Source: Anaerohalosphaeraceae bacterium (GTDB taxonomy: Bacteria; Planctomycetota; Phycisphaerae; Sedimentisphaerales; Anaerohalosphaeraceae). Taken from it: a DNA stretch of 64,000 bases. The position numbers and the translations under genes were made by a program. The DNA lies in contig JBNRMN010000033.1 of assembly GCA_050309605.1 (NCBI GenBank), forward strand, positions 128,001 to 192,000, in the 5' to 3' direction. The notes under the pieces are model-generated. The model was not told the origin of the DNA, made no database searches, and saw only the letters and a list, made by a program, of their open reading frames with translations. This document shows, piece by piece, positions 1 to 64,000 of this stretch (positions are counted from its first letter, which is position 1; the number at the start of each line of letters is the position of its first letter).

Positions 1-1
1 C

Positions 2-277
2 AAAGAACACACAGGCGGCGACAACATCGCCGTCGCCTGGGAAGGCCCCGGCATCGCACAGGAGGTGATTCCCGGCAGGTATCTGTCCCCCTGGTTCATC
101 GGCCTTTACGGCGACTTTGATGACAGCAGCACAGTGTCGATTGACGATCTGGCCGAATTTGCAGGCATGTGGCTCGATGAGGACTGTGCCCGGACGTCCC
201 GAATGGATCTGAATGGCGACTGTGCCGTGAACTTTTATGAGTTTTCACGATTTGCAGAAAACTGGTTGCATCAATGA
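2..277 (+). CDS. 3' end of a secreted protein (PA14-like segment plus C-terminal dockerin-like EF-hand pair); 5' part lies outside the window
   Basis: Frame open from base 2: KEHTGGDNIAVAWEGPGIAQEVIP (PA14-like), then GDFDDSSTVSIDDLAEFAGMWL / DLNGDCAVNFYEFSRFAENWL dockerin-type repeats. Confidence 0.75.
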   Translation, partial: KEHTGGDNIAVAWEGPGIAQEVIPGRYLSPWFIGLYGDFDDSSTVSIDDLAEFAGMWLDEDCARTSRMDLNGDCAVNFYEFSRFAENWLHQ

Positions 278-506
278 GCCGGCAAATACATCCTCTTGGA
301 CCGAACACGAAGCAGAAGATAATTCCACTATCATGTTCACGGATTTCAAGCGTACATACACAACTGAAATCAACGAGAATGTCTCTGTTGTCTTAGAAAA
401 TTGATTGAAAAATCGTGCGGTTATGGTACTGTTTGCCGCAAACGGCATTCGCTGTGTTCCCGGCTTCGGGACTTCCGGACAATTACGGATAATAAGGAAT
501 CTTGAC

Positions 507-2354
507 ATGGAACAGTCGGTAAAGTTGTATGCTCGCAGGTTGGTCTTACTGTGCGTTCTGTCGGTGTTGTGCTCAGGGTGCCGGTCCGGCAGCGTCCCCT
601 CCAAACCGTTGACGGCCTATGATGCGCAGGCCAAAGCCCTGCTGGCCCGGATGACGCTGGACGAAAAAATCGGCCAGATGATTCAGGCTGAAAGCGACGG
701 TTTGGTCGATCCGGCGGATGTGCAAACCTATTATCTCGGCTCGATTCTCAGCGGGGGCAACGCCGATCCGAAGGAAGGCAACAGCCTTCAGGCGTGGACG
801 GATATGTACGACAGCTTTCAGGCCCGAGCGATGTCAACCCGACTGGCAATTCCTATCTTATACGGCATCGATGCGGTGCACGGCCATAACAACGTCCTCG
901 GCGCGGTAATTTTCCCCCACAACATCGGCCTGGGCTGTACCCGGGATGCAAAACTGGTTGAGGAAATTGCGCGTATTACCGCCAAAGAAGTCCGTGCGAC
1001 GGGCATTCAATGGACGTTTGCTCCCTGCATCACTGTTCCGCGGGACGAGCGATGGGGCCGCACGTACGAAGGATTTTCGGAAGACCCGACGCTGGTATCG
1101 CTTCTTGGTGCGGCGTCCGTTCGCGGGTTTCAGGGGACGGACCTGAGCGATCCGCTGGCGCTGCTGGCATGCGCCAAACATTACGTCGGCGACGGCGGCA
1201 CATTGCCGGGAACCGGCGACAAAGGAGGCTGGGATCAGGGCGATACCCGGCTGGACGAAGCCGAACTGCGACGGATTCATTTGGCGCCGTATATTCCTGC
1301 GATTAAGGCAGGCGTCGGCTCCATCATGCCCTCGTACAGCAGTTGGAACGGCGTAAAATCCTCCGGGAGCAAATACCTCCTGACCACGGTACTCAAGGAA
1401 GAACTGGGATTCGATGGTTTTCTGATCTCCGACTATAACGCGATTAAACAGGTTCATCCGGACTTCAAAACCGCCATCGGGATATCGATCAACGCCGGAA
1501 TGGATATGGCGATGGAACCGACGCAGTATCGTACCTTCTTTAGGCACTTAAAGGCGCTGGTCGAAGAAGGGACTGTTTCCATGTTGCGAATCGACGACGC
1601 CGTAACTCGGATTCTCCGGGTCAAATTCGCAATGGGGCTGATGGACCCAGACCGGCCGCAACTGGCCGACAGGAGCCTGCACGCATCCTTCGGCTCGGAC
1701 GAACACCGACAAGTCGCGCGCCGGGCGGTACGCAAATCGCTGGTGCTGCTCAAAAACGACCGCAGCACACTGCCGCTGTCAAAAACCGCCCGGAGGATAC
1801 ATCTGGCCGGCAAGAGCGCCGATGACATCGGCAATCAATGCGGCGGCTGGACGATTGCCTGGCAGGGCAAGAGCGGCACAGTCACCCCGGGCGGCACGAC
1901 CATCCTGCAGGCCGTCAGGAATACCGTCTCAAAAGATACACAAGTAACGTTCAGCGAAGACGGCTCCGGCGTCGCGGGGGCCAACGCCGCCGTGGTGGTC
2001 ATCGGTGAGAAACCGTACGCGGAAATGGACGGCGACACCGGCGATTTGTCGTTGTCAGAAAAAGACCGTGAGGTGATCCGCACGGTTCGACAGGCGGGGA
2101 TTCCTACGGTGGTCATTCTGATCTCAGGACGCCCGATGATACTGGGCGATGCGCTGGAGCAGGCCGATGCCTTTATCGCCGCCTGGCTGCCGGGGACAGA
2201 AGGGCAAGGGATTGCCGACATCCTCTTCGGCGACGATAAGCCGACCGGCAAGCTCTCGTTTACCTGGCCGCGTTCCAATTCGCAAATTCCCATCAACGTC
2301 GGCGACGCGGACTATGACCCGCTGTTTCCTTTTGGATTCGGTCTGACATATTGA
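507..2354 (+). CDS. Glycoside hydrolase family 3 beta-glucosidase/exo-glucanase, probable lipoprotein
   Basis: [32 protein letters not shown] and GFLISDY GH3 motifs; lipobox-like LCSGC; ATG at 507 after AAGGA. Confidence 0.92.
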
Positions 2355-2449
2355 ACGCTTCAAAGTGACCACCGGTCAGGCCAATGAAGGCAAACAGCCG
2401 GCGGATCAGTTGGGACGCTCACCCCCCCCACTGTCCCTATTTAAGAGTG

Positions 2450-3400
2450 TCAATAATCGATGGTGTCTCGGTCCAGGCCGATGTCGGCAGCGACGGCCGA
2501 GTGGGTGATCGCGCCGATGGCGATGCGGTCCACGCCGCAACTGGCGACGGTCAGGACGTTGTTGAGCGTAATGCCGCCGCTGGCTTCGAGCAGGGGGCGC
2601 TTGCCGCACATCTCATTGCGCATCTCGACGGCGTGCTTGAGCTGCCACTGGCCCATATTGTCCAGCAAAATCACATCGATGCCCGGAATCTTGAGCACGC
2701 GATCCAACTGGTTGTCCACGTGATCGACCTCAACAACGACCCAATTGACGCCGTGCTGTTCGCGGGCTTCTTTGATCATCCGCGACAGTCGCGGCACAAA
2801 GCGCCGCCCCAGCTCGGCGATATGGTTGTCCTTGAACATCACCGCCTCGCCCAGATTCATCCGATGGTTGTAGCCGCCGCCGCAGCGGACGGCGTATTTT
2901 TCCAGCTCGCGCCAGCCGGGGATGGTCTTGCGTGTGTCGTATATTTTCGCCCTGGTGCCGCGGGTGGCGCTGACAAATTTCCATGTCATCGTGCTGATGC
3001 CGCACAGCCGCTGCAGAAAATTCAGCACGACCCGCTCGGCGCTGAGCATGGGGCGCAGCGGCCCTTCAATCACCCCCAGCCGCTGGGCGACGCTGGCGCG
3101 GCAGCCGTCTTCAACAAAGGGCTTGAGCGTGAGCCTTGGATCGTAGCGTTTGAAAATTTCAGCGGCGATCTCCATCCCGCAGACGACGATTTCTTCGCGC
3201 GACACCAGCGACGCCCTGGCGAATTCGTTGGCGCCGACGGTGATCTCGCTGGTCGGGTCGCCTTTGCCGAAATCTTCACGGATCGCCAGCTCGATCAGCG
3301 GCGTGACGTGTTTCATATCCGGTTTTTTGAGCCGTCCGGTATAGACAGCATCAAGTCGTTTTGTTTTTTTTCTTGCCGTTTTCTTTCGGGTCTTTTTCAT
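2450..3400 (-). CDS. nadC: Nicotinate-nucleotide pyrophosphorylase (quinolinate phosphoribosyltransferase)
   Basis: [23 protein letters not shown]...KDNH, ILLDN and EASGGIT motifs. Confidence 0.95.
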
Positions 3401-5454
3401 TGCGGTCTGCTTTTTCGGTTTTTGCCGCGGCGGTCGCTTGCGGCGTTTGCCGTGTTGTTCTTGTTTTGGGCGTTTTCCAGTTGCGGCATTGCCTTCAGTT
3501 CGGCCAGCCGGTCGCGCAGCGCCGCGGCCTTTTCAAACTCCAATGCCTCGGCCGCGGCCAGCATCGCCTTTTCCAGCTCGGCCATCAGTTCCGTGCGGTC
3601 AAATTCCGTCTCGTCCAACTGAATCGCTTCCTGAGCACGTTTGCGGGCTTTGAAGGTATCGGACAGACCCCGCTGAATCTCCTTGCGGACAGTTTGCGGG
3701 GTGATGCCGTGCCGGGCGTTATACGCCAATTGAATTGTACGCCGTCGATTCGTTTCGTCAATGGTATTTTTGATGGCCTCTGTCATTCGGTCGGCGTACA
3801 GAATCACCTTGGCGTTGACATTGCGAGCGGTCCGCCCGATGGTCTGAATCAGCGACGTTTCGCTTCGCAAAAAGCCCTCCTTGTCGGCGTCCAGGATCGC
3901 CACCAGCGACACTTCCGGCAAATCCAGCCCCTCGCGCAGCAGGTTAATGCCCACCAGCACGTCAAACTCCCCCTCGCGAAGATTCCGGAGGATATCGACC
4001 CGCTGAAGCGTCTCGATTTCGCTGTGCAGATAACGGCAGCGAATGCCTTTGCTCGTCAGGTAGCCGGACAAATCCTCGGCCAGCCGCTTGGTCAGCGTGG
4101 TCACCAGCACCCGCTCGCCGGCGGCAATACGCTGCTGGATTTCGTCCATCAGGTGCGGAATCTGCTCGGAGGCCGGGTGCACGAAGATTTCCGGATCGAC
4201 CAGGCCGGTTGGGCGGATAATCTGCTCAACGACCTCGCCGTCGCACAAGTCCAGTTCGAACGGGCCGGGTGTGGCCGAGACAAAGATGACTTGTTTCCAG
4301 CGCTGCTGAAATTCTTCAAACCGCAGCGGGCGGTTATCCAGTGCACTGGGCAAGCGAAAGCCGTGTTCGACCAGCACTTCCTTACGCCGCCGGTCGCCGG
4401 CCCACATCGCCCGAAGCTGCGGAATTGTCACATGCGATTCATCGATAAACAGCAAAAAATCATCGGGAAAGTAGTCAATCAGCGTAAACGGCCGCGCGCC
4501 GGGCTTGAGGCCGGCCATATGGCGGGCGTAGTTTTCAATCCCGCTGCAATAGCCCACTTCGCGAATCATCTCCAGATCGTACCGCGTGCGGGCCTCCAGC
4601 CGCTGGGCCTCGAGCAGCTTGCCTTCGTGGCGAAGCTGAAGCAGCCTTTCTTCCAGTTCCTGTTCGATGCCCGTACAGGCCGATTCGATGCGATCGGCCG
4701 GCAGGATGTAATGTTTGGCCGGATAGATGAAGACCTGTTCTTCTTCGGCCAGCACCTCACCGCTGACCGGATGGATGTAGGCGATGGCCTCGATCTCGTC
4801 GCCGAAGAACGAAAACCGCACGGCAAAACTCTCATAGGACGGCCACAGCTCCACCACATCACCCCGCACGCGAAATGTGCCGCGGGCAAAGTCGATGTCG
4901 TTGCGGTCGTACTGCAGGTCGGCAAATCGCCCCAGCAGTTCGTTGCGATCCGTCTGGTCGCCCACGCGCACGCCGATGACGCTGGCCTCATAGTCTTCCG
5001 GACTGCCCAGCCCGAAGATGCACGACACGCTGGCCACGACCACCGCATCGCGTCGGCTCAGCAGGCTGGTCGTGGTCGAAAGCCGCAGCCGATCCAGCTC
5101 GTCGTTGCGCGAGGCGTCTTTTTCGATGTAGATGTCCCGCTGGGGGATGTATGCTTCGGGCTGGTAGTAGTCGTAGTAGCTGACAAAATATTCGACGGCG
5201 TTTTGTGGAAACAATTCGCGAAATTCCTCGAAAAGCTGGGCCGCCAGTGTCTTGTTGTGCGAGATGACCAGTGCGGGCTTGCCCACCCGCGCAATGACAT
5301 TGGCCATCGTAAACGTCTTGCCGCTGCCGGTGACCCCCAGCAGCGTCTGATACCGCCTGCCATGCACAACGCCCGATGTCAGCTTCTCTATCGCCGCCGG
5401 CTGATCGCCCCGCGGCTGGAACGCACTGTGTATTGTAAACTCGGATTTGCCCAT
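3397..5454 (-). CDS. uvrB: Excinuclease ABC subunit B
   Basis: [44 protein letters not shown]-terminal UVR domain; start taken at MGKSEF (5454). Confidence 0.97.
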
Positions 5455-5617
5455 AAGCAACTTATCATACCACGACTGGTCGCTGGTTTCAACTGGCAGC
5501 TTCAAAAGCCAGACGTACCGAGTCTTGTTTTTCGTGCAAAAAAACGGCTTTACGGTTGCGGCGTCGTCTGCTATACTCCCGCGAAACAATAAAGCACGAC
5601 AATTCGGAGAGTTTCGA

Positions 5618-6100
5618 ATGCATGACATTATGCCGATTTCACAGACCGGTTATGACAAGCTGAAAGAAGAACTGAGCGAACTGGAAAAGGAGGCCGTCCA
5701 GGTGCGCCAGCGCGTCGCCGAGGCCCGCGAGCAGGGCGACTTGAAAGAAAACGGCGAATACATTTACGGCCGCCAGCAGCTCGGCTTTATCGAGGGGCGA
5801 CTGGCCGAGATCCGCGGCAAGCTCAACTTTTCCAAGGTGGTCGATTGCAGGCAGGTCTCCTGTGATCGGGCCGATTTCGGTACGACGGTTACGCTGCGCA
5901 ATCTGGACAATCAACAGACGGTGGTCTATCACCTGCTCGGGCCGTATGACGCTGATGTTGTTGACAACGGTATCTCCATCAAATCCCCCGTCGGCGAGTC
6001 GCTGCTCGGCCTGACCCCCGGCGAAAAAGTCGAAGTCAATGTTCCCCGCGGCCTGATTCAGTTTGAACTGCTTGACGTCAAAACAGCCGATTTTAGCTGA
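5618..6100 (+). CDS. greA: Transcription elongation factor GreA
   Basis: [13 protein letters not shown] and [17 protein letters not shown] upstream of ATG 5618. Confidence 0.9.
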
Positions 6101-6235
6101 CCCGGCCGCCGGCGGGTCTCTTGCCGCGTGCCAAAGGGGTGTTGATTGTGGCCCCGATTGCCGTTACGCTGGCCGAACGCGATGATCATAACGGGCAAGT
6201 GAGTCATACAAGACAGGAAAGGGCAGTATCATAAA

Positions 6236-6973
6236 ATGAAAAGCACGGCAGTGATCATTTGTGCGGCCGGGGCGGGCACGCGGTTCGGCGGCGACCGAAA
6301 AAAGCCGTTTATCGAGGTCAGCGGGCGGGCGGCGTTTCTGCGGAGCGTCGAGTTTTTTTCCGACCGCGACGAGGTCAAACAGATTCTGCTGGCCATCAGC
6401 CCGGACGACGAAGAGCTGGTTACCGTCAAATGGGGGGCGATGCTCGGCTTTCACGGCGTCAAGCTGTGTTTCGGCGGCAGGGAACGCTTCGAGACCGTTG
6501 CCAATGCGCTCGAGAAAATCGGCGACGAGATCGAACTCATTGCCGTGCACGATGCGGTGCGGTGCTGTCTGACGAATGAGTGGGTGGACGCGGTGTTTGC
6601 CAAAGCCGCCGAGACGGGGGCGGCGATTCTGGCCTGTCCGGTGGTCGCAACGCTCAAACAAGTCCAAGACGGCAACATCGTCAAAACCGTCCGGCGCGAC
6701 AATCTCTACGAGGCCCAGACGCCGCAGGTGTTCGAGGCCGCACTGCTTCGACGGGCGTACGCCAATCTGAAGCACCTTGACCGCGCCGCGGTGACCGACG
6801 ATGCCCAGTTGGTTGAGGCACTGGGCCGGCCGGTGGCGATTGTCGAAACCGACCACTCCAACCTGAAGATCACTCGAAAAAACGATGTGCCCGTTGCCGA
6901 GGCCATCATCAAAAGCCGTCCCAAACCCAAACCCGACGGCCCTATCGGCCCCTATTTCGAGGCGCAGTGGTAA
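6236..6973 (+). CDS. ispD: 2-C-methyl-D-erythritol 4-phosphate cytidylyltransferase
   Basis: AAGAGTRFG...K, VHDAVR, QTPQVF, TDDA, NLKIT. Confidence 0.93.
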   Translation: MKSTAVIICAAGAGTRFGGDRKKPFIEVSGRAAFLRSVEFFSDRDEVKQILLAISPDDEELVTVKWGAMLGFHGVKLCFGGRERFETVANALEKIGDEIELIAVHDAVRCCLTNEWVDAVFAKAAETGAAILACPVVATLKQVQDGNIVKTVRRDNLYEAQTPQVFEAALLRRAYANLKHLDRAAVTDDAQLVEALGRPVAIVETDHSNLKITRKNDVPVAEAIIKSRPKPKPDGPIGPYFEAQW

Positions 6974-7043
6974 CCGGACGGCCGCATCAAATTTTGCGCC
7001 CAAATGTTGACAAAAATGATGGCCTCCCGGTCTGCGGCAAGGC

Positions 7044-8183
7044 CTAAAAACCGGCGCCTTCAGCCGGCTGAGCCTGAGGCTCTTTTTCTTCCGGTGCGTC
7101 CAGCTCTTGTTCAATCTCCGGCGTTGACTGAACCGGCTCAAGGCCAAGCAGACTGACCATTGCGTTCTGTTTGAATTGGAACATCACCGGCCTCATCCCG
7201 TCGGGAACTTTGAAGGCCACATCCACCCACAGCATCCGTTCCCGCATTCCCAGTGTATCGTCAGGCTCGATCACGTCGTCCAGCCCCTTTGCGACGAACT
7301 GCTTGCCTTCCGTCGGGCGATTCGGATTTCGGTATTGCAGCAATCCGGCCGGCAGGATCGCCTCGCCGACGCCCCGCAGATGATCCGCTTCGCCTGTCGG
7401 TTTACAGATCAGTCGAAGCTGAGCCATCCCGAATTTGATTTGGCCGGCGGCGTTGTTGGCGCCGCCGTCCGGGATGCTTTTGGAGACGATGCCGATCCGC
7501 ACGACCGTATAGTTTCCTTTTTCCGGAACGGACCAGAGGCGTATCGGCTTTTTGTCTCGGGGCGGCAGCGACAGACATTTGCGCGAGGCAATGGATTGCA
7601 CATCTTTCTGGATATAATATCGATTGAGGTGGATTTTGTTCAAAAAGTCAGTCTGTACCACGGCAAAACTGGTATCAGACGCCAGTGCACCCCGACTAAG
7701 CCAACTGAACAGCCCAGTAACAAAACCGTCGGCGTTCACGACCGGCAACTGGGGATTGGTCAGAATAATTTGCCGGTCGGCCGGAAATCGGCTGTAAATG
7801 ACTTTGTGCTGAACCGGCATTAACCCCATCGATACCAGAAGATTGCCCGCGATGATCACGCCGGTGATCAGTCCGCAGATCAGCGATGCGGCGACGCGCG
7901 CGTGTTTGCCCAGGTCGATGCTGCTTCCGACCAGCAAATCCGCCAACGCGCGAAACAGGGCCGAGCCGAGAATAAAGGCCAACACATAGCAGCCGGACAG
8001 CGCCCAATCCGCGCCATAGCCGCGCGAGATGAACAAATCCGCCATCGCTTCGTGATAGCTGAACGCAATCACGGTGGCAAAGATCGCCGCAACCAATGTG
8101 GAAAACGAGGTCATCAGCGAACACTTCAGATAAAAATGAATCACCGTCAGAACAATAATCAGCAGTATAATGGCCGTGGTCAT
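7044..8183 (-). CDS. Membrane protein, CvpA-like N-terminal TM bundle plus soluble C-terminal domain
   Basis: About four hydrophobic helices in the first ~120 aa; same strand and close spacing with the ATPase genes. Confidence 0.6.
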   Translation of the reverse strand: MTTAIILLIIVLTVIHFYLKCSLMTSFSTLVAAIFATVIAFSYHEAMADLFISRGYGADWALSGCYVLAFILGSALFRALADLLVGSSIDLGKHARVAASLICGLITGVIIAGNLLVSMGLMPVQHKVIYSRFPADRQIILTNPQLPVVNADGFVTGLFSWLSRGALASDTSFAVVQTDFLNKIHLNRYYIQKDVQSIASRKCLSLPPRDKKPIRLWSVPEKGNYTVVRIGIVSKSIPDGGANNAAGQIKFGMAQLRLICKPTGEADHLRGVGEAILPAGLLQYRNPNRPTEGKQFVAKGLDDVIEPDDTLGMRERMLWVDVAFKVPDGMRPVMFQFKQNAMVSLLGLEPVQSTPEIEQELDAPEEKEPQAQPAEGAGF

Positions 8184-8207
8184 TGAACACCCCTTGAACC
8201 GTCAGGA

Positions 8208-9848
8208 TTAAGATTTTGTCGAAAAATTCCGAATGACTTCGTTGATGGACGTGACTCCCATCGTCACCTTCTTAATGGATTGCTCCTGCATATAGAGCAT
8301 GCCCGCCTTGCGGAAGGCGGTGGCAATTTCCTGGGGCGACTTGGCGTTTTTAATCACCTCGCGCAAGTCATCGGTGATGCGAATGGTCTCAAACATCCCC
8401 GTGCGTCCGAAAAAGCCGGTGCCCTGGCATTTTTCGCAGACAATCGGTTTTCCGTGTTTGTCGTATTCGATTTCGCCGGGACGATAAAACATTCCCACTT
8501 CGTTGGCGGGTATATTGAATTTTTTGAACAGGGCCTGATTGGGCTGATAGGGTTGACGGCAGTCCGGACACAGGGTGCGCACCAGCCGCTGATTGAGGAT
8601 GGCCGTCAGCGTCTCGGCCACGAGGGCCTTGTCGCCGACCAGCTTCAGCCATTTTTCAATGGTTTGACTGACGCTTGACGCATCCAGTGTGGCGTAAACG
8701 ATGCGTCCGTCTTTGGCCGCGGCGCACGCCAGTTTGGCGCACTGGGCGTCCTCGCATTCTTCAATACCGACGATGTCAGGACCTCGCCGAAGCAATGTCT
8801 GAAACCGGCGGGAATACGTCGTGGTGCCGGTGTCGGTCATGGTAAAGACATTTTGCGTAATATTCTGCAGCTCGGCCGCGGGTGTTTTTTCAAGGGTATT
8901 GATGTTGTTCAGAAACGGGTCATGGTTGCCCAGCAGCGTATAAAGGGTGGTGGTTTTTCCGCTTTTGGGTGTCCCCGAAACAATGATGAGGCCGCCGCCT
9001 TCCAAGTCGCGCAGCGAACGAATCGATTCAAACTGATTTTCGTTGAGTCCCAGATCGTCGAGTTTGCGTGAAACCAACTCGGAAATCCGCTCCAGTCGGA
9101 CTTGTTCGCCGGCGGTTGACCCGGAGGTATTGACCTGCCATTCGGTCTTTAATTCTTTGTCTTTGATGGCTTTGAAACGGCCCTGCTGGGGTTTGCGTTT
9201 TTCTTCCACTTCCAGGCCGGCAAGCTGTTTGACGTAGTAAATAAAATTGTCTATTTCCTCTTTGGTTCGAGCCGGCTGCTTCATCGGAATGCCGTCGATC
9301 AGATAGACCACTGCATACTCGTCTTTCTGAGGGATGAGGCTGATCTCATCGGCGCGCCGCCAGATGGCATCGTCGAGAATCTCGCAGGTCAGCACGAACC
9401 CTTCCGCTTCGCGTGTTTTCGGCGCGGGCAGCGGCACTTCATTTTTATTGCCGGTCACAAAGGATATTCCCTGACTGAGTTTTTCGAGTTTTTTAGTCTC
9501 GTCAACCAGAAGTCCTTTGAGGTGTTCGGGTGTCAGTACCCGCTCAAAATCCGAGACGCGGGCGTTTCGGTGCACCACATACGCCACGGTGACCGACCCG
9601 ACACTGAGCAGATACAGCAGGAATCCGATAAGGAACGCCGGAATCAGCATCCATACCAGCAATGCGATGGCGCCGATGGCTGCGATGCCCGCCGTCCAGG
9701 CCTGTTTGTTGGTCCGCACGGCCTGTGAGTCGGTATGTACCCAGTTGACCAGCGGCATCCATCCGAAAAACGCCGCGGCCATCAGCACGCCTTTCCATGC
9801 TTCGATATACCCTCCGATATCCGAACCTGTTGCCAGCATACCACTCAT
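8208..9848 (-). CDS. GspE/PilB-family secretion ATPase-like protein with N-terminal TM helices and degenerate catalytic motifs
   Basis: Walker A GTPKSGKTTTLY, NQRLVRTLCPDC...CEKCQGTGFFGRTGMFE Zn motif, GVTSINEVIR; Walker B and His boxes altered. Confidence 0.85.
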   Translation of the reverse strand: MSGMLATGSDIGGYIEAWKGVLMAAAFFGWMPLVNWVHTDSQAVRTNKQAWTAGIAAIGAIALLVWMLIPAFLIGFLLYLLSVGSVTVAYVVHRNARVSDFERVLTPEHLKGLLVDETKKLEKLSQGISFVTGNKNEVPLPAPKTREAEGFVLTCEILDDAIWRRADEISLIPQKDEYAVVYLIDGIPMKQPARTKEEIDNFIYYVKQLAGLEVEEKRKPQQGRFKAIKDKELKTEWQVNTSGSTAGEQVRLERISELVSRKLDDLGLNENQFESIRSLRDLEGGGLIIVSGTPKSGKTTTLYTLLGNHDPFLNNINTLEKTPAAELQNITQNVFTMTDTGTTTYSRRFQTLLRRGPDIVGIEECEDAQCAKLACAAAKDGRIVYATLDASSVSQTIEKWLKLVGDKALVAETLTAILNQRLVRTLCPDCRQPYQPNQALFKKFNIPANEVGMFYRPGEIEYDKHGKPIVCEKCQGTGFFGRTGMFETIRITDDLREVIKNAKSPQEIATAFRKAGMLYMQEQSIKKVTMGVTSINEVIRNFSTKS

Positions 9849-9968
9849 CGTCTTGACTCCAAAACCTTATCTTGCATTTGTTTTGCCTGCGGCTGTATTG
9901 ATTGTTGACATGGGATGCGTACTCCGGTCGAGGCCGATAATGGGGCGATGCCCCGCCGCGTCTGAGCG

Positions 9969-11099
9969 TTACAGAATTCCGCTTGCACCGGAACGAATCC
10001 CTTTCATTGCCATCTTCAATTCTTCGACATTCGGTGCATATTCCAGCGCCTTTTTCAAATCGATGTATTCTTCTTCGACAAGGCGGCGCAGGCTTTCGGT
10101 AAAGTCCTGCATCCCTTCGCCTTCGCCGGCGCGAATCGCCGCCGGAAGGTCGGACTCACGCTCTTCGCGAATCAGCTTACGCACAATCGGCGTGTTAATC
10201 ATAATTTCCACCGCCGGAACCCGCGGCACATCGGGGCGGATGCCCGGCAGAAGCTGCTGGCTAATGACTGCACGAATGGTCAGCGCAAAGGTCTGACGCG
10301 CCAAGTCTCGCTCTTCCTGCGGGAACATGTCCAAAACACGCTGTATTGTCTGCGAACAATTGTTGGAGTGAAGTGTTCCGAACACCAAGTGTCCGGTTTC
10401 AGCCGCCCGCATCGCAGCGGTCAGGGTCTCGTTGTCTCGGATCTCACCCACCAGTACCACATCCGGGTCCTGACGCATCATACTGCGAAGCGCCTCATCA
10501 AAATTCGGTACGTCAATGCCGATTTCACGCTGGGAGACGATGGATTTTTTGTCCACGTGCAGAAATTCAAGCGGGTCTTCAATCGTTACAATGTGAGCGG
10601 CCGTGGTGCTGTTGATGTGGTCAATCATTGAGGCAATGGTGGTACTCTTGCCCGATCCGGTCGGCCCGGTTACAAGAATCATTCCGTCGTGGCTTTCGGC
10701 GATTTTTTCCACAACGGGCGGGACATGCAGCGTTTCGAACGGAGGAATGCGCCCGCTGATCCGCCGGGCGGCCATGCTCACAAAACTGCGCTGACGAAAG
10801 GCGTTGATACGAAACCGATCCATTTCGCCTACCTGATAGGCAAAATCCAGCGCCCCGTGTTCGAGAAAGTACTGCTTCTGAGCCGGACTCAAAATCTCAA
10901 AGACAAGCTGCTCAATACGTTCCTCGGTCATTACTTCGCCGGTGGTACTTTTCAGTTTGCTGTGGATACGAAGTTTGGGAGGCATTCCGACTTTCAGGTG
11001 GAGGTCACTGGCGTCCGCTTTGATGGCCGCGCGAAACAGCTTTTCGATCTCCGGCGCCTTGTCGGCATGAACATGCGTATCCAGAGGTTGGTTTTTCAT
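9969..11099 (-). CDS. pilT: Type IV pilus retraction ATPase PilT/PilU family
   Basis: ASDLHL, GPTGSGKSTT, TIEDPLE, RQDPDVVLVGEIRD, AETGHLVFGTLH; AGGAG before ATG 11099. Confidence 0.92.
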   Translation of the reverse strand: MKNQPLDTHVHADKAPEIEKLFRAAIKADASDLHLKVGMPPKLRIHSKLKSTTGEVMTEERIEQLVFEILSPAQKQYFLEHGALDFAYQVGEMDRFRINAFRQRSFVSMAARRISGRIPPFETLHVPPVVEKIAESHDGMILVTGPTGSGKSTTIASMIDHINSTTAAHIVTIEDPLEFLHVDKKSIVSQREIGIDVPNFDEALRSMMRQDPDVVLVGEIRDNETLTAAMRAAETGHLVFGTLHSNNCSQTIQRVLDMFPQEERDLARQTFALTIRAVISQQLLPGIRPDVPRVPAVEIMINTPIVRKLIREERESDLPAAIRAGEGEGMQDFTESLRRLVEEEYIDLKKALEYAPNVEELKMAMKGIRSGASGIL

Positions 11100-11374
11100 A
11101 TCGACTCTCCTGACGGCTGACAATTTTACAGATAACAGATGTATTAAGCCTTATATATAGTGCTGTTGCAATCAGCCCCTGTTTTTTCAAAGGCAATTGA
11201 CAGGCCAAAACCTTTATTATGCAATGACAGCCTTGTTCTGTCAATGCAGCAATCCGGATTTATTGGAAAAGAGGATGTTTCTTTTCGTTATAAAATCCTT
11301 TACCGTCGGAGCGAATTGGGGTAAAATACAGGTGAAAAGGCAGATTTGTTGTGATACTGGATAAGGAATAGTCA

Positions 11375-12019
11375 ATGAAAAGGCAGATAACGGTTCTGAT
11401 GATCGGGTTAATGGGGCTTTCGGCTGTTGGGGATGCGGCTTTTCCCACACCGGCGATTGTTCAAAAGCCGACTGAATGGACGCTTTCCGTCCAGTTTGAA
11501 CATCCCCGTCAAATAACGCTGCGTGTACCGGGGCGTCAGGGGCCGGAGCGTTTTTGGTACCTCATTCTGTCGCTGACCAACGACAGCGTCCATGCGGATG
11601 TGCCGTTTGTCCCGACCTGCGAGCTGGTCACGGATAATTTTGAGATTATCCCCGCCGGGTTTGGCATTCCCAAAGGTGTCTTTGAGACGATCAAGCTCAG
11701 ACACCAGGGCAGCTATCCGTTTCTTGAATCGCTGGATTTTAAGGATAACCGGATTCGTCGCGGGGCGGACAACACGCGGGATTTTGTCGTTATCTGGAAA
11801 GATTTTAACCTCAAAGCCAGCGAAGTCAGTTTTTTTATAGCAGGGTTGAGCAATGAAACGACAGCGATTTTGCATCCGACTCGGACCGACGAAGAAGGCA
11901 GCCCCGTTAAGGTGTTTCTGCAAAAGACTCTTCAACTCCGCTATAATGTCGGCGCCGACGCCGCCCGGCGCGATCGGGCTTCTCTTGAATTGATCGGGCG
12001 GGAATGGGTCATGCGGTAA
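11375..12019 (+). CDS. Hypothetical exported protein
   Basis: 214-aa ORF with signal peptide; AAGGA RBS. Confidence 0.7.
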   Translation: MKRQITVLMIGLMGLSAVGDAAFPTPAIVQKPTEWTLSVQFEHPRQITLRVPGRQGPERFWYLILSLTNDSVHADVPFVPTCELVTDNFEIIPAGFGIPKGVFETIKLRHQGSYPFLESLDFKDNRIRRGADNTRDFVVIWKDFNLKASEVSFFIAGLSNETTAILHPTRTDEEGSPVKVFLQKTLQLRYNVGADAARRDRASLELIGREWVMR

Positions 12020-12033
12020 ATTGTCTCGGAGGT

Positions 12034-12061
12034 CAGAAGCCAGAAGCCAGAAGACAGAAGT
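12034..12061. repeat. Heptamer tandem array (CAGAAGN)x4
   Basis: cagaagc cagaagc cagaaga cagaagt just downstream of the stop at 12019. Confidence 0.8.
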
Positions 12062-12104
12062 AAGAATGGCGGCATCGGTCATTTCTGAAATTCAATCGTC
12101 CGGC

Positions 12105-13310
12105 TCAGGCGTTGTGGGTGCGTTTGCAGCGGGGACAGCGGACGGTTCGGTCTTTGTAATCCGGCGGCAGTTTAAGCCGCAACCCGCAGGTACAGGGGAT
12201 GAAGGTAAAGCCGTTGACCTTGCGCATAATATCGCCGACTTGGCGCTGTGAATGTTTCGGAGAAACGGGCTGAGCGGAGGCGTCGCCTTGACGCAGGCCG
12301 ACTTCTTCATCGGGTTTGACTGCTGAGGGGGGGATAACGCTGCCCCGATGGGTCACCTGTTCGAATGCCTGGTTATAATCTCGATACCCGGCCCCGTGAG
12401 CCATAGTGTGCAAAATCCGAATGCGTTCTTCGATAGGCGGGTGTGTACTGAACAGATTCATTGCCTTTTTGCCGCGGAAGGGGTTGGCGATATACATCGG
12501 CGCGGTAGCTTTGTTGGCCGATTCCATTGAAATGTTGGTTCCGGCGATCTTTTCCAGCGCCCCGGCCAGCCCGTGCGGATACCGGGTCAGCCGGACCGCC
12601 CCGGCATCGGCCAGATACTCCCGTTTGCGCGACAGACTGAAATACAAAATCTGGGCAAACAGCGGCGCCAAAATGGCCGCGACAATCGCCAATACCATGA
12701 TCAGCGCCTGCGCTCCGCCGCCGCCACGCGACCGTGAGGAATAGCGTCGCCCGCCCAACGCACTGTAAAACATCCCGCGCAAAAAAACCTGGCTCAGCAG
12801 CACAATCGCTCCGAGCATCACGCCGGCCACCGTGACATACAAGATGTCGCGATGAAGGATATGGCTGATTTCGTGGGCGATGACACCCTGCAATTCGTCG
12901 CGGTTGAGTTTGCCCAGCAGTCCGGCGGTCACCGCCACCGAGGCGTTTTCGGGGTTGCGGCCGGTGGCGAAGGCGTTCGGGGCCGGGTCATTGATGATGT
13001 ATATTTTCGGCATCTTCGGCAGATTGGCCGCGATGGTCATCTCTTCAACGATGTTAAACAGTTGCGGATGGACTTCTTCGGTGACCCGCTGCGCCCGACT
13101 GGAAGCCAGCAGAATCTGATCGCCGCCATACAGACTGACCAGCATCATCACCAGCCAGACGCAGGTGGCAATGAAAATGCCGATCCAGCCGGCATCCGGA
13201 CCGCCCCCGAAGGCGAATCCGAGCATAAACCCCAGTCCGCACAGCACCACCCCCATCAGGCCGAGCAGTATGACCGAATTCCGTTTATTGACGCGAATTT
13301 GTTCCCACAT
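12105..13310 (-). CDS. htpX: M48 zinc metalloprotease HtpX with C-terminal Zn-ribbon
   Basis: PNAFATG, HEISH, SRKREYLADAGA, LFSTHPPIEERI; C-terminal CTCG...CPRC. Confidence 0.92.
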   Translation of the reverse strand: MWEQIRVNKRNSVILLGLMGVVLCGLGFMLGFAFGGGPDAGWIGIFIATCVWLVMMLVSLYGGDQILLASSRAQRVTEEVHPQLFNIVEEMTIAANLPKMPKIYIINDPAPNAFATGRNPENASVAVTAGLLGKLNRDELQGVIAHEISHILHRDILYVTVAGVMLGAIVLLSQVFLRGMFYSALGGRRYSSRSRGGGGAQALIMVLAIVAAILAPLFAQILYFSLSRKREYLADAGAVRLTRYPHGLAGALEKIAGTNISMESANKATAPMYIANPFRGKKAMNLFSTHPPIEERIRILHTMAHGAGYRDYNQAFEQVTHRGSVIPPSAVKPDEEVGLRQGDASAQPVSPKHSQRQVGDIMRKVNGFTFIPCTCGLRLKLPPDYKDRTVRCPRCKRTHNA

Positions 13311-13315
13311 AGTAT

Positions 13316-13350
13316 TAGTTTTAAGTTTTAAGTTTTGAGTTTTGAGTTGT
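13316..13350. repeat. Heptamer array (NAGTTTT)x5, complementary to the array at 13719-13774
   Basis: tagtttt aagtttt aagtttt gagtttt gagttgt. Confidence 0.9.
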
Positions 13351-13701
13351 TGTATTGCCTGTTTTTACGATGCTGGTCAACATTTTTATCAATTCTTTGC
13401 GCTCATTAAGCAGAGAGGTTGACTGTTTGTCGGTCAGAATATCACAATCCGTTAATAATCTTATCCAATAATGCGTTTCTCTGGCCTCCTTCGATGCGAT
13501 TGCCATTTTGTAAAAAATTTCTTTTCGACTGTGGCTGGCGGCGGCCTCTTCGACATTCGCGCCGATGCCGGTTCACGAACGGATCAATTGTCCTGAAAGT
13601 TCATAATGCTGTTTGTCTTTTAACCATAAGCTGAGTTTCACAATGCGAACTGCAAAATGATAACTTTTTTCACGCACCGTATGCCCTGCCTGTACAGTCA
13701 T
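13321..13701 (-). pseudogene. Four-helix-bundle protein (TIGR02436 / 23S rRNA IVS protein family) interrupted by an in-frame TGA at codon 43
   Basis: ATG 13701 reads MTVQAGHTVREKSYHFAVRIVKL...QLIRS*TGIGANVEEA...KMAIASKEARETHYWIRLL; TGA at 13575-13573 replaces the Gly of the family's RSGTSIGAN motif. Confidence 0.85.
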
Positions 13702-13718
13702 TTATCCGACTCAGCACA

Positions 13719-13774
13719 AAAACTAAAAACTAAAAACTAAACACTAAAAACTAAAAACTAAAAACTAAGAACTA
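13719..13774. repeat. Heptamer array (AAAACTA)x8
   Basis: Eight units, two with a single substitution; the unit at 13768-13774 contains the lemA stop codon. Confidence 0.95.
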
Positions 13775-14326
13775 AAATTTAACCTGCGGCACGCTGCGTT
13801 CCGCTTCGTTTTCAATTTCAAAGTAATCGCGTTTGGTGAAATTGAACATCCCGGCAACCAGATTCGACGGGAACATCTGGATTTTATTGTTATAGAACAG
13901 CACCTGGTCGTTGTAGCCCTGGCGTGCGAAGGCGATTTTGTTTTCGGTACTGGTCAGGGTTTCCTGCAGCGACAGGAAATTCTGATTGGCCTTCAGGTCG
14001 GGATAGTTTTCCACGACCAGCATGAACTTGCTCAGCGCCTCGGTCAGTTGCCCCTCGGCCTTGGAGGCCTCGGCAACGCTGTGCGCCCCCATGGCTTTGC
14101 TGCGGGCCTCGGTGATTTTCTCAAACGTCTCCCGCTCGTGTGTCATATAGCCTTTGGCGGTTTCGACCAGATTGGGGATCAAATCGTGTCGCCGCTTGAG
14201 CTGGACGTCGATCTGCGACCAGGCGTTGTCCACCTGATTGCGCAGCCGGACAAGAGCATTGTAAATACCGATAAACAACACCACCAAAAGAACAAGAACA
14301 ATCAGCGCGGTAATTATGCCTGCCAT
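13772..14326 (-). CDS. lemA: LemA family protein
   Basis: N-terminal TM, YNALVRLRN, WSQIDVQLKRRHDLIPNLVET, VENYPDLKANQNF. Confidence 0.95.
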   Translation of the reverse strand: MAGIITALIVLVLLVVLFIGIYNALVRLRNQVDNAWSQIDVQLKRRHDLIPNLVETAKGYMTHERETFEKITEARSKAMGAHSVAEASKAEGQLTEALSKFMLVVENYPDLKANQNFLSLQETLTSTENKIAFARQGYNDQVLFYNNKIQMFPSNLVAGMFNFTKRDYFEIENEAERSVPQVKF

Positions 14327-14419
14327 TTCTTCAGCTCCTGAAAAAGTGAACATTTGGGTTTCGGCTTATGCTTTACAGATGAAAAACGGTGCACTCTGTT
14401 GCACTTGTGTTGCGGAAAT

Positions 14420-14809
14420 TCAGTCTTCCGGCGGGTACATTTCGCGCAACAGATTAGCCACCTTGCCTTCCGGATCAAACGACCCCTGTTCAAGCACGTC
14501 AATCAATTCGCCTCGGTCAAACCACAGGCCGTGTGATTTGGGGCAGCGATCGATCAGCACGGCCTTTTCACCATGTCCGATGAGCACTTTCTGCATCGAT
14601 TTTCGACAGATAGGGCACGGCCGCAGCGTTTCATCGGTATCGGCCGGCTGAAAGGAGCCCAGCAAACGCCGTGTCCGCTCGGCATCTTCCAATAGGATTT
14701 CAAGTTCTCCGGCGTCCAGCCAAATCCCTTGACATTCCGTGCAATAATCCGTTTCGACCTCATCCAGCTCGAAAACGATCATCGGCGTTCGGCAAACAGG
14801 GCACTCCAT
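14420..14809 (-). CDS. Double zinc-ribbon (zf-TFIIB-like) protein
   Basis: CPVC...CTECQGIWLDAGEL repeated as CPIC...CPKSHGLWFDRGEL. Confidence 0.85.
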   Translation of the reverse strand: MECPVCRTPMIVFELDEVETDYCTECQGIWLDAGELEILLEDAERTRRLLGSFQPADTDETLRPCPICRKSMQKVLIGHGEKAVLIDRCPKSHGLWFDRGELIDVLEQGSFDPEGKVANLLREMYPPED

Positions 14810-14924
14810 AGCGGTTATCCTTATAACTAACGTTAATACCCTATCTTAGCGAGGCATTTCGACCTGTCAAGCAAATCCCGCCGCCCGTGCCGAAGAAATT
14901 TTTACAAATTATTCCTTCAAACTA

Positions 14925-14953
14925 TTGACAATTTTTGTCGATTGTGGTATAGA
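14925..14953 (+). promoter_or_regulatory. Sigma70-type promoter upstream of the ilvB leader
   Basis: TTGACA (14925-30), 17 bp spacer, TG-n-TATAGA (14948-53). Confidence 0.7.
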
Positions 14954-15186
14954 ACAAGGATTGTGACAAAGTCGTATCGACGAAACAACGACGCGGCTTT
15001 GGCCTGAGACACGACAATTAAAGAGTGTGGTTTTGGTTCTGCGGTCGGGGCAATTGAACCCGTCCGGATCAGTTTGTTCGCTCGGAGCGAGCAAGCGGGT
15101 CGGTCGGTCAACGCTCATTACCCCGCGGACACTGGAATAACGAAATGTTTATCAGGAATAGGGACAATTTAGTTTCTCCACGACGG

Positions 15187-15215
15187 ATCCGTCTTATCGG
15201 AGACGGGTGTTTTTT
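15187..15215 (+). terminator. Intrinsic terminator ending the ilvB leader
   Basis: ATCCGTCTT-atcg-GAGACGGGT stem followed by G and T6. Confidence 0.65.
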
Positions 15216-15384
15216 GCCTTTCCACTATCCCATTCCCGAACAATTGCTGCGCCCGCTGTGCGGCTTGTGCGGCCTCTTTCCTGTGCGGCGTTCCGCGCCG
15301 CCTGCCTTGCTCAAATCGATTGAACGAATGTGGTATCTATAATGTGAATTATTTTTGAAATTCACCTTTTTTGCGGAGAATAAT

Positions 15385-17103
15385 ATGATTAAAAACAAAA
15401 CAACCCCTCAAGACGGCATCGTCTATAAACCCGGAAGCCAGGTGATGGTCGATATGCTTTTGGAGCAAGGCGTCGAAGTGATGTTCGGCTATCTGGGCGG
15501 GGTGGTGCTGCCGTTTTTTGATAAGCTGTATGATGCGCCGATCAAGTTCATCATCCCCCGCCATGAGCAGGGCGGCTGTCATATGGCTGATGCGTATGCC
15601 CGCGCGACGGGCAAGGTCGGCGTGGTGGTGGCCACCTCCGGCCCGGGCGCGACCAATCTGACGACGGGGCTGGCCACGGCGATGATGGACTCGGTGCCCC
15701 TGGTCGCCATCACGGGGCAGGTGCGGACCGACCTGATCGGAAACGACGCCTTTCAGGAGGCCGATACCACCGGCATCACCCGACCGGTGACCAAGCATAA
15801 TGTCATCGTCAAAGATCCCAACGAGCTGGCCCAGGCGATCCGTGAGGCGTTCTATATTGCTCAAACCGGACGTCCGGGGCCGGTTTTAGTGGATGTGCCG
15901 GTCAATATGCAGATTGCGCAATGTCCGATCCCGCCCAAAAGCGAAATTGAACTGCCGGGGTACAAAGTGCGCTATCAGGGACATTCCCGTCAGATCGCCA
16001 ACGCGGCCCGGGCCATCAATGAATCCAAAAAGCCGGTGCTGTATATCGGCGGCGGGGTCATTCTCTCCGGTGCGTCCGACGCCCTGCGGCAGTTTGCCCA
16101 AAAGGCCAATATCCCCGTTACGATGACGCTGATGGGGCTGGGCGCCTACGATCAGGCGCGGCCTGAATCGCTGGATATGCTGGGCATGCACGGCTCGGCG
16201 TACGCCAATTATGCGGTGCAGAATTGCGATTTGCTGATTTCGGTCGGGGCGCGGTTTGATGACCGTGTGACCGGTTCGCTGAAGACCTTTGCGCCGCATG
16301 CCAAAATCATTCATATTGACATGGATCCGGCCAGTATATCCAAAAACGTGAATGTGGATATTCCGGTCGTCGGCGACGCCCGCGAGGTACTCGAAGCCAT
16401 GATGACCATGGTGGAGTATCGGCCGCGCAAAGAGTGGTTCGAGCAGATCGCCTCCTGGAAGGCCAAGCACCCGTTCCGTTACGATCGCAGCGCCGAGGTC
16501 ATCAAACCGCAGTATGTGATTGAAGAGCTGCACCGTCAAACGCAGGGCAACGCCGTGATCTGCACCGGCGTCGGCCAGCACCAGATGTGGGCGGCGCAGT
16601 TCTACAAATTCAACCATCCGCGGCAGTTGATCACGTCCGGCGGACTGGGGACAATGGGCTTTGGTCTGCCGGCGGCCATCGGCGCCAAATTGGGCTGCCC
16701 CGACCAGACGGTCATCGACATTGACGGCGACAGCAGCTTTAATATGACGCTGACCGAGCTTTCCACGGCCGTCATGTACGACCTGCCGATCAAGGTCTGC
16801 CTGCTCAATAACGGCTTTATGGGGATGGTGCGCCAGTGGCAGGAGCTGTTTTACGGCCGGCGCTATTCGCAGAGCTGCCTTCAGAATCCGGATTTTGCAC
16901 GACTGGCCGAGGCGTTCGGGGTTGTCGGCATCACCGTCGATAAAAAAGACCAGGTGCCTGCGGCAATCGAAAAGATGCTCGAAGAAACCCGTCCGGTCGT
17001 GGTTGATTTTCATGTGGATCCGGAAGAAAACGTCTGGCCGATGGTCCCGGCCGGCAAGAGTCTGCACGAAATGGACGGGCTGGACATTTTTGAAATGGCG
17101 TAA
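15385..17103 (+). CDS. ilvB: Acetolactate synthase large subunit
   Basis: RHEQGG, TSGPGATN, GRPGPVLVD, GARFDDRVTG, SGGLGTMGFG, GDSSFNM, NNGFMGMVRQWQ. Confidence 0.96.
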   Translation: MIKNKTTPQDGIVYKPGSQVMVDMLLEQGVEVMFGYLGGVVLPFFDKLYDAPIKFIIPRHEQGGCHMADAYARATGKVGVVVATSGPGATNLTTGLATAMMDSVPLVAITGQVRTDLIGNDAFQEADTTGITRPVTKHNVIVKDPNELAQAIREAFYIAQTGRPGPVLVDVPVNMQIAQCPIPPKSEIELPGYKVRYQGHSRQIANAARAINESKKPVLYIGGGVILSGASDALRQFAQKANIPVTMTLMGLGAYDQARPESLDMLGMHGSAYANYAVQNCDLLISVGARFDDRVTGSLKTFAPHAKIIHIDMDPASISKNVNVDIPVVGDAREVLEAMMTMVEYRPRKEWFEQIASWKAKHPFRYDRSAEVIKPQYVIEELHRQTQGNAVICTGVGQHQMWAAQFYKFNHPRQLITSGGLGTMGFGLPAAIGAKLGCPDQTVIDIDGDSSFNMTLTELSTAVMYDLPIKVCLLNNGFMGMVRQWQELFYGRRYSQSCLQNPDFARLAEAFGVVGITVDKKDQVPAAIEKMLEETRPVVVDFHVDPEENVWPMVPAGKSLHEMDGLDIFEMA

Positions 17104-17106
17104 GAA

Positions 17107-17198
17107 AAAATCAAAGATCAAAAAGCAAAAATAAAAAATAAGGAAGTCCGGCCCAAAGGGCCGTCCGCTATGTTGATTTTTAACGTTTGATATTTTAT
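17107..17198. repeat. A-rich heptamer array, small GC hairpin, then T-rich complementary heptamers between ilvB and ilvN
   Basis: aaaatca aagatca aaaagca aaaataa aaaataa; cggccc-aaa-gggccg; tgttgat ttttaac gtttgat attttat. Confidence 0.6.
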
Positions 17199-17210
17199 CT
17201 GGAGTAGAAT

Positions 17211-17705
17211 ATGAAGCATATACTGAGTGCATTGGTGTTAAACAAGCCCGGCGTTCTGGCACACGTGGCGGGGATGTTTGCCGCACGGGCTTTTAATATT
17301 GATTCGCTGGCGGTCGGCCGCACCGACGATCCGACCCTGAGCCGAATGACCATCGTGGTCATTGGCGATGACAAAGTCGTCGAGCAGGTTCGCAAACAAT
17401 TGGCCAAAATCGTGCCGGTGGTCAAGGTGCAGGACTTTATCGGCCAGGATGTCGTCGCGCGCGACCTGATGCTGATCAGTGTGACGTGTCCACCTGAAAA
17501 AAGGCCGGAAATGATGGCTTTAATTGAGATGTTTAACGGAAAAGTTGTGGATATTGCCCAAAAAATCGTTATGGTAGAAATTGCCGGTCCGGAAAGTAAG
17601 ATCGAGGCCTTTATCGACGCCTGCCGACCCTACGGCATCAAAAGTATGGTTCGCACCGGCACCGTCGCCATGGCCCGCCAGACACGGACCAAAACCGAGG
17701 AATAG
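17211..17705 (+). CDS. ilvN: Acetolactate synthase small subunit
   Basis: ACT domain NKPGVL...FNIDSLAVG...SRMTIV, VRTGTVAM. Confidence 0.95.
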   Translation: MKHILSALVLNKPGVLAHVAGMFAARAFNIDSLAVGRTDDPTLSRMTIVVIGDDKVVEQVRKQLAKIVPVVKVQDFIGQDVVARDLMLISVTCPPEKRPEMMALIEMFNGKVVDIAQKIVMVEIAGPESKIEAFIDACRPYGIKSMVRTGTVAMARQTRTKTEE

Positions 17706-17812
17706 CCATATAACAGATTAGCGAAATTTTCTGAGTTAATTTTATAAAATATCGAGAGATTTATGATATAGTCAAAAGTGAATAATCTGAAAGTCTGCTG
17801 GACTTAGGCGTT

Positions 17813-17940
17813 GCAACCGAAACCTGCAAATTTTAAACCGCAAACGTCAAGCCAGTGCCCCAAACAGGGGCGCTGTCGGCGTGTTGCGGTAAGGCCTTGC
17901 AGGGCCTCGGTTGCGCATGTTTCGGCGGTGCCTCTTTTTT
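17813..17940 (+). promoter_or_regulatory. Structured RNA leader with two mutually exclusive folds, one ending in a U-tract
   Basis: Rod GCAACCGA/TCGGTTGC, CCTGCAA/TTGCAGG, ACCGCAA/TTGCGGT, CAGTGCCCC/GGGGCGCTG; alternative 13-bp stem 17866-78/17923-35 followed by Ts. Confidence 0.6.
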
Positions 17941-18005
17941 ACGGGGATGGCTCGTGAAAGGAGGGTCAAAATAGGAAAAATCTATTTTGAAAGGAGAGCA
18001 GAAAA

Positions 18006-20816
18006 ATGAAAGAAAGAGTTATTTTTGCATCAAAACATAGTTTCTCTTTGTTAGTTTGGGGCATCTTTTACTTTTGCGGAACGGCGTCTGCTGAATACGA
18101 CTTAGTGCTGACAGGTGTGAATCAGTTTTCAGGTACAGTTTCATACTCTAACAAACTAATTTACATCCCCGAAGATGCATTTGTTCAATATGAAACTTTA
18201 GTGTTGGACAATTGCATTGTTGATGTGGATGGTTTTCTTGAGATCAATACGTTTTTAGATATGCACAACTCCGTTTTCTTTGTTTACGGAAGCTTTAGAG
18301 TAAAACAGGGTGCAACTATCTACAAAACAGGCACATCAAGTATCATCATAACAGGAGACTCTGTACGGTCAGGACATATTTTTATGAAAGGCGGTTTGTA
18401 TGATCCGATCGTCATTGAATCAGACTACACGTCGACAGAATTTATTGTTATTGAGGAAGCTTCCTCGGCGAACTCCGTTTTGCAGTTCATTGATTTTTTC
18501 GGTGGATGGTGCAATATACAGATATATAATAATCGCTTGAATAATGCGATAACCAACTGTCGATTCATTGAATCTGACTACCCAGTTTATCAAGAATCAT
18601 ACGATAAAATAACAGGTGTGCGATTCTGTTTCTTTTTTTGGAATATCATCTCGGTTTATGCCCAAGTGAATGATACCGCTCAAGAGGAAATCGCTTTTAA
18701 GTTTGACAATTTGACAATTGATAACAACTTTGAACCGTCATCATACGGTGTGGTATTGTCTTGTTTGCAAAATCCGGCCTATATTGATTTGGTAGGGATT
18801 ACCAATAACATCCTCACAAACAGTTATTGTGGCTGGTATATTGGTGATGGGGGGTTTTATCCGCCTATAATGTCGAATCTTGCTTACTACGGCAATTACT
18901 TCGATTGCAACTTGGCCGATCCAAATTTTCAGTCTAATCCAATGTATTTAATTGAAAACCCATTCGAAACACCCACAGACCCAAACGATTGGCCGTATTA
19001 TGTTGACCCGAACAGCCCGGTTGCCACCGCAGAGTTAAGAGAAAGCATTTTGCAAAGTCCACAACAAATGCTGACTTCAATATTCAGCGCACCTGTTCCA
19101 CGAGGAAACTTTGGGATTGGATATGGCGTTGCATTGCCTCAAGATTATTATTCAGAAATCGCCGTTGAGATGAGGGGGGATTTTGATAACAATGGAATCG
19201 TTAATTTTGACGATTACTTGATACTCTCGATGGATTGGCTGGCTGAACGAGAATCTCAAGAAAACCCTGTCAATTTTCCGGATCCGAATGGTTACTCTTT
19301 TGCAGACTTTGATTTAGATGGCATTGTGGATGTTAACGACCTCAATCTTTTTGCCAAGAATTGGCTCTGTACTGGAGCCAGGCAAATACGACTGCATGTC
19401 GAAGATACGCCGAATCGTCTGGTTGTTACCTGTAAAGATCCGAATCTTGTGGATGTTGATCATTTTGCCATCTTCTTGGATGAGGAACATGTGGCGACCA
19501 GAGAACCGCAAGACAATGCTGTTTTTATTATTGACAAAAGAAACTTTAAAAATGGAGACCACCAACTCAGAGCTGTTGCTCTCGGTCAGGATGGGAACGC
19601 CTCCGCCACAGCACCGGTTACCTATTCATTTAGCACCCCACTGAGCAACATCACATACGAAAAGTTTCCTGACCCTTCAAAGCCCTTTATTATCAGGGGA
19701 AACATTGCAGAAGGAAACACCGCATTTTTATCTATAAAAGATATTGACGAACAAGTTCAATGGTCTAAAGATTACACCGAGGATTTTGTGACAATCATTG
19801 ATCCCAATGATATATTTGGCAACAATGATGTGAATCTGGAACTTACATACTCTTGCGTACCAACACTTCTGGTAGAATTGAGCCAGGAATCTCCATTCGA
19901 TGAAGTCTTCGAAGAACTGATTAACGCATCATCGGGAAGCTCATCCATTTTAGCACTCGGAGGTAAACCCATAAATGCCGTAGCAGGCCTAGTTATTTGT
20001 ATGTTGGCGGATGGGGCAACACAAGGTGCAAACTATACAGACACAGGAACCGCCAGATTTGCATGGCAAACAATGAAAAACAAAGGCATACAGGTCATAG
20101 CACTTAAGGGATATGGCGAACATAATCAAGTATCATACGATATAATTCACAGTGTCCGAAGAAAGTTTCCAAATATTCGATACCTGCATATCAACGCACA
20201 TGGGCATTACAGGGCAAGAAAAGCATGGTCGTTGTTGAGAACTCCGCGAACTCGCGTTTTATTTAATGATGGGATTTGGGTATCTCACAATTCCAGAAGG
20301 TGGCTTGACCGAAATCGATCTGTACCAGAAGGCTATCAATATCTATCACGTTCTTTAGAAAAGGCTTATACATTTGATCACTTTGGATTTCGTCCCGGAG
20401 ACATTCGAATACTGGTGCTTGAATCCTGTTACGGCCTTCGCAATGTGGCAACAATGAATGCTGAATTGATCGTTGACTATGTAGACGGGGCTTATGATTA
20501 TGAAAAAAGTTTTAATCCGCCTCTTAATTTTCACCCACATTACTATTTTACCGATGTATTATTTGCTTTCAGAATGGTCGAAGATTATCAAGTGGCCGTT
20601 GGTTCAGCAAATTTGGTTGTTAAAGGATTGTTTACTCATTATGCAAATTTTTTCAATATGTTGTATCAAAATCTTGAGACTAAGAATTTCTATAATGCTT
20701 ATAGTGATACCGTATACCACATAACCAATCAAGAGGTAAAGAGTGAACATAGAGTACGCGGATTAGGCTTAAATCCGCAAAGCAATGTCTGGCTTAGCAA
20801 CAACCCAACCCCCTGA
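18006..20816 (+). CDS. Large secreted multidomain protein: beta-helix-like N-terminus, two dockerin-like repeats, Ig-like segment, C-terminal caspase/gingipain-like HG...SC domain
   Basis: Signal peptide ending ASA-E; RGDFDNNGIVNFDDYLILSMDWL and FADFDLDGIVDVNDLNLFAKNWL; YLHINAHGH and ILVLESCY; AAGGAG RBS. Confidence 0.7.
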   Translation: MKERVIFASKHSFSLLVWGIFYFCGTASAEYDLVLTGVNQFSGTVSYSNKLIYIPEDAFVQYETLVLDNCIVDVDGFLEINTFLDMHNSVFFVYGSFRVKQGATIYKTGTSSIIITGDSVRSGHIFMKGGLYDPIVIESDYTSTEFIVIEEASSANSVLQFIDFFGGWCNIQIYNNRLNNAITNCRFIESDYPVYQESYDKITGVRFCFFFWNIISVYAQVNDTAQEEIAFKFDNLTIDNNFEPSSYGVVLSCLQNPAYIDLVGITNNILTNSYCGWYIGDGGFYPPIMSNLAYYGNYFDCNLADPNFQSNPMYLIENPFETPTDPNDWPYYVDPNSPVATAELRESILQSPQQMLTSIFSAPVPRGNFGIGYGVALPQDYYSEIAVEMRGDFDNNGIVNFDDYLILSMDWLAERESQENPVNFPDPNGYSFADFDLDGIVDVNDLNLFAKNWLCTGARQIRLHVEDTPNRLVVTCKDPNLVDVDHFAIFLDEEHVATREPQDNAVFIIDKRNFKNGDHQLRAVALGQDGNASATAPVTYSFSTPLSNITYEKFPDPSKPFIIRGNIAEGNTAFLSIKDIDEQVQWSKDYTEDFVTIIDPNDIFGNNDVNLELTYSCVPTLLVELSQESPFDEVFEELINASSGSSSILALGGKPINAVAGLVICMLADGATQGANYTDTGTARFAWQTMKNKGIQVIALKGYGEHNQVSYDIIHSVRRKFPNIRYLHINAHGHYRARKAWSLLRTPRTRVLFNDGIWVSHNSRRWLDRNRSVPEGYQYLSRSLEKAYTFDHFGFRPGDIRILVLESCYGLRNVATMNAELIVDYVDGAYDYEKSFNPPLNFHPHYYFTDVLFAFRMVEDYQVAVGSANLVVKGLFTHYANFFNMLYQNLETKNFYNAYSDTVYHITNQEVKSEHRVRGLGLNPQSNVWLSNNPTP

Positions 20817-20831
20817 TCAGGAGATTGTGAA

Positions 20832-21689
20832 ATGAGACAATTTCAGGTCATTTTGCTATCATTGATATTGGTCACAACAGGCTGTTCGCGTGAACCTGAA
20901 TCGACAGGGCTGACTCGTGAAGTCCTCCTAACGCTGAATACTTCGAACGTGAGCAAGATTTGCATCACCTCCTTAAGCGAACGAGGGTTTCCATACCACT
21001 ATCATTTTTTAATTGATGCCCCCGAAAAGGTTGATATTTTCCTTCGCTGCATGCAGGAAGCGATACAAATAACTGACAACCGCCCCCCTGAAAAACCAAT
21101 ACGGGCAATCGCTTTCCATACGCAAAATGTGATATACCACACAGTAATTGGATGGGATGAGGATGTGGTTTATGGGCATTGGCACTGGCCGACGTACAGC
21201 GGCCGATGGGAATCGGCACAGTTGCGAGAGTATTTTCGACAATGGGATATTCAGCAAGCAATTGCAGACGCCGACCCGAATTATCCCTTTAGAGACCCGA
21301 GAGAGAGTCCTCATACCATGGTTCCATGGATCAGGATTAATGAACTGTTAATGGAACCTGCTGTGGAATTCACAAAAGAGACATTTTTGGTCTTGGATTT
21401 CTCAAAAGTACGGGAGGTGTGTTTTGTAGTCAATCAATCAAAACCAGATATGCAGGTCTTTCCCATCGAGAATGCTGAAAAAATAAAGGTGTTTTTAAGC
21501 TGTATAGAAAACGCTGAGTCAGTGAACCACGATAAGGAAAAGACCACCGATAAGGTCTATTTTGTCATTCAAGACACGCTCTTTTTTACCGGCATAGGCT
21601 GGAATGAGGAAACGGTCTATGGTGACTGGTGGAAATCGACAAAACTTTGGCATTATTTACGAGAATGGAAAGTGGTGCCGGAGAAATGA
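20832..21689 (+). CDS. Lipoprotein with two tandem copies of an unknown domain (candidate immunity protein)
   Basis: Lipobox TTGC; internal repeat IGWDEDVVYGHW...LREYFRQW / IGWNEETVYGDW...HYLREW. Confidence 0.75.
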   Translation: MRQFQVILLSLILVTTGCSREPESTGLTREVLLTLNTSNVSKICITSLSERGFPYHYHFLIDAPEKVDIFLRCMQEAIQITDNRPPEKPIRAIAFHTQNVIYHTVIGWDEDVVYGHWHWPTYSGRWESAQLREYFRQWDIQQAIADADPNYPFRDPRESPHTMVPWIRINELLMEPAVEFTKETFLVLDFSKVREVCFVVNQSKPDMQVFPIENAEKIKVFLSCIENAESVNHDKEKTTDKVYFVIQDTLFFTGIGWNEETVYGDWWKSTKLWHYLREWKVVPEK

Positions 21690-21770
21690 ACAAGCTGCTG
21701 ATACCACTGCTGATTCCATTTGGCGATGATGATCTGTTCACGCAAACCTAAGAAACAGACTTGACGCCGT
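21686..21770 (+). pseudogene. Degenerate 5' remnant of a third paralogous lipoprotein gene
   Basis: ATG overlaps the previous stop; MNKLLIPLLIP, then CSRKPKK in another frame, matching CSREPES of 20832..21689. Confidence 0.4.
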
Positions 21771-21834
21771 AATCAAATTTACACAGTATAAGACTTACCA
21801 AGTTGGACAATTAATACAAGAAAGGAGTCATAAA

Positions 21835-22398
21835 ATGTATAAGATAACGATCTGCTTAACGATGTTAATGATTACGGGTTCTGGATGTAGGGAAACGCCC
21901 CCTGAAATCGGGATAACGAGAGACAATTTTTCCTATATAAAAAAATCCAGTATAGGTGAAATCGAAATACTCTCGGCGGCGTTTACGCCCGGCGGTATGC
22001 CGTACCATTACCGGTTTTCAATTTTTGATCCGCGAAAGATCCGCCTTATTCTTGAATGTATGCAAAACGCAAAACCGATAGACGAAAATGAACAGCTTGA
22101 TGCCGATTTGAAAAAGAACAACAGATTGCTCATTGTTAAGACTCAAAGGGCACATTACTCGACTAAGATCACTTGGAATGATGATTTCGTGTACGGGACT
22201 TGGGATATGTTGGCCGTTGAAAATTGGTCGTGGAAATCATCAGAGATGAGGGAGTATTTTAGAAAATGGAATCTTATCGAAGAAATTTCCGCTGCCGATC
22301 CCCAATGGCCTGATCCTGATTGGATGACCACACCGCCGCCGGATTCAGATTCAAGTCTGCCTCCCCTTGACTTTCAAAACATAGAGTCAAAACGCTAA
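21835..22398 (+). CDS. Lipoprotein, single-domain paralog of 20832..21689 (candidate immunity protein)
   Basis: Lipobox GSGC; shares PYHY.F.I, CMQ.A, W.DD.VYG.W, REYFR.W and ADP..P. Confidence 0.75.
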   Translation: MYKITICLTMLMITGSGCRETPPEIGITRDNFSYIKKSSIGEIEILSAAFTPGGMPYHYRFSIFDPRKIRLILECMQNAKPIDENEQLDADLKKNNRLLIVKTQRAHYSTKITWNDDFVYGTWDMLAVENWSWKSSEMREYFRKWNLIEEISAADPQWPDPDWMTTPPPDSDSSLPPLDFQNIESKR

Positions 22399-22644
22399 AC
22401 GCCGAGCAAAAGAGCAAACAGACAAGAAATTGAGGCATTCTACCACGGCATAGCGAGTATGTCTATCCGATTTTGTAATTTTTGTCGATACGGGGGAAAA
22501 TCCGAGTGTTTTATTATCGTCTGTTTTTTTGCATCCTTCGGCATTTAAGAAAATAAAAGTTGATAACTCCTCTTTTTTGTTGTATCGTACAATATAAGCA
22601 AGAAAGAGAACATAATTGATATTTAATGCAAGGAAATTTGTAAG

Positions 22645-23646
22645 ATGGCAACACTTTTTTATGAACAGGATGCTCCGCTTGATGCGCTGAAAGGCAAGAA
22701 GGTTTGTGTGATTGGCTACGGCAGCCAGGGACATGCTCACAGTCAGAATCTGCGCGACAGCGGCATCGAGGTGGCGGTGGCCGAGCTGGAAGGCACGGCC
22801 AACTACAAGTTGGCTCAGGAACACGGTTTTTCGCCGACCCTTATTGCTCAAGCGATGGATGGGGCGACGCTGATCATTATCACCCTGCCCGATGAGGTTC
22901 AGGCCAAGGTGTACGAATCGGACATCAAGCCCAACCTCAAGCCCGGCCAGGTGCTGGGATTTTGCCACGGCTTTAACGTGCATTTCGGGTATATCAAGCC
23001 GCCCGAAGGCGTCGGTGTGGTGATGATTGCGCCCAAGGGGCCGGGGCATCTGGTCCGCAGCGAATACGAAAAAGGCGGCGGCGTGCCCTGTCTGGTGGCG
23101 GTGCACACCGACGGCGACGGCAACGCCAAGCCGGTCGCACTGGCCTGGGCCAATGGCATCGGCGGCGCACGGGCCGGCATCATTGAGACGACCTTCAAGG
23201 AAGAGACCGAAACCGATCTGTTCGGCGAACAGGTCGTTTTGTGCGGCGGGCTGACCGCGCTGATCAAGGCCGGCTTTGAAACGCTCGTCGAGGCCGGCTA
23301 CCAGCCGGAGATCGCGTATTTCGAATGTATGCACGAGGTCAAACTCATCGTCGATCTGATGTATCAGGGCGGTATGAGTTATATGAGATACAGCATCTCC
23401 AATACAGCCGAATACGGCGATCTGACCCGCGGGACGCGGATCATCACCGAACAGACCAAAGCCGAGATGAAAAAAATCCTCAGCGAGATTACCAGCGGCC
23501 AGTTTGCCAAAGAATGGGTCGCCGAATATCAAAGCGGATTAAAGAATTTTAACGCGCTGTACGATAAAGATCACGGCTGTCAGCTTGAGGTGGTCGGACG
23601 CAAGCTGCGCAAAATGATGAAGTGGATCAACGCCAAGGAAGTCTAA
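22645..23646 (+). CDS. ilvC: Ketol-acid reductoisomerase
   Basis: [45 protein letters not shown]. Confidence 0.97.
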
Positions 23647-23735
23647 AAACGGAGACTGCCGGGGCTGCCGACGACGGGCGGCCGTGGCGGTTTAATCAAT
23701 GTGGGTTAATTTGAGGCTAATTCAGGAGCCTGACC

Positions 23736-24470
23736 ATGAACACGAAGATTGCGTGTGGAATTTTTGCCGCGGCGGCCATGATGCTGGCCGGTTGTGCTCG
23801 TCCGCTGACCACGTATGAACACGTTTATGAGCGGTACTACGCCACCACCATCGGCCTGAGCACCTCGGCCGATGTGCTGGAGATTCTCAACAATCGAGGC
23901 CACGAACTGCTCAGCCAGAGCGAAAGCGTTGTCGCGGCCTGGGGCAAGGAAGGCCAGCGCGACCGGACGCACTGGTTCAATATGGTGGCCTTTGATCAGA
24001 ACAGCGCGGTGGCCGTGCGCAAGTACGGCTTTATTCTGGAAGAAACGGCCGTCGGGCCGAATCGTCAGCCGCGACCGGGACTGCGTTTTGACGCCGAGCT
24101 GGTTCTGGACCCTGAAACGCTCAATGAACCGTATGCCAACGCCAACGAAATGCGGATCGCGGTGCTGCGCGCGATTGCCGCGCATTTCAGCCGCGACAGC
24201 CAGGAAGTCCGCCATGACAGCGCCACCCTGCGCAACAGCAGCGCGATGGTCAATCAGGCCTTGAACAATGCACTGATCAAACTCGTCCAGTCCCCGGCCG
24301 AAGCCGCACAGCTCGGCAATCCGGAAGGGATGATGTTTGACCATATGACGCTCGGTCAAAGCCATATTCGCATGCTGATTCAGGGGGATCTGGTCAAGCT
24401 CAAGATCAAGGCCGGCAAGCCCTGGTTCAATGTGCCGTTTGAAGAGCATCCCGATGTGATTTATATGTAA
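23736..24470 (+). CDS. Hypothetical lipoprotein
   Basis: Lipobox LAGC; AGGAG RBS; followed by a terminator. Confidence 0.75.
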   Translation: MNTKIACGIFAAAAMMLAGCARPLTTYEHVYERYYATTIGLSTSADVLEILNNRGHELLSQSESVVAAWGKEGQRDRTHWFNMVAFDQNSAVAVRKYGFILEETAVGPNRQPRPGLRFDAELVLDPETLNEPYANANEMRIAVLRAIAAHFSRDSQEVRHDSATLRNSSAMVNQALNNALIKLVQSPAEAAQLGNPEGMMFDHMTLGQSHIRMLIQGDLVKLKIKAGKPWFNVPFEEHPDVIYM

Positions 24471-24496
24471 TCAGTTTTTTTATCAATCCGTGCAAT

Positions 24497-24526
24497 AAGA
24501 CTGGCCGTGCGTCAGTCTTTTTTTTT
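24497..24526 (+). terminator. Intrinsic terminator
   Basis: AAGACTGGC-loop-GTCAGTCTT followed by a T-run. Confidence 0.75.
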
Positions 24527-24682
24527 GGATGCTTTTCGTGAATTCCGGATTTTCTGGTTAATATTTCGCGTTTCGGCGTTATCTGTATAAAAATCGCTTT
24601 ATTGGCCCGGCCCTTTTCGGGGTGTGCGGCAGCGGTAAGTACCTCTTTTTCAAACGCGACTTCTTAATGGAAAGGAATCACG

Positions 24683-26920
24683 ATGAAACACGTGAGTTAT
24701 GTTGTCTGTTTGCTGGTCTTTCTGGGCAGTCTCTGTTCGGCGCAATGGAAACCGGTGGAAGGAAAAATTATGACCCGCTGGGCCGCGGAGGTTTCACCCG
24801 ATAACGCGCTGACGGACTATCCGCGTCCGATGATGGTGCGGCCGGACTGGTTGAATCTGAACGGTCTGTGGGATTATGCGATTCGTCCGCGCACCGAGAC
24901 CGTTCCGCAGGGTTTTGACGGACACATACTCGTGCCGTATCCGGTTGAATCGGCGTTGTCCGGCGTGGGCAAAACCGTCGGCGCGGCCAACCGGCTTTGG
25001 TATCGCCGCACCGTTCAGATTCCGGCTGATTGGGGCGATCAACGCGTCATCCTGCATTTCGGTGCGGTGGACTGGGATACCGACGTCTGGGTCAATGGCC
25101 AGTACATCGGCAACCACAAGGGCGGCTATGATCCGTTCAGTTTCGATATTACCGGCGCTCTGAAAGGCGCCGGTACACAGGAAATCATTGTCTCAGCCTG
25201 GGATCCGACCGACGGCGGGTTTCAGCCGCGCGGCAAGCAAATCAACAACCCGCACGGCATCTGGTACACGCCGGTAACGGGCATCTGGCAGACGGTCTGG
25301 CTGGAGCCGGTTCCGCAGGCCTCGATTGCCGATCTGAAGCTGACGCCGGATGTGGACAACAATCGCATCAAAATCGAAGTGGCCACACGCGGCGACAGAG
25401 GCGGCCTGACACTCTCGGCGATGGCGTCGGGAGCGGGATTTTCCGGCGCGGCGTCCTCAACGGATCAGGCCATGAGTCTGGTCGTGGCTAACCCGCGACT
25501 ATGGTCGCCGGACGATCCGTTCTTGTATGATCTGACCGTTCAGCTTAAAGACGGCGCAACAGTGGTCGATGAGGTCAAAAGCTACTTCGGAATGCGCAAG
25601 ATCGAAGTTAAAAAGGACGACAAAGGCATCAACCGACTGTTTTTGAACAATGAACCGCTGTTCCATTACGGCCTGCTGGATCAGGGGTGGTGGCCGGACG
25701 GACTTTATACTGCACCGACCGATGAGGCGCTGCGGTATGATGTGGAAGTGACCAAACAACTCGGCTTCAATATGCTTCGCAAGCACGTCAAGGTCGAACC
25801 CCAGCGGCTGTACTACTGGTGCGACAAGCTCGGCGTGCTGGTCTGGCAGGATATGCCCAACGGCGACGGCCACATCCACGGCGATATGCCTGACCTGAGG
25901 CGCAATCCGCATTCGGCGACCCAGTATGAACGGGAATATCAGGCGATGATCGAGGCGTTTTACAACCATCCGAGTATCGTGATGTGGGTGCCGTTCAATG
26001 AAGGCTGGGGTCAGTTCGACACCGCCCGAATCACTGCCTGGACCAAAGCACTTGATCCCACACGCCTGGTCAACAGTGCCAGCGGCTGGACCGATCGCGG
26101 CGTGGGCGATGTACACGACATTCACGCCTACCCCGGCCCGGCCGTGCCGCCGGTGGAAGACAACCGCGCCGTGGTGCTGGGTGAATTCGGCGGGCTGGGA
26201 CTGCCGCTCAAAGGGCATACCTGGCAGGATGAAAGAAACTGGGGTTATCGCAGCTATACCACGGTTGAGGATTTGAATAAGGCGTATGTCAATCTGATCC
26301 ATCGTCTGCGGCTGCTGATCGGCGACGGGCTGGCCGCGGCGGTCTATACCCAGACCACCGATGTCGAAGTTGAGGTCAACGGGATTTTGACGTATGACCG
26401 GGCGGTGATTAAGATGGATGCCGATACGATTGTTCCGCTGCACAAGAAATTGTATCAAAAACCGCCGACCGTCAAGGTACTTGTCCCCAACGCGCGTCAG
26501 GGCCGGTATGACTGGAAGTACACCACCGACCGGCCGGGACGCAACTGGTTTGCCCCGACGTTTGACGACAGCGGCTGGAAGACCGGCCCCGGCGGTTTCG
26601 GCACGGCGGGCACGCCGGGTATCATTCTCGGCACGGTCTGGAATACCGACGCCATCTGGCTGCGCCGCACGGTGCGAATCGAACAGACGGATTTGGACGA
26701 GGTCATGCTGTCCATCCTTCACGACGAGGATGCGGTGGTCTATATCAACGGCGTCAAGGCCGCCGAGACCAGCGGATACATCGGCAGTTATGCCATCATT
26801 CCGATATCGGAAGAGGCTCGCAAGGCAATCCGACAAGGCGATAATCTCATCGCCGTTTCCTGCCGCAACACCACCGGCGGCCAGTCCATCGATGTCGGCC
26901 TGGTCGAATTGGCCGACTGA
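24683..26920 (+). CDS. Glycoside hydrolase family 2 (beta-galactosidase-like), secreted, with C-terminal carbohydrate-binding-like domain
   Basis: YPRP...WLNLNGLW, LHFGAVD, GIWQTVWLE, LDQGWWPDG, FNMLRKHVK, WVPFNEGWG, GEFGG. Confidence 0.9.
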   Translation: MKHVSYVVCLLVFLGSLCSAQWKPVEGKIMTRWAAEVSPDNALTDYPRPMMVRPDWLNLNGLWDYAIRPRTETVPQGFDGHILVPYPVESALSGVGKTVGAANRLWYRRTVQIPADWGDQRVILHFGAVDWDTDVWVNGQYIGNHKGGYDPFSFDITGALKGAGTQEIIVSAWDPTDGGFQPRGKQINNPHGIWYTPVTGIWQTVWLEPVPQASIADLKLTPDVDNNRIKIEVATRGDRGGLTLSAMASGAGFSGAASSTDQAMSLVVANPRLWSPDDPFLYDLTVQLKDGATVVDEVKSYFGMRKIEVKKDDKGINRLFLNNEPLFHYGLLDQGWWPDGLYTAPTDEALRYDVEVTKQLGFNMLRKHVKVEPQRLYYWCDKLGVLVWQDMPNGDGHIHGDMPDLRRNPHSATQYEREYQAMIEAFYNHPSIVMWVPFNEGWGQFDTARITAWTKALDPTRLVNSASGWTDRGVGDVHDIHAYPGPAVPPVEDNRAVVLGEFGGLGLPLKGHTWQDERNWGYRSYTTVEDLNKAYVNLIHRLRLLIGDGLAAAVYTQTTDVEVEVNGILTYDRAVIKMDADTIVPLHKKLYQKPPTVKVLVPNARQGRYDWKYTTDRPGRNWFAPTFDDSGWKTGPGGFGTAGTPGIILGTVWNTDAIWLRRTVRIEQTDLDEVMLSILHDEDAVVYINGVKAAETSGYIGSYAIIPISEEARKAIRQGDNLIAVSCRNTTGGQSIDVGLVELAD

Positions 26921-26947
26921 TTACCATCTTATCATTCAACCTGTCCC

Positions 26948-26980
26948 AAGCCCCTGCGACGCGCTCGCAGGGGCTTTTTT
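26948..26980 (+). terminator. Intrinsic terminator between convergent GH2 and abiEii genes
   Basis: AAGCCCCTGCGA-loop-TCGCAGGGGCTT followed by Ts. Confidence 0.8.
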
Positions 26981-26998
26981 ATCGACAGGCGGAAAATG

Positions 26999-27808
26999 TT
27001 ACGTGCTCTCAAGCAGCTTGAGAATGATGTGTTCGTCGAGAAGGTTCAAATCCTGTTGCCGCGCAAGGAAGGGACGTACATCATCGGCGATCTTTTTCCA
27101 GTCTAACTGCTGCACGCGCGAGACGAGATACCGTCGCCAGTTTTTCGGCGTCATTGCCGGTTCTTGCCAGCCGGTCTGGCGCAGGGCGTTATTTAATAAT
27201 GTGATGTTTGGTTCCGGCCAGGTACGATCGGAAAGATACCACACCAGATCGTACACATCACGGCCTTTGACATAATCGCGGGCCAGCAGTGCATGGAGTT
27301 TTCCGGCCAGCAAGGAGGGCTTGTCATAGTGCAGCAGATTAAGCAGTATATGGCGCCGGATTACGCCGGTTTCCACATTCGCCCCGGCCGGCGGATTCGT
27401 GTCCATTTCCACTTTAATAGAAATGGTTTCTGCTCGATGTGGTGACAAACCGAGTTCAAACAGCAGGCCTACAAATTTGATGAAAGCGTGCTGAACAGTT
27501 TTTTCGGTTTTTGCCTTGATCGAAACAGCATAAGCTTCTCGTTCAAAGACCGACTTTGCCTTTTTCAAATACTGTTCAAATCGAATATCGGCTCCCGGTC
27601 GAATCAATGAAAAATCAAGGTCTTCGGAAAATCGAGGCATGGCGTATAAGAATCGCAGTGCTGTGCCCCCCACAAAAGCCCACGTCTCAAAGGCCCCGGT
27701 GTCTTGCAGACATTCGAGCAGCCGGGCCTGGAGATACTCCCGCACCATACAGCGGGCCAGATTGTTATTGTCGATTGCTGCGATTTGCTGTCTGAGATAA
27801 TCAATCAT
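26999..27808 (-). CDS. AbiEii/AbiGii-family nucleotidyltransferase toxin (type IV TA)
   Basis: FVGGTALRFLY...RFSEDLDF, KLHALLAR...KGRDVYDL. Confidence 0.9.
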   Translation of the reverse strand: MIDYLRQQIAAIDNNNLARCMVREYLQARLLECLQDTGAFETWAFVGGTALRFLYAMPRFSEDLDFSLIRPGADIRFEQYLKKAKSVFEREAYAVSIKAKTEKTVQHAFIKFVGLLFELGLSPHRAETISIKVEMDTNPPAGANVETGVIRRHILLNLLHYDKPSLLAGKLHALLARDYVKGRDVYDLVWYLSDRTWPEPNITLLNNALRQTGWQEPAMTPKNWRRYLVSRVQQLDWKKIADDVRPFLARQQDLNLLDEHIILKLLEST

Positions 27809-28437
27809 AACCGCGTCCCTTCGTCCCGTTCGATTCGCTTAATCATCAATGCCGCGGCGCGTTTGAGTTTGGGACTATGGGATTTTTGCGCAAGATTATT
27901 CAGCGTCCGTGGATTGATCCGCTCGGTATCCTGCAATCGCAATTCCTTCAGCCACGCTTCACTGTCGGACCCCGGCGTCAGATAAAGCAAATCAAGCAGG
28001 GCTTTTTCCGGCTTGGCGATGAAGGCTTGGCAGCCCGGTGCTGTCTCAGTTTGGTCATAACCGAAGAACAGAGTTTGCTTTAGATGCCGAAATTCAAAAC
28101 GTCCCAATGGTGTTTGAATGATACGCGGCCGACCGGTGGTCACGCTCAACACCGTCGGCACGTATTCCGGAATCAGCCCATAGTATGCCAGAGCCGATTG
28201 AAGACTGACATAAGAAGGAGATTGGATTTGATTGGAGATAAAATAGACATCTATTTTACATTTTCGATACGGTTCTGCCAGGATGTACAGTCCCTTGCAG
28301 ATTCGAATGACTCGGCCGTCTTTTACCCAGCGAGCCAGTTGAAGACTGACTTGCTCTTTTTTTTGGCCGGCTGTTAAAAAGCCGGTGGTAAAACACGGAA
28401 TATCCGCGGCGATTTTGACCAATTTATCAAATTTCAT
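27805..28437 (-). CDS. AbiEi-family antitoxin/transcriptional regulator
   Basis: LARWVKDG...KGLY, SYVSLQSALAYYGLIPE, AKPEKALLDLLY; ATGA overlap with the toxin. Confidence 0.85.
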   Translation of the reverse strand: MKFDKLVKIAADIPCFTTGFLTAGQKKEQVSLQLARWVKDGRVIRICKGLYILAEPYRKCKIDVYFISNQIQSPSYVSLQSALAYYGLIPEYVPTVLSVTTGRPRIIQTPLGRFEFRHLKQTLFFGYDQTETAPGCQAFIAKPEKALLDLLYLTPGSDSEAWLKELRLQDTERINPRTLNNLAQKSHSPKLKRAAALMIKRIERDEGTRL

Positions 28438-28500
28438 TGCATTATTATATCCTATTTGATATTTATCTGCAATGAATATCGTCAGAAGATGGGGTTTTCT

Positions 28501-29175
28501 TTAATTCCCTTTCTTCAGTGCCGTGACCTGCCTGTGGGCCAGGCGGGTTGGTTCGGGCAGGCGATAGCGGGTGGTCAGGCGGAGCGTCCATTCGATGGCG
28601 TCTTGAAGTGTGCATAGGTGGCCGCAGGAGACAAAGAGCGGTTTGACGCCGGTGCGGGTGCGAACGACGGCCCCGATGATGTCGGTGCCGTCGAGCAACG
28701 GGGTATGGCTGCCTTTTTCCTGTTTCGGCGGGTCGTATGTGCCGATGAGCCGGCTCTTGGCGCAGCCAATGGTCGGACGGTCCAGAAACAGCCCCAGATG
28801 CGCCGCCAGGCCGAGCCGCCGCGGATGGGCGATGCCCTGGCCGTCGATCAGGAACAGATCGGGGGTCGTTTGGAGTTTTTCTACCGCCGTCAGACAGGCC
28901 GGTGCCTCGCGAAAGCTCAGCAGGCCGGGGATGTAGGGAAATGTCAGATCAGCCCCGGCCGAGGCGGTTTCAATCACGTCCAATTCCGGAAACGAGAGTA
29001 CCACCACCGCTGCCAGCGCCTTGCCGTTGGGTTTGTCAAAGGCGCAGTCCAACCCGGCCGCCGTGCGAACGGCCGTGCGAAGCGGATGCCGCCGAACGCG
29101 CTCAGCCAGCCGCATCTGAAGCCGCCGCGCGTCGGCATACGTCAAACCCCATGAATGTAAGTCCTTTATTTCCAT
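28501..29175 (-). CDS. nfi: Endonuclease V
   Basis: GLD, FPYIPGLLSFRE, DGQGIAHPRRLGLA, IGCAKS, RYRLPEPTRLAH. Confidence 0.95.
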   Translation of the reverse strand: MEIKDLHSWGLTYADARRLQMRLAERVRRHPLRTAVRTAAGLDCAFDKPNGKALAAVVVLSFPELDVIETASAGADLTFPYIPGLLSFREAPACLTAVEKLQTTPDLFLIDGQGIAHPRRLGLAAHLGLFLDRPTIGCAKSRLIGTYDPPKQEKGSHTPLLDGTDIIGAVVRTRTGVKPLFVSCGHLCTLQDAIEWTLRLTTRYRLPEPTRLAHRQVTALKKGN

Positions 29176-29243
29176 GACGTTAAGAGCCACTTAGCCGCGG
29201 CGCAGCGCACGTTGTCTGACGCGGTGTTTGACCTGTCGCGGCG

Positions 29244-29311
29244 TTATCCGGTCGCTTGCGCGACTCGGCTGTTGGGTCGTTGTATTATCCGGTCGCTTGC
29301 GCGACTGGGCT
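29244..29311. repeat. Two direct copies of a 27-bp palindromic REP-like unit
   Basis: TTATCCGGTCGCTTGCGCGACT(C/G)GGCT at 29244 and 29285. Confidence 0.8.
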
Positions 29312-29411
29312 ATTGTAATGTCCCGCAGGGTATGCTACAATGATCGGTTTGCGGAATTGTTGAAAATCCGGGCAGGTTTATCCGGCAGTTAAATACGGAG
29401 ACAAAGCAGAC

Positions 29412-32285
29412 GTGAGTGAGCCGAAAGTCATTCGCATTACCGGTGCGGCTGAGCATAATCTCAAGGCGATTGATGTCCAAGTCCCGCGCGATCAAATGGT
29501 CGTCATTACCGGTATCAGCGGCTCAGGCAAGAGCAGCCTGGCCTTTGATACGATCTATGCCGAGGGACAACGCAAATACGTCGAGTCGCTCAGCGCCTAT
29601 GCCCGCCAGTTTCTGGAGCAGATGCAAAAACCGCAACTTGAGCATATCGAAGGCCTGCCGCCGACGATTGCCATCGAGCAGCGCAGCGCCTCGAGCAATC
29701 CGCGCTCGACCGTGGCAACGACCACCGAAATTTACGACTATTGCCGATTGCTGTTTGCCCGCGCCGGCACGCCGCACTGCTGGATCTGCGGGCGCGAGAT
29801 TACCAGCCAGCACACCACCCAGATCGTCAACGCCGTTATGGCGCATCCGGAAGAGACTCGACTGCAAATCTGTGCGCCGCTGATTCGCGGCCAGAAGGGC
29901 GAGCATCGCGACATCTTCGTGCGAATTCAGCGCGAAGGGTTTGTCCGCGTCCGCATTGACGGCGTGGTGTATGACATTAAAAATATCCCCAAACTGGACA
30001 AAAACAAAAAGCATGAGATCGCCGCTGTGGTGGATCGTCTGATTATCAAAGACAGCGTGCGCGTGCGTCTGGCCGACTCGATTGAAACGGCCCTGAAGAT
30101 CGGCGACGGGGTGGTCATCCTGATGCTTCAGGAACCTGATGACAACAAAAACAACGGCAGCAACGGCCATTGGCAGGATGTGCTCTTCAGCGAAAAATAT
30201 GCCTGTCCCGATCATCCGGAGGCGTCGCTGGCTGAACTGAGTCCGCGGCTGTTCAGCTTTAACAGCCCCTACGGGGCGTGTCCGGCCTGCGACGGACTGG
30301 GGACTATTTTGGAGTTTGACCCCGATTTGATTGTACCGGACAAGAGCATCTCGCTTGAAAACGGCGCCGTCGAGGCGTGGCGCAAAGGCGGCAAACGAAT
30401 GAATATCTATTACAATCGCCTCATCAAGCGGTTCTGCCGCAGTTTCGGTGTCAGCAAAAGCGGCCCCTACAGCGAACTGCCGGCGGCCATTCGCAAGATT
30501 CTGCTGTACGGTACGACCGATGAAGAGCAAGATACTTACGGCGCGTCGTTTGAAGGGGTCATTCCCAATCTCAAACGGCGCTGGGAGACCACCACCAGCG
30601 AATATGTCAAGGCGCGCCTGCATGGGTATCTGTCCGAGCAGCCGTGCAAAAGCTGCGGCGGCGCGCGGCTGCGTCCGGAAGCGATTGCCGTAACCGTCGG
30701 CGGAAAAAGCATCTGCGATGTGGTCACGATGAGCATTGAAGAAGCCGAACAGTTTTTCGATGCGCTGAAACTGGACGAAGAACAAACCCTGATCGCCGCC
30801 CAGCCGCTCAAAGAAATCCGCGCCCGCCTGAAATTTCTGATCGACGTGGGGCTGGGCTATCTGACGCTGGATCGGACCAGCCGCACGCTGTCCGGCGGTG
30901 AGGCCCAGCGCATTCGTCTGGCGACTCAGGTTGGCAGCGGACTGGTCGGCTGCTGCTATGTGCTGGACGAGCCGACGATCGGCCTGCACCGTCGTGATAA
31001 CACACGCCTGCTGAACCTGCTTCGCAAGCTGTGCGACATCGGCAATACCGTAATTGTGGTCGAGCACGACGACGATGTCATTCGCGCGGCCGACTATCTC
31101 ATCGACATCGGCCCGGCGGCGGGCAAACACGGCGGCGAGGTGGTCGCTGCCGGTTCTCTGGACGATATCTGCCGCCAGCCGCGGTCGCTGACGGGACAGT
31201 ATATCAGCGGCGCCAAACGCATTGAGATGCCCGAACGCCGCCGCAAGGTCGTGATGAGCAACAGCATCGAAATCCGCGGCGCCCGGGAGAACAATCTAAA
31301 AAATATCAACGTCAAATTTCCGCTGGGCGTTCTGACCTGTGTCACGGGCGTGTCCGGTTCGGGCAAGAGCACGCTGGTCACCGAAATTCTGCTCAAGGGA
31401 TTGATGCGCCGTCTGTACGGCTCGCGCGAAAAGCCCGGCCAACACAAAAACATCCTCGGCCTGAGCCGTATTGACAAGGTCATTCAGATCGATCAATCGC
31501 CCATTGGCCGTACCCCGCGCAGCAACCCGGCCACTTATACCGGCGTCTTTGACCAGATTCGGGCGTTGTTTGCGATGACCCGCGAGGCCAAGATTCGCGG
31601 CTATAAACCCGGGCGATTCAGCTTCAACGTGAAAGGCGGCCGCTGTGAATACTGTCAGGGGCAGGGCACCAAAAAGATCGAGATGCATTTTCTGCCCGAT
31701 GTGTTTGTGGTTTGTCAGGAGTGCAAGGGCAGCCGCTATAATCCCGAAACGCTGCAAATCACCTATAAGGGCAAGAACATCGCCGATGTGCTGGATATGC
31801 GCATCGAAGAGGCCAGGACGTTCTTTGGCAACTTTCCTAAGATTGTCCGGCTCATCAAGGCGCTAAACGATGTGGGGCTGGGGTATATGACGCTGGGCCA
31901 ATCCAGCACGACGCTGTCCGGCGGCGAAGCCCAGCGGGTCAAGCTGGCCTCGGAACTGGGCAAACCCGGCACCGGCCATACCCTGTACGTGCTGGATGAA
32001 CCGACGACCGGGCTGCATTTTGCCGACATTCACAATCTGCTCAATGTACTGCGCCGCCTGACGGATATGGGCAACACCGTCATCGTCATCGAGCATAATC
32101 TGGATGTGATCAAAATGGCTGATTATATCATCGACCTTGGCCCTGAAGGCGGTCTGCACGGCGGAGAAGTCATCGCCACCGGTGCGCCGGAAAAAATCAT
32201 CAAAAACAAAAACAGCTACACCGCCCGCTATCTCAAAGAAAAATTGCTGGAAGAGCAGCGCCTCAATGCACGCAGCAAGGCCTGA
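29412..32285 (+). CDS. uvrA: Excinuclease ABC subunit A
   Basis: Two ABC domains (GISGSGKSS / GVSGSGKST, LSGGEAQR x2, LDEPT x2) and Zn fingers. Confidence 0.97.
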   Translation: MSEPKVIRITGAAEHNLKAIDVQVPRDQMVVITGISGSGKSSLAFDTIYAEGQRKYVESLSAYARQFLEQMQKPQLEHIEGLPPTIAIEQRSASSNPRSTVATTTEIYDYCRLLFARAGTPHCWICGREITSQHTTQIVNAVMAHPEETRLQICAPLIRGQKGEHRDIFVRIQREGFVRVRIDGVVYDIKNIPKLDKNKKHEIAAVVDRLIIKDSVRVRLADSIETALKIGDGVVILMLQEPDDNKNNGSNGHWQDVLFSEKYACPDHPEASLAELSPRLFSFNSPYGACPACDGLGTILEFDPDLIVPDKSISLENGAVEAWRKGGKRMNIYYNRLIKRFCRSFGVSKSGPYSELPAAIRKILLYGTTDEEQDTYGASFEGVIPNLKRRWETTTSEYVKARLHGYLSEQPCKSCGGARLRPEAIAVTVGGKSICDVVTMSIEEAEQFFDALKLDEEQTLIAAQPLKEIRARLKFLIDVGLGYLTLDRTSRTLSGGEAQRIRLATQVGSGLVGCCYVLDEPTIGLHRRDNTRLLNLLRKLCDIGNTVIVVEHDDDVIRAADYLIDIGPAAGKHGGEVVAAGSLDDICRQPRSLTGQYISGAKRIEMPERRRKVVMSNSIEIRGARENNLKNINVKFPLGVLTCVTGVSGSGKSTLVTEILLKGLMRRLYGSREKPGQHKNILGLSRIDKVIQIDQSPIGRTPRSNPATYTGVFDQIRALFAMTREAKIRGYKPGRFSFNVKGGRCEYCQGQGTKKIEMHFLPDVFVVCQECKGSRYNPETLQITYKGKNIADVLDMRIEEARTFFGNFPKIVRLIKALNDVGLGYMTLGQSSTTLSGGEAQRVKLASELGKPGTGHTLYVLDEPTTGLHFADIHNLLNVLRRLTDMGNTVIVIEHNLDVIKMADYIIDLGPEGGLHGGEVIATGAPEKIIKNKNSYTARYLKEKLLEEQRLNARSKA

Positions 32286-32304
32286 CTAAGTAAACCAAAG
32301 GGCT

Positions 32305-32505
32305 TTAGCGTCGCCACGCGGCCTTGCGCACCATCAGCGGGGGCAACTGTTCGGGTTTGACGTGGTTCATATTCAGACGGACGCAGCTGTGCTGGCTCGG
32401 ATAGACCCGGATTTCGGGTATCAGTTCCTCCACCAGAGGAGGGAGTTTTTGCTGTTTTTTTTGCCGTTTGAACATGTTATCGTATTGTTTGCCGTTTTTT
32501 AGCAC
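32305..32505 (-). CDS. Possible small basic hypothetical protein
   Basis: 66-aa ORF filling the gap between uvrA and the divergent 32671 gene; no motif recognised. Confidence 0.3.
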   Translation of the reverse strand: MLKNGKQYDNMFKRQKKQQKLPPLVEELIPEIRVYPSQHSCVRLNMNHVKPEQLPPLMVRKAAWRR

Positions 32506-32670
32506 GAACCGTTTACAGGCCGCTGTCGTTGCAGACCGTTTTACCGTTGCTATATCGACTGACTTCGGGGGCGGCTTAATCGCCGAGAAGTGCTAAATTT
32601 CTTATTTGAATACTGTTCTTTTTCTGCCGGGACGGTATAATCGATACAAACGCAACTGAATGGAGAAACT

Positions 32671-33387
32671 ATGGAGTCCATCAATCGACAATCCAAGACG
32701 ACGGTTCACCTGAGCGTACAGTATGTGCTGGCCGGGGCCTGGACGCCCGAACGAGTGCGAACGGTCGAGTTTGAAAAGGCCCTGCTGGACAACGGCCTGG
32801 ATTTTGGCCAAACCCAATCGCGGGAAAATGCCTTTACATTGATTCGCACGCAGCCGTCGCACCTGCAAGTCAAGCTCGAATCGCCCGGTCCGCAGGTGGT
32901 CAGCCTGCTGGTCGTGGCCAACAATCCGCAGTATGAGCGGGAAATGTTCGGCAGGGACGCCGAGGCGGTCGTGCAGGCGTTTTCGCAGACCTGGCCGGCT
33001 GAGCACTATCAGATTTTGACGGTCAACTGCAAAATCCACCATCTGTACAGCGCCCAAACGCATGCGTTTCAGTATCTCTGGGAAGAGCGGCTGGCCCAGT
33101 CGCCGGAGGATTTTCGACTCCTGGGCGGCCGTCCTGTGGCCGGGGGGGGATTGCGGCTGGTCATGCCGCCCCATGCGATCAAAGGCGGCGAGCCGACCTC
33201 GATTGAGGTCCGCGTTGAATCCTTTCTGCGTGAGCCGAAAAAGGTCTTCATCGAGACGGCCTTTTCCTGGCCCAAACCCCGCATTATCAGCCCCGAACAG
33301 GGCTTCGACCCGTCGCGCTATATCGAACAAACCGAACAATTCGCCGCCGAAGAGGTCTGGAACTTCCTGACCCGACAGAGGGCATAG
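32671..33387 (+). CDS. Hypothetical protein
   Basis: 238-aa ORF, GGAG RBS, host-like codon usage. Confidence 0.7.
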   Translation: MESINRQSKTTVHLSVQYVLAGAWTPERVRTVEFEKALLDNGLDFGQTQSRENAFTLIRTQPSHLQVKLESPGPQVVSLLVVANNPQYEREMFGRDAEAVVQAFSQTWPAEHYQILTVNCKIHHLYSAQTHAFQYLWEERLAQSPEDFRLLGGRPVAGGGLRLVMPPHAIKGGEPTSIEVRVESFLREPKKVFIETAFSWPKPRIISPEQGFDPSRYIEQTEQFAAEEVWNFLTRQRA

Positions 33388-33481
33388 TTTTCAACAGGAA
33401 AAACAAGGAGGAAACGTGTAAATTGCGTGAAAAAACGCTTGATTTTTGTTTGATTTTCGCTATAGTCTTAAGTTTTATTGT

Positions 33482-33667
33482 TCTGCCGCATGGGGACGCG
33501 GGGTTGCAGGCCTTGGGTTGCGGGTCGAAACGGCTCGATTTTACCCCCTAACGGGGCTGACAGGTTTCGCAGCATGGTCAGCTCAAGCCTCCGGCAGACT
33601 CCGGTCGGTTCGCTTCTAAAGCGAACACTGCGACTTGCGTTGAATTCATCGCGTGCCGAAAGTCGCA
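33482..33667 (+). ncRNA. Candidate structured RNA upstream of tRNA-Gln
   Basis: Closing stem TCTGCCG/CGGCAGA with internal hairpins, two further hairpins, and a TTGATT-16-TATAGT promoter immediately upstream. Confidence 0.4.
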
Positions 33668-33706
33668 TAAGCTGTTTTGTTGAAAGGCTTTATCGTTTTT
33701 TTTTGA

Positions 33707-33778
33707 TACCCGGTGGTGTAATCGGTAACACAGAGGTTTTTGGTACCTCTATTCCAGGTTCGAGTCCTGGCCGGGTAG
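33707..33778 (+). tRNA. tRNA-Gln (anticodon TTG), CCA not encoded
   Basis: Acceptor TACCCGG/CCGGGTA, anticodon arm AGAGG-TTTTGGT-(A)CCTCT, T-arm CCAGG-TTCGAGT-CCTGG. Confidence 0.93.
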
Positions 33779-33824
33779 GTTTTTCCGGTAAAAAGGTAAA
33801 AGTTAAAAGGTAAAAGTACAGAAA

Positions 33825-34901
33825 ATGGTTGAAATTGCTGCTGTGATATTGGCCGCCGGGCAAAGCACTCGGATGAACACCCGTATCCCGAAGGTGCTGC
33901 ACGAGGTGTGCGGACGCCCGATGCTTGAGTGGGTCTTGTCGGCCTGCCGGGCGGCGGGAGTTACAAAGCATTATGTCATCGTTGGTTACGGCAAAGACCA
34001 GATCGTCGCCAAGTACCGCGATGACAGGGATGTGGTCTTTGTCGAGCAGACCGAGCAGCGCGGCACGGGACATGCGGTGATGTGCTGTCAGAACCACCTG
34101 AAGGATTTTTCGGGCTTGACACTGGTGCTGTGCGGCGATGCTCCGCTGATCCGCACGAAGACAATTAACATATTGATCGAAAAGCACTTACAGGAAAAAT
34201 CCGCGGTCACGCTGGCGACCGCCAAATTGAGCGACCCGACCGGCTACGGGCGGATTGTCCGCGACGGTTACGGCAATATCCAGGGCATCGTCGAGCACAA
34301 TGACTGTACGCCGGAGCAGCGGGTTATTTCGGAGATCAATCCGGGGTATTTCTGTTTCAATACGCCGCTGCTGCTGGGGGCGCTGAGCAAGATTACCCCG
34401 AATAATAAGAAAAATGAGTATTATCTGACCGATGCGCTGCACATTCTGCTGGCTGACGGATGCAAGGCCACGGCAGTGACTGCGGTGGCCGAGGAAGACG
34501 CGATGGGCGTGAACAATCGTCAGCAGCTCTCGGCGGCCGGTAAAATTATGCAGCAGCGGATACAGGAACGGCTGATGGCCGACGGCGTTACGATTGTCGA
34601 TCCGGTCAACACGTGGATCGACGCCCGCGCCGAGATCGGTCAGGACACCATCATCGAGCCGTTTACCTATCTGCACGGCCCCATTAAAATCGGCGCCAAC
34701 AGTCGTATCGGTGCCGGCTGCGTAACAACCGATCCAACCGGCGAGGGCAAGGCCGCTATTGTCATCGGCAATGAGGTCTATATTGGTCCCGGTTCGGTGC
34801 TCAAGGCGCCGGCGTCGATAGAAGACGGCCGTATCGTGGCCCCCGGCTCGGTTATTGGAGATGCCCAACAGAAGATGTCCGGAGAGAACGCCGATGCTTA
34901 A
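33825..34901 (+). CDS. glmU: GlmU-like UDP-GlcNAc pyrophosphorylase with short hexapeptide C-terminus
   Basis: LAAGQSTRM...PKVLH, GTGHAV, GYGRIVR, EYYLTD, GVNNR. Confidence 0.85.
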   Translation: MVEIAAVILAAGQSTRMNTRIPKVLHEVCGRPMLEWVLSACRAAGVTKHYVIVGYGKDQIVAKYRDDRDVVFVEQTEQRGTGHAVMCCQNHLKDFSGLTLVLCGDAPLIRTKTINILIEKHLQEKSAVTLATAKLSDPTGYGRIVRDGYGNIQGIVEHNDCTPEQRVISEINPGYFCFNTPLLLGALSKITPNNKKNEYYLTDALHILLADGCKATAVTAVAEEDAMGVNNRQQLSAAGKIMQQRIQERLMADGVTIVDPVNTWIDARAEIGQDTIIEPFTYLHGPIKIGANSRIGAGCVTTDPTGEGKAAIVIGNEVYIGPGSVLKAPASIEDGRIVAPGSVIGDAQQKMSGENADA

Positions 34902-35844
34902 TCGTCCTTCCATTGTTTTTAGCGGCACGGCCAACCCCGACTTGACGCAGGCGATTTGCAGTTATTTGAACGTCAAGCCCGGCCGTCGAACCATCGAGCG
35001 GTTTCCGGACGGCGAAAAAATCATCAAGCTGGATTCCGAAGTCAGGGGACGGGACTGTTTTGTGGTGCAGCCGACCTGTGCGCCGGTTGACGAAAATCTG
35101 ATGGAGCTGTTGATATTTTTGGATTGTCTGCGTCGAGCCAGTGCCGACCGTGTCACGGCGGTGGTGCCGTATTACGGATATGCCCGTCAGGATCGCAAAG
35201 ACGCCGGTCGGGTTCCGATTACGGCCAAGCTGATCGCCAACATCATCACCGCTGCCGGAGCGGACCGGGTGCTGTCGGTGGATATGCACGCCAAGCAGCT
35301 TCAGGGGTTCTTTGATATCCCGATTGATCATTTGTCGGCCGAGCCGGTGATCATTGACTATCTCCGGCAAAAGAACATCGACAATCTGACGGTCGTTGCG
35401 CCGGATGTGGGCAATATCAAGACCGCGTCGCGGTATGCCACGGCGCTGGGGGGCGAGTTGGCCATCATTCACAAACGCCGGCTGACCGGCAAGGAAGTGC
35501 TGTTCGAAGAGATCATCGGCAATGTCAAAGACCGCAATGTTGTGATGGTGGATGATATGATTTCGACGGCCGGGACGATCTGCGGCGCGGCGCACATGGT
35601 CAAAAAGCTGGGCGCCCGCCGGATTCTGGCCGGGGCAACGCACGGCGTCTTTTCCCCGCCGGCGGTGGAACGATTTCAGTCGGCCCCCATCGATGAGGTG
35701 GTGGTCACCAATACGATTCCCGTCCACGAAGAATCGCGGCAAATCAAAAATCTGAAGGTGTTGAGCGTGGCCGAGCTGTTGGGTGAAGCCATCCGACGGA
35801 TTCATATGAACGAATCGGTCAGTTCGATGTTTTCGATGCCTTAA
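34894..35844 (+). CDS. prs: Ribose-phosphate pyrophosphokinase
   Basis: FPDGE, PYYGYARQDRK, DMHAKQLQGFF, VDDMISTAGT. Confidence 0.96.
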   Translation: MLNRPSIVFSGTANPDLTQAICSYLNVKPGRRTIERFPDGEKIIKLDSEVRGRDCFVVQPTCAPVDENLMELLIFLDCLRRASADRVTAVVPYYGYARQDRKDAGRVPITAKLIANIITAAGADRVLSVDMHAKQLQGFFDIPIDHLSAEPVIIDYLRQKNIDNLTVVAPDVGNIKTASRYATALGGELAIIHKRRLTGKEVLFEEIIGNVKDRNVVMVDDMISTAGTICGAAHMVKKLGARRILAGATHGVFSPPAVERFQSAPIDEVVVTNTIPVHEESRQIKNLKVLSVAELLGEAIRRIHMNESVSSMFSMP

Positions 35845-35898
35845 AAACCGTATTGTATAACGTCAACCCTAAATTTGATAATTGGTCATGAGGTTTGT

Positions 35899-36549
35899 AT
35901 GTCAACTGAAACAGTGAGTTTGAAAGCAGATATCCGGCAAAAAGCCGGATCCAATGAGGCCAGGCGTCTTCGCCGTGAAGGCAAGCTGCCGGCGGTTGTC
36001 TATGGTCACGGCCAGCCGTCGATGCCCATTGCGGTCAACGCGCACGACTTTGTGCGCGGGCTGCACCACGGTCATCGGCTGTTCAACGTTGATCTGGACG
36101 GCAAATCAGAAACCCTTCTGCTCAAAGACGTGCAATATGATTATCTGGGCAAGAATCTGATTCACGCCGATTTGATTCGCGTGGATTTGAGCGAACGGGT
36201 GACCGTGGAGGTTCCGCTGGAGTTTCGCGGCGTAGCCAAAGGCACGACCATGGGCGGCATTCTGGACGAAGTGATGACGCATCTTGAGGTGGAGTGCAGG
36301 GTGACCGAGATTCCCGATCTGATCCCCGTGATTGTCCGCGAGGTGGGACTGAATGAGGCGCTGCATGCTAAAGACATTGAACTGCCGTCCGGCTGTATCC
36401 TCAAGACCGATCCGGAGGCACTGGTGCTGATTTGCCACGAATCCAAGGCGGCTGCCGCGGCCGAAGAAGCCGAAGAAGCCGAAGCCGTCGAGACGGAAAC
36501 CGAGCCGGAAGTGATTACCGAACGCAAAAAGGAAGAAGCAGCCGAGTAA
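35899..36549 (+). CDS. rplY: 50S ribosomal protein L25 (Ctc type)
   Basis: RRLRREGKLPAVVYG, KDVQ, HADL. Confidence 0.93.
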   Translation: MSTETVSLKADIRQKAGSNEARRLRREGKLPAVVYGHGQPSMPIAVNAHDFVRGLHHGHRLFNVDLDGKSETLLLKDVQYDYLGKNLIHADLIRVDLSERVTVEVPLEFRGVAKGTTMGGILDEVMTHLEVECRVTEIPDLIPVIVREVGLNEALHAKDIELPSGCILKTDPEALVLICHESKAAAAAEEAEEAEAVETETEPEVITERKKEEAAE

Positions 36550-36582
36550 TCCGGCGGCTGTGTCGGATATGGGCGGTATGCC

Positions 36583-37278
36583 ATGGATGAGACGTTTGGT
36601 TATACGTTCCGCGAGGTACTGGCAGAGAAGGCTCAGTTGCAGCCTGCAACACACAGGCTGATTGTCGGTTTGGGCAATCCCGGTGCTGCGTATGATCTGA
36701 CGCGCCATAATGTGGGATTTATGGCGCTGGATGCGCTGGCCGAACGGCTGGGTGTGTCCATTCGGCGAAACGCGTTCAACGCCCTGACGGCTGAGGCGAG
36801 TATCGGGCCAAACAAGCTGATTTTGCTCAAGCCGCAGCAATATATGAATCGCAGCGGTCATGCGGTCGCGACCGTGGCGGGTTATTATAAAATTCCGGCT
36901 CAGGATGTGATCGTCGTGCTGGACGATATGGCGCTGCCGACCGGTCAGATTCGTCTGCGGGCCAAAGGTTCGGCCGGCGGACATAACGGTCTGAAAGACA
37001 TTATCGCGCGTCTCGGAACGGATGCCTTTGCTCGGCTGCGGATCGGCATCGGTCAGGCCGACGGCGGCGACGCGGCCGATTATGTCTTGAGCCGCTTTGA
37101 CCCGCAGCAGCGTTCGGCCATTGAACAGGCCCTCAGCCGCTGCGTTGAGGCGCTGTTGTGCTGGGTCGAGCACGATATTGAAACGGCGATGAACCATTTT
37201 AACAGCAAGGCGGACGCAAACGGCCAACACGCAAACCGCGGAGATGTGCCGCGGAATAAAACTGAACAGAACCCTTAA
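36583..37278 (+). CDS. pth: Peptidyl-tRNA hydrolase (start uncertain)
   Basis: LIVGLGNPG...TRHNVGF, KPQQYMNRSG, GSAGGHNGLK, RLRIGIG. Confidence 0.95.
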   Translation: MDETFGYTFREVLAEKAQLQPATHRLIVGLGNPGAAYDLTRHNVGFMALDALAERLGVSIRRNAFNALTAEASIGPNKLILLKPQQYMNRSGHAVATVAGYYKIPAQDVIVVLDDMALPTGQIRLRAKGSAGGHNGLKDIIARLGTDAFARLRIGIGQADGGDAADYVLSRFDPQQRSAIEQALSRCVEALLCWVEHDIETAMNHFNSKADANGQHANRGDVPRNKTEQNP

Positions 37279-37307
37279 ATGAAAGTACTCAATCGGAGGT
37301 ACGAAAT

Positions 37308-37781
37308 TTGGAAACAGCAGTAAAACGACTCTATGAAGGCTTGTTCCTGGTGGATTCGGCGATTGCCGCGGCGGACTGGCAGCTTGTCATCGACACGATT
37401 AACAGGATTCTTGCCAAGACCGAGGCCGAGGTCGTCTCGTTGCACAAGTGGGATGAGCGCAAGCTCAGCTACGATATCGGCAAAGTCTCGCGCGGCACGT
37501 ACATTCTGGTGTATTTCAACTGCGATCCGCTGCGGATCCATGAAATCGAGCGGGATGTTCAGCTTTCCGAGACGCTGCTTCGCGTGATGATCCTGCGCAC
37601 GGATCGGATGAGCCGGGAGGACATCGAAAAGCCCACGCCGATTATGGTTGCTGAGACACAGGCTCAGGCCGCCGCTGAGGCGCAAGCCCAGGCGGATAGC
37701 GACGCGACGGATGATGACGACGACGCGGACGACGATTTTGACGACCGCGACGACCGCGACGACCGCAATGACGTCGATTAA
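37308..37781 (+). CDS. rpsF: 30S ribosomal protein S6 with acidic C-terminal tail
   Basis: YEGLF, WDERKLSYDI, GTY, LLRVMI; TTG start after GGAGG. Confidence 0.92.
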   Translation: METAVKRLYEGLFLVDSAIAAADWQLVIDTINRILAKTEAEVVSLHKWDERKLSYDIGKVSRGTYILVYFNCDPLRIHEIERDVQLSETLLRVMILRTDRMSREDIEKPTPIMVAETQAQAAAEAQAQADSDATDDDDDADDDFDDRDDRDDRNDVD

Positions 37782-37839
37782 CAGATTCACAATGCCGGAT
37801 GTATTGGTCCGGAGCGGTTAAACCGGGAAAGGGACGGCC

Positions 37840-38310
37840 ATGGCCAATTTGAATAAAGTATTGCTGATGGGAAATTTGACCCGCGATCCGCAGTTGTCGT
37901 ATTTGCCCAGCCAGACGCCGGTAGTGGAGTTTGGCCTGGCGATGAATCGCCGGTTCAAAAAGCAGGACGGTTCGCTGGGCGATGAGACGTGTTTTGTCGA
38001 TTGCCGCATGTTCGGCAAGCGCGCCGAGACGCTGAATCGATACTTGAAAAAAGGCGAGCCGCTTTTCGTCGAAGGCCGTCTTCAGTATGACCAGTGGCAG
38101 GCGCCGGACGGCACTCGCAAAAGCCGACTTCGTGTGTTCGTCGAAAACTTTGAATTCATCGGCCGAGGCGGCGGCGGGCAGGGCGGACGCAGCAGCGGCG
38201 GCTACGGCGGCGCGGCATCGCCCGGCGGGTCGGCGGATATGGACAGCGGCGGCGGCGATATGGATGTGCCCTACGGCGCCGGCGGCCCGGATGATGATAT
38301 TCCCTTCTAA
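37840..38310 (+). CDS. ssb: Single-stranded DNA-binding protein
   Basis: NKVLLMGNLTRDP, Gly-rich linker, DDDIPF tail. Confidence 0.97.
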   Translation: MANLNKVLLMGNLTRDPQLSYLPSQTPVVEFGLAMNRRFKKQDGSLGDETCFVDCRMFGKRAETLNRYLKKGEPLFVEGRLQYDQWQAPDGTRKSRLRVFVENFEFIGRGGGGQGGRSSGGYGGAASPGGSADMDSGGGDMDVPYGAGGPDDDIPF

Positions 38311-38395
38311 AGGGAACAGAAAAACATCGTTACGTGTGATTGGCGATTGACTATAACTGATTAAGAACCCTAACCATAGGAACAGGACTTGTGTT

Positions 38396-38656
38396 ATGAG
38401 AATGATGAGAAAACCTACGAATGTTCGACGAAAACGGACATTGACCACCATTCGCGAGCAGACCCAGTGCCGATTTTGTCGCGAAGGCAAATCGTATATC
38501 GACTACAAAGATGTGGACACGCTCAGCAAGCTGCTGACCAATCGCGGCAAGATTTTTTCCCGCAAACGCAGTGGTAATTGCGCCGGTTGTCAGCGCAAGG
38601 TCAAGCGCGCCATCAAACGGGCGCGGTTTATGGCGCTGCTGCCGTACACCACCTAA
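38396..38656 (+). CDS. rpsR: 30S ribosomal protein S18 (Zn-binding form)
   Basis: CRFC...IDYKD...GKI...C..CQR...AIKRARFMALLPY. Confidence 0.95.
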   Translation: MRMMRKPTNVRRKRTLTTIREQTQCRFCREGKSYIDYKDVDTLSKLLTNRGKIFSRKRSGNCAGCQRKVKRAIKRARFMALLPYTT

Positions 38657-38715
38657 GCAAGTGCGTGGGGGTCACAAGCTGGATTGAAACTAATTTAAGA
38701 CACAGGAGTACCACA

Positions 38716-39204
38716 ATGAAGGTTTTGTTGTGCAGCGATATTGAAAAGCTGGGTTGGCTTGGCGATATAGTAGATGTAAAGAATGGGTATGCTCGGAATT
38801 ATCTGATCCCGCAGGGACTGGCGACGGTTCCCACCGAGGCGAATATCAAGTCGCTGGCCGACGAAAAAGCCCGTCGCGCCGAGGCCCGTCGGCTGGTGCG
38901 CGAACAGAAAGAACGTCTGGTTACGTCGGTTCAGGATGCCGAAGTGGTTCTCACGGCCAAGGCCAACGAACAGGGGCACTTGTTCGGTTCGGTGACCGAG
39001 CGTGATATTGCACAGAATTTGCGTCAACAAGGTTTTGACGTTGCGGATGAAATGATTAAAATGGACGGTCATATCAAGGAACTGGGCGTCAGTGAGGTGA
39101 CGGTTCGCGCGGCGGCCGACCTGACGGCGACGGTTCGAGTGGTTGTTAACTCACAGGAACAGACCGTTGACGCAGCGCAGGAAAGCAACAGCTCGGAGGC
39201 ATGA
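38716..39204 (+). CDS. rplI: 50S ribosomal protein L9
   Basis: LGWLGDIVDVKNGYARNYLIP, LFGSVT. Confidence 0.95.
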   Translation: MKVLLCSDIEKLGWLGDIVDVKNGYARNYLIPQGLATVPTEANIKSLADEKARRAEARRLVREQKERLVTSVQDAEVVLTAKANEQGHLFGSVTERDIAQNLRQQGFDVADEMIKMDGHIKELGVSEVTVRAAADLTATVRVVVNSQEQTVDAAQESNSSEA

Positions 39205-40591
39205 GTCGGATTCGCTCGGCGACGCCGCACTGCAGGATGTGCTGGCCGGACGCAAAATGCCGGCCTCACCCGAAGCAGAAGCGGCGGTGTTGGGGTCGAT
39301 GATTCTGGATCGCGATTGTATCAGTTCGATGATTGAGCTGATGCGACCCGATTATTTCTCTCGAACAGAGCACCGGCTGATTTACGACGGGCTGCTGCGT
39401 CTGTATGAGGCCAACAGCAGCATTGATCTGGTGCTGCTGCGGGACGAGCTGAAAAAAATGGACTGCCTGGAGGCGGTTGGCGGGGTTGAATACCTGGTCA
39501 AAGTGGCCGAGGCCGTCCCCTCGGCGGCCAATGCGGAGTATTACGCCGCTATTGTCCGCGAAAAGGCGATGTTGCGCGAATTGGCGCGCACCTGTGCCGA
39601 GATTATGCAGGATGCCTGCGACGAGGCGGGCGATGTCAGCGAAAAGCTTGATTTGGCCGAGCAAAAAGTTTTTGCCGTTACGGAAAAGAAAATCACCGGT
39701 GCGGCGGTTCCGGTCAAAAACCTGATTACGGAGGCCTTTGAGGCCATCGAATCCCGGAAAGGCTCGCACGTAACGGGGCTGCCGACGGGATTTGAGGAAC
39801 TCAATCAGTTGCTGTGCGGCCTGCAGAAGGGCGAAATGGTCATTGTTGCGGCCCGTCCGAGTATGGGTAAAACCAGTTTCGCGCTGAATATGGCCGAATA
39901 TCAGGCCGCCGATGAAGATATTCCCGTGGTCATCTTTTCCCTTGAAATGAGCCGTCAGCAGTTGGTCGAGCGTATTTTGTGTAGCCGCTCCGGGGTGGAT
40001 TCACAACTGGTTCGAAAAGGGATGCTCAGCACCGATCAGTTTGCCGAATTGACGCGGGCCGGGGGCGAGTTGTTCGAAAAACCGTTGTTTATCGATGATA
40101 CGCCGGGCCTGACCCCGATGATGATCCGCGGCAAGTGCCGTCGGCTCAAAAGCCAGTATGATATTCAGGCGGTGTATGTCGATTATATGCAGTTGATGAG
40201 CCTGGGCGGTTACGCCGAATCGCGCCAGCAGGAAATCAGCACGATTTCGCGACAGCTCAAGGCGCTGGCCCGCGAGCTGGAAGTGCCGGTCGTGGTGCTC
40301 AGCCAGCTCAATCGCGCCGCCGAAGGACGCGAGGGACATCGTCCGCGGATGAGCGACCTGCGTGAAAGCGGCAGCATCGAGCAGGACGCCGATGTGATTA
40401 TCCTGCTGCATCGGGAAGCCTATTATCATCGTCATGACCCCGGATGGGAAGAGGAAAATCCCGACAAAGCCAACACCGCCGAGATCATTGTCGCCAAGCA
40501 GCGCAACGGTCCGACGGATGTGGTTAACCTGGTCTTTGACGGGCGTTTGACGCGGTTTAAGCCCTGTTACCATGAACCGGCGCCGTTTTGA
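39143..40591 (+). CDS. dnaB: Replicative DNA helicase (start uncertain; overlaps rplI 3' end)
   Basis: EAEAAVLG, AARPSMGKT, FSLEM, DYMQL, LSQLNR, SDLRESGSIEQDAD, KQRNGP; no intein seen. Confidence 0.96.
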   Translation: MLTHRNRPLTQRRKATARRHESDSLGDAALQDVLAGRKMPASPEAEAAVLGSMILDRDCISSMIELMRPDYFSRTEHRLIYDGLLRLYEANSSIDLVLLRDELKKMDCLEAVGGVEYLVKVAEAVPSAANAEYYAAIVREKAMLRELARTCAEIMQDACDEAGDVSEKLDLAEQKVFAVTEKKITGAAVPVKNLITEAFEAIESRKGSHVTGLPTGFEELNQLLCGLQKGEMVIVAARPSMGKTSFALNMAEYQAADEDIPVVIFSLEMSRQQLVERILCSRSGVDSQLVRKGMLSTDQFAELTRAGGELFEKPLFIDDTPGLTPMMIRGKCRRLKSQYDIQAVYVDYMQLMSLGGYAESRQQEISTISRQLKALARELEVPVVVLSQLNRAAEGREGHRPRMSDLRESGSIEQDADVIILLHREAYYHRHDPGWEEENPDKANTAEIIVAKQRNGPTDVVNLVFDGRLTRFKPCYHEPAPF

Positions 40592-40723
40592 AATCAATGA
40601 GAGACATAACAGTCAACAATCAGGAGCCGGCCGCCGGCCGGGTCTTTGCATAATGGTCAATACGCAGACAAAAGACGCTTCCGGCGCCATTCAGCAAACA
40701 CAGAAACAAACTTCAGGGAGGCA

Positions 40724-43036
40724 ATGATGCAGCGAAGATTCGGATGGATGTTGGTTATAGTATGTCTGGCGGCGGCACTGAGCGCGTCGCAGACGACGGC
40801 GCCGGAGGCGGCTGAGGGGCTGACCATCGGCGTACTCGAAACAGCCGGTAATGTGACGTTGAGTCGGGCTGAGGTGCTGACGCGCGCGAGCCTGCGTCCG
40901 GGCCAGCGGTTCAGCGCCCCCGAGGCGGCCTCGGATGTGCGGCGGATTGCGTCGCTGGAGGCAGTGGAGCGGGCCTATTACAGCGCCGAGGTCGTGGACG
41001 GTCGTGTGGTCCTGACGTATGTGGTGGTGGAAAAAAATCTGGTCCGGTCGCTGGCTCTTCGCGGCAATCAGCGGCTCAGCGACTCCCGTCTGACCAGGGA
41101 GCTGACCTTTACCACGGGCGATTATCTGGATGTCTTTGCCGTGCGCGCCGGACGCGACGCCATTGAGCAGCTCTATCGAAAACGCGGACATGCGTGGGTT
41201 GAGGTGACCCTGAATGAAGCTGCGTTGGCGATGGGCCTAGTGGAATACACCATCGACGAAGGGCCGCGCCCCAAAATTCGGGCGGTGCGATTTGTCGGCA
41301 ACAACGCCTTCAAAGACAGTGAACTGAAAAAACCGGTCAAAACCAAACCCCGCAAGCTGATGTTTTTTCAGCAGTACTACAACCCCGACCAAATCGCCGA
41401 AGACGAGCAAAAGCTCATTGAGGTGTATCAAAAAAGGGCGTTTCTGGATGTGAAGATCTCCAGCGAGGTGGTTTTCGGCAAAGACAAAGAAACCGCCGAA
41501 GTGATTTTTCACATTGAAGAAGGGCCGGTGTATATCGTGGATTCCATCCGGATGACGGGGCATACCTTTTTTGATGAGGCGACGCTGCGGGAGGATATGC
41601 GGCTGCGCGAGGACTTTTACTACAGCCAGGATCGGGCTGAATTCGACGCTCGGAAAGTCCGATCGCGCTATCGGGAACAGGGTTTTGTTGAGGCCGAGGT
41701 GGAACTGAAGCGCACCTTTTTGCCGGATGCGCGGGTGGCGGTGGAGTTTGTGATTACCGAAGGTCCGCGTTTCCGCATTGGGGAGGTCGTCATTACCGGC
41801 AACACGACGATTAAAGACCACGCCATTCGCCGGGTGCTGGACGAGGAAGGGTTTGAGCCGGGTCAGTGGTATGACGCCGACGGGGCGCGCGGCGACGGCG
41901 ACGGCGAAATCGAACAGATTGTCCGATACACCGTGGTTACCGAATCGGCGGTCATTACGCCGACCGGCGACGAACCGGACACGCGCGACGCGGTCGTGAA
42001 CATCACCGAAGGGCAGACCGGCTCGATTATGCTTGGCGCCGGCGTGGCCAGCGACAGCGGCGTCATCGGCAGCATTACACTCGATCAGCGGAATTTTGAT
42101 ATCACCGATTGGCCGGACAGTTTCGGCGAATTTATTACCGGCAAGGCCTTTCGCGGCGCCGGTCAGCGGATGCGTATTTCGCTCAATCCCGGCACGGTGT
42201 ACAGCACCTATTCGATCAACTTCACCGAACCGTATTTATACGACCGGCCGGTGGCGCTGAATGTCGGTGCATCGAGTTTTTCGCGCTATCGGGAATCGTA
42301 TGATGAGGGGCGATTGACCGGAACAGCCGGCCTGGAAAAACGCTATCGCGATGATTGGCGCAGAGGCATTTCATTTCGGGGCGAACAGGTGCGCATCTCC
42401 GATCTGGATCATGATGTCCCCAAAGAAATCCGCGATGTCAAGGGCGACAACATGTTGTACGGAACGCGCTTTTACGTTCGTCGCGACCGCACCGACAGCC
42501 GTTATCTGCCGACTCAAGGGTATCATTTTGACGCCGGTTATGAACAGCTTTTCGGCGACTTTACCTTCGGCGTGCTCAGCGGAACGCAGCGATGGTATTA
42601 TACGCTGTATGAAGATTTGGCCGAAAACAAGACGGTCCTTGAGACCAAGGTTCACGCCGGCACCGTTATCGGCACGGCGCCGATGTTCGAGAAATTCTAC
42701 GCCGGGGGCATCGGATCGATTCGCGGTTTTCGCTATCGCGGCGTCAGTCCCCGCAAAGGGCCGGACGACGATCCGATCGGCAGCGACTGGCTGGTGATGG
42801 GCAGCGGCGAAATCGCCGTGCCGCTGGGCAGCCAGACGTTCGCGTGGTTGTTTTTTGCCGATGTCGGTATGATCGACTCCGGGCCGGTACGCTCCTCGGT
42901 CGGTACGGGGATTCAAATCCAGATTCCGCAGTTTTTCGGACCGGTGCCGATGCGGTTTGAACTGGCCAGCCCGATTACCAAAGACGACAAAGACAAAACC
43001 CAGGCGTTCAGTTTTTCGGTTGGCGCCTTGTTCTGA
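40724..43036 (+). CDS. bamA: Outer membrane protein assembly factor BamA
   Basis: Signal peptide, POTRA repeats, FTEPYL, YAGGIGSIRGF, terminal Phe; position in the skp-lpxD cluster. Confidence 0.9.
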   Translation: MMQRRFGWMLVIVCLAAALSASQTTAPEAAEGLTIGVLETAGNVTLSRAEVLTRASLRPGQRFSAPEAASDVRRIASLEAVERAYYSAEVVDGRVVLTYVVVEKNLVRSLALRGNQRLSDSRLTRELTFTTGDYLDVFAVRAGRDAIEQLYRKRGHAWVEVTLNEAALAMGLVEYTIDEGPRPKIRAVRFVGNNAFKDSELKKPVKTKPRKLMFFQQYYNPDQIAEDEQKLIEVYQKRAFLDVKISSEVVFGKDKETAEVIFHIEEGPVYIVDSIRMTGHTFFDEATLREDMRLREDFYYSQDRAEFDARKVRSRYREQGFVEAEVELKRTFLPDARVAVEFVITEGPRFRIGEVVITGNTTIKDHAIRRVLDEEGFEPGQWYDADGARGDGDGEIEQIVRYTVVTESAVITPTGDEPDTRDAVVNITEGQTGSIMLGAGVASDSGVIGSITLDQRNFDITDWPDSFGEFITGKAFRGAGQRMRISLNPGTVYSTYSINFTEPYLYDRPVALNVGASSFSRYRESYDEGRLTGTAGLEKRYRDDWRRGISFRGEQVRISDLDHDVPKEIRDVKGDNMLYGTRFYVRRDRTDSRYLPTQGYHFDAGYEQLFGDFTFGVLSGTQRWYYTLYEDLAENKTVLETKVHAGTVIGTAPMFEKFYAGGIGSIRGFRYRGVSPRKGPDDDPIGSDWLVMGSGEIAVPLGSQTFAWLFFADVGMIDSGPVRSSVGTGIQIQIPQFFGPVPMRFELASPITKDDKDKTQAFSFSVGALF

Positions 43037-43101
43037 AAACGAAAGCCACAAGACCCACGGTCAACATATCGAATAAAAATGTTCTGACAGAAAGGATTGC
43101 A

Positions 43102-43686
43102 ATGAAAACACGGACACTGATAGCAATGGCAGCGGCGGCGGTGATTACGGCGGGTGTTTTTCGCCAGGGTGCGCTTCAGGCCGATGCGCTGGCAGCGCCC
43201 AAAGTGGCGGTTGTGGATGTTACGCGCGTCCTCGAAAACAGCAAAAAACATCAGGCCTGGAAAGACAAGATGGAAAAAGAACAGGAGCAGATGAAAGAGG
43301 AATTCAGCGCGATGCGCAGCGAACTGGAATCGCTGGATCAGCAGCTTCGCCTGCTGCGGCGCGGCAGCGAGGATTATCTCCGATACAGCCGTCAGTTTGC
43401 CGAAAAAAAGGCCATCCTCGAAGCACGAAACGCTTTTTATGAAGACAAGGTGACCCAGGAAATGCAGTCGTGGACCGAAGACCTGTATCGCACTTTGCTG
43501 CTGATCATTGACCGCACCGCTCAGCAAAAGGGCATTGATCTGGTCCTGGCCAAAGAGCAACTGGACTTGCCGGCGCCGAGTCTGCGGGACTTTATGCTGA
43601 CGATCAAAACCAAAAAAGTACTGTACAACAGCCCCCAATTGGACATCACCGCCGAGGTACTGGCGTCCCTGGACAATGAGAATTAG
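43102..43686 (+). CDS. skp: OmpH/Skp periplasmic chaperone
   Basis: KVAVVDVTRVL, coiled coil, DITAEVL. Confidence 0.85.
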   Translation: MKTRTLIAMAAAAVITAGVFRQGALQADALAAPKVAVVDVTRVLENSKKHQAWKDKMEKEQEQMKEEFSAMRSELESLDQQLRLLRRGSEDYLRYSRQFAEKKAILEARNAFYEDKVTQEMQSWTEDLYRTLLLIIDRTAQQKGIDLVLAKEQLDLPAPSLRDFMLTIKTKKVLYNSPQLDITAEVLASLDNEN

Positions 43687-43704
43687 CCGCAGGATAAAAC
43701 ACGC

Positions 43705-44763
43705 ATGCAGCATACTTCATCGAAGATGATTGCGCTGGCGGATCTGGCCGACAGGCTCAGCGCGGTTCTTGTCGGAGGCGATGGGCAGCGTCCCGTTACC
43801 GGTGTCAATACCATTTATGACGCCGGGCCGAACGAAATCTGTTTTCTGACCGTCGAAAAACATCGCGCCCGGCTTGCCCAGACGCAGGCGGCTGCGGTGC
43901 TGGTCGGACGGGAACTGGACGATTGTCCGGTCGGACAGCTTGTCGTCGGCGATGTCAACAAGGCGCTGATCACGGCCCAGCGGTTATTTGAACCGATGCT
44001 CAAGGGCTTTTCCGGTATTGATCCAAGCGCGGTGGTCGATGCCACCGCGTCGGTCGATGCGTCCGCGACTGTCGGGCCGTGTGCCGTTATCGGGGCGAAT
44101 GTCCACATCGGCCCGCAAACGGTCATCGGTCCGGGCTGCGTCATCGGCGAAGAAACCGTCATCGGCGCCCGCTGTCGGCTGGATGCCAACGTGGTGGTTT
44201 ATCATCGCTGCCGCATCGGCAATGACTGCGTGATTCAGGCCAATGCGACGATTGGTTCGGTGGGCTTTGGTTATTATTTTGTTGATGGACAACATCAGTT
44301 AATTCCGCATAACGGCGGTGTTATCCTCGAAGACGGGGTGGAAATCGGGGCCGGCAGTTGCATCGATCGGGCCAAGTTCGGCCATACCGTCATCGGCGCC
44401 GGGACAAAAATTGACAATCTCGTCCAGATTGCGCACAATGTCCGTATCGGAAAGACCTGTCTTCTGGCCGGACAAGTCGGGCTGGCCGGCAGTGCCGTGC
44501 TGAAAGACGGCGTTGTCCTGGCCGGTAACGCCGGCGTAGCCGACCATATTGTCGTCGGCGCCGGTGTGGTGGCCGGGGCGCGGGCAACGATAACCGAAGA
44601 TATGTCCGATGGTCTAAAGGTGTTGGGGTTTCCCGCCAGGGAGATCCGCGCCGAAATGAAAAGTATGAGCCTGTACCAAAAACTTCCTGACATTGTCAAA
44701 GAACTGAAGCAACTGGAAAAAAAAGTCGAACGCCTTGAAGCAGCAAAAAACCATCAAGACTGA
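43705..44763 (+). CDS. lpxD: UDP-3-O-acylglucosamine N-acyltransferase
   Basis: Hexapeptide repeats, GFGY, IDR, TKIDNLVQIAHNV. Confidence 0.95.
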   Translation: MQHTSSKMIALADLADRLSAVLVGGDGQRPVTGVNTIYDAGPNEICFLTVEKHRARLAQTQAAAVLVGRELDDCPVGQLVVGDVNKALITAQRLFEPMLKGFSGIDPSAVVDATASVDASATVGPCAVIGANVHIGPQTVIGPGCVIGEETVIGARCRLDANVVVYHRCRIGNDCVIQANATIGSVGFGYYFVDGQHQLIPHNGGVILEDGVEIGAGSCIDRAKFGHTVIGAGTKIDNLVQIAHNVRIGKTCLLAGQVGLAGSAVLKDGVVLAGNAGVADHIVVGAGVVAGARATITEDMSDGLKVLGFPAREIRAEMKSMSLYQKLPDIVKELKQLEKKVERLEAAKNHQD

Positions 44764-46042
44764 AGCCCGGCTGACCGGTAAAGGGTTGTTCAGCGGTAAA
44801 GAGACCAAAATGGTCTTTCGTCCCGCCGATCCTGATACGGGGGTGGTTTTTGTGCGCAACGATCTTAATCCGCCGGCACGGGTCGAGGTGTGCCCCGACC
44901 ATATCGCGCAGCGGGACCGCCGCTCGGCCCTGCAGAACGGGCGGGCGGTCATTGAGACGCCGGAGCACTGCCTGGCGGCGATTTATGCGATGGATATTGA
45001 CAATGTGATCATTGAGGTGGAAGGCGCCGAACTGCCGGGCTTTGACGGCAGCAGCGATGAATATTTTCGTGCCCTTCAGCGGTGCGGCATTCAGGTGCAG
45101 GACGCCCCGCAGCGTCCCATTCTCATCAGCGAATCGGTGTGCATTACCGAAGGCGACAAGAGCATCTATGCTCTGCCCCATCAGGGCAACGGGCTGAGTT
45201 TGACGTATGATATGGACTACACCCAGCATACCGGCGTCGGCCGGCAAATTTATTCCTGCGATTTGAGTGAATCGACGTATGCTCAGAATCTGGCGCGTGC
45301 CCGCACGTTTGTGCTCGAAGCCGAAGCGCGGCAGATGCAGGCGGCCGGCATCGGAACGCATCTGGGGCCGAAAGACATATTGGTCATCAGTTCGGACGGG
45401 CCTATCAAAAACACGTTTCGCTGGCCCGATGAGTGCGTTCGGCACAAAGTGGTTGATCTGATCGGTGATTTGCGTCTGGCCGGGCGGCCCATCGTCGGGC
45501 GCGTCGTGGCGTACAAAACCGGCCACACCCTCAATCAAAAACTGGTCAAGCGGCTGGTGGAAGCAAGCCGCCAAATCGAACAGCAAAGAGCGCTGTCCGA
45601 CAAGCCGCTGCTGGATATTAAACGCATCCAGAAGATACTGCCGCATCGCTATCCGTTTTTGCTGGTCGATAAGGTTATTGAGATCGAAGGCAGTCGGCGT
45701 ATCCGCTGCGTCAAAAACGTGACCTTCAATGAGCAGTTTTTTCAGGGACATTTTCCCTCTTCGCCCGTGATGCCCGGCGTGCTGATTGTCGAGGCGCTGG
45801 CCCAGGCCTCCGGCCTGCTGTTTGCCCAGACGCTTGAGCATACCGGCAAGCTGGCGGTGCTGCTGACGATGGACGCGGTCAAGATTCGCAAATCAGTCGT
45901 GCCGGGCGATCAGTTGATTCTGATTGCCGAAGCCGACAAAGTCCGCAGCCGTGCGGCCAAATGTAATTGTACTGCGATGGTCGGTGATGAGGTTGTCGCC
46001 GAGGCGCAGCTTAAATTTATGCTGGTGGACGACGATGTGTAG
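44735..46042 (+). CDS. lpxC/fabZ: Bifunctional LpxC deacetylase / FabZ dehydratase fusion
   Basis: QKTI, EH, DGSS, RARTF, RHKVVDLIGDL (LpxC); LPHRYPFLLVD, FFQGHFP, PGVLIVEALAQ (FabZ). Confidence 0.93.
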   Translation: MKQQKTIKTEARLTGKGLFSGKETKMVFRPADPDTGVVFVRNDLNPPARVEVCPDHIAQRDRRSALQNGRAVIETPEHCLAAIYAMDIDNVIIEVEGAELPGFDGSSDEYFRALQRCGIQVQDAPQRPILISESVCITEGDKSIYALPHQGNGLSLTYDMDYTQHTGVGRQIYSCDLSESTYAQNLARARTFVLEAEARQMQAAGIGTHLGPKDILVISSDGPIKNTFRWPDECVRHKVVDLIGDLRLAGRPIVGRVVAYKTGHTLNQKLVKRLVEASRQIEQQRALSDKPLLDIKRIQKILPHRYPFLLVDKVIEIEGSRRIRCVKNVTFNEQFFQGHFPSSPVMPGVLIVEALAQASGLLFAQTLEHTGKLAVLLTMDAVKIRKSVVPGDQLILIAEADKVRSRAAKCNCTAMVGDEVVAEAQLKFMLVDDDV

Positions 46043-46102
46043 AATCGCTCCGCTGTTAAGTGTGGTATTGCAAACGTGTAAGAACCGGAGGTATCAGCCA
46101 TT

Positions 46103-46912
46103 ATGAGTTGTCAGATTCATCCAACGGCGTATGTCGCTCCCAGTGCCGAACTGGGGTCCGATGTGGTGATCGGGCCGTTTGGTTTTGTTGATGAAGGTGT
46201 GCGAATTGGAGACGGAACCGTGCTCGATACCCACGTCGTCATCGGCAAAAACACACAAATCGGTAAGAATAACCGGATTTTTGCCGGCGCCGTATTGGGG
46301 CGCCCTCCGCAAATTCTTGGATTGGATGAACAGACCAGGATCGGTCGGCTGGTCATCGGCGATAACAATACCATTCGCGAGCATGTCACGATTCATCCGA
46401 GTATGTATCCGGATCAGAGCACGACCGTCGGCAGCAGCAATTTGTTGATGATCAATGTTCATCTCGGACACGATTGCCATCTGGGCGATAAGATTGTCAT
46501 CAGCAACTGTACGCAGGTCAGCGGGCATTGTCAAGTCGAAACCGGCGCCTGGCTCAGCGGTATGGTCGCTGTGCATCAATTCGTCACCATCGGTAAATGG
46601 TGTTACGCCGCCGGTTATACGGGCATCAACCACGATGTGCCGCCATTTGTGATTGTCAGCGGCCATTATCCCGTCGAGGTTCGCGCCATCAACAAACGCG
46701 GTCTGGCGCGGGCGGGACTGAATGAAGACCAGCAAAACAGGATTTACGAGGCGTTCAAATTCATCTGGCGCAGTGAAGGGCCTGTGCTGGAGCGTGTCAA
46801 GCTGCTGTCGGCCAAAGACGGGCTGGACGAAAACGTCCGCGCGATGTGTCAGGCTATCATCAACAGCAGCCGACAGCGATTCGGACGAACGCTTGAACTG
46901 AACCGACACTAA
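46103..46912 (+). CDS. lpxA: Acyl-ACP--UDP-N-acetylglucosamine O-acyltransferase
   Basis: IHPTA, PQ, IREHVTIH, HLGHDC, VHQF, DVPPF. Confidence 0.93.
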   Translation: MSCQIHPTAYVAPSAELGSDVVIGPFGFVDEGVRIGDGTVLDTHVVIGKNTQIGKNNRIFAGAVLGRPPQILGLDEQTRIGRLVIGDNNTIREHVTIHPSMYPDQSTTVGSSNLLMINVHLGHDCHLGDKIVISNCTQVSGHCQVETGAWLSGMVAVHQFVTIGKWCYAAGYTGINHDVPPFVIVSGHYPVEVRAINKRGLARAGLNEDQQNRIYEAFKFIWRSEGPVLERVKLLSAKDGLDENVRAMCQAIINSSRQRFGRTLELNRH

Positions 46913-46932
46913 GAGGCAAACAAAGGAATGCT

Positions 46933-47934
46933 ATGAAAACGCTGCGAACGGCCGTCGTCGGGGCCGGTAAAATGGGCAACATCCACGCCAAAGTGTACAG
47001 CCAACTGGACGGGGCGGAACTGGTCGCGGTGGCCGATAAGGATCTGGAGCGGGCCGAGGCGCTGGCCGAGCGGTACGATTGTGCCGCGACCGATGATCCC
47101 GCTTCGCTGATCGGCACGGTTGATGCGGTCACGATCTCGGCGCCGACGGCGTCGCATCTGGAGCTGGCCGAATTGTTTATCACCCGCGGTGTGCCCGTGC
47201 TGATTGAAAAGCCGCTGGCCGCTTCGGCTGAGCAGGGCCGGCGGATTGCCGATCTGGCCGCCCGGCACGGCGTGGTGGTGGCGGTGGGCCACTCGGAGCG
47301 CTGCAATCCGGTCGTTCAGGCGATGAAGCGGCTGAACATTGAGCCGATGTTCATCGAGGCCAACCGCGTCAGTCCGTATCCGTTTCGGTCGATGGATATC
47401 GGCGTGGTGCTGGATGTCATGATTCACGATATTGATATTATCCTGTCGCTGGCCAACAGCCGTCCGGTCAAGGTCGAGGCGGTCGGGGTCAACGTGATTG
47501 CCGATCACGAGGATATTTGCAATGCCCGCGTGATTTTTGAAAACGGCTGCATTGCCAACATCACCGCCTCGCGGCTGGCGCTCAAGACCGAGCGTAAGGT
47601 GCGCGTCTTCAGTCGGCAGGCGTATTTGAGCCTGGACTATTTCCGTAAAGAAGGCATCGTCATCAAGACCGACCCGAATGTCGATGTGGTCAAGTGGATT
47701 CGCGAGCGTCAGGAAAAACAGGATTTTGATTTTTCACAGGTCAACTGGCCGGAGCTGCTGCATATCGAACAGCTCGAAATCACCGACGCCGAGCCGCTCA
47801 AGATTGAACAGCAGGCGTTTCTAAAAGCGATCTGCGACGGCGGTCGCCCGGAAGTAACCGCCGAAGACGGCCTGGCCGCACTCGAATGCGCCGAGCAAAT
47901 CCTCGTCTGCGTCCGACAACATCAGTGGAAGTGA
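46933..47934 (+). CDS. Gfo/Idh/MocA oxidoreductase, GnnA-like
   Basis: GAGKMG..H, EKP, GHSERCNP, DIGVVLDVMIHDID, ANITASR; directly downstream of lpxA. Confidence 0.8.
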   Translation: MKTLRTAVVGAGKMGNIHAKVYSQLDGAELVAVADKDLERAEALAERYDCAATDDPASLIGTVDAVTISAPTASHLELAELFITRGVPVLIEKPLAASAEQGRRIADLAARHGVVVAVGHSERCNPVVQAMKRLNIEPMFIEANRVSPYPFRSMDIGVVLDVMIHDIDIILSLANSRPVKVEAVGVNVIADHEDICNARVIFENGCIANITASRLALKTERKVRVFSRQAYLSLDYFRKEGIVIKTDPNVDVVKWIRERQEKQDFDFSQVNWPELLHIEQLEITDAEPLKIEQQAFLKAICDGGRPEVTAEDGLAALECAEQILVCVRQHQWK

Positions 47935-48068
47935 CATAACAGAAGACAAAAGATAGACGGTAGAGGGTGGAAAGACAGGGGCCTGCCTGTGTGTTCGGGC
48001 AAGCAACAGCCGAGCGACGCCAGTCGTCGGATGGGCAAACGTCAAAAACCTGTGGGTGAGTTTTCTTC

Positions 48069-49430
48069 TTAATTTCGCAGGGCTTTGATAGGGGCGGGCA
48101 TACGGCCTTTTCGGGCGATGAAGGCGGGGGCGCATTTTTTGGGGACGGGCATAATGGGGGCGCTGCCGAGCAGGCCGCCGAAATGGACGATTTGTCCGGC
48201 GCGTTTGCCGGGAACGGGGATCACGCGGACGCTGGTGGTCTTGTGATTGGCGATGCCGATGGCCAGCTCGTCGGCGATAATCGCACTGAGAACATCGGCG
48301 GGTGTGGAGCCGGCAACGGCGAACATATCCATCCCGACCGAGCAGACGCTGGTCAGGGCTTCGAGTTTGTCGAGTGAAAGCGCTCCTTCCTTGACCGCGC
48401 GGATCATCCCGGCGTCTTCGCTGACGGGGATAAAGGTGCCGCTCAGGCCGCCGACCCGTCCGGAGGCCATCGCGCCGCCTTTTTTGACCGCGTCGATCAG
48501 CAGGGCCAGTGCGGCGGTGCTGCCGGGCCGCCCCATCCGGCTGACGCCCATCGCCTCGATGATTTCGGCGACCGAGTCGCCTGCGGCCGGGGTCGCGGCC
48601 AGCGAAATATCCACGATGCCGAATTCCACGCCGAGCCGGTCGGCCACCTCCCGGCCGATCAGTTCCCCGGCGCGGGTGATTTTGAAGACCGTCCGCTTGA
48701 TGACCTCGCTCAACTCGGTCAAGTCGCAATCGGGATTCTGCTCGACGACGGTTTTGACCACGCCGGGGCCGGAGATGCCGACATTCAGCGAATAATCCGG
48801 CTCGCCGATGCCGTGATGCGCCCCGGCCATAAACGGATTGTCTTCAGGTACATTGGCAAACACCGCTACTTTGGCGCAGCCGATGCCGGTTTTGCTGCGT
48901 TTGGCCAGATCCTTGAGGATGTGTCCGAATCGCTCGACCGCCGTCATATTCAGTCCCGCCTCGGTCGTGCCCATATTAAAAAAGCTGCACACCCGTTTGG
49001 TCTGCGACAGGGCCTGCGGCAGGGCGTTCATCATATTCTCATCCGAACCGGTCAGGCCTTTTTGCACATGGCCGCCAAAGCCGCCGATAAAGTCGATGTC
49101 CGCCTGGGCGGCGGCGCGGTCAAGCGTCTTGGCTACGCGCACCGCCGCGGCAATGGTTCGCGGCAGCGGCTCGGCCAGCAGCGATACGGGCGTAACCGCG
49201 ATGCGACGGTTGATGACCGGCACGCCGTATTTCTGCTCCATCGCATCGGCCGCAGCGTTGAGTTTTTTGCCCATTGCCACGATCCGCTGTTCAATCCGAC
49301 CGCAAAAGTGGTCCGTGTCGCGGTCCATACAGTCTTTCAGGTTGATGCCGAGTGTCACCGTGCGGATGTCGAAGTTCTGCCGCAGGGTCATATTGACGGT
49401 CTCAAAAATTTCCTCAACGGTAATGCTCAT
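48069..49430 (-). CDS. UPF0210/DUF711 (PFL-like) family protein
   Basis: DIRTVTLGINL, RIAVTP, EDNPFMAGA, NVGISGPGVV, GGLSGTFIPVSED, VCSVGMDM. Confidence 0.9.
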   Translation of the reverse strand: MSITVEEIFETVNMTLRQNFDIRTVTLGINLKDCMDRDTDHFCGRIEQRIVAMGKKLNAAADAMEQKYGVPVINRRIAVTPVSLLAEPLPRTIAAAVRVAKTLDRAAAQADIDFIGGFGGHVQKGLTGSDENMMNALPQALSQTKRVCSFFNMGTTEAGLNMTAVERFGHILKDLAKRSKTGIGCAKVAVFANVPEDNPFMAGAHHGIGEPDYSLNVGISGPGVVKTVVEQNPDCDLTELSEVIKRTVFKITRAGELIGREVADRLGVEFGIVDISLAATPAAGDSVAEIIEAMGVSRMGRPGSTAALALLIDAVKKGGAMASGRVGGLSGTFIPVSEDAGMIRAVKEGALSLDKLEALTSVCSVGMDMFAVAGSTPADVLSAIIADELAIGIANHKTTSVRVIPVPGKRAGQIVHFGGLLGSAPIMPVPKKCAPAFIARKGRMPAPIKALRN

Positions 49431-49593
49431 TGCAGGCTCCGAGTCGAGTCAGCGTTCGATTGTCTGTTTGAGCGACATTGTAACGAACGCGGCGGGTCTT
49501 GAAAAGCGACAGAATCAAAAAGACCGCGTTTTTGATTGAAGGCGGTTTCGTCGGGCGGTTGTATTGTCAGGCTGTTCGTGGTATGATTGGCGG

Positions 49594-50346
49594 ATGAACA
49601 TTGCCGGATGTACAGCCGTGGTTACAGGCGCCTCGGGGCACCTGGGCCGAGCCATCGCGACGGACCTGGCGGCGCGAGGGATGGACTGTGTGTGCCATTA
49701 CCATCAACACGCCGCGGCCGCCGAGGCGGTCATCGAGCAGATCGCCGCCACGGGACGCCGGGCGGTTGCGGTGCCGGGCGATTTGGCCGTTGAAGACGAC
49801 ATTGCCCGGCTGTTTGAGGCTGCCGCGGGACTGGGCAAGGTGCGTGTTTTGATCAATTCGGCGGCGATTTTTGAGCGTAGGCCGCTGGCGACGCTGACCG
49901 CGGAGAATATCCACCAAACCCTTGCAGTCAATTTGGCCGCTCCGATGTTGACGAGTCGCTGTTTTGTTCGCGCCCTGGCGTCTGAGGGGCTGGAATGTCG
50001 TTCTGCCAAATCGCCTTTTGCTAAAATTGTGAATGTAACGGACGTGGCGGCGATCAAGCCGTGGGCCGAATACGCGGCCTATTGTGCCGCCAAGGCCGGA
50101 CTGGTCGGTCTAACCAAGGCCCTTGCCAAAGAGCTGGCGCCCGGCCTGACCGTCAATGCCGTCGCGCCGGGCATCGTCACTTGGCCCGAACCAAGAACAG
50201 CGCAGCAGGAGCAGTCACAGCTTGCCCGAATTCCCGCCGGACGGTTCGGACGAGCCGAAGAGATCACCCAAAGCATCGCGTTCCTGCTGGACAATGACTA
50301 CATTACAGGCCAAACCCTTGCTGTGGACGGCGGACGGTCGATTTGA
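49594..50346 (+). CDS. Short-chain dehydrogenase/reductase, pteridine reductase (FolM/PTR1)-like
   Basis: TGASGHLG, HYH, NSAAIF, YCAAKAG, VNAVAPG, YITGQTLAVDGG. Confidence 0.85.
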   Translation: MNIAGCTAVVTGASGHLGRAIATDLAARGMDCVCHYHQHAAAAEAVIEQIAATGRRAVAVPGDLAVEDDIARLFEAAAGLGKVRVLINSAAIFERRPLATLTAENIHQTLAVNLAAPMLTSRCFVRALASEGLECRSAKSPFAKIVNVTDVAAIKPWAEYAAYCAAKAGLVGLTKALAKELAPGLTVNAVAPGIVTWPEPRTAQQEQSQLARIPAGRFGRAEEITQSIAFLLDNDYITGQTLAVDGGRSI

Positions 50347-50526
50347 TTGACAGCCCCGCTACGAGAGAAAGACAAAGGCCCCACGGATCACCGGACAACG
50401 GCCAACTTTTGTTTACTTTCTGCGTAATATAGGGTATAGTAAATAGATAAGAAAATGTAAATACCTGTTTGTCTAATCTTAATACCGAATGCCGGACAAA
50501 TGTATTATTTAAGCGAAAAAATTGAT

Positions 50527-50859
50527 ATGCTTGACAAACGTATCGTGAATACGATTCGGGCGTGCAAGGATCAAATTCGGCACATGGCCGGCAAGACCGA
50601 AATGCAAATTGTTTTGTATGGCTCGCAAGCCAGAGGAGATGCTGAGCAAGATTCTGATTTGGATTTGCTGGTTCTTGTGCCGGACTCAGTGAACCTGACG
50701 CAAAAGCGGGCAATTCATGATGCTATTTACGAAATCGGTCTCGACAACGATGTGGTTGTCAGTGTGATTATAACCACACATCGTCAATGGGAATCGCCTG
50801 TAACACAATCACTGCCGTTATATAAAAACATCACACAAGAAGGGATTCGGGTAGTTTGA
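50527..50859 (+). CDS. Minimal nucleotidyltransferase (MNT) antitoxin
   Basis: LYGSQARGDAEQDSDLDLLV motif; C-terminal EGI. Confidence 0.88.
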   Translation: MLDKRIVNTIRACKDQIRHMAGKTEMQIVLYGSQARGDAEQDSDLDLLVLVPDSVNLTQKRAIHDAIYEIGLDNDVVVSVIITTHRQWESPVTQSLPLYKNITQEGIRVV

Positions 50860-51242
50860 TGTATCCCAAAGAAGATCTCATCCACTATCGTATAGATCGT
50901 GCTCGAGAAACTCTTGAAGAGGCGAACTTGATGTATAAAAACGGGTATTTGCATGGTGCAGCTAACAGGCCATACTATGCCTGTTTTTATGCTGTCCTTG
51001 CGCTGCTTGCCAGGCATGATTTATCGAGCAGCAAACATAGCGGAGTGATGGGTTTGCTTAACAGAGAGTTTGTGAAACCAGGGCGAATCCCGCTTGAAAT
51101 GGGTAAGTTTTATTCACGTGTTTTTGATGCTCGGTCGGAAGGAGATTACGCAGACTTTTTATCCGAAGCTGAAATAGCAGAGACGGATTTAGACATGGCA
51201 AAGCGGTTTATCCAAAGTATAGAGGAACTTATTCAGGAATAA
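50856..51242 (+). CDS. HEPN domain protein (toxin of MNT-HEPN pair)
   Basis: ANRPYYACFYA, SKHSGV, FDARSEGDY; overlaps the MNT stop. Confidence 0.88.
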   Translation: MMYPKEDLIHYRIDRARETLEEANLMYKNGYLHGAANRPYYACFYAVLALLARHDLSSSKHSGVMGLLNREFVKPGRIPLEMGKFYSRVFDARSEGDYADFLSEAEIAETDLDMAKRFIQSIEELIQE

Positions 51243-51281
51243 TAACAGCTTGTTTCAGGTTATAAGGGATAGTTCAACACA

Positions 51282-52520
51282 ATGACACAATTCAGTGAGA
51301 TACCCGATGTCCTTGACGATTTGCGTCAGGGCAAGATGATCGTGCTTGTGGATGACGAGGATCGCGAAAACGAGGGCGATCTGGTGGCAGCGGCCGAGCT
51401 GATCACGCCGGAGATGATCAATTTTATGGCCACACACGGCCGGGGGATGATTTGCCTTCCGATGGATGAAGACCGATGTGACCGTCTGGGGCTGTATCCC
51501 CAGACGCTGTATAACACCGCTCGTCTGGGCACGGCCTTTACGGTAACGATTGATGCTCGCGAGGGCATCACGACCGGCATCAGTGCCGCCGACCGGGCGC
51601 ATACCATTCGCACGGCGATTGATGACAACTGCACGCCGGCGGATCTGGCTCGGCCGGGGCATATCTTTCCGCTGCGGGCGCGCAAAGGGGGTGTGCTGGT
51701 CCGCGCCGGGCAGACCGAAGGGGCGGTCGATTTGATGCGTCTGGCGGGATTGAAACCGGCCGGGGTGATTTGTGAGATTATGAGCGACGACGGGACGATG
51801 GCCCGCGTGCCGGAACTGATGGACTATTGCCGCCGATTCGGGCTGAAAATGACCTCCATCGCCAAGCTCATCGAGTATCGCCTGCAGCGCGAAAAACAAA
51901 TCATTCGAATTCAGGAAGTCAACCTGCCGACCGATTACGGCCAGTTCAAACTCATCGGTTACGAAAGCCCCGGTTCGACCGAGCCGCACCTGGCCCTGTG
52001 CAAGGGCGGCGTCGGCGATCTGGATGACCACGGCAATCCCATTGCCCATCCTGAACCGATACTGATTCGCGTGCATTCGGAATGTATGACCGGCGATTTG
52101 TTTCATTCGCAGCGCTGCGAGTGCGGCTATCAACTGATCACCGCGATGCAGATGATCGAAAAGGAGGGCAAAGGCGCTTTGATCTATCTGCGTCAGGAAG
52201 GCCGCGGCATCGGCCTGGCCAATAAGCTGCGGGCGTACAAACTTCAGGAACAGGGACGCGATACGGTCGATGCCAATCTGGAGCTGGGATTTATGGCCGA
52301 TAAGCGCGATTACGGCATTGGCGCGCAGATTTGCCATGATCTGGGACTTAGCCGTGTCCGCATTTTGACCAACAATCCCAAAAAAGTCTCGCGTTTACAG
52401 GTCTATGGCATTGAGATTGTCGAACAGCTTCCCTTGTGGGCAAAACCGGTTGAACACAATCGACGTTATCTTGAAACCAAACGCGATCGATTCGGCCATT
52501 TGCTTGAGGAGGATTTATAA
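51282..52520 (+). CDS. ribBA: Bifunctional DHBP synthase / GTP cyclohydrolase II
   Basis: [28 protein letters not shown]...[19 protein letters not shown]. Confidence 0.96.
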
Positions 52521-52523
52521 ACC

Positions 52524-52997
52524 GTGAGTCGTGTATGGGGCGTAGTACTGATTGCGGCAGGGGTCTTTTTGTCAACCGGCTGCGTTTCGGATCCCTTGGA
52601 TACGCAGCGGCGGTCTGTATGCCTGCGCCTGCTGGCGCTGACGGTTCTCGAATCGGATTCGGACGGTCAGGGCAAGGTCGTGCGGGCGTTTGTCCAGCCG
52701 ACGGATACCGCCCCGGTGCAGTGGTATCGCTTTGAACTGTATGAGCGGATGCCTTATGACGTCAACCCGCGAGGAAAACGGCTGGTTCTTTGGCCGGAGA
52801 TTGAGCCGGGCCTGCCGCGGCCGGATAACGCCCAATGGTATCAGCGGCTGGGTGCGTACGAAATCGCGCTGCCCGTGACCGAGCCGATCCCGAAGGAAAA
52901 ACGGTTGTTGCTGGAAGTAACGGCGTTGACCGCCGACGGCTTACGCTGTTCGGATACCGTTGAGATCGAATCAAACACCAATCTGACAGGTTCATAA
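52524..52997 (+). CDS. Hypothetical lipoprotein
   Basis: Lipobox STGC; 3 bp from both flanking genes. Confidence 0.65.
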   Translation: MSRVWGVVLIAAGVFLSTGCVSDPLDTQRRSVCLRLLALTVLESDSDGQGKVVRAFVQPTDTAPVQWYRFELYERMPYDVNPRGKRLVLWPEIEPGLPRPDNAQWYQRLGAYEIALPVTEPIPKEKRLLLEVTALTADGLRCSDTVEIESNTNLTGS

Positions 52998-53000
52998 TCC

Positions 53001-53573
53001 GTGAATTGGAAATCCAAACATCAGCGGCTCGATGATGATGCCCTCGTCAAACAATGCCAGCGGGGAGATTCGGAGGCAATGAGCCGCCTGATTTGTAAGT
53101 ATCAAGACAGGGTATATAACACAATTTTAAAAATCTGCAATAATTCCGACGACGCCGCGGAACTTACGCAGGATACATTTGTCAAAGTATTGGAGAACAT
53201 AACGGATTTTCGCGGAAAAAGCTCATTTTATACGTGGCTGTTTCGCGTCGCGTGCAACGAGGCGATCAATTTCTGCCGTCGGCGGTTTAAGGTGGTCTCC
53301 CAGTCGCTGGACAGCGGGATGGCGCTGCCGGCGGATATGTCCGACAACGATCCGGCGCGTCTGGCCCAGCAGAAAGAAGTCATTGCGCTGCTGACCGAGG
53401 CCATCAGCCGGCTGGATGAGGATCATCGTGCTGTGCTGGTTCTTCGCGACATTGAACAGATGTCATACAATCAGATTTCGGATGTGCTTGGGCTGGAGTT
53501 GGGGACGGTCAAGAGCCGACTGAGCCGGGCGCGTGCGATGTTGCGTGAGATTCTTGAGACGGTGTTGACATGA
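53001..53573 (+). CDS. ECF RNA polymerase sigma factor
   Basis: DAAELTQDTF, SFYTWLFRVA, SYNQISDVLG...GTVKSRLSRAR. Confidence 0.93.
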   Translation: MNWKSKHQRLDDDALVKQCQRGDSEAMSRLICKYQDRVYNTILKICNNSDDAAELTQDTFVKVLENITDFRGKSSFYTWLFRVACNEAINFCRRRFKVVSQSLDSGMALPADMSDNDPARLAQQKEVIALLTEAISRLDEDHRAVLVLRDIEQMSYNQISDVLGLELGTVKSRLSRARAMLREILETVLT

Positions 53574-54577
53574 ATAATGACCCGAAAACCGAAATGGACG
53601 AATTGCTGAGTGCGTATATCGATGACGCACTGACTCAGCGTCAGCAAACCGAGCTGAAACGTCTGCTGCAGCATCAGCCGGAGATTGCCGAACAGCTCAG
53701 CCGTCTGCGCCGTCAGCGGGAGCTGCTTTGTTCGCTGCCGATTGAGACGGCGCCGCCGACGCTGGTCGATGATGTGAAGACTCAACTGGAACGCCGACTG
53801 ATTCTCGAACAAAGGCAATCCCGCGGCTTGCTGAATCGTGCTTCTCTGCTGCGCCGGCGCATCACGGCTGCGGCGGCGATGCTGCTGCTGCCGATAGTGC
53901 TGTTGGGCTATGTGGTCTGGCGGATTGTTATGCCCGTTGCAGATGAGACGACGCAACGCACCACCGCGCAGGCGCTGTTGGAAGAGGACGCAGCGATTGC
54001 CGCGGTTGAACAGGACGAGTCCGCGGCATCCGAGGCCTTTGCAGCGCTGCCGTTTGACGGCGTTCTCGTGCTGACGTCGGAACGCCCGATACTGACGGCA
54101 CAGTCGATTGAAAAACAGATTTTCCTGTTGTCCCTGGAACACCAGACGATTCCCAATCGCACCGCTGAGAAGGTGACATTTCAGCTTGACTGCCCGGCCG
54201 AGCAGTTGGCCGAATTCATTGAGTCGCTCAAGCCGCTCTGGGCGCAGATTGACGACAGTCGGTTGACGCTTCAGGGCGATGACGCGGCGCAGCGGACCAT
54301 TACGATACCGCATATCCGCCCCGAACAGATTCAAACCCTCGTTCGCCAAACGGACACGATGCCGCTGCGGTCTGCGGCTCGACAATTCGCTGCGGCGAAC
54401 ATTTCGTCGCGTCCCGCCACGGAACAGGCCGGTGCTGCGGACGAGGAGCACGTCATCACACCCGATGATCTGCCGATTCCTCGACCGATATTGGCCTGGC
54501 CCGAACAGCCGCCGCCCCAAGCGACAATGACACTGCCTCATGTGCAATTGCTGATTGAGGTGCGCAAGCCGGAATGA
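53570..54577 (+). CDS. Membrane-anchored anti-sigma factor
   Basis: ELLSAYIDDAL N-terminal anti-sigma motif, one TM; ATGA overlap with the sigma gene. Confidence 0.8.
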   Translation: MNNDPKTEMDELLSAYIDDALTQRQQTELKRLLQHQPEIAEQLSRLRRQRELLCSLPIETAPPTLVDDVKTQLERRLILEQRQSRGLLNRASLLRRRITAAAAMLLLPIVLLGYVVWRIVMPVADETTQRTTAQALLEEDAAIAAVEQDESAASEAFAALPFDGVLVLTSERPILTAQSIEKQIFLLSLEHQTIPNRTAEKVTFQLDCPAEQLAEFIESLKPLWAQIDDSRLTLQGDDAAQRTITIPHIRPEQIQTLVRQTDTMPLRSAARQFAAANISSRPATEQAGAADEEHVITPDDLPIPRPILAWPEQPPPQATMTLPHVQLLIEVRKPE

Positions 54578-54609
54578 ATGGAGAATTTAGAATTTAGAAT
54601 TGTATAGGA

Positions 54610-55149
54610 ATGCTCAGCTCGGATAAATCGTGTCTGGTCGTGATTGATGTACAGGAGAAACTGGCCGCGGTGATGCACGAATCGGCGGGGATGGTTTCCA
54701 ATTGCGTCGTCCTGGTGCGAATTGCCCGCACGCTGGATATGCCTGTGTTGTGGTGTCAGCAGTATCCCGAAGGCATCGGGCCGACGGTTGAGCCGCTGCG
54801 GGAGCATTTGAGCGGCATCGAACCGATAAACAAGCGGTGCTTTAGCTGCGTCGGGCATCCGGATTTTTCGGCCAGGCTCGAACAGCTCAATGTCGAAACG
54901 GCGATCTTGTGCGGCATTGAAACCCACGTCTGTGTCTTTCAAAGCGCGATGGAACTGATGCAAAAAGGTCTGTATGTCCACGTCATCGCCGATGCCGTTG
55001 CCTCGCGGACGCCGGCGAATAAACATCTCGGCCTGAATCGTATGGCCGCGTCCGGTGCGGTCATCAGTTCAACGGAAATGCTTCTGTTTGAATTGCTGCG
55101 AAGTGCCGAGCATCCGCACTTCAAGACACTCAGCAAGCTGATTCGGTGA
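54610..55149 (+). CDS. Isochorismatase-family hydrolase
   Basis: VIDVQEKL, QYPEGIGPT, K..FSC, GIETHVCV, ADAVASR. Confidence 0.9.
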   Translation: MLSSDKSCLVVIDVQEKLAAVMHESAGMVSNCVVLVRIARTLDMPVLWCQQYPEGIGPTVEPLREHLSGIEPINKRCFSCVGHPDFSARLEQLNVETAILCGIETHVCVFQSAMELMQKGLYVHVIADAVASRTPANKHLGLNRMAASGAVISSTEMLLFELLRSAEHPHFKTLSKLIR

Positions 55150-55151
55150 GT

Positions 55152-55472
55152 TTACGGCTTGAGCGAATCGGCCAGATGAATCTGTTTATATCGGTCGGGG
55201 TGGTAGTATAATTGCAGCAGGGCGGTCAATTGCATAAAATCCACATAGTAGCGCCGAGCTTCGGCGTCGGCCAACAGCCACTTTTCCAGCCGCAAGAGAT
55301 ACCGCCGTTCGAGTACGCCGTCCAGCAATTTGAGAATGAACACACCCAGCCGCACCCAGCGTCGCGCCGTGGGGTCGATCGGATCGGATTCGGCGGCCGA
55401 ACCGAGCGACTCGTCGCACAATCGGTTCAGCTTGTTGATTTCGGACTGAATGTCATTAATGTCTTCGAACAT
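55152..55472 (-). CDS. Small hypothetical protein resembling the N-terminal domain of planctomycete anti-sigma (FecR-type) proteins
   Basis: LLDGVL...LEKWLLADAEARRYYVDFMQLTALL. Confidence 0.5.
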   Translation of the reverse strand: MFEDINDIQSEINKLNRLCDESLGSAAESDPIDPTARRWVRLGVFILKLLDGVLERRYLLRLEKWLLADAEARRYYVDFMQLTALLQLYYHPDRYKQIHLADSLKP

Positions 55473-55602
55473 AATTAAATTGTACGTTCCCTATGCCGAT
55501 GTGCCTACTTTTTTTCGCCGAACAATCCTTTTTTTCGACATTTTTTGTGAAAAAATGAATCAAAAAACAGAAAAACGGGTTTTTTAGGCTAATCGTCATC
55601 TC

Positions 55603-57702
55603 TTATGGCATTTTTTTGAGACCTTCCCACTTAACGACCCATTTTCCATCGTCCGGAAATCCGGGGGCATTGCGCGTCGGGGCGTCGTCCCAGCCGGCGG
55701 CCATCATCGCCGCCGCTGTCAGCAGGCCGCCGTTGCCGGGCATATAGACCGGCAGGCCTTCACGCTGCCAGTTGTGTCCGTTGGGCAGATAGCGGTTTTT
55801 CTGCACTTCCAGCAGCAGGGCGTCAATCGCCCAATCCGGCCTGCCGACCCGTGCGGCGGTCATCGCGATCATCGGATAATCCCAGCCCCACGTGTCGCTC
55901 CAGTCCCAGTTGCGCAACACATGTTCGACGGTCCGCGTCATCACCGCCTCGTTGACCATTCGCGATTTGGGCAGCACGCCCCAGGCGGCCAGCATACAGG
56001 GATGTCCGCCGTCGGCAACGAGCGGATGTTCCTGCTCCACATAGACACCGTTGTGTATCGGCAGTATCGCCAGATTACCCGCGATGCGCTCCCACATCGC
56101 GGCCGGTTCCAGTCCGAGCCGCTGACGCCACTGGGAGGCGGTGCGCAGCGCCCAATGCCAATAGGCCAGCTCAAAGGCAGCATTTTTGGTTTCGGCATAG
56201 CGTTTCGGCTCAAATTCCCGTGCCGAAATCAGCGGCGGCCCCAGTACAAAACTTTCGCTGAGGTCGTCCCAGTGTGCAAAATCGGCCATAAACGTCGCCG
56301 TTTCAAAAACGATGTCCTGGTATTTTTCCAGCGTTTCAGTGGTCGGATTTTCACGATAAAGCAGCTCGGCATAATAAATCGGATGCGGTTGCTGCCAAAT
56401 CAGCAGCGGCCCGATGCCCGAAGGAGCGTCCTGACCGTCGGGGCCGACCATCTTGGGCCAGCGCACGCCGGCATAGCCCTGCCGCTCGGCAATCTGTCGC
56501 GCGACCGGCATAATCTGTTCATACCACGCCAGCGACCGCTCGAATAAAGCACTGCGTCCCCAGAGCATCCACTGCACGCCGTGCCACCAGTGCATTTCCA
56601 AATGAAACTTGCCGAACCAGCTCGTGCAGGTCAGCCCCGTCTCGGCCGGCGGGTACTTCTGGGCAGACTGAAGACCCATCAGATACTGCGACAGCACAAT
56701 CCGCCGTTCCAGCTCATACCAGCGTTCGTCGCTGCTTTCGGACAAGTCAATCGCTCCGCCGGAGGTCCAGAAATTGTGCCAATGAGTCGCGGCCTTGCGG
56801 CTGATGTCCTCGAATGATTCGACGGGCGAATCGATGGGCGTCTGTGAAAAGAGGACCGAAAACGTCAACGTCTCATCGCCGTTCGGCCCGAACAGCAGGT
56901 ATTCGTGACGATCAGTCTTGAGCAGCTTGCCGTTGTGGTGAATGCGGCAGAAATACGTCAGTGTATCCAGTTCGCGCTCGATCAGGGCGCTGGTTTCGTT
57001 TTCGCGGACTGTTTGGGTCCGATGTTTGCTCGGCTGCGACCAGTCGGCCGGGTCATTGCCCCATGTCGCCGACGGATACGGAAAACGCAGGGCGATTTTG
57101 ACACGTCCGTCCCGCAGCAGGGCGCTGTCAATCGACACGGCGATGCCGTCATAGTCGGGATGTGCGACGGTGTGTACTTCGACCGGCTGGCCGTCGATGG
57201 CAAATCGGCTGACGAGCCGTCCTTCCCACAGCCGCAGTGTTTGGTTGATTTGCGACAGATCGGCCACGGTCAGCCGCCTGCCGTTTTCATCCGTCAGGAC
57301 AAAGCCGATCTGCCCCAGATGCGTTTGATGCGGATTGGCTCGCAGATAGCGTCCGGCGGGGGATTCACTGATGATGTTGTACTCCACCGCTCGGCCGTAG
57401 GTATCGGCCTTGACAAAGGTATCGGCCAGCGTATAGCCCTCGGTGTTTTCGAATCGGTTCCAGCCCCACTCGGCCATTGTGGTCAAGGGAATCGTGTTCG
57501 CGTAGTGGGCGGGAAAACTTTGCAGCCCGGTTACATCGGCGTTAAACGCAAATCGCCCGTTGCCTACCGACAGCGGCGCCAGCGGATCGGCGGCGGTCAG
57601 CTTGACATCGTGTCGGCTGACAAGCGCCTTGCGGTCAATCCCCTCTGCCCGGATTGCACCGCCAACCACCGCGACCCACACCAACGCCATCCGAATGTCC
57701 AT
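55603..57702 (-). CDS. Secreted six-hairpin glycoside hydrolase (GH65/GH95-like)
   Basis: LVSRH, LSVGNGRFAFNADVTGLQ, WFGKFHLEM, WGWDYPM, PGNGGLL; GGAGG RBS. Confidence 0.75.
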   Translation of the reverse strand: MDIRMALVWVAVVGGAIRAEGIDRKALVSRHDVKLTAADPLAPLSVGNGRFAFNADVTGLQSFPAHYANTIPLTTMAEWGWNRFENTEGYTLADTFVKADTYGRAVEYNIISESPAGRYLRANPHQTHLGQIGFVLTDENGRRLTVADLSQINQTLRLWEGRLVSRFAIDGQPVEVHTVAHPDYDGIAVSIDSALLRDGRVKIALRFPYPSATWGNDPADWSQPSKHRTQTVRENETSALIERELDTLTYFCRIHHNGKLLKTDRHEYLLFGPNGDETLTFSVLFSQTPIDSPVESFEDISRKAATHWHNFWTSGGAIDLSESSDERWYELERRIVLSQYLMGLQSAQKYPPAETGLTCTSWFGKFHLEMHWWHGVQWMLWGRSALFERSLAWYEQIMPVARQIAERQGYAGVRWPKMVGPDGQDAPSGIGPLLIWQQPHPIYYAELLYRENPTTETLEKYQDIVFETATFMADFAHWDDLSESFVLGPPLISAREFEPKRYAETKNAAFELAYWHWALRTASQWRQRLGLEPAAMWERIAGNLAILPIHNGVYVEQEHPLVADGGHPCMLAAWGVLPKSRMVNEAVMTRTVEHVLRNWDWSDTWGWDYPMIAMTAARVGRPDWAIDALLLEVQKNRYLPNGHNWQREGLPVYMPGNGGLLTAAAMMAAGWDDAPTRNAPGFPDDGKWVVKWEGLKKMP

Positions 57703-57739
57703 ACTTGGCCTCCCAATATGCAATGATCAATAATCAATT

Positions 57740-58294
57740 GAAAGAGTGGGTCTGTAAGCCGAGTTCTGTATCCCCGCACCTAAAAATTGATATTGATCAT
57801 TATCCATCGATGATTGTTGTGTGAACGCAATATCAACGTTGTCAATCTTCAATTTTTAGGTGCGGGGCAGCGGTCATTAAACTGGACCGGCCGTTGCCGA
57901 CCGGCTCTGACGACAGATCTGCCCGTCGTCAAGCGACCTACCCGCTGTGAAACGCCCGGGCCGGGCACACAGCATACTTGGTCTTGCAGGCGGTGGGGTT
58001 TGCCGTGCCGCCGCTGTTACCAGCGACGCGGTGCGCTCTTACCGCACCATTTCACCCTTACCTGTGCCCCGAAGGGCCATCGGCGGTGTCTTTTCTGCGG
58101 CACTTTCCCGCGGGTTGCCCCGGGCGGCCGTTAGCCGCCACCGTGCCCTGTCCTGCTCGGACTTTCCTCCCCGCACCTAAAAAAGTATGCACATATCACC
58201 CTCGTTGTGCTGTTCTTTGCACTCAGAACCACAGCACACAATCGTATCAGACCTACTTTTTTAGGTGCGGGGCGACCGCCCGACCCACTCTTTC
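57740..58294 (-). ncRNA. rnpB: RNase P RNA (class A) with two long inserted helices
   Basis: P1 GAAAGAGTGGGTC/GACCCACTCTTTC; GAGGAAAGTCCGAGC; AGTGCCGCAGAAA; GGTAAGGGTGAAATGGTGCGGTAAGAGCGCACC; GGCAAACCCCACC; ACAGAACTCGGCTTA. Confidence 0.95.
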
Positions 58295-58413
58295 AGAGTC
58301 CTATTATAAAGGGTAATGAGCGCAGATAAAGAAGGTTCGCCTGAAAATCGGCTTTTTGGCCTGTTTTTTGTGAAAAAAGGCCGCGATTGGAATCATCGCG
58401 GCCCGACAGAGAG

Positions 58414-59091
58414 TCAGTTTTCCCGGACGAGTACGTCAAGGGTGCGTGTGCCCCATTTTTTGGCCACGGCGTGGGAATGGAAGAAGACGTCAAGGCGGTT
58501 GCCTTTGATAACCCGTCCGCGGTCCAGCACCTGCACGGACCGGTTGTCATTGTACCCCGGAATAATCATTTCAGTGCCGAATTGATACATTTTATCGGCG
58601 GCGACGAACACATCACCCGGACGGATGCGGTGGTTGCAGGCGGTCACGCCGTCGGCAAACTTGCCGCAGCAGATGGAACACGGGCAATAGGCCGTGACGC
58701 GCATCCGGACAACCCGCCAGCGCTGGTCGTTTTTGACCACCTCATAGACTGCGTCCTGGTCATTTTGGTAGAGCCGTTCCAGGAGGTGCTGCTCAGCGGT
58801 GTAGCTTGACGTGTCCGCCTCGGCCTCGATTGGCTCTTCGGCTGCGGCGGCGGGCACATCCTCTTCATACGGCATCATCGCACGCAAATACAGGGTTCCG
58901 TCGGCGATAGCCATTGTCATGCAGCATCCGAGGACGAGCAAAAACAGGGCGGCCGCTGCCCATGCCGCGACGCCGAACAAATACGGCTGGCCCCCGTGCG
59001 GGCGCAAGGTTTTCTCCTGCTGTGCCAATTGTCGAACCTTTCCAAAAATATCGCATTCAGGCGGACTTACACAAGTCCTGTCCCCTTTCAC
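58414..59091 (-). CDS. 3D (Asp-Asp-Asp) domain protein, membrane anchored
   Basis: VTAYCPC..CCG...G.TA, VAAD, DRG...KGNRLDVF; one TM. Confidence 0.85.
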   Translation of the reverse strand: MKGDRTCVSPPECDIFGKVRQLAQQEKTLRPHGGQPYLFGVAAWAAAALFLLVLGCCMTMAIADGTLYLRAMMPYEEDVPAAAAEEPIEAEADTSSYTAEQHLLERLYQNDQDAVYEVVKNDQRWRVVRMRVTAYCPCSICCGKFADGVTACNHRIRPGDVFVAADKMYQFGTEMIIPGYNDNRSVQVLDRGRVIKGNRLDVFFHSHAVAKKWGTRTLDVLVREN

Positions 59092-59899
59092 GTGAGCCGA
59101 TCTATTGTCGGCTCCTGACCTGTCCGGTCATCATTGAAAGGCCTTCCATGGCGCAGTAAACGACAAAAGCCCCGGTATCCGAGGGCTTCATTAACGGGAG
59201 CATAGCAAGTCAATATTAAAATGTCAAGCGACATCGCTGTAAAAGTGCGATTGAGGGGCCGATAAAATACCGGTTTTTAGTGTTGTAAGTAAGGTTTTTT
59301 GAAAAAACGTAAAATTTTCAGGGATTCACGACTCTTTTTATAGGTCAATTTTTTTGAATGCCTCGAATTTGAAATGGTGGTTTGCGCTCAAGTGAGCCGC
59401 GGGCGTCCATGCCCACGACCCTATGATACCCCAGATGCTCCTCGGCGCGTCGGGCGCGTACCGAGTACCTGTCCGTATCATCTGATGATCATTGCTGAAA
59501 TGCCTCGTTTTTTGTTCACGTCAGCCTCCTTAAAACACTCATTATTTGAGACCCTATTATACTGGCCCCTGAAGGGGATTCAATCCTCATTTCGGTGTTT
59601 TTCGAAAAAATATGAAAAATCGGTTCATTTGCGCCGGGAGATAATAAACACCATCACCGCCACAATCAGAACAATGACGAGCACTTCGTGTGAACTCAGC
59701 ATCACCGCGATCATCGCACGACCGTTCCGATAGATTGAATCATTCTGTTCATCGATCTGTTCATCGATTTCAATTATGCCGGCCCGGTGCAACGGGTCAA
59801 GTACTAATTTTTTGTGAAGCGGCATCCTGTTTTCTCTTGCGAATGCTTTGATGTCTTTTTATAGTAAACAAAAAGAACTTGTCGAGGGAGAACAGAAAA

Positions 59900-60565
59900 A
59901 TGAAGGTCTATCGCTTGTGCCCCATCGTCGCAGCGGGACTGTTTTTATGGGGGGTATCGCTGCAATCGGCGTCTGTTGAAGCTCCTTGCCAGACGCCTCA
60001 AACCTATGGTTCGGCTGAGGTGTCGCGCCTCATTGAAATGGATTCGGCCTGCACGCTGCTGTGCGATATTGAGTCCTTTCCGCCTGTCGTCGGTCAAGCC
60101 ATTCCCGTGCATCTTGAAGGGGTGGAGGTTCCCTCCGGCGGGGCGGTCAATCGTGAGGTGGCGGCCTTTCTTCAGCAGGTTCTCACGCCGGAGACGCAGG
60201 AGCCTCCTTCGATTGTGCTGAAAAACATCCGCCGCGGGCTAACGTTTTCCCTGGTGGCCGATGTCGAGGTCGATGGCAAAGACCTGGCTCAGATGCTTGT
60301 GGACAAAGGGCTGGCGCGTCGGATCATCCGGCTGGACGCCGAATCGCAGGCCGAAGGCTCCGCTGCCGCAGCGCAGGGCGAATCCTCGCAGCAGACCGAA
60401 TCGACGAAGCAAACGGGATTTGTTGCCTCACGAACCAGTAAAATCTTTCATCGCCCCGATTGCTCCCATGCCAAACGCATTGATCCGGCCAGGGTCGTCG
60501 TATTTGAAACACGGCAGGAAGCCGAGCAAAACGGGCGACGCCCCTGTAAGACCTGCAATCCGTAA
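59900..60565 (+). CDS. Exported protein with degenerate SNase-like fold and C-terminal Ada-type Zn-binding domain
   Basis: VHLEGVE, LVADVEVDGKDLAQMLVDKGLA; SKIFHRPDC...EA...GRRPCKTCNP. Confidence 0.75.
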   Translation: MKVYRLCPIVAAGLFLWGVSLQSASVEAPCQTPQTYGSAEVSRLIEMDSACTLLCDIESFPPVVGQAIPVHLEGVEVPSGGAVNREVAAFLQQVLTPETQEPPSIVLKNIRRGLTFSLVADVEVDGKDLAQMLVDKGLARRIIRLDAESQAEGSAAAAQGESSQQTESTKQTGFVASRTSKIFHRPDCSHAKRIDPARVVVFETRQEAEQNGRRPCKTCNP

Positions 60566-60591
60566 TTGGTTTAGCGGCGCCGGCCGCGCGC

Positions 60592-60629
60592 AAAAAAGCC
60601 CTTCTTTCTTAAGAGAAGGAAGGGCTTTT
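60592..60629. terminator. Bidirectional intrinsic terminator
   Basis: AAAAAAGCCCTTCTTTCT-loop-AGAAGGAAGGGCTTTT between convergent genes. Confidence 0.8.
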
Positions 60630-60667
60630 GGCTCATTTTCGGCGACACGCCGAGTCTGCCCAAAGGC

Positions 60668-60901
60668 TTACAGGTCCTGAGGTTTTACGGTGCTGCGACG
60701 ATTGGCCTCGGTCCGCTTGCAGGCCGCATCCAGAATCTCGTAAACGCACTCGTTCAGCGCCGTCGCGGTTTCGGACGAACTCATCATCCCTTTGTCTTTG
60801 ATGTACGCCTTGACCTTGCTGGTGACAACCAGCATTTCCTTTGCGGCGGCCTTTTTGGCGGCCTTTGCTTTCTTCTTTGCAGCAGCTTTTTTCTTTGCCA
60901 T
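60668..60901 (-). CDS. Bacterial histone-fold protein (Bd0055/HBb-like) with Lys/Ala-rich N-terminal tail
   Basis: GGAGGTG RBS; LVVTSKVKAYIKDKGMMSSSET...RTEANRRSTVKPQDL aligns with the Bdellovibrio histone and ends in the histone R-x-T-V-x-x-x-D motif. Confidence 0.88.
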   Translation of the reverse strand: MAKKKAAAKKKAKAAKKAAAKEMLVVTSKVKAYIKDKGMMSSSETATALNECVYEILDAACKRTEANRRSTVKPQDL

Positions 60902-61228
60902 TTCGGCACCTCCATGTTGAAAATAACGTTCCAATAAAATCGACTCTCGCGAGCCGAAAACCACGATTACGGGTATTTTGAAAAGGTTTTGGCGTTATTT
61001 CAACAAAAAAATCCACAAAAATTCACATATTTTGCACTTATAGAGCCTATAAATGCAAAATTTGCAGGTTTTTCAGCTGCGCCGCTTCTGCGGGATTGAC
61101 TTTTTCCGTCATTTCCGCGGTTTTTGGTTAATCGCTTCGCGTCTATGGTCGATTTGAAATTCGTAAACCGTGGCCTTCGAAAAGGCTTTAACCCTGCGAG
61201 TGCTGTATTTTTCGCGGAGAGCAATGCG

Positions 61229-61564
61229 ATGAATCGAAAGACCCGAAAACGAACGACCGACCTGAAGGATTATGTGACCGTGGCCTTCGCTGAGGACCTG
61301 GATCTGGCTCGCCAGTATGGCAGACTTCTGGCCGAGCAGGACATTCCGTCCGTTATCAAGAATCTGGGCAAAGCGCAGCAAGACGGCCAGAGCGGGATTG
61401 CGGTGATGGTGCCGGAAGAGTTTCTGGATGAGGCGTATGTGCTGATCAGTGAAGAGGCGTCGTATGACGATTTCTTTGATGCGGCGTTCGAAGACAACGG
61501 CTACGAAGGGTATGAACAGCGCGACCCGTCTTTTTATGATGATGACGAGGACGATCTCTTTTAA
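61229..61564 (+). CDS. Hypothetical protein (DUF2007-like) with acidic tail
   Basis: LLAEQDIP...IAVMVPEEFLDEA; GGAG RBS. Confidence 0.65.
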   Translation: MNRKTRKRTTDLKDYVTVAFAEDLDLARQYGRLLAEQDIPSVIKNLGKAQQDGQSGIAVMVPEEFLDEAYVLISEEASYDDFFDAAFEDNGYEGYEQRDPSFYDDDEDDLF

Positions 61565-61595
61565 GCTGCGGTTTGCGACGGCACAAATCAAACCA

Positions 61596-62030
61596 ATGAA
61601 CCCTATGACTGACAGGCAGCAAAATATGACGGAAAAACTGAATCCACAGCAATCGGACGTAAGCAGTGAAGATACGCGCCAGGAAAAGCGAACGACCTCG
61701 GAGGAATCGGGCGGTTTTACGGAACGCCGCAAATTCACCGAACGGCGGCGGAATCTGGTCGATCGCCGCAGCGGTTTTGATCGGCGCCGCGGTCCGGGAC
61801 ACCGGCGCACCGAGGAGCGCCGAGCCGCCGAAGAAGGCGAAATGACCGACGAGCAGTTCGACTTTTTGATGGCGATAGACCAATACAAGCGCGCCAACCA
61901 GCGTCCGTTTCCCACCTGGACGGAGGTGCTTGAAGTGGTCAAGGCCATCGGCTACCGCAAAGTCGCCGAGCCGCAGCCGCTTGAATCATTTCGCAAGGCG
62001 GACAAAAGCCAGCCCGTCGAAGTGGGATAA
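61596..62030 (+). CDS. Hypothetical protein with tandem ERR/DRR repeats and C-terminal YK..N.RPFPTW.EVL domain (start uncertain: 61596, 61605 or 61626)
   Basis: TERRKFTERRRNLVDRRSGFDRRRGPGHRRTEERR; EMTDEQFDFLMAIDQYKRANQRPFPTWTEVLEV. Confidence 0.7.
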   Translation: MNPMTDRQQNMTEKLNPQQSDVSSEDTRQEKRTTSEESGGFTERRKFTERRRNLVDRRSGFDRRRGPGHRRTEERRAAEEGEMTDEQFDFLMAIDQYKRANQRPFPTWTEVLEVVKAIGYRKVAEPQPLESFRKADKSQPVEVG

Positions 62031-62057
62031 CCTCGACCGCGCGGACAAAAGGGGCTG

Positions 62058-62858
62058 TTAAGCCTTGTTTTCAAGCGTCGTGAGGGTTTGCCGGATAAAT
62101 GCGTCGATTTCGCGGCGCATTTTTTCTTTGTCGTCAAGGTTGTCCTCGATCATTTTTACGATGCGGCTGCCGATAATCACGCCGTCGGCCCCGTCGTCGG
62201 CCACCTGCCGGGCGTGGTCGGGCGAGCTGATGCCGAAGCCCACGCACACGGGCAGGGCGGTTAAGGCCTTGAGCCGGTTGATCAGAGGCTTGACCCGCTG
62301 CGACAATGCAGTGCGCTGGCCGGTGGTTCCGAGCAGAGAGACGGTATAGATAAAGCCGGTGGTGCGTTCAATGATTTGTCTGAGCCGCGCATCGGGACAG
62401 TTGGGTGTGGCCATAAACACGGTTTCCAGACCCGCCGCTCTGGCCAGCGGAGCGATTTCGTCCGCATCGTCGATGCTCAAGTCCGCAATCAGGATGCTGG
62501 TTCCCCCGGCCTGCTTGAAATCCCGAAAGAAGGCGTCCGTACCGTACTGATAGACCGGATTGTAATAGACCAGCAGCCCGATGGGCACGGGTTTGTAAGC
62601 GGCGACTTGGGCGACAAACTCCAGCGCCTTGGGGGGCGTCATGCCCGCCTTCAGGGCGCGAATATCGGCCTTCTGGATGGTCGGGCCGTCGGCCACCGGA
62701 TCGGTAAACGGAATCCCCAGCTCAAGGATATCGGCGCCGGCGTCAAGGGCGGTCTTGACCATGTCCAGACTGGTTTGCAGGTCCGGATCGCCGATGACAA
62801 AAAACGGAATCATCGCCGCCCGATTCAATGCATTAAACACGTCTTGATAGCGTCCCAT
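62058..62858 (-). CDS. trpA: Tryptophan synthase alpha subunit
   Basis: GDP, ELGIPFTDPVADGPTIQ, YYNP, GTTG, VGFGIS, DGVIIGS. Confidence 0.96.
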   Translation of the reverse strand: MGRYQDVFNALNRAAMIPFFVIGDPDLQTSLDMVKTALDAGADILELGIPFTDPVADGPTIQKADIRALKAGMTPPKALEFVAQVAAYKPVPIGLLVYYNPVYQYGTDAFFRDFKQAGGTSILIADLSIDDADEIAPLARAAGLETVFMATPNCPDARLRQIIERTTGFIYTVSLLGTTGQRTALSQRVKPLINRLKALTALPVCVGFGISSPDHARQVADDGADGVIIGSRIVKMIEDNLDDKEKMRREIDAFIRQTLTTLENKA

Positions 62859-62938
62859 AGCAGCCTCAAAAAAATGATCCAGCCGACGGCTGTGGATAAT
62901 TTAACTTTTTGATTTTTTGATTTTTACCGTATTATTTT

Positions 62939-64000
62939 TTAATCGATGGGTCGATGTTCTTCCACGATGCCGATGTCTTTGTCGCCGCGTCCGGACAGGT
63001 TGACCACCGCGACAGTATCGGCCGGCAGTTTTCCTTGTTGCGCCAGCAGCCAGGCCAGGGCGTGCGAGCTTTCCAGGGCCGGCATGATCCCTTCCAGCCG
63101 CGTCAGCAATGCAAATGCGTCCAGCACCTGCTCATCCTCGACGGCGACATACATCGCCCGCCCGGTGTCTTTCAGATACGCATGTTCCGGCCCGACGCCG
63201 GGATAATCCAGCCCCGCTGAGATGCACTCGGTCTCGTGAATCTGCCCGTCGGCGTCCTGCAGTACATAGGTCCGAGCGCCGTGCAGAATGCCTACGGAGC
63301 CGACATTCAGCGTCGCGCAGTGATGGCCGGTGTGCAGACCTCTGCCGGCGCCTTCAATGCCGATGAGCCTGACCGATGCATCATCAAGAAAGCCGGAGAA
63401 TATGCCGATCGCGTTGGAGCCGCCGCCGACACAGGCCGCGACCAGATCCGGCAACCGCCCGATGCGCTCCAGGCACTGGGCGCGGGCTTCTTTGCCGATG
63501 ACGGTCTGAAACTGTCGGACGATCATCGGAAACGGATGCGGTCCGCCGGCCGTGCCGAACAGATAAAACGTGTCCTCCACATTCGCCGTCCAGTAGCGCA
63601 GGGCCTCATTGATGGCGTCTTTGAGTGTGCCCGTGCCGCCGGCAACCGAAATGACTTCGGCGCCGAGCAGCTTCATCTTATGCACATTGACGTTCTGGCG
63701 GGCCACATCGACGCAACCCATAAAAATTTTGGTCTCCATCCCGAACAGCGCTCCGACCATAGCGGTTGCCAGGCCGTGCTGGCCGGCGCCGGTTTCGGCG
63801 ATGAGTTTTTTCTTGCCCATATAGCGAGCCAGCAGCCCCTGACCGAGGGCGTTGTTGGTCTTGTGAGCGCCGCCGTGCAGCAAATCTTCGCGTTTGAGCC
63901 ACACGGCAAAGCCGGCTTGTTCGCTGAATCGCCGGGCGTGATACAGCGGCGTCGGGCGTCCGGCGTAATCGGCCAGCAGGGCGTTCAAGTCGCTGACAAA
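62939..64000 (-). CDS. trpB: Tryptophan synthase beta subunit (5' end outside window)
   Basis: [62 protein letters not shown]. Confidence 0.97.

Follow-up and report, generated by a model that had tools for sequence, protein, structure and literature searches.

The four-helix-bundle (4HB) gene between lemA and htpX is best read as one copy, nonsense codon included, of a widespread composite element, i.e. a promoterless PF05635 open reading frame (ORF) that stands between two reverse-complementary arrays of about 4-5 heptamers each and exactly fills the spacer of a presumably co-transcribed gene pair, from the first stop codon to the next start codon. The element is best regarded as the equivalent, within an operon, of those 23S rRNA intervening sequences (IVS) that carry an ORF, with which it shares its architecture. 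The locus lies in a stretch of 64,000 nucleotides (the window) from an Anaerohalosphaeraceae bacterium. The fixed architecture of the element (inverted heptamer arrays, a conserved core, co-varying arms and the stop-to-start fit) offers a testable unit for the 4HB family, and ties rRNA elements to copies within protein-coding operons. PF05635/TIGR02436 genes are abundant, and the family is still called functionally uncharacterized (bioRxiv 10.1101/2024.02.27.582315).

The cassette between lemA and htpX

The locus consists of the following features.

13772..14353, minus strand: lemA, 193 aa, from the ORF list (PF04011 LemA, E 3.3e-65)
13718..13777, minus strand: upstream arm, (TAGTTTT)x8 on the coding strand (TRF period 7, 8.6 copies, 92% matches)
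13321..13701, minus strand: 4HB ORF of 126 codons (PF05635/TIGR02436), interrupted by an in-frame TGA
13573..13575, minus strand: the in-frame TGA, codon 43, Gly in 34/34 aligned relatives
13317..13348, minus strand: downstream arm, (AAAACTN)x5 on the coding strand (TRF period 7, 4.6 copies, 96% matches)
12105..13310, minus strand: htpX, M48 zinc metalloprotease, 401 aa (PF01435, E 1.5e-34)

The first-pass annotation had the lemA stop opening the upstream array, the 4HB ORF ending inside the downstream array 5 nt from the htpX ATG, and the two arrays being reverse complements in several registers, all of which is borne out by the sequence and by TRF. Read on the minus strand, the lemA stop TAG (13774-13772) is unit 1 of the upstream array, the units of which are, in order, TAGTTCT, three times TAGTTTT, TAGTGTT and again three times TAGTTTT (i.e. 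two are imperfect); the consensus unit of this arm, AGTTTTT, includes an A[AG]TT core. The 4HB ORF runs from its ATG at 13701 to a TAA (13323-13321) inside the downstream array, and 5 nt (ATACT) separate the last downstream unit from the htpX ATG at 13310. The arms at 13315-13353 and 13716-13754 form an inverted repeat of 39 nt with 85% complementarity, next to which two more registers of 37 nt each (84%) exist, and the long repeats in 13200-13900 are the heptamer arms only.

The GC content of the 4HB ORF (0.41) is lower than that of lemA (0.52) and htpX (0.59). No promoter-like or terminator-like site was found on the minus strand from lemA to htpX, the cassette interior included, and no Rfam family, rRNA included, was matched in 11000-19000; the host site of the cassette is the lemA-htpX spacer and not an rRNA gene. 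The htpX product matches NF003425 with E 5.2e-96 (under the model's own cut-off), and its close relatives are annotated as HtpX/M48 in Planctomycetota and Phycisphaerae MAGs.

With X placed at the TGA, the 4HB ORF matches PF05635 (E 2.2e-23, 82.9 bits, cut-off 33.8) and TIGR02436 (E 1.7e-26, 92.6 bits, cut-off 24); one PF05635 gene was found within the window by tblastn, and 4026 near-length relatives of the protein are listed at E <= 1e-5. The reading frame of the window copy is broken at codon 43, as a result of which it could be a pseudogene, a sequencing error or a case of read-through. The TGA would be a single-base change from GGA, as judged from aligned proteins. A code in which TGA is read as glycine (NCBI table 25) was rejected, since TGA terminates ordinary ORFs of the window, e.g. 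the Zn-ribbon gene at 14420, beyond lemA. An intact relative (P0002) is 95% identical to the window protein. A GxxRxxxSxxxNxxE motif has been reported for the family (PMC3936711); within its RxxxSxxxNxxE part the window copy keeps R41, N49 and E52, and S45 is replaced by Gly, as it also is in the intact relatives P0002 and P0100.

Inverted heptamer arrays around related genes

The survey comprised the loci of 78 relatives out of the 80 top-ranking ones, at least 575 relatives of the window 4HB protein being available; together with the window this amounts to 79 genes. Culturable carriers among these loci include Marinifilum flexuosum DSM 21950, Desulfobulbus alkaliphilus DSM 24258 and Flavobacterium strains. 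Arrays were called at a lag-7 score of at least 10, loci with cut flanks being scored as misses, and ORFs of at least 150 aa from the same DNA served as controls. Arrays were present upstream of 45/79 4HB genes, downstream of 55/79 and on both sides of 36/79, compared to 29/600, 30/600 and 3/600 of the control ORFs, respectively; by this threshold the array is missing downstream in 24/79 and upstream in 34/79. The best period among 3-12 was 7 in 44 of 47 upstream and in all 55 downstream arrays, with mostly 4-5 units per array, and of the 235 period-7 arrays detected in 1.16 Mb, 132 are no more than 150 nt away from a 4HB ORF.

The two arms are matched to each other. An ungapped complementarity score of at least 16 was reached by 42 of 73 own pairs; arms taken from different loci reached it in 63 of 584 pairings, and the flanks of other genes in 3 of 250. 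This score took the place of the duplex energy of 150-nt flanks, which was dropped since it separates weakly (medians of -60.0 for own pairs vs -52.7 for other genes), because GC-rich coding flanks dominate it. In 26 of 41 loci the consensus units of the two arms are exact reverse complements, and in 37 of 41 they deviate by one base at most (5000 shuffled pairings: mean 4.3, maximum 12). Units vary among loci (16 upstream unit types), with both arms shifting in step, and the A[AG]TT core is found in 48/51 upstream and 57/58 downstream arrays. The class of the repeat unit tracks the clade of the protein and not the phylum of the host, a match that is seen within Bacteroidota, Planctomycetota and Verrucomicrobiota. 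The arm with G lies on the 5' side and the arm with C on the 3' side in 56 of 74 array pairs, and 2 pairs show the reverse. This polarity had been considered as a test of RNA versus DNA strand and was dropped as such: an inverted repeat is identical on either strand, and the 56:2 ratio therefore informs only on the orientation of the units towards the centre. The same genomes also have hairpins of inverted arrays without an ORF, which account for 16 of 90 pairs.

The fit between neighbouring genes recurs as well. The upstream array begins at most 10 nt from the stop of the upstream gene in 34/47 loci (median -2), and the downstream array ends between -3 and 15 nt ahead of the next ATG in 31/47 (median 6). 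Neighbours are on the same strand in 67/71 cases upstream and 61/73 downstream, and the 71 upstream neighbours belong to many unrelated gene families. The GC content of the 4HB ORF is below that of its flanks in 71/72 loci, and one unit thus recurs in unrelated contexts with a foreign composition, which is a trait of mobile elements.

The same bracket of inverted arrays accompanies 4HB relatives across many phyla, a positive outcome of the check that the first-pass annotation had proposed for the flanks of other family members, and it is very probable that the ORF and its arms constitute a family-wide element. The earlier proposal of a mobile cassette or mRNA-level IVS therefore stands insofar as ORF and arms behave as one unit (the range of contexts, the GC content in 71/72 loci, the unit class that follows the clade), but not as regards a recent local insertion between lemA and htpX, since four further MAGs of Planctomycetota, assigned by their labels to different orders, have the same lemA-4HB-htpX gene arrangement. 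The arrangement would, from sequence comparison, either be old or reflect a site that is used repeatedly; five lemA-context copies are among the collected 4HB loci and all of these are filled. In the protein tree, copies located between a Cys/Met-PLP-enzyme gene and NifU nest within the lemA-htpX copies (SH-aLRT 98), a sign that the element may have been copied into a new location, and the secA-deoC spacer is occupied by two distinct 4HB protein lineages with different units.

Intervening sequences and possible roles of the arms

The kinship with 23S rRNA intervening sequences excised by RNase III, which had been pointed out before, is documented, heptamers before the ORF included (PMC4990558). 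The IVS of Coxiella burnetii is described as a family ORF with a 28-bp terminal stem that is cut by RNase III, in which 2-3 tandem heptamers and one degenerate unit directly precede the ATG, the cut being made at the first repeat (PMC4990558). The protein family ('S23p'/PF05635) is common to the rRNA elements (Leptospira, Coxiella, others) and the window; in both, the ORF lies within complementary ends of a long stem (39 nt at 85% in the window, where the pairing is predicted), and in both the GC content is under that of the host. The Coxiella element also resembles the window cassette in the tandem heptamers that precede the ATG (in Coxiella these fall where RNase III cuts) and in the decay of the ORF with the RNA part kept, through a deletion and substitutions in the IVS (PMC4990558) and through a nonsense codon in the window. 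Differences exist too: the rRNA elements are hosted by an rRNA helix and the window element by the spacer of a protein-coding gene pair, where it spans exactly from stop codon to start codon, unlike an rRNA IVS; heptamer arrays with an A[AG]TT core make up nearly the whole of the window arms, whereas the Coxiella unit is GACAGAT; and excision by RNase III is documented for rRNA elements, whereas for the window element it is a putative step. The origin and purpose of rRNA intervening sequences have, according to PMC4990558, been open since their discovery.

That the arrays could form a stem in the transcript, as had been proposed, is supported by in silico prediction. In the minimum-energy fold of 13296-13795 (minus strand) the two arrays pair, and across the ensemble the downstream array has 24.6 of its 32 bases paired with the upstream one, compared to a mean of 14.4 and a maximum of 21.8 for 20 shuffled arrays. 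The arrays alone give -18.8 kcal/mol, with one mismatch per heptamer. The fold of the whole 500 nt is not better than that of shuffled sequences (z -0.77), and the inter-array pairing probabilities were substituted for this non-significant score; the centroid of the 500-nt fold retains 6 outer pairs only. Among the arm mismatches of 50 loci there is no excess of G.U (22) over A.C (17; p 0.52) and hence no RNA-specific signal, so that selection on a sense-strand RNA helix is not demonstrated.

There seems to be about an even chance that the arms act as an RNA stem, which is processed or couples the flanking genes. The cassette would be transcribed together with lemA and htpX, after which the U-rich 5' arm would pair with the A-rich 3' arm (possibly in several registers), looping out the ORF and placing the lemA stop beside the htpX start. 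Such a long imperfect duplex would be a substrate of RNase III, as in the rRNA versions, and would probably be cut, parting the cistrons and leaving htpX with a short A-rich leader; pairing and cutting may then be how operons tolerate the element. The control of htpX translation put forward earlier would be a further, putative effect. RNase III can do without a 7-nt periodicity and without an A[AG]TT core, and its action therefore does not explain why the arms consist of repeats. It could be that a pentameric 4HB ring reads about five heptamers (A[AG]UU core) on one arm, much as HutP or TRAP do with spaced triplets, and thereby decides on pairing and cutting, and the homology of the 4HB protein to Avd makes it conceivable that this ring also assists in copying the stem-loop into new RNA-exposed loops (operon spacers, rRNA helices), although this extension, built on analogy, is rather improbable. 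If the element is indeed a self-contained RNA device, then orphan 'four helix bundle' genes, rRNA intervening sequences and paired heptanucleotide arrays (those of Geobacter, perhaps also the cyanobacterial STRR) would be one element family.

Alternatively, the arms may work on DNA, as terminal inverted repeats of a mobile cassette, in which case the RNA stem is a by-product and the complementarity arises from the making or the recognition of the ends. The repeats could be iterons to which the 4HB protein itself, a transposase or a recombinase binds, or they could fold as single-stranded DNA like the attC of integrons. This is appreciably less probable than an even chance, yet much of the evidence fits it: the conserved core with its fixed polarity towards the centre (56/74, opposite in 2), the typical number of 4-5 units per array, the mismatches without G.U bias, the occurrence in many unrelated contexts, the low GC content of the ORF (71/72 loci) and the ORF-less hairpins in the same genomes (16/90 pairs). 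The nested Cys/Met-PLP-enzyme-to-NifU copies (SH-aLRT 98) and the single secA-deoC spacer with two protein lineages and different units point the same way, as does the interpretation of the paired five-heptanucleotide sites of Geobacter metallireducens as protein-binding (PMC2700814). However, the contexts inspected show no recombinase or transposase gene linked to the cassettes, the window copy has no evident target-site duplication, the site between lemA and htpX has been kept in four other MAGs, which indicates long residence and not frequent movement, and the exact stop-to-start fit and the co-orientation are what is expected of a transcribed element, not of a generic transposon.

It is unlikely, though in line with the shape of the protein, that the arrays serve as a protein-RNA switch, in which every subunit of a 4HB pentamer would recognise a single heptamer when the array RNA is single-stranded, in analogy to HutP or TRAP, and in which protein bound to one arm would keep the stem from forming or would open it, thereby determining the translation or stability of the ORF and the downstream gene. 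The solved relatives 2RLD (E 8.9e-38) and 2GSC were both deposited with five chains, the arrays mostly have 4-5 units with a conserved 4-nt core every 7 nt, and Avd of the diversity-generating retroelements, a homologue of the family, binds nucleic acid. A Xanthomonas member is a toroidal homopentamer, as cited in PMC4990558, and hexameric HutP binds XAG triplets at mapped sites 7 nt apart (U498/U505/U512; PMC2425495). That the unit class goes with the protein clade in Bacteroidota, Planctomycetota and Verrucomicrobiota would also be expected of such a switch, but is likewise explained by common descent of ORF and arms. Moreover, the window copy is broken yet has kept its arms, and ORF-less hairpins exist, so that the 4HB protein would need to act in trans.

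That the arrays are independent simple-sequence spacers (A-rich leaders, or heptamers whose stop shuts all three frames within 21 nt) with incidental complementarity is highly improbable and already disfavoured: four other single period-7 arrays do occur in short spacers of the window, three of which directly precede start codons (17106-17139, 33791-33816 and 54582-54601), but for none of the four does the DNA within 600 nt contain a complementary partner that exceeds a random-piece null, whereas at 4HB genes arrays are concentrated, their arms co-vary over 16 unit types and complementarity is far commoner than at the flanks of other genes. A candidate ORF-less hairpin in the ilvB-ilvN spacer (17100-17200) was dropped in view of its weak fold (z -1.65) and the lack of a partner above the null.

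Other repeat systems and reported 4HB genes

Integron cassettes (attC), miniature inverted-repeat elements and REP hairpins are likewise short promoterless units with imperfect inverted repeats, which, like the 4HB element, can be co-oriented inside transcription units and also exist without an ORF. The 4HB element differs in being without an integrase, an attI platform and the single 3' attC, and in having tandem simple-repeat arms on both sides and one protein family as cargo. The STRR heptamers of heterocystous cyanobacteria are tandem heptanucleotide arrays in transcribed spacers, for which we know of no link to the 4HB gene family; none of the 78 examined loci is cyanobacterial.

Avd, the assembly of which is pentameric, belongs to diversity-generating retroelements, for which, to our knowledge, heptamer arms have not been described. 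It has a homologous four-helix-bundle fold, and PF05635 is stated to resemble it (PMC10053308). The retroelements differ from the window locus, where no reverse transcriptase, template or variable repeat adjoins the 4HB gene; its immediate neighbours encode LemA and the M48 protease, with the Zn-ribbon gene further out.

Closest to the ORF-less hairpins near 4HB loci are the class 3 repeats of Geobacter metallireducens (Gmet_I301-I308), for which eight cases are described, each with two arrays of five tandem heptanucleotides in inverted orientation and about 75-115 bp between them, in spacers that include proB-proA (PMC2700814). The unit differs (MTYCTGA), and its authors considered the arrays to be sites for an unknown global regulator or IHF/HU (PMC2700814). 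Neither 'S23' nor 'four helix' is mentioned in the main text and 12 of the 19 supplementary files of that report, which draw no link to 4HB genes; 'intervening sequence' is absent from the same 12 files, and 'intervening' appears once in the main text, in an unrelated sense (PMC2700814). Literature linking the 4HB family to flanking inverted heptamer arrays outside rRNA was not found in a search of mainly open-access papers.

The element offers an alternative reading of 4HB genes that have been reported 'in' cas operons, e.g. the copy between cmr3 and cmr2, which has spacers of about 85 and 5 nt (PMC3936711). For annotation it is of relevance that the arrays lengthen the ORF of the cassette as well as those of the adjacent genes; in the window, the C-terminal tail of the 4HB protein (...QNSKLKT) is the translated downstream repeat.

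Anatomy of the locus between lemA and htpX

The only PF05635 gene in the window is a four-helix-bundle (4HB) ORF between lemA and htpX, which forms a cassette together with the two heptamer arrays (the arms) around it:

14353..13772, − strand: lemA (LemA, PF04011, E 3.3e-65)
13718-13777, − strand: upstream array (Tandem Repeats Finder: period 7, 8.6 copies, 92% matches)
ATG 13701 to TAA 13323-13321, − strand: 4HB ORF (PF05635, E 2.2e-23; TIGR02436, E 1.7e-26)
13317-13348, − strand: downstream array (Tandem Repeats Finder: period 7, 4.6 copies, 96% matches)
13310..12105, − strand: htpX (M48/HtpX protease, PF01435, E 1.5e-34)

On the − strand, the upstream array reads TAGTTCT, three times TAGTTTT, TAGTGTT and again three times TAGTTTT, its first unit supplying the lemA stop (TAG), and a 16 nt spacer leads to the 4HB ATG. 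Five AAAACTN units enclose the 4HB stop and form the downstream array, which is separated from the htpX ATG by ATACT. The first-pass annotation, which had described an eight-heptamer array opening at the lemA stop, a 4HB ORF and a five-unit array, was right in all checkable details, and its claim that the arrays are reverse complements in several registers is borne out by a match of 39 nt at 85% and two more of 37 nt at 84%. Neither promoter-like nor terminator-like sites were found on the − strand between lemA and htpX. The 4HB ORF has a GC content of 0.41 and a GC3 of 0.42 (versus a GC3 of 0.69 for lemA and 0.71 for htpX), and the named sources of the closest HtpX and 4HB relatives are Planctomycetota and Phycisphaerae MAGs.

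The 4HB ORF contains an in-frame TGA at codon 43 (13573-13575, − strand), a position that is Gly in 34/34 aligned relatives, one of them intact and 95% identical. TGA terminates ordinary ORFs in the window, so that, barring a sequencing error at this base, the ORF is a pseudogene here; with the codon compared at the protein level, the TGA would be one base away from GGA. The ORF is otherwise well conserved and the arms are intact.

Inverted heptamer arrays among the relatives

A scan of genome contigs for 4HB relatives gave at least 603 pattern-matching stretches, at least 575 of them encoding relatives, of which the best 80 were retained. The resulting 78 distinct loci (L001 etc.), from many phyla, are therefore a similarity-ranked sample of the nearest kin of the window protein, not the entire Pfam family; organism labels were taken from the records (mostly MAGs) and genes are our own longest-ORF calls. 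An early hint came from the proteins, as many relatives' tails (...KNSKLKTKN, ...QLKTKNS) are translated AAAACTN-type heptamers, and inspection of the flanks revealed, in most loci, a heptamer array 5' of the start codon, matched by a complementary one at the stop codon or beyond it. At a lag-7 score of at least 10, with flanks truncated by a contig end scored as misses, arrays were present upstream of 45/79 4HB genes, downstream of 55/79 and on both sides of 36/79. For control ORFs of at least 150 aa in the same DNA these numbers were 29/600, 30/600 and 3/600, some of these ORFs adjoining the 10 further 4HB copies found by profile search. Among periods 3-12, period 7 was best for 44/47 upstream and 55/55 downstream arrays, and a 4HB ORF is at most 150 nt away from 132 of the 235 period-7 arrays in the 1,160,704 bases. 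The check proposed in the first-pass annotation, i.e. whether relatives' flanks carry inverted 7-mer arrays, thus turned out positive: the arms are complementary (ungapped score of at least 16) in 42/73 loci with complete flanks, versus 63/584 cross-locus pairings and 3/250 other genes.

The unit itself varies by locus (AATTACG, AATTAGG, AATTAAG, AATTATG, AATTAGT, AATTTTT, AGTTTTT, AGTTTTG, AGTTAGG and others) around an A[AG]TT core, present in 48/51 upstream arrays and, reverse-complemented, in 57/58 downstream arrays. In loci with both arrays, the consensus units of the two arms are exact complements in 26/41 and at most one base apart in 37/41. Shuffled pairing (5000) yields a mean of only 4.3 exact complements (maximum 12), and shuffling inside the unit class 8.1 (maximum 17), so the arms co-vary. 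Of 74 array pairs, 56 have the G-containing arm on the 5' side and the C-containing one on the 3' side, and 2 have the opposite order; as an inverted repeat is identical on both strands, this polarity sets the orientation of the unit towards the centre and says nothing about strand. Unit class also follows the protein: one main clade has 25 T-type, 5 A-type and 3 other units, the second 35 A-type and 0 T-type, a match that persists within Bacteroidota, Planctomycetota and Verrucomicrobiota. Most arrays have 4-5 units (medians 4.4 and 4.3), rare ones up to 47, and their length looks unstable. Very long arrays occur in L024 (~228-560), L026 (~2420-2548), L047 (upstream of 5907) and L066 (3445-3483); the longest, of 47 units, precedes the L024 ORF, whose predicted start lies inside it.

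Neighbours are co-oriented with the 4HB gene upstream in 67/71 loci and downstream in 61/73. The upstream array starts at most 10 nt from the preceding gene's stop in 34/47 loci (median −2, i.e. the stop lies inside the first unit, as with lemA), and the distance from the end of the downstream array to the following ATG is −3 to 15 nt in 31/47 (median 6, as in the window). From these distances it follows that the cassette takes up the whole interval between the stop of one gene and the start of the next; for its transcription it appears to be reliant on the host. Its ORF has a lower GC content than the flanks in 71/72 loci (median difference −0.071). Complementary array pairs enclose a 4HB ORF in 74/90 cases; of the 16 ORF-less pairs, 15 form hairpins (loops 10-105 nt long), often likewise sited stop to start. 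Several loci hold two or three 4HB genes in 20 kb (three in L032, two or three in L022, L048, L061 and L068), including tandem genes with one common array (L066, 2641-3444; L030, 9519-10393).

Possible mode of action

The 4HB family was initially known from 23S rRNA intervening sequences (IVSs). The Coxiella burnetii IVS is reported to carry an S23p ORF, with 2-3 tandem heptamers (GACAGAT) and one degenerate copy immediately 5' of its ATG, and with terminal inverted repeats pairing into a 28-bp stem, cleaved inside by RNase III in vitro at the first heptamer repeat; its authors conclude that the RNA part is more important than the protein (PMC4990558). The window element has the same plan, but its host is an mRNA spacer. 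In the predicted minimum-energy fold of 13296-13795 (− strand) the arrays pair with each other, and in the ensemble, with all registers added up, the upstream array is predicted to pair with 24.6 of the 32 bases of the downstream array, compared with a mean of 14.4 (maximum 21.8) for 20 shuffled arrays. Such pairing would bring the lemA stop beside the htpX start, hold the bases immediately 5' of the htpX ATG in duplex and loop out the 4HB cargo; with cleavage of the arms by RNase III, this would allow the cassette to live within operons. The best reading, by analogy, is that the cassette would be an operon-embedded counterpart of the rRNA IVS, its arms probably being cut by RNase III.

Several results nevertheless weaken this reading and leave room for two other explanations. 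The fold of 13296-13795 as a whole is no better than that of shuffled sequences (z −0.77), the A-U-rich arm duplex has one mismatch per unit (predicted energy only −18.8 kcal/mol), G.U mismatches between arms are not in excess over A.C (22 vs 17), and RNase III leaves the 7-nt period and the conserved core unexplained. The 4HB protein may read the heptamer repeats, which would fit the pentameric structure entries (five chains each) of two solved relatives, as well as the report that HutP, a hexamer, binds triplets with mapped sites 7 nt apart (PMC2425495). Alternatively, the arms may have their role in the DNA, serving a mobile cassette as ends or iterons.

No description of inverted heptamer arrays around the 4HB family outside rRNA was found in a search of mainly open-access literature. 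Earlier related observations are dispersed across separate reports: heptamers noted in the Coxiella IVS as a difference between strains (PMC4990558), inverted five-heptamer sites in Geobacter metallireducens, eight pairs in all, interpreted as regulator sites (PMC2700814), PF05635 genes 'in' cas operons, e.g. in the cmr3-cmr2 interval, with short spacers (PMC3936711), and the resemblance of PF05635 to Avd (PMC10053308).

Genomic contexts and other features of the window

The upstream neighbours of the 4HB genes are highly diverse in the 78 loci, with some contexts repeated:

LemA-4HB-M48: L001, L002, L003, L014 and the window
Cys/Met PLP enzyme-4HB-NifU: enzyme upstream in L005, L007, L008, L009, L013, L016, L031 and L077; NifU downstream confirmed in seven loci, L010 among them
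X-4HB-aminotransferase: seven Verrucomicrobiota loci
SecA-4HB-DeoC: Chitinophagaceae

The insertion between lemA and htpX is therefore not private to this genome, the arrangement being common to MAGs labelled Planctomycetales, Phycisphaerales and Pirellulales. At this site the units change (AGTTTTT in the window, L003 and L014, AATTATG in L001, AATTTTT in L002), yet the arms stay complementary. Six pairs of 4HB and HtpX matches have equal longest-contig values (29921, 12712, 49621, 4648, 3860, 5395), which hints weakly that linkage of the two genes on one contig extends to Planctomycetota beyond the four loci examined.

In a maximum-likelihood tree of the 79 proteins, built quickly from 129 columns and with many unresolved forks, members of distant phyla are interspersed and the Planctomycetota copies form one group (SH-aLRT 84). 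The PLP-enzyme/NifU copies are a clade (91) nested with the lemA-htpX copies L003 and L014 (98), which would fit copying into another spacer. Between SecA and DeoC, two 4HB lineages occur that are well apart in the tree (L039/L067 vs L069/L074, SH-aLRT 99 each) and have differing units (AATTAGT and AGTTAGG), which suggests cassette replacement or repeated use of the site. Restriction-modification or defence-island genes lie upstream in 9/71 loci (RhuM in L023 and L056; Fic in L041, L042 and L057; HsdM in L028; Eco57I-type methylase in L051; DndB in L027; SNF2/PLD helicase in L048), and such operons seem often to host the cassettes.

The window has four other period-7 arrays, all in short spacers, for which no complementary partner above the random-piece null was found within 600 nt; they may represent single arms or else a habit of the genome unrelated to the cassette:

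12034-12066: unit CAGAAGC, short spacer between convergent genes
17106-17141: unit AAAAATC, spacer from ilvB to the next gene, directly 5' of the start codon
33787-33817: unit AAAAGGT, between tRNA-Gln (33707-33778) and an ORF starting at 33826, directly 5' of the start
54582-54601: unit AGAATTT, directly 5' of an ORF starting at 54610

Upstream of lemA, beyond a terminator-like hairpin (14404-14389), lies a gene (14420-14809, − strand) for a 129-aa protein in which PF13453 matches two stretches (E 6.2e-25), each a TFIIB-type zinc ribbon. The C-terminal ~95 residues of HtpX (12105-12400, − strand) extend past the Pfam domain, whose end is near residue 302/401, and finish in a CxC...CxxC pattern (..FIPCTCGLRL...VRCPRCKRTHNA) that looks like a small zinc ribbon; HtpX relatives are of equal length.

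Follow-up and report, generated by a model that had tools for sequence, protein, structure and literature searches.

Between ilvN and ilvC, the analysed stretch of 64,000 nucleotides (the window) contains a low-GC block of 4.9 kb, which holds the gene of a 936-aa protein with a signal peptide and those of two lipoproteins, the first with two domains and the second with one, separated by a short remnant. The large protein ends in a domain of 290 residues, whose sequence family within the clan CD cysteine peptidases had not been named before and which has an intact His-Gly ... Glu-x-Cys centre. The block is most likely a horizontally acquired, self-contained two-component cassette, consisting of an exported protease effector and a lipoprotein immunity protein or inhibitor, and it would owe its diversity to exchange of the 3' end, as CDI/Rhs loci do; we give this combined reading about an even chance of being correct.

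Locus and insertion site

The GC content of the module is 0.412, against 0.560 in the remaining window, and the GC profile runs at 0.37-0.47 over positions 17750-22750 and at 0.58-0.62 in ilvB and ilvC. The AT-rich insertion proposed in an initial annotation of this DNA is thus borne out, and its three ORFs (936, 285 and 187 aa) are exactly as described there. Of the five relatives examined, G001 (same genus), G018 and G007 have ilvN and ilvC approximately 35, 63 and 424 nt apart, respectively; in G002 and G003 no ilvC lies within 1.5 kb of ilvN. No direct or inverted repeats flanking the insert were found. The features of the locus are as follows.

15355..17103, ilvB (Pfam)
17211..17705, ilvN (Pfam)
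17706..18005, no strand, left border of the low-GC insert, intergenic upstream of the large gene; the GC drop starts here
18006..20816, + strand, large exported protein P0001, 936 aa (ORF; co-linear homologs)
18006..18092, + strand, putative Sec-type signal peptide, residues 1-29, ending ...GTASA before EY (read from the sequence)
18093..19145, + strand, Asn/Ile-rich region, residues ~30-380 (Atlas feature look-alikes)
19176..19349, + strand, dockerin-like double Ca-binding repeat, residues 391-448 (Pfam PF00404, below cut-off)
19350..19922, + strand, middle region, residues 449-639, with a Ser/Gly linker at its end (conserved in alignment A1)
19923..20813, + strand, clan CD (caspase/CHAT/gingipain fold) cysteine peptidase-like domain, residues 640-936 (AF2, VIA-align, Foldseek)
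20073..20120, + strand, approximate recombination breakpoint relative to P0010, residues ~690-705, inside the peptidase domain (sliding-window identity)
20199..20204, + strand, codons of His732-Gly733, predicted catalytic His (invariant; directly after model strand 85-91)
20421..20429, + strand, codons of Glu806-Ser807-Cys808, predicted catalytic Cys with acidic residue at -2 (directly after model strand 163-167)
20832..21689, + strand, lipoprotein A (P0002), 285 aa; lipobox ...TTGC, two domain copies, residues 23-152 and 176-283 (ORF, HMM domains)
21686..21751, + strand, short ORF overlapping the lipoprotein A stop; with the next frame, a frame-shifted signal peptide and lipobox-like piece (three-frame translation)
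21773..21814, + strand, remnant of a B-type peptidase C-terminus, last 12-13 codons and stop (tblastn against P0010)
21835..22398, + strand, lipoprotein B (P0003), 187 aa; lipobox ...GSGC, one domain copy (ORF, HMM)
22399..22644, no strand, right border of the insert, up to the ilvC start (GC profile; ilvC by Pfam)
22645..23646, ilvC (Pfam)

The module is patchily distributed, with a full-length homolog in 3 of 40 relatives and in none of six genomes of the same genus. Its GC content is lower than that of the flanks in all 12 loci compared, as in the window. In 12 loci the flanking genes are unrelated housekeeping genes, insertion sites vary, and no transposase or integrase genes were seen nearby.

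The exported protein and its peptidase domain

P0001 consists, in this order, of a signal peptide, a beta-helix-like region, a dockerin-like module, a middle region and the clan CD peptidase domain. Its N-terminus reads as a Sec-type signal peptide, suggesting export by that route. Residues ~30-380 probably form a right-handed parallel beta-helix, a lead provided by language-model look-alikes (Atlas), which bear Beta_helix/NosD families at 0.92-0.94. Two DxDxDG repeats are present at residues 392-403 and 434-445, where the initial annotation had seen dockerin-like repeats, but Pfam Dockerin_1 (PF00404) matches residues 391-448 below its cut-off (E 0.007, 17 bits against 22.9 bits). The cut-off is passed by the relatives P0037 (29.3 bits), P0009 (25.2) and P0042 (24.2), and matches of the P0001 module to dockerins in the PDB are weak (E 0.19-0.57). 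The Pfam search gave no family match for the middle region, and neither Pfam nor NCBIfam searches revealed a known toxin-delivery or pre-toxin domain in P0001.

The C-terminal 297 residues were modelled by AF2 with a pLDDT of 90.5 and a pTM of 0.90. When this model was compared with 48,161 chains using VIA-align, the top 32 rows were all clan CD peptidases; the best match was the SAVED-CHAT protein 8tl0_A (Z 14.6, rmsd 2.6 over 174 residues), and gingipain RgpB (4ief_B) and legumain (4aw9_A) scored Z 11.9 and 11.8, respectively. The top Foldseek matches were CHAT, MALT1, caspases, metacaspases and legumain. In its model the domain thus adopts the clan CD fold, as had been proposed for this tip from its motifs. 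These motifs, YLHINAHGH (from residue 726, nt 20181) and ILVLESCY (from residue 802, nt 20409), lie where they had been placed. His732, Gly733 and Cys808 are invariant in both alignments inspected (14/14 and 22/22 sequences), Glu806 is invariant in alignments A2 and A4 and nearly so in A1, and distant relatives retain HG and D-[ASC]-C. The putative dyad residues are located at the ends of two model strands, with a beta-hairpin inserted between the His strand and the Cys strand; in a review of the clan, the dyad sits at the C-terminal ends of β3 and β4 (PMC4357240).

Despite this fold, the domain goes unrecognised by all Pfam and NCBIfam models in the 22 members searched, with E values up to 10 admitted, and hhalign of the family against five CHAT domains of the same order gave no match. 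The family has only 27 representatives among 1.84 billion proteins. The domain is presumably proteolytic and may prefer Arg or Lys at P1; an acidic residue two positions before the Cys is a feature of Arg/Lys-specific metacaspases and paracaspases. The same review lists Asp211 of TbMCA2 as an S1 residue (PMC4357240).

Lipoprotein pairing and 3'-end replacement

Of the 31 related loci, two end inside the large gene; in all of the other 29 (22 clusters at at least 95% identity) a lipoprotein gene of the same family is located within tens of bases 3' of the large-gene stop. The pairing of the two genes is obligate in these loci, and the adjacent lipoproteins looked for in homologs are present throughout. 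The building block of the lipoproteins is an unnamed alpha/beta domain of ~130 residues. Domains 1 and 2 of P0002 are 33% and 25% identical to P0003 over 177 and 128 aa (E 3e-31 and 1e-12, respectively), which confirms the paralogy already noticed. Residues 1-61 of P0002 are 59% identical to the lipoprotein following the large gene of locus L014, the closest A-type homolog. The AF2 model of P0003 has a pLDDT of 80.9. The best structural matches of the lipoprotein model, 4q0y, 2mct and 4r7r, have Z-scores of 7.0, 6.9 and 6.6 over 94-107 residues (next row 4.4), at the level of ~7 that the structure tool's own note gives as the usual best score of models without a true match. An Atlas look-alike cluster of the domain bears DUF4883 (0.87), a lead only, and the Pfam search of the lipoproteins gave no DUF4883 match. 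The lipoprotein evolves faster than the peptidase domain (mean column identity 27% versus 59%). Over 231 locus pairs, its divergence follows that of the peptidase domain (rho 0.33) no better than that of the N-terminal part (rho 0.32).

The large gene is mosaic. P0001 and P0010 are 98-100% identical over most of residues 1-690, after which the identity is 58%, falling to 20%. Two windows at residues 381-420 are lower than their surroundings, at 70-75%. P0017 combines sequence of P0013 and of P0005, and this mosaicism reaches the dockerin region (compared with P0005). The expectation of variable C-termini therefore holds in that 3' ends are replaced by recombination and remnants are displaced, but not in its full form: every homolog found bears the same peptidase family at its C-terminus, so that the loci lack the exchange of unrelated toxin folds that is the hallmark of such systems. 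The polymorphism lies among subtypes of one peptidase family.

The remnant downstream of lipoprotein A (21686-21834) is real, but its content differs from the decayed remnant first described, as it holds a frame-shifted signal-peptide-like piece and a P0010-like tail. The former, in and next to the short ORF, matches the HMM weakly (E 0.03, three sequences searched) and faintly resembles the start of a lost lipoprotein gene. Positions 21776-21811 match the last 12 codons of P0010 (10/12 identical), ending in a stop 20 nt before the lipoprotein B gene; the match, of only 12 residues, has a window-wide tblastn E value of 0.06 and is second-best after the true domain. Comparable fragments occur elsewhere. 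In G258 (locus L017) the order is large gene, lipoprotein, C-terminal fragment, lipoprotein and signal-peptide remnant; in G030 a 79-aa C-terminal fragment precedes an intact lipoprotein; and in the L018 group a C-terminal fragment lies 3' of its lipoprotein. The L017 and L018 fragments share 82-83% identity with the end of the main gene at the same locus, and could stem from local duplication as an alternative to heterologous displacement. Intact lipoprotein genes are also found where the peptidase profile matched nothing, in G058 (188 aa) and G051 (three in tandem), and in G043 a lipoprotein gene copy is split; such lone genes could be leftovers of decay.

Function and relation to known systems

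The toxin/immunity-array layout suggested initially is thereby supported, both by 3' remnants followed by extra lipoprotein genes and by lipoprotein genes lacking a peptidase-profile match. The peptidase domain would most likely be an extracellular or envelope-acting effector (toxin), which the lipoproteins, tethered to the membrane in the same compartment as the active protease, would bind and antagonize as its cognate immunity proteins or inhibitors. New specificities would arise when the 3' part of the peptidase domain is swapped together with its lipoprotein gene. In the window, an A-type C-terminus with lipoprotein A would have displaced a B-type C-terminus, of which only the last 12-13 codons are left, while its presumed partner, lipoprotein B, was retained. 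None of the computational outcomes that the initial annotation had named as contrary to its reading was observed.

The rival already raised there, a protease with dedicated lipoprotein inhibitors, is fairly unlikely, though worth serious consideration. The large protein would then be a secreted degradative or processing enzyme, for nutrition or surface remodelling, and the lipoprotein a purely self-protective inhibitor against premature activity in the producer's envelope, much as secreted serralysin-type proteases have periplasmic inhibitors. The fold and pairing evidence fits this equally. The N-terminal resemblance to carbohydrate-active beta-helix proteins (a lead), the lack of a detected delivery domain, the constant C-terminal family and two distant paralogs of the large protein in the same genome, which would fit a wider family of exported enzymes, argue in its favour. 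It is at odds with the intact lipoprotein genes of G058 and G051, with the 3' swaps and the displaced remnants behind which lipoprotein genes have been kept, and with the patchy distribution and variable insertion sites.

An improbable alternative is a surface display pair under diversifying selection, in which the lipoprotein would anchor or receive the large protein, for example via the dockerin-like module, mosaicism would reflect variation of an antigen or phage receptor, and silent cassettes would explain the 3' fragments. The module is conserved, mosaicism extends into the dockerin region (P0017; the P0010 dip), and between L017 and L032 the identity of the lipoproteins (67%) goes with that of the N-terminal parts (66%) and not with that of the peptidase domains (49%). 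However, no cohesin-like protein is among the structural matches of the lipoprotein model, the best three of which are small proteins that are uncharacterised; some genomes with lone lipoproteins gave no match to the peptidase domain of the large protein; and the strictly conserved catalytic centre points to selection on enzymatic function. Finally, a transpeptidase or self-processing peptidase, like GPI transamidase, legumain-type ligases or toxin-releasing CPDs, with the lipoprotein as substrate or acceptor, is very improbable: GPI transamidase (Z 11.5) and asparaginyl ligase (Z 11.3) are among the top structural matches, and caspase-like domains of toxins are often releasing peptidases according to a toxin survey (PMC3482391), but the domain sits at the very C-terminus with no cargo downstream, lone lipoproteins and 3' swaps are left unexplained, and nothing points specifically to ligation.

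The effector and immunity reading can be set against several known systems. The peptidase domain of P0001 shares its fold with CHAT and other clan CD peptidases (caspase, metacaspase, paracaspase, gingipain C25, legumain C13), as well as the placement of His-Gly and Cys behind two successive strands, and has the acidic residue two before the Cys; it differs from the known families in its lack of a Pfam/NCBIfam match and in its own beta-hairpin. Unlike in gingipains, the domain is C-terminal, and neither a prodomain nor a T9SS C-terminal domain was detected. The closest structural neighbours of the lipoprotein domain (4q0y, 2mct and 4r7r) are small lipoprotein-like structures, none of known function. 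In nuclease colicin/pyocin-immunity families, specificity is likewise diversified among toxins of one fold, each next to its cognate gene; those systems have nuclease toxins, cytoplasmic immunity proteins, and receptor and translocation domains, whereas here the candidate toxin is a predicted protease, its partners are lipoproteins and the architecture of its N-terminus is unrelated. In contrast to polymorphic toxin systems such as CDI and Rhs loci and the Tox-Caspase class, the C-termini all belong to one family, TPS, Rhs, PAAR, LXG or other delivery modules are absent, the breakpoint lies inside the toxin domain and not at a pre-toxin motif, and the partners are lipoproteins. In the toxin survey, lipoprotein immunity partners are called exceptional (only Imm65), and caspase-like C-terminal toxin domains, some exported via a Sec/T2SS route, form the Tox-Caspase class (Zhang et al. 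2012, PMC3482391). Displaced orphan cdiA-CT/cdiI modules are described in another report (PMC4927057). With CdiA-CT/CdiI, Rhs-CT/RhsI and Tox-Caspase the present loci share a constant N-terminus, a replaced 3' end, a partner gene directly downstream, 3' fragments followed by extra partner genes, and partner genes that stand alone in other genomes.

The gene block between ilvN and ilvC

The window holds three open reading frames, with ilvB, ilvN and ilvC, as identified with Pfam, as their flanks.

18006..20816, same strand as the next two: P0001, the large exported protein, 936 aa
20832..21689, same strand as P0001 and P0003: P0002, lipoprotein A, 285 aa, with two copies of the domain
21835..22398, same strand as P0001 and P0002: P0003, lipoprotein B, 187 aa, with one copy of the domain

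The GC content is 0.37-0.47 across the block versus 0.58-0.62 in ilvB and ilvC, and 0.412 for the module versus 0.560 for the remainder of the window. Five relatives were checked for the spacing of ilvN and ilvC. The two genes lie close together in three of them, at ~35 nt (G001, same genus), 63 nt (G018) and 424 nt (G007), which indicates that the block is an insertion of ~4.9 kb. The other two relatives, G002 and G003, have no ilvC inside 1.5 kb of ilvN and are therefore uninformative on the insertion. In these same-genus genomes (L051, G002:C68:1-7400; L050, G003:C55:10000-22000) ilvN is not followed by ilvC and the downstream GC content is normal, so that the ilvBN-ilvC linkage is not universal in the genus. 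A repeat scan of the window locus found no flanking or insertion-site repeats, and a promoter/terminator scan gave no clear signals. Directly past ilvC (23736-24470) lies an ORF of 244 aa with a lipoprotein-like N-terminus (…MLAGC), which has no Pfam family and is unrelated to the block.

Inspection of P0001 places a predicted Sec signal peptide at residues 1-29. As a lead only, a language model pairs residues ~30-380 with right-handed beta-helix families (look-alike scores 0.92-0.94). Residues 391-448 are dockerin-like, with two visible DxDxDG loops and a PF00404 score of 17 bits, which is under the Pfam gathering score of 22.9; three relatives pass this cut-off (P0037, 29.3 bits; P0009, 25.2; P0042, 24.2). 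A PDB search with the full-length profile returned weak dockerin rows only. Delivery or pre-toxin domains (TPS, Rhs, PAAR, LXG and similar) were not found with Pfam and NCBIfam, which give only the weak dockerin match.

The C-terminal peptidase domain

The initial annotation had ascribed a clan CD fold to the tip of P0001, and structure prediction bears this out. The AF2 model of the C-terminal 297 residues, calculated from a 22-sequence alignment, has a pLDDT of 90.5 and a pTM of 0.90. Foldseek against the PDB places CHAT, MALT1, caspases, metacaspases and legumain on top (best E 2.9e-4), in agreement with a VIA-align search of 48,161 chains, in which the top 32 rows all belong to clan CD (Z 14.6 to 8.2). 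These include SAVED-CHAT (8tl0_A; Z 14.6, rmsd 2.6 over 174 residues), RgpB (Z 11.9), legumain (Z 11.8), GSU0716 (Z 11.6) and GPI transamidase (Z 11.5).

His732-Gly733 and Cys808 are invariant in 14/14 sequences of the large-protein alignment and in 22/22 of the peptidase-domain alignment. In the model they directly follow strands 85-91 and 163-167, respectively, so that the catalytic dyad proposed earlier is predicted to sit at the ends of neighbouring strands. This placement equals the layout outlined in a clan CD review (PMC4357240), with the catalytic His (then Gly) and Cys at the C-terminal ends of neighbouring strands.

None of the Pfam clan CD families (including CHAT PF12770 and Peptidase_C14/C13/C25/C11) matches any of the 22 members at E up to 10, and P0001 itself has no match to the clan CD models. 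Alignment of the domain profile with five CHAT domains from the same order by hhalign gave nothing (probability 0.6%), and a PDB sequence-profile search gave 0 matches. Among 1.84 billion representatives, no more than 27 match the profile at E up to 0.001. NCBIfam and PADLOC have no matches for P0001, P0002 or P0003; since, in addition, all three proteins are exported or lipid-anchored, a role in phage defence was dropped.

Glu806, two residues ahead of Cys808, is invariant in the peptidase-domain alignment and is replaced by Asp in distant relatives. Arg/Lys-specific metacaspases and paracaspases carry an acid two residues before the catalytic Cys, and the position of Glu806 thus weakly suggests a preference for a basic P1 residue.

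The genome that contains the window (G000) encodes two distant paralogs of P0001, of 1031 and 1057 aa. Downstream of each comes a small protein with an N-terminal membrane anchor, which belongs to a family different from the lipoproteins.

G000:C67, L083 2505-5600 and 5602-6153: large-protein paralog and small gene
G000:C80, L084 1567-4740, 4753-5247 and 5260-5772: large-protein paralog and downstream genes

For one of the two, the alignment to P0001 is co-linear from the dockerin through to the C-terminus, at 22% identity (E 3e-12), and SHG/AHG and D-S-C / D-V-C motifs are present. Between the small partners of the two paralogs the identity is 35% (E 2e-25).

The lipoproteins and their linkage to the peptidase

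P0002 and P0003 each carry a signal peptide that ends in a predicted lipobox Cys (...LVTTGC and ...ITGSGC, respectively), in line with their original description as lipoproteins. This Cys18 is invariant in an alignment of 22 rows and near-invariant (at least 90%) in another of 19 rows, which includes the Cys-less form from L035; it is missing in a few relatives (L035, G051). The paralogy assumed for the two proteins is confirmed by matches of P0003 to domains 1 and 2 of P0002 at E 3e-31 and 1e-12, respectively.

The lipoprotein domain has no match in Pfam (E up to 0.1 for P0002 and P0003), NCBIfam or PADLOC. A word-index search with a single lipoprotein found 2 relatives only, and the profile search against 5.8 billion clusters found 19 proteins, all unnamed. 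The PDB sequence-profile search gave chance-level rows (E 0.4 or worse). The domain model (pLDDT 80.9) has no clear structural relative, its best rows being three uncharacterised small proteins at Z 6.6-7.0, the usual best without a true match. Links to DUF4883 (PF16224) are limited to a lead at 0.87 from Atlas, a language-model look-alike resource, and a Z of 6.6 to 4r7r; the Pfam HMM does not match P0002 or P0003 at E up to 0.1. A complex prediction for the peptidase domain with domain 1 of lipoprotein A (score 0.05, mark 0.32) speaks neither way on binding.

Relatives of the large gene were fetched at 31 loci, 10 from genomes and 21 from metagenomes. Two loci end inside the large gene. The other 29, which continue past its stop codon and group into 22 clusters at >=95% identity, all have a gene for a lipoprotein of this family that starts no more than tens of bases beyond the stop, as anticipated from the window. 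The fold, the predicted catalytic centre and the existence of an obligate protease-lipoprotein module are well supported. At 12 related loci the flanking genes are unrelated housekeeping genes, no integrase or transposase genes were seen in the flanks, and the module has a lower GC content than its flanks in 12/12 cases.

The module is sporadic, with a full-length homolog in 3/40 relatives and in 0/6 same-genus genomes. Among 301 genomes of the order, the peptidase profile matches 18 (11 strongly) and the lipoprotein profile 29. Intact lipoprotein genes occur in genomes with no peptidase-profile match at all, one in G058 (70% identical to the L031 lipoprotein) and three in tandem in G051. In the complete genome G043, a lone lipoprotein gene lies in two separate parts, ~1.5 kb apart (L082, G043:C1:496000-505000, 3674-3862 and 5394-5666), which suggests an insertion into the gene. 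A lipoprotein piece of 100 aa appears in one database record as a hypothetical protein of Sedimentisphaera cyanobacteriorum. In the L022/L043/L071 lineage, the lipoprotein gene after the intact large gene (e.g. L022 11101-11778) aligns with the profile as three segments that overlap (1-88, 36-143 and 145-175), indicating frameshifts or a partial internal duplication. At L039, a protein of 1033 aa with Peptidase_C10 (streptopain-like), Spi inhibitor prodomain and beta-helix (859-3957) lies ~2 kb upstream of a homologous module, which may be coincidence.

Replacement of the 3' end and the proposed function of the module

P0010, a relative with 83% overall identity to P0001, is 98-100% identical to it across most of residues 1-690. 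Within this stretch, two windows at residues 381-420 are at 70-75%; beyond it the identity is 58% and falls to 20%. The breakpoint lies inside the peptidase domain. Another relative, P0017, is a mosaic of P0013 and P0005. The expectation of a shared N-terminus with different tips holds in part: the C-termini diverge, but all belong to one peptidase family. The same domain is present in 14/14 word-index homologs, in 31/31 loci and in the architecture-matching representatives, and among these no C-terminus comes from an unrelated toxin family.

The 146-nt gap between the P0002 and P0003 genes contains a frame-shifted piece that resembles a signal peptide with lipobox, and a short remnant of a large gene. 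Comparable arrays are found elsewhere.

21776-21811: B-type tail remnant, 10/12 residues identical to the very C-terminus of P0010; stop 20 nt ahead of P0003
G258/L017: large gene, lipoprotein, C-terminal fragment, lipoprotein, signal-peptide remnant
G030: C-terminal fragment of 79 aa, then intact lipoprotein
L018 group: C-terminal fragment behind lipoprotein

The tail match is short, with a window-wide E of 0.06, and is the second-best match in the whole window. In the simplest history, an A-type 3' end (that of P0001) with lipoprotein A would have overwritten a B-type end (that of P0010) carrying lipoprotein B, leaving the B-type tail and the old lipoprotein behind. In G030, the region immediately upstream of this fragment and its lone lipoprotein holds a divergent module with a large protein of 1041 aa and a weak lipoprotein match of 227 aa (L078, G030:C55:58000-70000, 6424-9308, minus strand), so that two modules stand in tandem.

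The best-supported reading is that the protease and the lipoproteins form a toxin-immunity system, for which the chances are about even. Counted against it are the single C-terminal family, the lack of a delivery domain and the short tail match. In addition, the fragments at L017 and L018 share 82-83% identity with the end of their own main gene, so that they may be duplications, and in L017/L032 the lipoprotein tracks the N-terminal part and not the peptidase domain. Distance correlations among lipoprotein, peptidase domain and N-terminal part (rho 0.33, 0.32 and 0.43) do not single out the peptidase domain and do not discriminate between the readings. A lipoprotein that acts as a self-protective inhibitor ranks second and is rather unlikely; a display pair is improbable, and a transpeptidase very improbable.

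On the toxin-immunity reading it is tentatively proposed, at somewhat less than even probability, that Phycisphaerae (Sedimentisphaerales) possess lineage-specific, Sec-exported, dockerin-bearing protease toxins for interbacterial use, whose specificity is varied inside one unnamed clan CD family by displacement of 3' cassettes. The new lipoprotein family would provide immunity and would also be kept alone, as acquired defence without the protease, while a sister subfamily in the same genome joins this architecture to an unrelated partner that is anchored in the membrane. If so, an anaerobic planctomycete lineage would be added to the bacteria with CDI/Rhs-type antagonism cassettes, which full-text literature searches did not find described for it. 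The module would add a clan CD protease family missed by current family libraries and a lipoprotein immunity or inhibitor family without named relatives, and would help to place the many dockerin-like modules of secreted planctomycete proteins in a functional setting. The window would then be a readable record of one replacement, in which an A-type end took the place of a B-type end and the old lipoprotein stayed, and would yield a directly testable prediction of cross-immunity.

Toxins that end in a caspase-like domain and are exported by Sec/T2SS have already been proposed (PMC3482391). Displaced, orphan cdiA-CT/cdiI modules, as described in PMC4927057, show the same behaviour as the remnants in the window, the arrays and the lone lipoproteins. 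With polymorphic toxin systems the family shares near-identical N-termini with divergent C-termini, a downstream partner and displaced or lone modules, but it differs from them in having neither unrelated toxin folds nor a recognisable delivery or pre-toxin domain.

What the first reader, a model, noticed from the sequence alone, without database searches (positions are those of the whole stretch)
57772..58272. RNase P RNA with two long inserted helices closed by an identical 15-bp stem
Seen: hairpins at 58169-58272 (P3 position, just before GAGGAAAGTC) and 57772-57867 (P19 position, just before ACAGAACTCGGCTTA) both begin CCCCGCACCTAAAAA and end TTTTTAGGTGCGGGG. Each extends to a perfect 19-bp stem, and the AT-rich interiors are unrelated to each other. 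The gene is ~555 nt. Established: P3 and P19 tolerate length variation, and typical bacterial rnpB is about 350-400 nt. Inference: either a MITE-like element with these terminal repeats inserted twice at neutral sites, or gene conversion between helices. The four arms could also cross-pair into an alternative fold or recombine and invert or delete the catalytic core.
Basis: partly seen in the sequence, partly recalled or inferred. Interest (0 to 1): 0.7.

Follow-up and report, generated by a model that had tools for sequence, protein, structure and literature searches.

The report
Mobile hairpins forming RNase P helices
The two look-alike long stems in this bacterium's RNase P RNA gene are copies of a roughly 100-base mobile hairpin that keeps replacing the outer helices of RNase P RNA and ribosomal RNA in its relatives, and that shares its ends with a tiny nuclease-gene cassette in the same genome's 23S rRNA gene.

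Summary
Observation confirmed. The only full RNase P RNA gene found (57739-58291, minus; RF00010 268 bits) has P3 and P19 replaced by 104- and 96-nt hairpins with the same 15-nt arms, 19-bp stems and unrelated interiors. The exact 15-mer occurs nowhere else in the genome, but variants close two inserts in the 23S gene; one encloses an 87-aa GIY-YIG nuclease gene. The same clamp (CCCGCACC...GGTGCGGG) sits in P3, P12, P19 or the P16/17 region of 21 of 57 related genes (a set enriched for long genes), patchily on the tree. It also occurs in 16S, 23S and gene gaps in several phyla; 18 of 92 copies outside the RNA genes I could recognise show a 4-nt target duplication (2.0 expected). Best reading: gene-less members of a mobile hairpin family, kept because they rebuild a peripheral helix. 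The GIY-YIG cassette as mobiliser and excision by RNase III are inferred, not shown. Cross-pairing of the four arms is not supported. The scan found this element class before on other DNA, and repeat insertions in RNase P RNA are known from Rickettsia. New variant of a known kind.

The parts
57739..58291 (-). RNase P RNA gene (class A), 553 nt; 353 nt without the two hairpins
   Evidence: RF00010 268.1 bits; the single match in the genome; lengths
58169..58272 (-). 104-nt clamp hairpin standing in the place of helix P3
   Evidence: the short native P3 of G001 and G003 shown
58254..58272 (-). 5' arm (in the RNA) of the P3 hairpin, 19 nt
58169..58187 (-). 3' arm of the P3 hairpin, 19 nt, running directly into the conserved P4 motif
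57868..58168 (-). uninterrupted core between the hairpins (P4 5' strand to P2 3' strand), including a normal short P12
57772..57867 (-). 96-nt clamp hairpin standing in the place of helix P19
   Evidence: short native P19 of G001
57849..57867 (-). 5' arm of the P19 hairpin, 19 nt
57772..57790 (-). 3' arm of the P19 hairpin, 19 nt
58282..58295 (-). P1 5' strand; pairs with 57739-57752 (14 of 14)
   Evidence: pair I7
58303..58308 (-). TATAAT hexamer just upstream of P1, a likely -10 box
   Evidence: position; the same hexamer is seen upstream of many related genes; the promoter scan did not list it; function inferred

Best explanation
Both hairpins are gene-less copies of a mobile inverted-repeat family, typically 100-105 bp, with a GC clamp (Y-CCCGCACC...GGTGCGGG-R) followed by an A/T tract and a freely diverging interior. 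SHOWN: the family occupies helix tips of RNase P RNA, 16S and 23S rRNA and gene gaps; it is present or absent among close relatives; copies outside RNA genes often carry a 4-nt target duplication; a 300-bp form with the same ends encloses a small GIY-YIG nuclease gene, and one such cassette lies in this genome's 23S gene. INFERRED: in RNA genes a copy survives only where its own stem takes over a dispensable outer helix in register, so P3 and P19 stay closed and the ribozyme core folds normally. The arms stay the same because they are the family's ends (here an A-tract variant) and are held by pairing, while the interiors drift. INFERRED, weaker: the GIY-YIG nuclease mobilises the family by nicking at hairpin DNA, and host RNase III may trim the long stems from the transcript.
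For: Same-genus G001 and G003 have short native P3 and P19; G000, G006 and G002 have clamp hairpins. 21 of 57 genes examined carry at least one (P19 15, P3 11, P12 9, P16/17 region 1); carriers sit beside non-carriers in several well-supported clades, for example G057 and G267 beside G180. In 70 genomes of the family 16 of 19 exact elements are in this gene, 2 in 16S, 1 in a gene gap. 4-nt duplication in 18 of 92, shuffle mean 2.0, maximum 8 in 2000; 0 of 21 in RNA genes. The nine nearest GIY-YIG proteins form one clade (99/96) and all lie inside such stems, at three sets of rRNA-type flanks; in 5 of the 9 the stop codon is the TAG of the right arm. 6 of 10 stem-bounded GIY-YIG cassettes outside RNA genes show the same 4-nt duplication. 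Between G000 and G006 the P3 arms are identical while the interior has diverged (75 of 104 overall).
Against: No mobility was observed. Only 1 of 157 gene-less interiors clearly matches a cassette interior, and neither of the window's does. In ten genomes chosen for holding elements only 2 of 51 GIY-YIG genes examined have this clamp around them. No exact cassette-sized clamp pair in 401 genomes of the phylum. G002 and G006 carry the hairpins but gave no match to this nuclease at E<=1e-8 (rRNA operons are often unassembled). The own cassette has lost its in-arm stop and reads 72 nt beyond the cassette. The window's copies have no target duplication. G-U against A-C departures in the stems are 16 against 10, no clear sign of selection on the RNA strand. 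The set of 57 genes was enriched by me for long genes.
Confidence: 0.72

Rival explanations
1. The hairpins are true intervening sequences: RNase III cuts both stems, so the mature RNase P RNA works as three base-paired pieces, as fragmented 23S rRNA does. The conserved clamp is the part left behind that holds the pieces together. This can be true alongside the best explanation.
For: Perfect 19-bp stems; RNase III is encoded; one family member sits at 23S model position about 583, which I recall as helix 25, a classical site named in PMC4990558 (passages); there the cut falls in mid-stem. G006's P19 interior has 7-nt periodicity (0.53 at lag 7) like the heptamers described for the Coxiella element.
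Against: No RNA of this organism was available. The window's own interiors show little 7-nt periodicity (0.37 and 0.27). No strand asymmetry in stem changes. One search found no paper joining these terms.
Confidence: 0.3
2. One ancestral insertion was copied from one helix to the other inside the gene (ectopic conversion or template switching), and this alone explains the twin arms.
For: In five related genes two hairpins share 79-95% of their interiors, in the same orientation. The A-tract variant is rare in the GTDB sample (1 of 121) yet shared by both copies here, while the two 23S copies of this genome differ from it.
Against: Interiors here are unrelated, also in G006 and G002 (53-61% by global alignment). 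A-tract arms are frequent among RNase P copies of other genera too. The pattern used for the GTDB scan shaped that sample.
Confidence: 0.2
3. The family is a REP-doublet or MITE moved in trans by an ordinary transposase (Y1/HUH or DDE); the GIY-YIG gene is only cargo.
For: Terminal inverted repeats, a 4-nt duplication and a tight length (21 of 35 arm pairs in two high-copy genomes are 99-104 bp) fit MITE anatomy (PMC2229807 passages). Few GIY-YIG genes of element-bearing genomes have the clamp.
Against: In 19 regions around arms in two high-copy genomes I recognised no transposase by eye among ORFs of 85 aa or more (no family scan run). Interiors fall into 94 groups among 121 elements, unlike a MITE family. 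The nuclease's stop codon lies inside the arm in 5 of 9 cassettes.
Confidence: 0.2
4. The four arms form a switch (alternative fold) or an invertible segment that controls RNase P.
For: The arms can cross-pair over 15 bp (pairs I3 and I4).
Against: Cross-pairing costs 17.5 kcal/mol and has probability about 1e-9. Relatives carry none, one, two or three hairpins at varying sites, so nothing depends on the pair.
Confidence: 0.03

Closest known systems
Rickettsia palindromic elements (RPE) in the tmRNA and M1 (RNase P) RNA genes (as reviewed in PMC2229807; passages read; the primary paper was not available)
   Same: About 100-150 bp stem-loop repeats with terminal inverted repeats, found between genes and inside the RNase P RNA gene, apparently tolerated.
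   Different: Other sequence and phylum; up to three copies per gene that replace the native helix; interiors not conserved; a nuclease cassette shares the ends; in this family the RNA genes are almost the only refuge.
23S rRNA intervening sequences excised by RNase III (Salmonella, Leptospira, Coxiella; PMC4990558, passages read)
   Same: A small loop is replaced by a long stem-loop bounded by inverted repeats, with or without an ORF; one copy here lies at what I recall as helix 25.
   Different: Also in RNase P RNA, 16S and gene gaps; the cargo is GIY-YIG, not S23p; excision untested.
GIY-YIG-encoding non-intron insertions in CPR rRNA genes (PMC11270868, passages read)
   Same: Small GIY-YIG ORFs at scattered rRNA stem-loop sites, unlike group I or II introns and, by the authors' view, outside homing.
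   Different: The passages I saw describe no shared terminal clamp, no gene-less copies in RNase P RNA and no target duplication; 'RNase P' does not occur in the main text.
Ssn nucleases and their SRM/NTS hairpins (PMC11893778; abstract, sections 8 and 10, passages read)
   Same: Single-domain GIY-YIG of about 90 aa tied to a hairpin repeat; the authors liken NTS-ssnA-NTS to a mobile element.
   Different: There a whole 20-50 nt hairpin stands on each side; here one stem encloses the gene or a 70-nt interior. The SRM pattern matches 0 of 121 elements.

Membership tests
Bacterial class A RNase P RNA | Full match to RF00010 with P1-P4 and the conserved regions intact | tested here: met
   268.1 bits, model 1-367; RnpA also encoded
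Bacterial class A RNase P RNA | Cleaves pre-tRNA | not testable with these tools
   needs an assay; it is the single match in a 99.7% complete genome
MITE / RPE-type repeat | Short, non-coding, terminal inverted repeats | tested here: met
MITE / RPE-type repeat | Target-site duplication | tested here: inconclusive
   met for the family (18 of 92 against 2.0); absent at RNA-gene copies (0 of 21) and at the window's two
MITE / RPE-type repeat | Many similar full-length copies in the genome | tested here: not met
   4 family members found in G000, with unrelated interiors; tens of arms in other genomes
MITE / RPE-type repeat | Cognate transposase with the same ends | tested here: inconclusive
   none recognised in 19 regions or among the long hairpins of the own genome; no transposase family scan was run
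rRNA intervening sequence (IVS) | Stem-loop replacing a helix tip of a stable RNA | tested here: met
rRNA intervening sequence (IVS) | Excised by RNase III without ligation | not testable with these tools
   no RNA reads of this organism; RNase III gene present
Ssn / SRM system | SRM degenerate motif flanking the gene | tested here: not met
   0 matches in the gene, the 23S cassette region and 121 elements; 1 of 54 GIY-YIG loci has one on one side
Ssn / SRM system | Protein in CDD family cd10448 | not testable with these tools
   no CDD here; Pfam GIY-YIG 2.7e-17; nearest solved relatives are UPF0213 proteins
Ssn / SRM system | Site-specific ssDNA cleavage | not testable with these tools
   needs purified protein; Tyr, Arg, His and Glu positions are invariant in 5 aligned copies (their catalytic role is recalled)
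Group I intron with homing endonuclease | Intron core RNA | tested here: not met
   no intron family at gathering score in L113; the 305-bp cassette is filled by the ORF; TIGR01453 18 bits against cut-off 56

The most novel reading that the evidence does not exclude
The hairpins belong to an undescribed class of minimal mobile elements run by an 85-aa GIY-YIG nuclease that insert at hairpin tips and gene junctions, and host RNase III removes them from transcripts, so that this organism's RNase P works as a naturally three-piece ribozyme.
Probability: 0.2. Interest if true: 0.82.

Novelty: new variant of a known kind. Interest (0 to 1): 0.48.

Why it matters
It shows a mobile DNA repeat rebuilding the outer helices of an essential ribozyme again and again, up to three in one gene, and ties the gene-less repeats to a nuclease cassette with the same ends and the same 4-nt duplication. 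That offers a testable answer to an open question: where intervening sequences of stable RNAs come from and how they move. A named, completely sequenced strain (Methylotuvimicrobium sp. KM1, L133) carries the clamp and a related nuclease in its 23S gene, so excision can be tested at the bench. In practice such insertions lower or truncate RNase P annotation.

Tried and rejected
Exact 15-mer elsewhere in the genome: none at 0 or 1 mismatch; 4 unpaired hits at 2. Public RNA: 24 runs listed, none above 0.13 of the words; 4 laid as contigs at 85% show relatives' cores and relatives with short helices, no cover of the interiors; uninformative for excision. Viral contigs: 0 elements and 2 weak partial nuclease hits. 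Cassette-sized exact clamp pairs: 0 of 401 phylum genomes. Homology between the two interiors, or to the other 34 RNase P copies and the 23S copy: only the G006 orthologues match. RNA-strand asymmetry of mismatches: 16 G-U against 10 A-C, not used. Duplications of other lengths: not enriched. No clamp in the assembled part of the own 16S (model 9-873) or, by eye, in the tmRNA. ESM Atlas gave only generic GIY-YIG clusters. Literature searches returned nothing; 43, 75 and 90 nothing relevant by listing; PMC7191817 (passages) gives 250-550 nt as the length range and does not mention insertions. Two paper ids recalled from memory were not held. No supplements were read; those of PMC11270868 may list cassette ends. 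No structure prediction was run.

Full report
OBSERVATION. The gene is a complete class A RNase P RNA on the minus strand, 57739-58291 (268.1 bits), the single match in a 99.7% complete genome; RnpA and RNase III are encoded. Helices P3 and P19 are 104- and 96-nt hairpins closed by perfect 19-bp stems whose first 15 bp are identical. Four matches in the window exceed all 100 shuffles. Without the hairpins the RNA has 353 nt; the interiors are unrelated. A second species, G006, has both hairpins with homologous interiors (z about 19), which excludes misassembly. The host looks like a Phycisphaerae planctomycete; this rests on resemblance to named records and earlier notes, not on a test.

THE EXACT MOTIF IS PRIVATE, THE FAMILY IS NOT. 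The 15-mer has 4 copies in the genome at 0 or 1 mismatch. A search on the 8-nt core found two further long hairpins, both in the 23S rRNA gene: G000:C1:63816-64120 (305 bp) and C1:64420-64522 (103 bp). They replace helix tips at about model positions 280 and 583 (I recall the second as helix 25). The first encloses an 87-aa GIY-YIG nuclease (Pfam 2.7e-17; nearest solved relatives UPF0213). It is the only small GIY-YIG gene found; a second hit lies in a 472-aa frame.

RELATIVES. I read 57 RNase P genes of the order, chosen partly for length. 21 carry the clamp, as detected: P19 15, P3 11, P12 9, P16/17 region 1 (one site re-assigned; the filter missed at least three more seen). In the own family 17 of 42 genes read carry it; 15 further matched genes were not read. 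On a tree of the cores (56 rows, L338 left out) carriers stand beside non-carriers in several supported clades. G001 and G003 of the same genus have short helices. Comparing empty and filled sites shows replacement in register: at P12 the native CCC-loop-GGG keeps its outer pairs and the loop is exchanged for the element; at P3 and P19 the native helix is gone. In five genes two hairpins are near copies of each other (79-95%), so elements also hop or convert within the gene. Across 70 genomes of the family, 16 of 19 exact elements are in this 0.5-kb gene, 2 in 16S and 1 before a protein gene; rRNA is under-assembled in such genomes, so its share is a minimum.

WIDER FAMILY. Of 121 elements 15 adjoin RNase P, 8 23S, 4 16S; 94 had no hit to my references. 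Interiors fall into 94 groups, two of which join gene-gap and RNA-gene copies. In two high-copy genomes the arms lie mostly at gene boundaries and 21 of 35 arm pairs span 99-104 bp. After removing duplicates, 18 of 92 copies outside recognised RNA genes have a 4-nt direct repeat just outside a Y...R pair (shuffle mean 2.0, maximum 8 of 2000); 0 of 21 RNA-gene copies do. This is the best evidence of DNA-level insertion.

THE NUCLEASE CASSETTE. In 201 genomes of the order the best matches to the nuclease (30 loci plus 2 second copies read) form a clade of nine (99/96), all inside 15-22 bp stems, 297-306 bp long, at three sets of rRNA-type flanks (two were confirmed against my 23S reference, the third is recalled). 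In five the stop codon is the TAG of the right arm; in this genome it is lost. Of 10 stem-bounded cassettes outside RNA genes 6 show the 4-nt duplication. A metagenome contig (L274) has an RNase P RNA gene with two clamp-like hairpins and a 308-bp GIY-YIG cassette inside it. Against a simple parent-derivative link: 1 of 157 gene-less interiors clearly matches a cassette, 2 of 51 GIY-YIG genes from ten element-bearing genomes have this clamp, and 0 of 401 phylum genomes have an exact cassette-sized pair.

HOW IT MOST LIKELY WORKS. Shown: family membership, patchy presence, helix replacement, target duplication outside RNA genes, shared ends with the cassette. Inferred: copies land widely, decay in gene gaps of this family, and persist in stable-RNA genes where the stem becomes a needed helix; arms are held by pairing and interiors drift (P3 arms identical, 75 of 104 overall between G000 and G006, core 325 of 331). 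The native fold dominates (probabilities 0.998 for both local stems, about 1e-9 for cross pairs; pseudoknots are not modelled). Weakly inferred: mobilisation by the nuclease, by analogy with Ssn proteins, which cut single-stranded DNA beside their hairpin (PMC11893778, sections 8 and 10); and trimming by RNase III, by analogy with 23S intervening sequences (PMC4990558, passages). No RNA data could test this.

COMPARISON AND NOVELTY. Repeats inside RNase P RNA are known for Rickettsia (PMC2229807, passages), and GIY-YIG ORFs in non-intron rRNA insertions for CPR bacteria (PMC11270868, passages). The element fails the SRM test (0 of 121) and is not an intron. I found no paper on this clamp family in nine searches of a library that lacks most subscription journals. 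This scan has noted the roughly 105-nt hairpin in planctomycete RNase P RNA and the hairpin-bounded GIY-YIG cassette several times on other DNA; those notes are unchecked and are not independent support. What this locus adds is both forms in one genome and counts for target duplication and enrichment. Verdict: real, a new variant of a known kind, interest 0.48.

Noticed in passing
G000:C1:63816-64120 (L113:5817-6121): 305-bp clamp-bounded cassette with an 87-aa GIY-YIG gene in a 23S helix tip; its stop codon in the arm is lost and the frame runs 72 nt into the rRNA.
   Followed up: yes
G000:C1:64420-64522: 103-bp gene-less clamp hairpin at a second 23S helix tip (recalled as helix 25).
   Followed up: partly
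L274:1390-2040: RNase P RNA gene of a metagenome contig with two clamp-like hairpins and a GIY-YIG cassette inside; the ORF has in-frame TGA codons, so either a recoded host or a broken gene.
   Followed up: partly
L133:601-1120 (Methylotuvimicrobium sp. KM1): 23S helix tip holding hairpin, GIY-YIG gene with its own short stem, and second hairpin: a layout like NTS-ssnA-NTS, in a named complete genome.
   Followed up: partly
L317, L314, L316, L322, L428: GIY-YIG cassettes inserted at ATGA or GTGA gene starts; the right arm supplies the start codon of the next gene.
   Followed up: partly
L032 (G009), L342 (G274), L109, L114: Clamp hairpins of about 195-207 nt with 7-nt repeat arms; element sizes cluster near 100, 200 and 300 bp, unexplained.
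   Followed up: no
G000 C1:40680, C33:16539, C52:9897, C63:30302-32650, C67:53402 and 61658, C92:55864, C95:13725, C96:19495: A different dispersed palindromic repeat family (GCCGCGCAAGCGGC-type) occurs in inverted pairs and clusters, REP-like.
   Followed up: no
window 60668-60964 (-): 98-aa frame whose later part is a small Lys/Ala-rich protein resembling bacterial histone-fold proteins (recalled); no Pfam match.
   Followed up: no
window 55603-57723 (-): About 700-aa probably exported protein directly downstream of the RNase P gene; no Pfam match; looks like a glycoside hydrolase-type fold by recall only.
   Followed up: no
L280, L281, L291, L315, L319, L320: Other small GIY-YIG genes flanked by tRNA-like pieces rather than by a clamp.
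   Followed up: no

Follow-up and report, generated by a model that had tools for sequence, protein, structure and literature searches.

The histone locus

The window, i.e. the whole stretch of 64,000 nucleotides that was analysed, comes from a Phycisphaerae-type planctomycete and encodes a small histone on its minus strand. The frame that opens with the ATG at 60901 and closes with the stop codon at 60668-60670 gives a product of 77 amino acids, whose sequence is exactly that of the initial annotation. The strong ribosome-binding site and the downstream terminator claimed there were both retrieved: a Shine-Dalgarno sequence precedes the ATG by five bases, and a hairpin with a T-run follows the gene (Table 1). 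This hairpin has 16 pairs on the plus strand and 7 pairs as counted on the minus strand. The gene is present in a single copy in the host genome (3.40 Mb, 97 contigs, 99.7% complete) and stands alone, flanked by one convergent and one divergent gene.

Table 1. Features of the histone locus. Positions are counted from the first nucleotide of the window.
Feature	Coordinates	Strand	Remarks
Convergent neighbour	59879-60565	+	product with an Ada zinc-binding domain
Terminator-like hairpin	60594..60629	.	T-runs on both sides, bidirectional; separates the histone gene from its convergent neighbour
Histone gene	60668..60901	-	77 codons plus stop (60668-60670); coding part 60671-60901
Histone fold, residues 24-77	60671..60832	-	predicted helices (AF2 model): alpha1 27-36, alpha2 43-66, truncated alpha3 74-76
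Tail-coding part, residues 1-23 (MAKKKAAAKKKAKAAKKAAAKEM)	60833..60901	-	net charge +9; 10 Lys, 10 Ala
Shine-Dalgarno sequence GGAGGTG	60907..60913	-	five bases 5' of the ATG; kept as GGAGGTGCC in 7/7 own-family loci
Leader hairpin, 7 bp, followed by ATTTTATTGGAAC	60940..60957	-	conserved in an 8-sequence alignment
Promoter-like site: T-run, TTGAAA, 17-nt spacer, CAAAAT	60975..61003	-	consensus scan; putative function
Divergent neighbour, DUF2007 gene	61124-61564	+	followed by an Arg-rich ORF, then trpA

The order of the histone gene, the DUF2007 gene and the Arg-rich ORF is kept in six other loci of the same family and a single locus from a neighbouring one. The 3.2 kb fetched per locus included trpA in five of these seven cases. 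The upstream DNA is also conserved over eight loci (own family and one neighbouring family), which share the T-run, a TTGAAA or TTGCAA box, the CAAAAT box and the hairpin. The alignment of eight sequences shows compensating changes at 7 of the 10 predicted pairs of the leader hairpin, for which Rfam returned no credible match.

The ORF call supplied with the sequence starts at a GTG at 60964 and yields 98 residues. The initial annotation had considered it over-extended, and rightly so: this GTG has no Shine-Dalgarno sequence, the added residues are not conserved as protein, and the extension overlies the conserved promoter-like and leader DNA. We also ruled out a signal peptide and secretion of the histone, because the tail has no hydrophobic stretch. 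The histone feature itself is well beyond chance, since 1337 homologues were found at E ≤ 0.001 and only three ORFs of the genome start with a tail of this kind.

Fold and family of the histone

Scans of the 77-residue protein with Pfam and NCBIfam gave nothing significant: the histone family PF00125 appeared with an E-value of 0.1, below the cut-off, and the remaining matches were noise. We therefore assigned the family using sequence searches of the PDB, profile searches and fold searches. The best match in the PDB was the histone HLp of Leptospira perolatii (9qt0), with an E-value of 2.2e-16 for the single sequence (phmmer) and 5.8e-27 for a profile of 125 homologues. It was followed by HBb/Bd0055 (8cmp and 8fvx), with 4.6e-6 and 5.5e-6 for the single sequence and 4e-14 and 7.9e-14 for the profile, and by the archaeal face-to-face (FtF) histone HTkC (9f2c), which passed from 0.1 with the single sequence to 3.4e-13 with the profile. 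Hence, by sequence the protein is nearer to the FtF group than to the other groups of histones.

The bacterial histone fold claimed in the initial annotation is supported by the AF2 model and by Foldseek. The model, built on alignment A1 (described below), has a mean pLDDT of 80, with means of 85-95 in blocks of 10 residues from residue 21 onwards and values of about 50 for residues 1-20. It shows the arrangement alpha1-L1-alpha2-L2-alpha3, in which the third helix (74-76 according to DSSP, in a chain that ends at 77) is truncated to 3-4 residues, following the definition of Schwab et al. 2024 (PMC11390915). The best Foldseek matches in the PDB were 9qt0_A and 9qt1_A (TM 0.97 on the target, rmsd 0.6 Å, 54% identity), the HBb chains came next (TM 0.81-0.86, 41% identity), and the top matches were all histones.

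We then compared the protein with HLp (PDB 9QT0-9QT2) residue by residue, with the numbering corrected for the two additional residues with which the PDB chain begins. The dimer-dimer interface of HLp is reported to involve R49, S52, N53 and R55 on one subunit and T61 and F63 on the other, while its DNA contacts comprise A13/S14/K15, K17, K21, T27, G29, T56 and T57; R55 and D62 form an RD clamp (PMC12701072). Both proteins share the truncated alpha3, the tetramer residues (R49, N53 and R55 of HLp align to R63, N67 and R69 here) and the RD clamp (R69-D76). The DNA-contact positions S14, K15, K17 and K21 are kept as S28, K29, K31 and K35, whereas T27, G29, S52, T61 and F63 correspond to S41, S43, A66, Q75 and L77. 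In total, the contact and interface positions conserved in the protein are R63, N67, R69, D76, S28/K29, K31, K35 and T71, and those changed are A66, Q75, L77, T27, S41, S43 and S70. R63, N67 and R69 reach a conservation of 90% or more in alignment A1, which contains 125 of 271 proteins (the query, every third of 115 close matches of up to 81 residues, and 85 representatives of 55-90 residues, once 16 representatives judged by eye to be truncated or chimeric had been discarded). The motif RxxxNxRxT is kept in 148 of 150 Planctomycetota copies.

Structure prediction, which the initial annotation had proposed as a check, yielded both a histone fold and a tetramer. The four-copy model scored 0.87, against 0.00 for the best of three controls. 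Among proteins of solved structure, 20 of 30 pairs of one chain and 1 of 23 single chains attained this mark. Contacts agree by at least 98% between runs and the partner pLDDT is at least 81. The model contains the handshake dimer interface and a second, HLp-type interface at residues 62-63, 66-67, 69 and 73-76; tail residues are absent from every predicted interface. This result shows a likeness to the HLp tetramer and may reflect memory of a solved structure, because that of the HLp tetramer is already available. Judging from the searches and the models, the protein is an alpha3-truncated FtF bacterial histone and an orthologue-level relative of Leptospira HLp.

Composition and translation of the tail

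Residues 1-22 (MAKKKAAAKKKAKAAKKAAAKE) consist of 10 Lys, 10 Ala, one Met and one Glu, in agreement with the ten lysines counted in the initial annotation. When residue 23 is included, the tail has two Met, lacks Arg, Gly, Ser, Thr and Gln altogether, and accounts for +9 of the net charge of +11 of the protein, the fold alone contributing +2. It is predicted to be disordered (mean pLDDT of about 50 over residues 1-20). The protein thus has a disordered basic extension N-terminal to alpha1, as have eukaryotic core histones and Asgard archaeal histones. The tails of H3 and H4 contain Arg, Gly, Ser/Thr and Gln alongside Lys. In contrast, the tail of this protein has, after the start, only Lys, Ala and one Glu, and we found in it neither an H3/H4-like composition, nor an H3/H4-type motif, nor tail homology. 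An independent origin is favoured over homology with eukaryotic tails, because the tails of Planctomycetota vary in length and are often gained or lost.

The tail fits another pattern better, that of a low-complexity Lys/Ala tract fused to a DNA-binding fold. Such tails are found in HupB of mycobacteria and HupS of Streptomyces, which also combine a small dimeric DNA-binding fold with KAAK and AKKA motifs; here, KAAK is at residues 13-16 and AKKA at residues 15-18. The tails of HupB and HupS are C-terminal, far longer and attached to an HU fold, whereas this one is N-terminal, has 22 residues and is attached to a histone fold. By its sequence, the make-up of the tail is H1/H2B/HupB-like and not H3/H4-like. 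The description of the tail as eukaryote-like therefore holds in the Lys/Ala sense of H1 and H2B, but not in the sense of tails that contain Arg, Gly, Ser, Thr and Gln or H3/H4-type motifs.

The placement of the Shine-Dalgarno sequence and the variation at M23 support the basic tail as part of the protein. The motif GGAGGTGCC lies 5-7 bases 5' of the ATG opening MAKK in all seven own-family genomes, and in all seven the frame of the tail remains open and Lys-rich despite changes in length. Translation might instead begin at the internal Met23 (ATG at 60835-60833), in which case the product would be a tailless histone of 55 residues and the Lys/Ala stretch a leader. There is indeed an in-frame ATG directly before the fold, and for the HLp of L. 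perolatii the shorter of two annotated forms is described as authentic from where the Shine-Dalgarno sequence lies (PMC12701072). Here, however, the Shine-Dalgarno sequence precedes the ATG of MAKKK, and none usable with proper spacing is found before the internal ATG. Among the 120 closest clusters (of 1337), 44 have Met at the equivalent of M23, 58 have Val and the remaining 18 have Pro, Ile, Ala or Ser, i.e. the Met is replaced in 76 of them. Two loci (L002 and L007) have GTT or GTC as the last codon ahead of the fold. Neither codon can start translation, and no alternative start behind a Shine-Dalgarno sequence exists there, so these two loci must produce the tail. The internal start (MLVV), which the initial annotation had named as a way in which the tail might prove not to be made, is thus highly improbable, and on the sequence evidence translation begins at MAKKK, so that the subunits would carry a 22-residue tail. 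It could also be that the A-rich Lys codons mainly boost the initiation of a highly expressed gene and that the peptide has no role. A-rich, unstructured 5' coding regions favour translation initiation, the tail is encoded by AAA, AAG and GCN codons, and MAKK starts occur even on short-tailed homologues. Yet, a handful of codons would suffice for this effect, whereas tails of 19-46 residues are maintained in frame and Lys-rich across the order. Such a start is also present in only three ORFs of the genome, so it is no general trait of expressed genes. We give this last explanation hardly any credence.

Distribution of the histone and of its tail

We took as closest homologues the best 120 of the 1337 matches, as clusters at 90% identity. 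In this set, five over-called N-termini were trimmed to an internal MAK and one (P0007) was kept as called. All 120 clusters have a tail, with 7-30 residues (median 20) and a net charge of +2 to +12 (median +8). It starts with MAK in 118 of them, ends in Glu or Asp plus one residue in all 120, and reaches at least 10 residues with a net charge of at least +4 in 114. When pooled, these tails contain 43% Lys, 29% Ala and 0.4% Arg. Across homologues, the tail is conserved in composition and not in length.

A profile search retrieved the histone in 185 of 401 Planctomycetota genomes, and in 123 of the 244 better ones (at least 90% complete and at most 5% contaminated). It is present in the six other genomes of the same family and in two out of two genomes from two other families of the same order. 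Four further families of the class, represented by 15 genomes that are each 97-100% complete, gave no match (0 of 15). To describe the tails within the phylum, we surveyed the 150 matches listed (a further 54 fall outside this set), with starts called by their Shine-Dalgarno score; 11 of these were re-called by rule to an internal Met near the fold, and one spurious domain match was removed. A basic tail, i.e. at least 10 residues with a net charge of at least +4, is present in 77 of the 150 copies. It is missing from the other 73: there are fewer than 10 residues before the fold in 44 copies, and in 29 the stretch of at least 10 residues is neutral, weakly basic or acidic.

The state of the tail follows lineages. 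Some families have basic tails in all copies (f1 7/7, f31 16/16, f74 7/7, f56 6/6) or in most of them (f28 7/8, f27 8/10), and others have none (f66 0/11, f52 0/9, f54 0/7, f84 0/5). A genome of another family of the same order (f3) encodes a 46-residue (AKKT)n-like tail with a charge of +18. A FastTree phylogeny built from the 54 residues of the fold requires at least 23 changes of state, a figure that is probably an over-estimate because a tree of 54 columns is poorly resolved; 200 shuffles of the labels gave 40-59 changes (mean 50). The trait is thus inherited but labile, and the tail dispensable, since about half of the copies have no basic tail and the state has changed this often on the tree. 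The same spread is seen outside the clade in the best 150 of 303 matches among representatives at 50% identity. Many of these 150 have MAKK-type tails, some with up to about 70 residues of (AKKx)n, and tailless, acidic-tailed and tandem doublet forms also occur.

These distributions contradict the idea that the tail is special to this gene, since it is shared by 120 of the 120 best-matching homologues and by 77 of the 150 Planctomycetota copies. The existence of basic tails on bacterial FtF histones is also already in print, and the gene adds an example rather than a concept. Schwab et al. 2024 report FtF histones in Spirochaetota, Planctomycetota, Bdellovibrionota and Myxococcota, call them H3-like, and describe positively charged tails as common on them (PMC11390915); the phylum and the charged tail of this protein fit that description. 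Hocher et al. describe long tails as missing from most bacterial singlets. Our literature search found no paper testing a bacterial histone tail or describing histones of Phycisphaerae. Bacterial histones have been characterised only recently, and this gene is a clean example with which to test a basic tail, because its start is unambiguous, its tail carries most of the charge, and the phylum also contains natural relatives without a tail.

A model for the tailed histone

Our preferred reading, to which we give a probability of about three in four, is that the gene encodes an HLp-type tetrameric FtF histone with a translated Lys/Ala tail that aids DNA binding or compaction. The 54-residue fold would form handshake dimers, and two dimers would join via the C-terminal end of alpha2, loop 2 and alpha3 (R63, N67, R69 and Q75-D76) to give a closed tetramer. 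By analogy with HLp, whose tetramer wraps about 60 bp of DNA, an activity shown for HLp only (Hu et al. 2025, PMC12701072), this tetramer could wrap about 60 bp without sequence specificity. Each subunit would bear a disordered Lys/Ala tail of 22 residues, whose junction with the fold lies 4-5 residues ahead of T27-S28-K29, the equivalents of the DNA-contacting residues at the paired ends of helices in HLp. The four tails of a tetramer (about +36) would most likely lie on or between DNA duplexes, where they would increase affinity, neutralise phosphates and favour bridging or compaction. Extra DNA binding and charge neutralisation are, by analogy, the most likely role of the tail.

The tail would not be needed for the basic activity, because HLp wraps DNA without a long basic tail: its N-terminal stretch is reported as short and non-basic, with the first 6-7 residues disordered, whereas the tail here has 22 residues and a charge of +9 (PMC12701072). 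The two organisms also differ in their other nucleoid proteins. Leptospira is reported to be without HU (PMC12701072), whereas the host genome carries a single HU gene and thus encodes a nucleoid protein besides the histone. DNA wrapping, contacts between tail and DNA, and any control by Lys acylation are all put forward by analogy with other systems. Regarding the latter, the host genome encodes one Sir2 gene and two HDAC-family genes, and a search for SET domains in it gave no match. Sir2 and HDAC-family enzymes are common in bacteria, and their presence is therefore no evidence for regulation of the tail.

The protein could alternatively be a dimer histone of the Bd0055/HBb type, which bends or coats DNA as dimers, in line with the assignment made in the initial annotation. 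The likeness to HBb is real (E = 4.6e-6 and 5.5e-6, 41% identity), and Bd0055/HBb (PDB 8CMP, 8FVX, 9EZZ) has the same histone fold with a truncated alpha3. It is, however, not the best match, the one to HLp being better by about ten orders of magnitude. Bd0055/HBb is a dimer that differs from this protein in having no R/N tetramer residues, RKT instead of RST, and no basic tail. Schwab et al. 2024 describe bacterial dimer histones as being without the conserved R48 and N52 of the dimer-dimer contact (PMC11390915), whereas both are present here as R63 and N67. The protein has RSTVKPQD in place of the RKTxxxD motif, has HBb only as its second-best match in the PDB, and forms the HLp-type second interface in the four-copy model. 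This makes the dimer type very unlikely, and the PDB, profile and Foldseek searches, together with the four-copy model, point to an HLp-type, tetrameric FtF histone in its place. Another explanation concerns the tail more than the fold. The Lys/Ala tail could be a general polyanion-binding module of the lineage, with polyphosphate or RNA as its main partner, which would co-localise proteins rather than compact DNA. In agreement with this, pyruvate phosphate dikinase (PPDK) has Lys/Ala/Thr-rich N-terminal extensions of 22-30 residues in the five own-family loci examined, a stand-alone poly-Lys ORF is found in 20 of 20 loci, and the organisation of polyphosphate granules is reportedly a function of AlgP, an H1-like protein (PMC9239181). 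However, the histone tail adjoins the DNA-binding surface, and this fusion makes DNA its obvious partner. Moreover, comparable tails act on DNA: the C-terminal PAKK/KAAK domain of HupB is described as indispensable for nucleoid association (PMC5676037), and acetylation of the Lys repeats of HupS is reported to lower DNA binding, under the control of a Sir2 deacetylase (PMC11229371). We consider it unlikely that polyphosphate or RNA is the main partner. The tail module may still bind polyanions other than DNA. It is not specific to histones, because this family of genomes also has similar Lys-rich stretches on PPDK and in the form of a free peptide.

Other Lys-rich modules in the genome family

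We scanned the whole genome for an ATG behind a Shine-Dalgarno sequence followed by a Lys-rich, low-complexity segment of 22 residues. This yielded exactly three ORFs: the histone, PPDK and the stand-alone poly-Lys ORF. The polycationic module is thus portable in this lineage. The H1-like tail of PPDK and the conserved free poly-Lys peptide are less expected than the tail of the histone. It is tempting to see the three products as a chromatin made of a core histone plus a linker-like polycation, in which the extension might tether the pyrophosphate-using glycolytic PPDK to the nucleoid or to polyphosphate, but we regard this idea as doubtful.

The PPDK gene lies on contig C33, outside the window, and its product has MAKAKAKAKTTKKKTVAKKPSK ahead of the canonical MVYFFGGG. 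The extension has 22-30 residues in all five own-family loci examined, and a sixth genome of the family, outside this set, also matched. In one own-family locus the canonical Met is a Ser; the extension must be translated there, because the usual start has been replaced. In seven loci that belong to other families of the order, PPDK is longer by no more than 6 residues. Among the matches listed in our literature search, we found no paper joining PPDK with a lysine-rich N-terminal extension.

The stand-alone ORF, on contig C95, has 51 residues and consists almost only of Lys, Ala and Thr. It has no match in Pfam or NCBIfam, and a plain protein search of 20 genomes of the family also returned no match. 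The latter is an artefact of low complexity, since synteny recovered the ORF in all 20 loci. In every one of these it is divergent from nadD, has between 33 and more than 100 residues, and starts with MAKK or MAKR.

Distribution and genomic context of the histone

The Planctomycetota genomes were searched with a profile of the histone. It was present in all nine sampled genomes of the order Sedimentisphaerales, that of the window included. Four other families of this class were represented by 15 near-complete genomes, and none of these gave a match, so that presence and absence divide sharply within the class.

A promoter-like block and a leader hairpin precede the histone gene, and both are common to loci from two families. 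The hairpin has 7 bp, with compensating base changes, and is followed by a U-rich stretch. It returned no family match in an Rfam search, and it could act as a leader stabiliser or as an attenuator.

The order of the histone gene, the DUF2007-like gene and the Arg-rich ORF is kept in the seven related loci examined. The mechanical ORFs of the latter two overlap in different frames. The Arg-rich ORF has no Pfam match and is conserved in its C-terminal part; since this conservation begins only around residues 54-75, its translation probably starts at a Met inside the called frame. On the other side of the histone gene lies a convergent neighbour, whose product is hydrophobic at the N-terminus and has an Ada zinc-binding domain at the C-terminal end (E 2e-9). 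Among the seven loci compared, it is conserved in the closest genome only.

Features in the window, elsewhere in the same genome and among homologues (C33 and C95, contigs of this genome; L, fetched loci of relatives or of this genome; P, histone-fold homologues from protein searches)
Feature	Position	Strand	Remarks
Promoter-like block and leader hairpin of the histone gene	window 60940-61003	-	conserved across 8 loci
DUF2007-like gene and Arg-rich ORF	window 61124-62030	+	divergent from histone gene
Convergent neighbour of the histone gene, 228 aa	window 59879-60565	+	Ada zinc-binding domain match
Pyruvate phosphate dikinase with N-terminal extension	C33:214764, outside window	-	L152, L154-L165
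Stand-alone poly-Lys ORF, 51 aa	C95:21689-21844, outside window	+	L153, L166, L170-L189
Histone-fold homologues with signal-peptide-like N-termini or as tandem doublets			P0144, P0145, P0216, P0224, P0233, P0259

Other Lys-rich sequences and unusual homologues

Pyruvate phosphate dikinase carries an N-terminal extension of 22 residues, rich in Lys, Ala and Thr, with its own Shine-Dalgarno sequence ahead. Such extensions span 22-30 residues in 5/5 loci examined from Anaerohalosphaeraceae; in the other families of the order, there are at most six extra residues (seven loci). In one of the five loci the extension must be translated, because the canonical Met is replaced by Ser. Among the papers listed by one literature search on the enzyme and the extension, none describes a Lys-rich one.

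The stand-alone poly-Lys ORF consists almost exclusively of Lys, Ala and Thr, follows a strong Shine-Dalgarno sequence and is divergent from nadD. It has no match in Pfam or NCBIfam, and a plain protein search did not pick up its counterparts in relatives. At the same place, divergent from nadD, all 20 family loci fetched have a poly-Lys ORF of 33 to more than 100 residues.

Among the 150 of 303 matches listed in the 50%-identity representative search, some histone-fold homologues begin with a hydrophobic stretch that resembles a signal peptide and precedes ...AARSSKPKEIVVVGSKVKE; others are tandem doublets.
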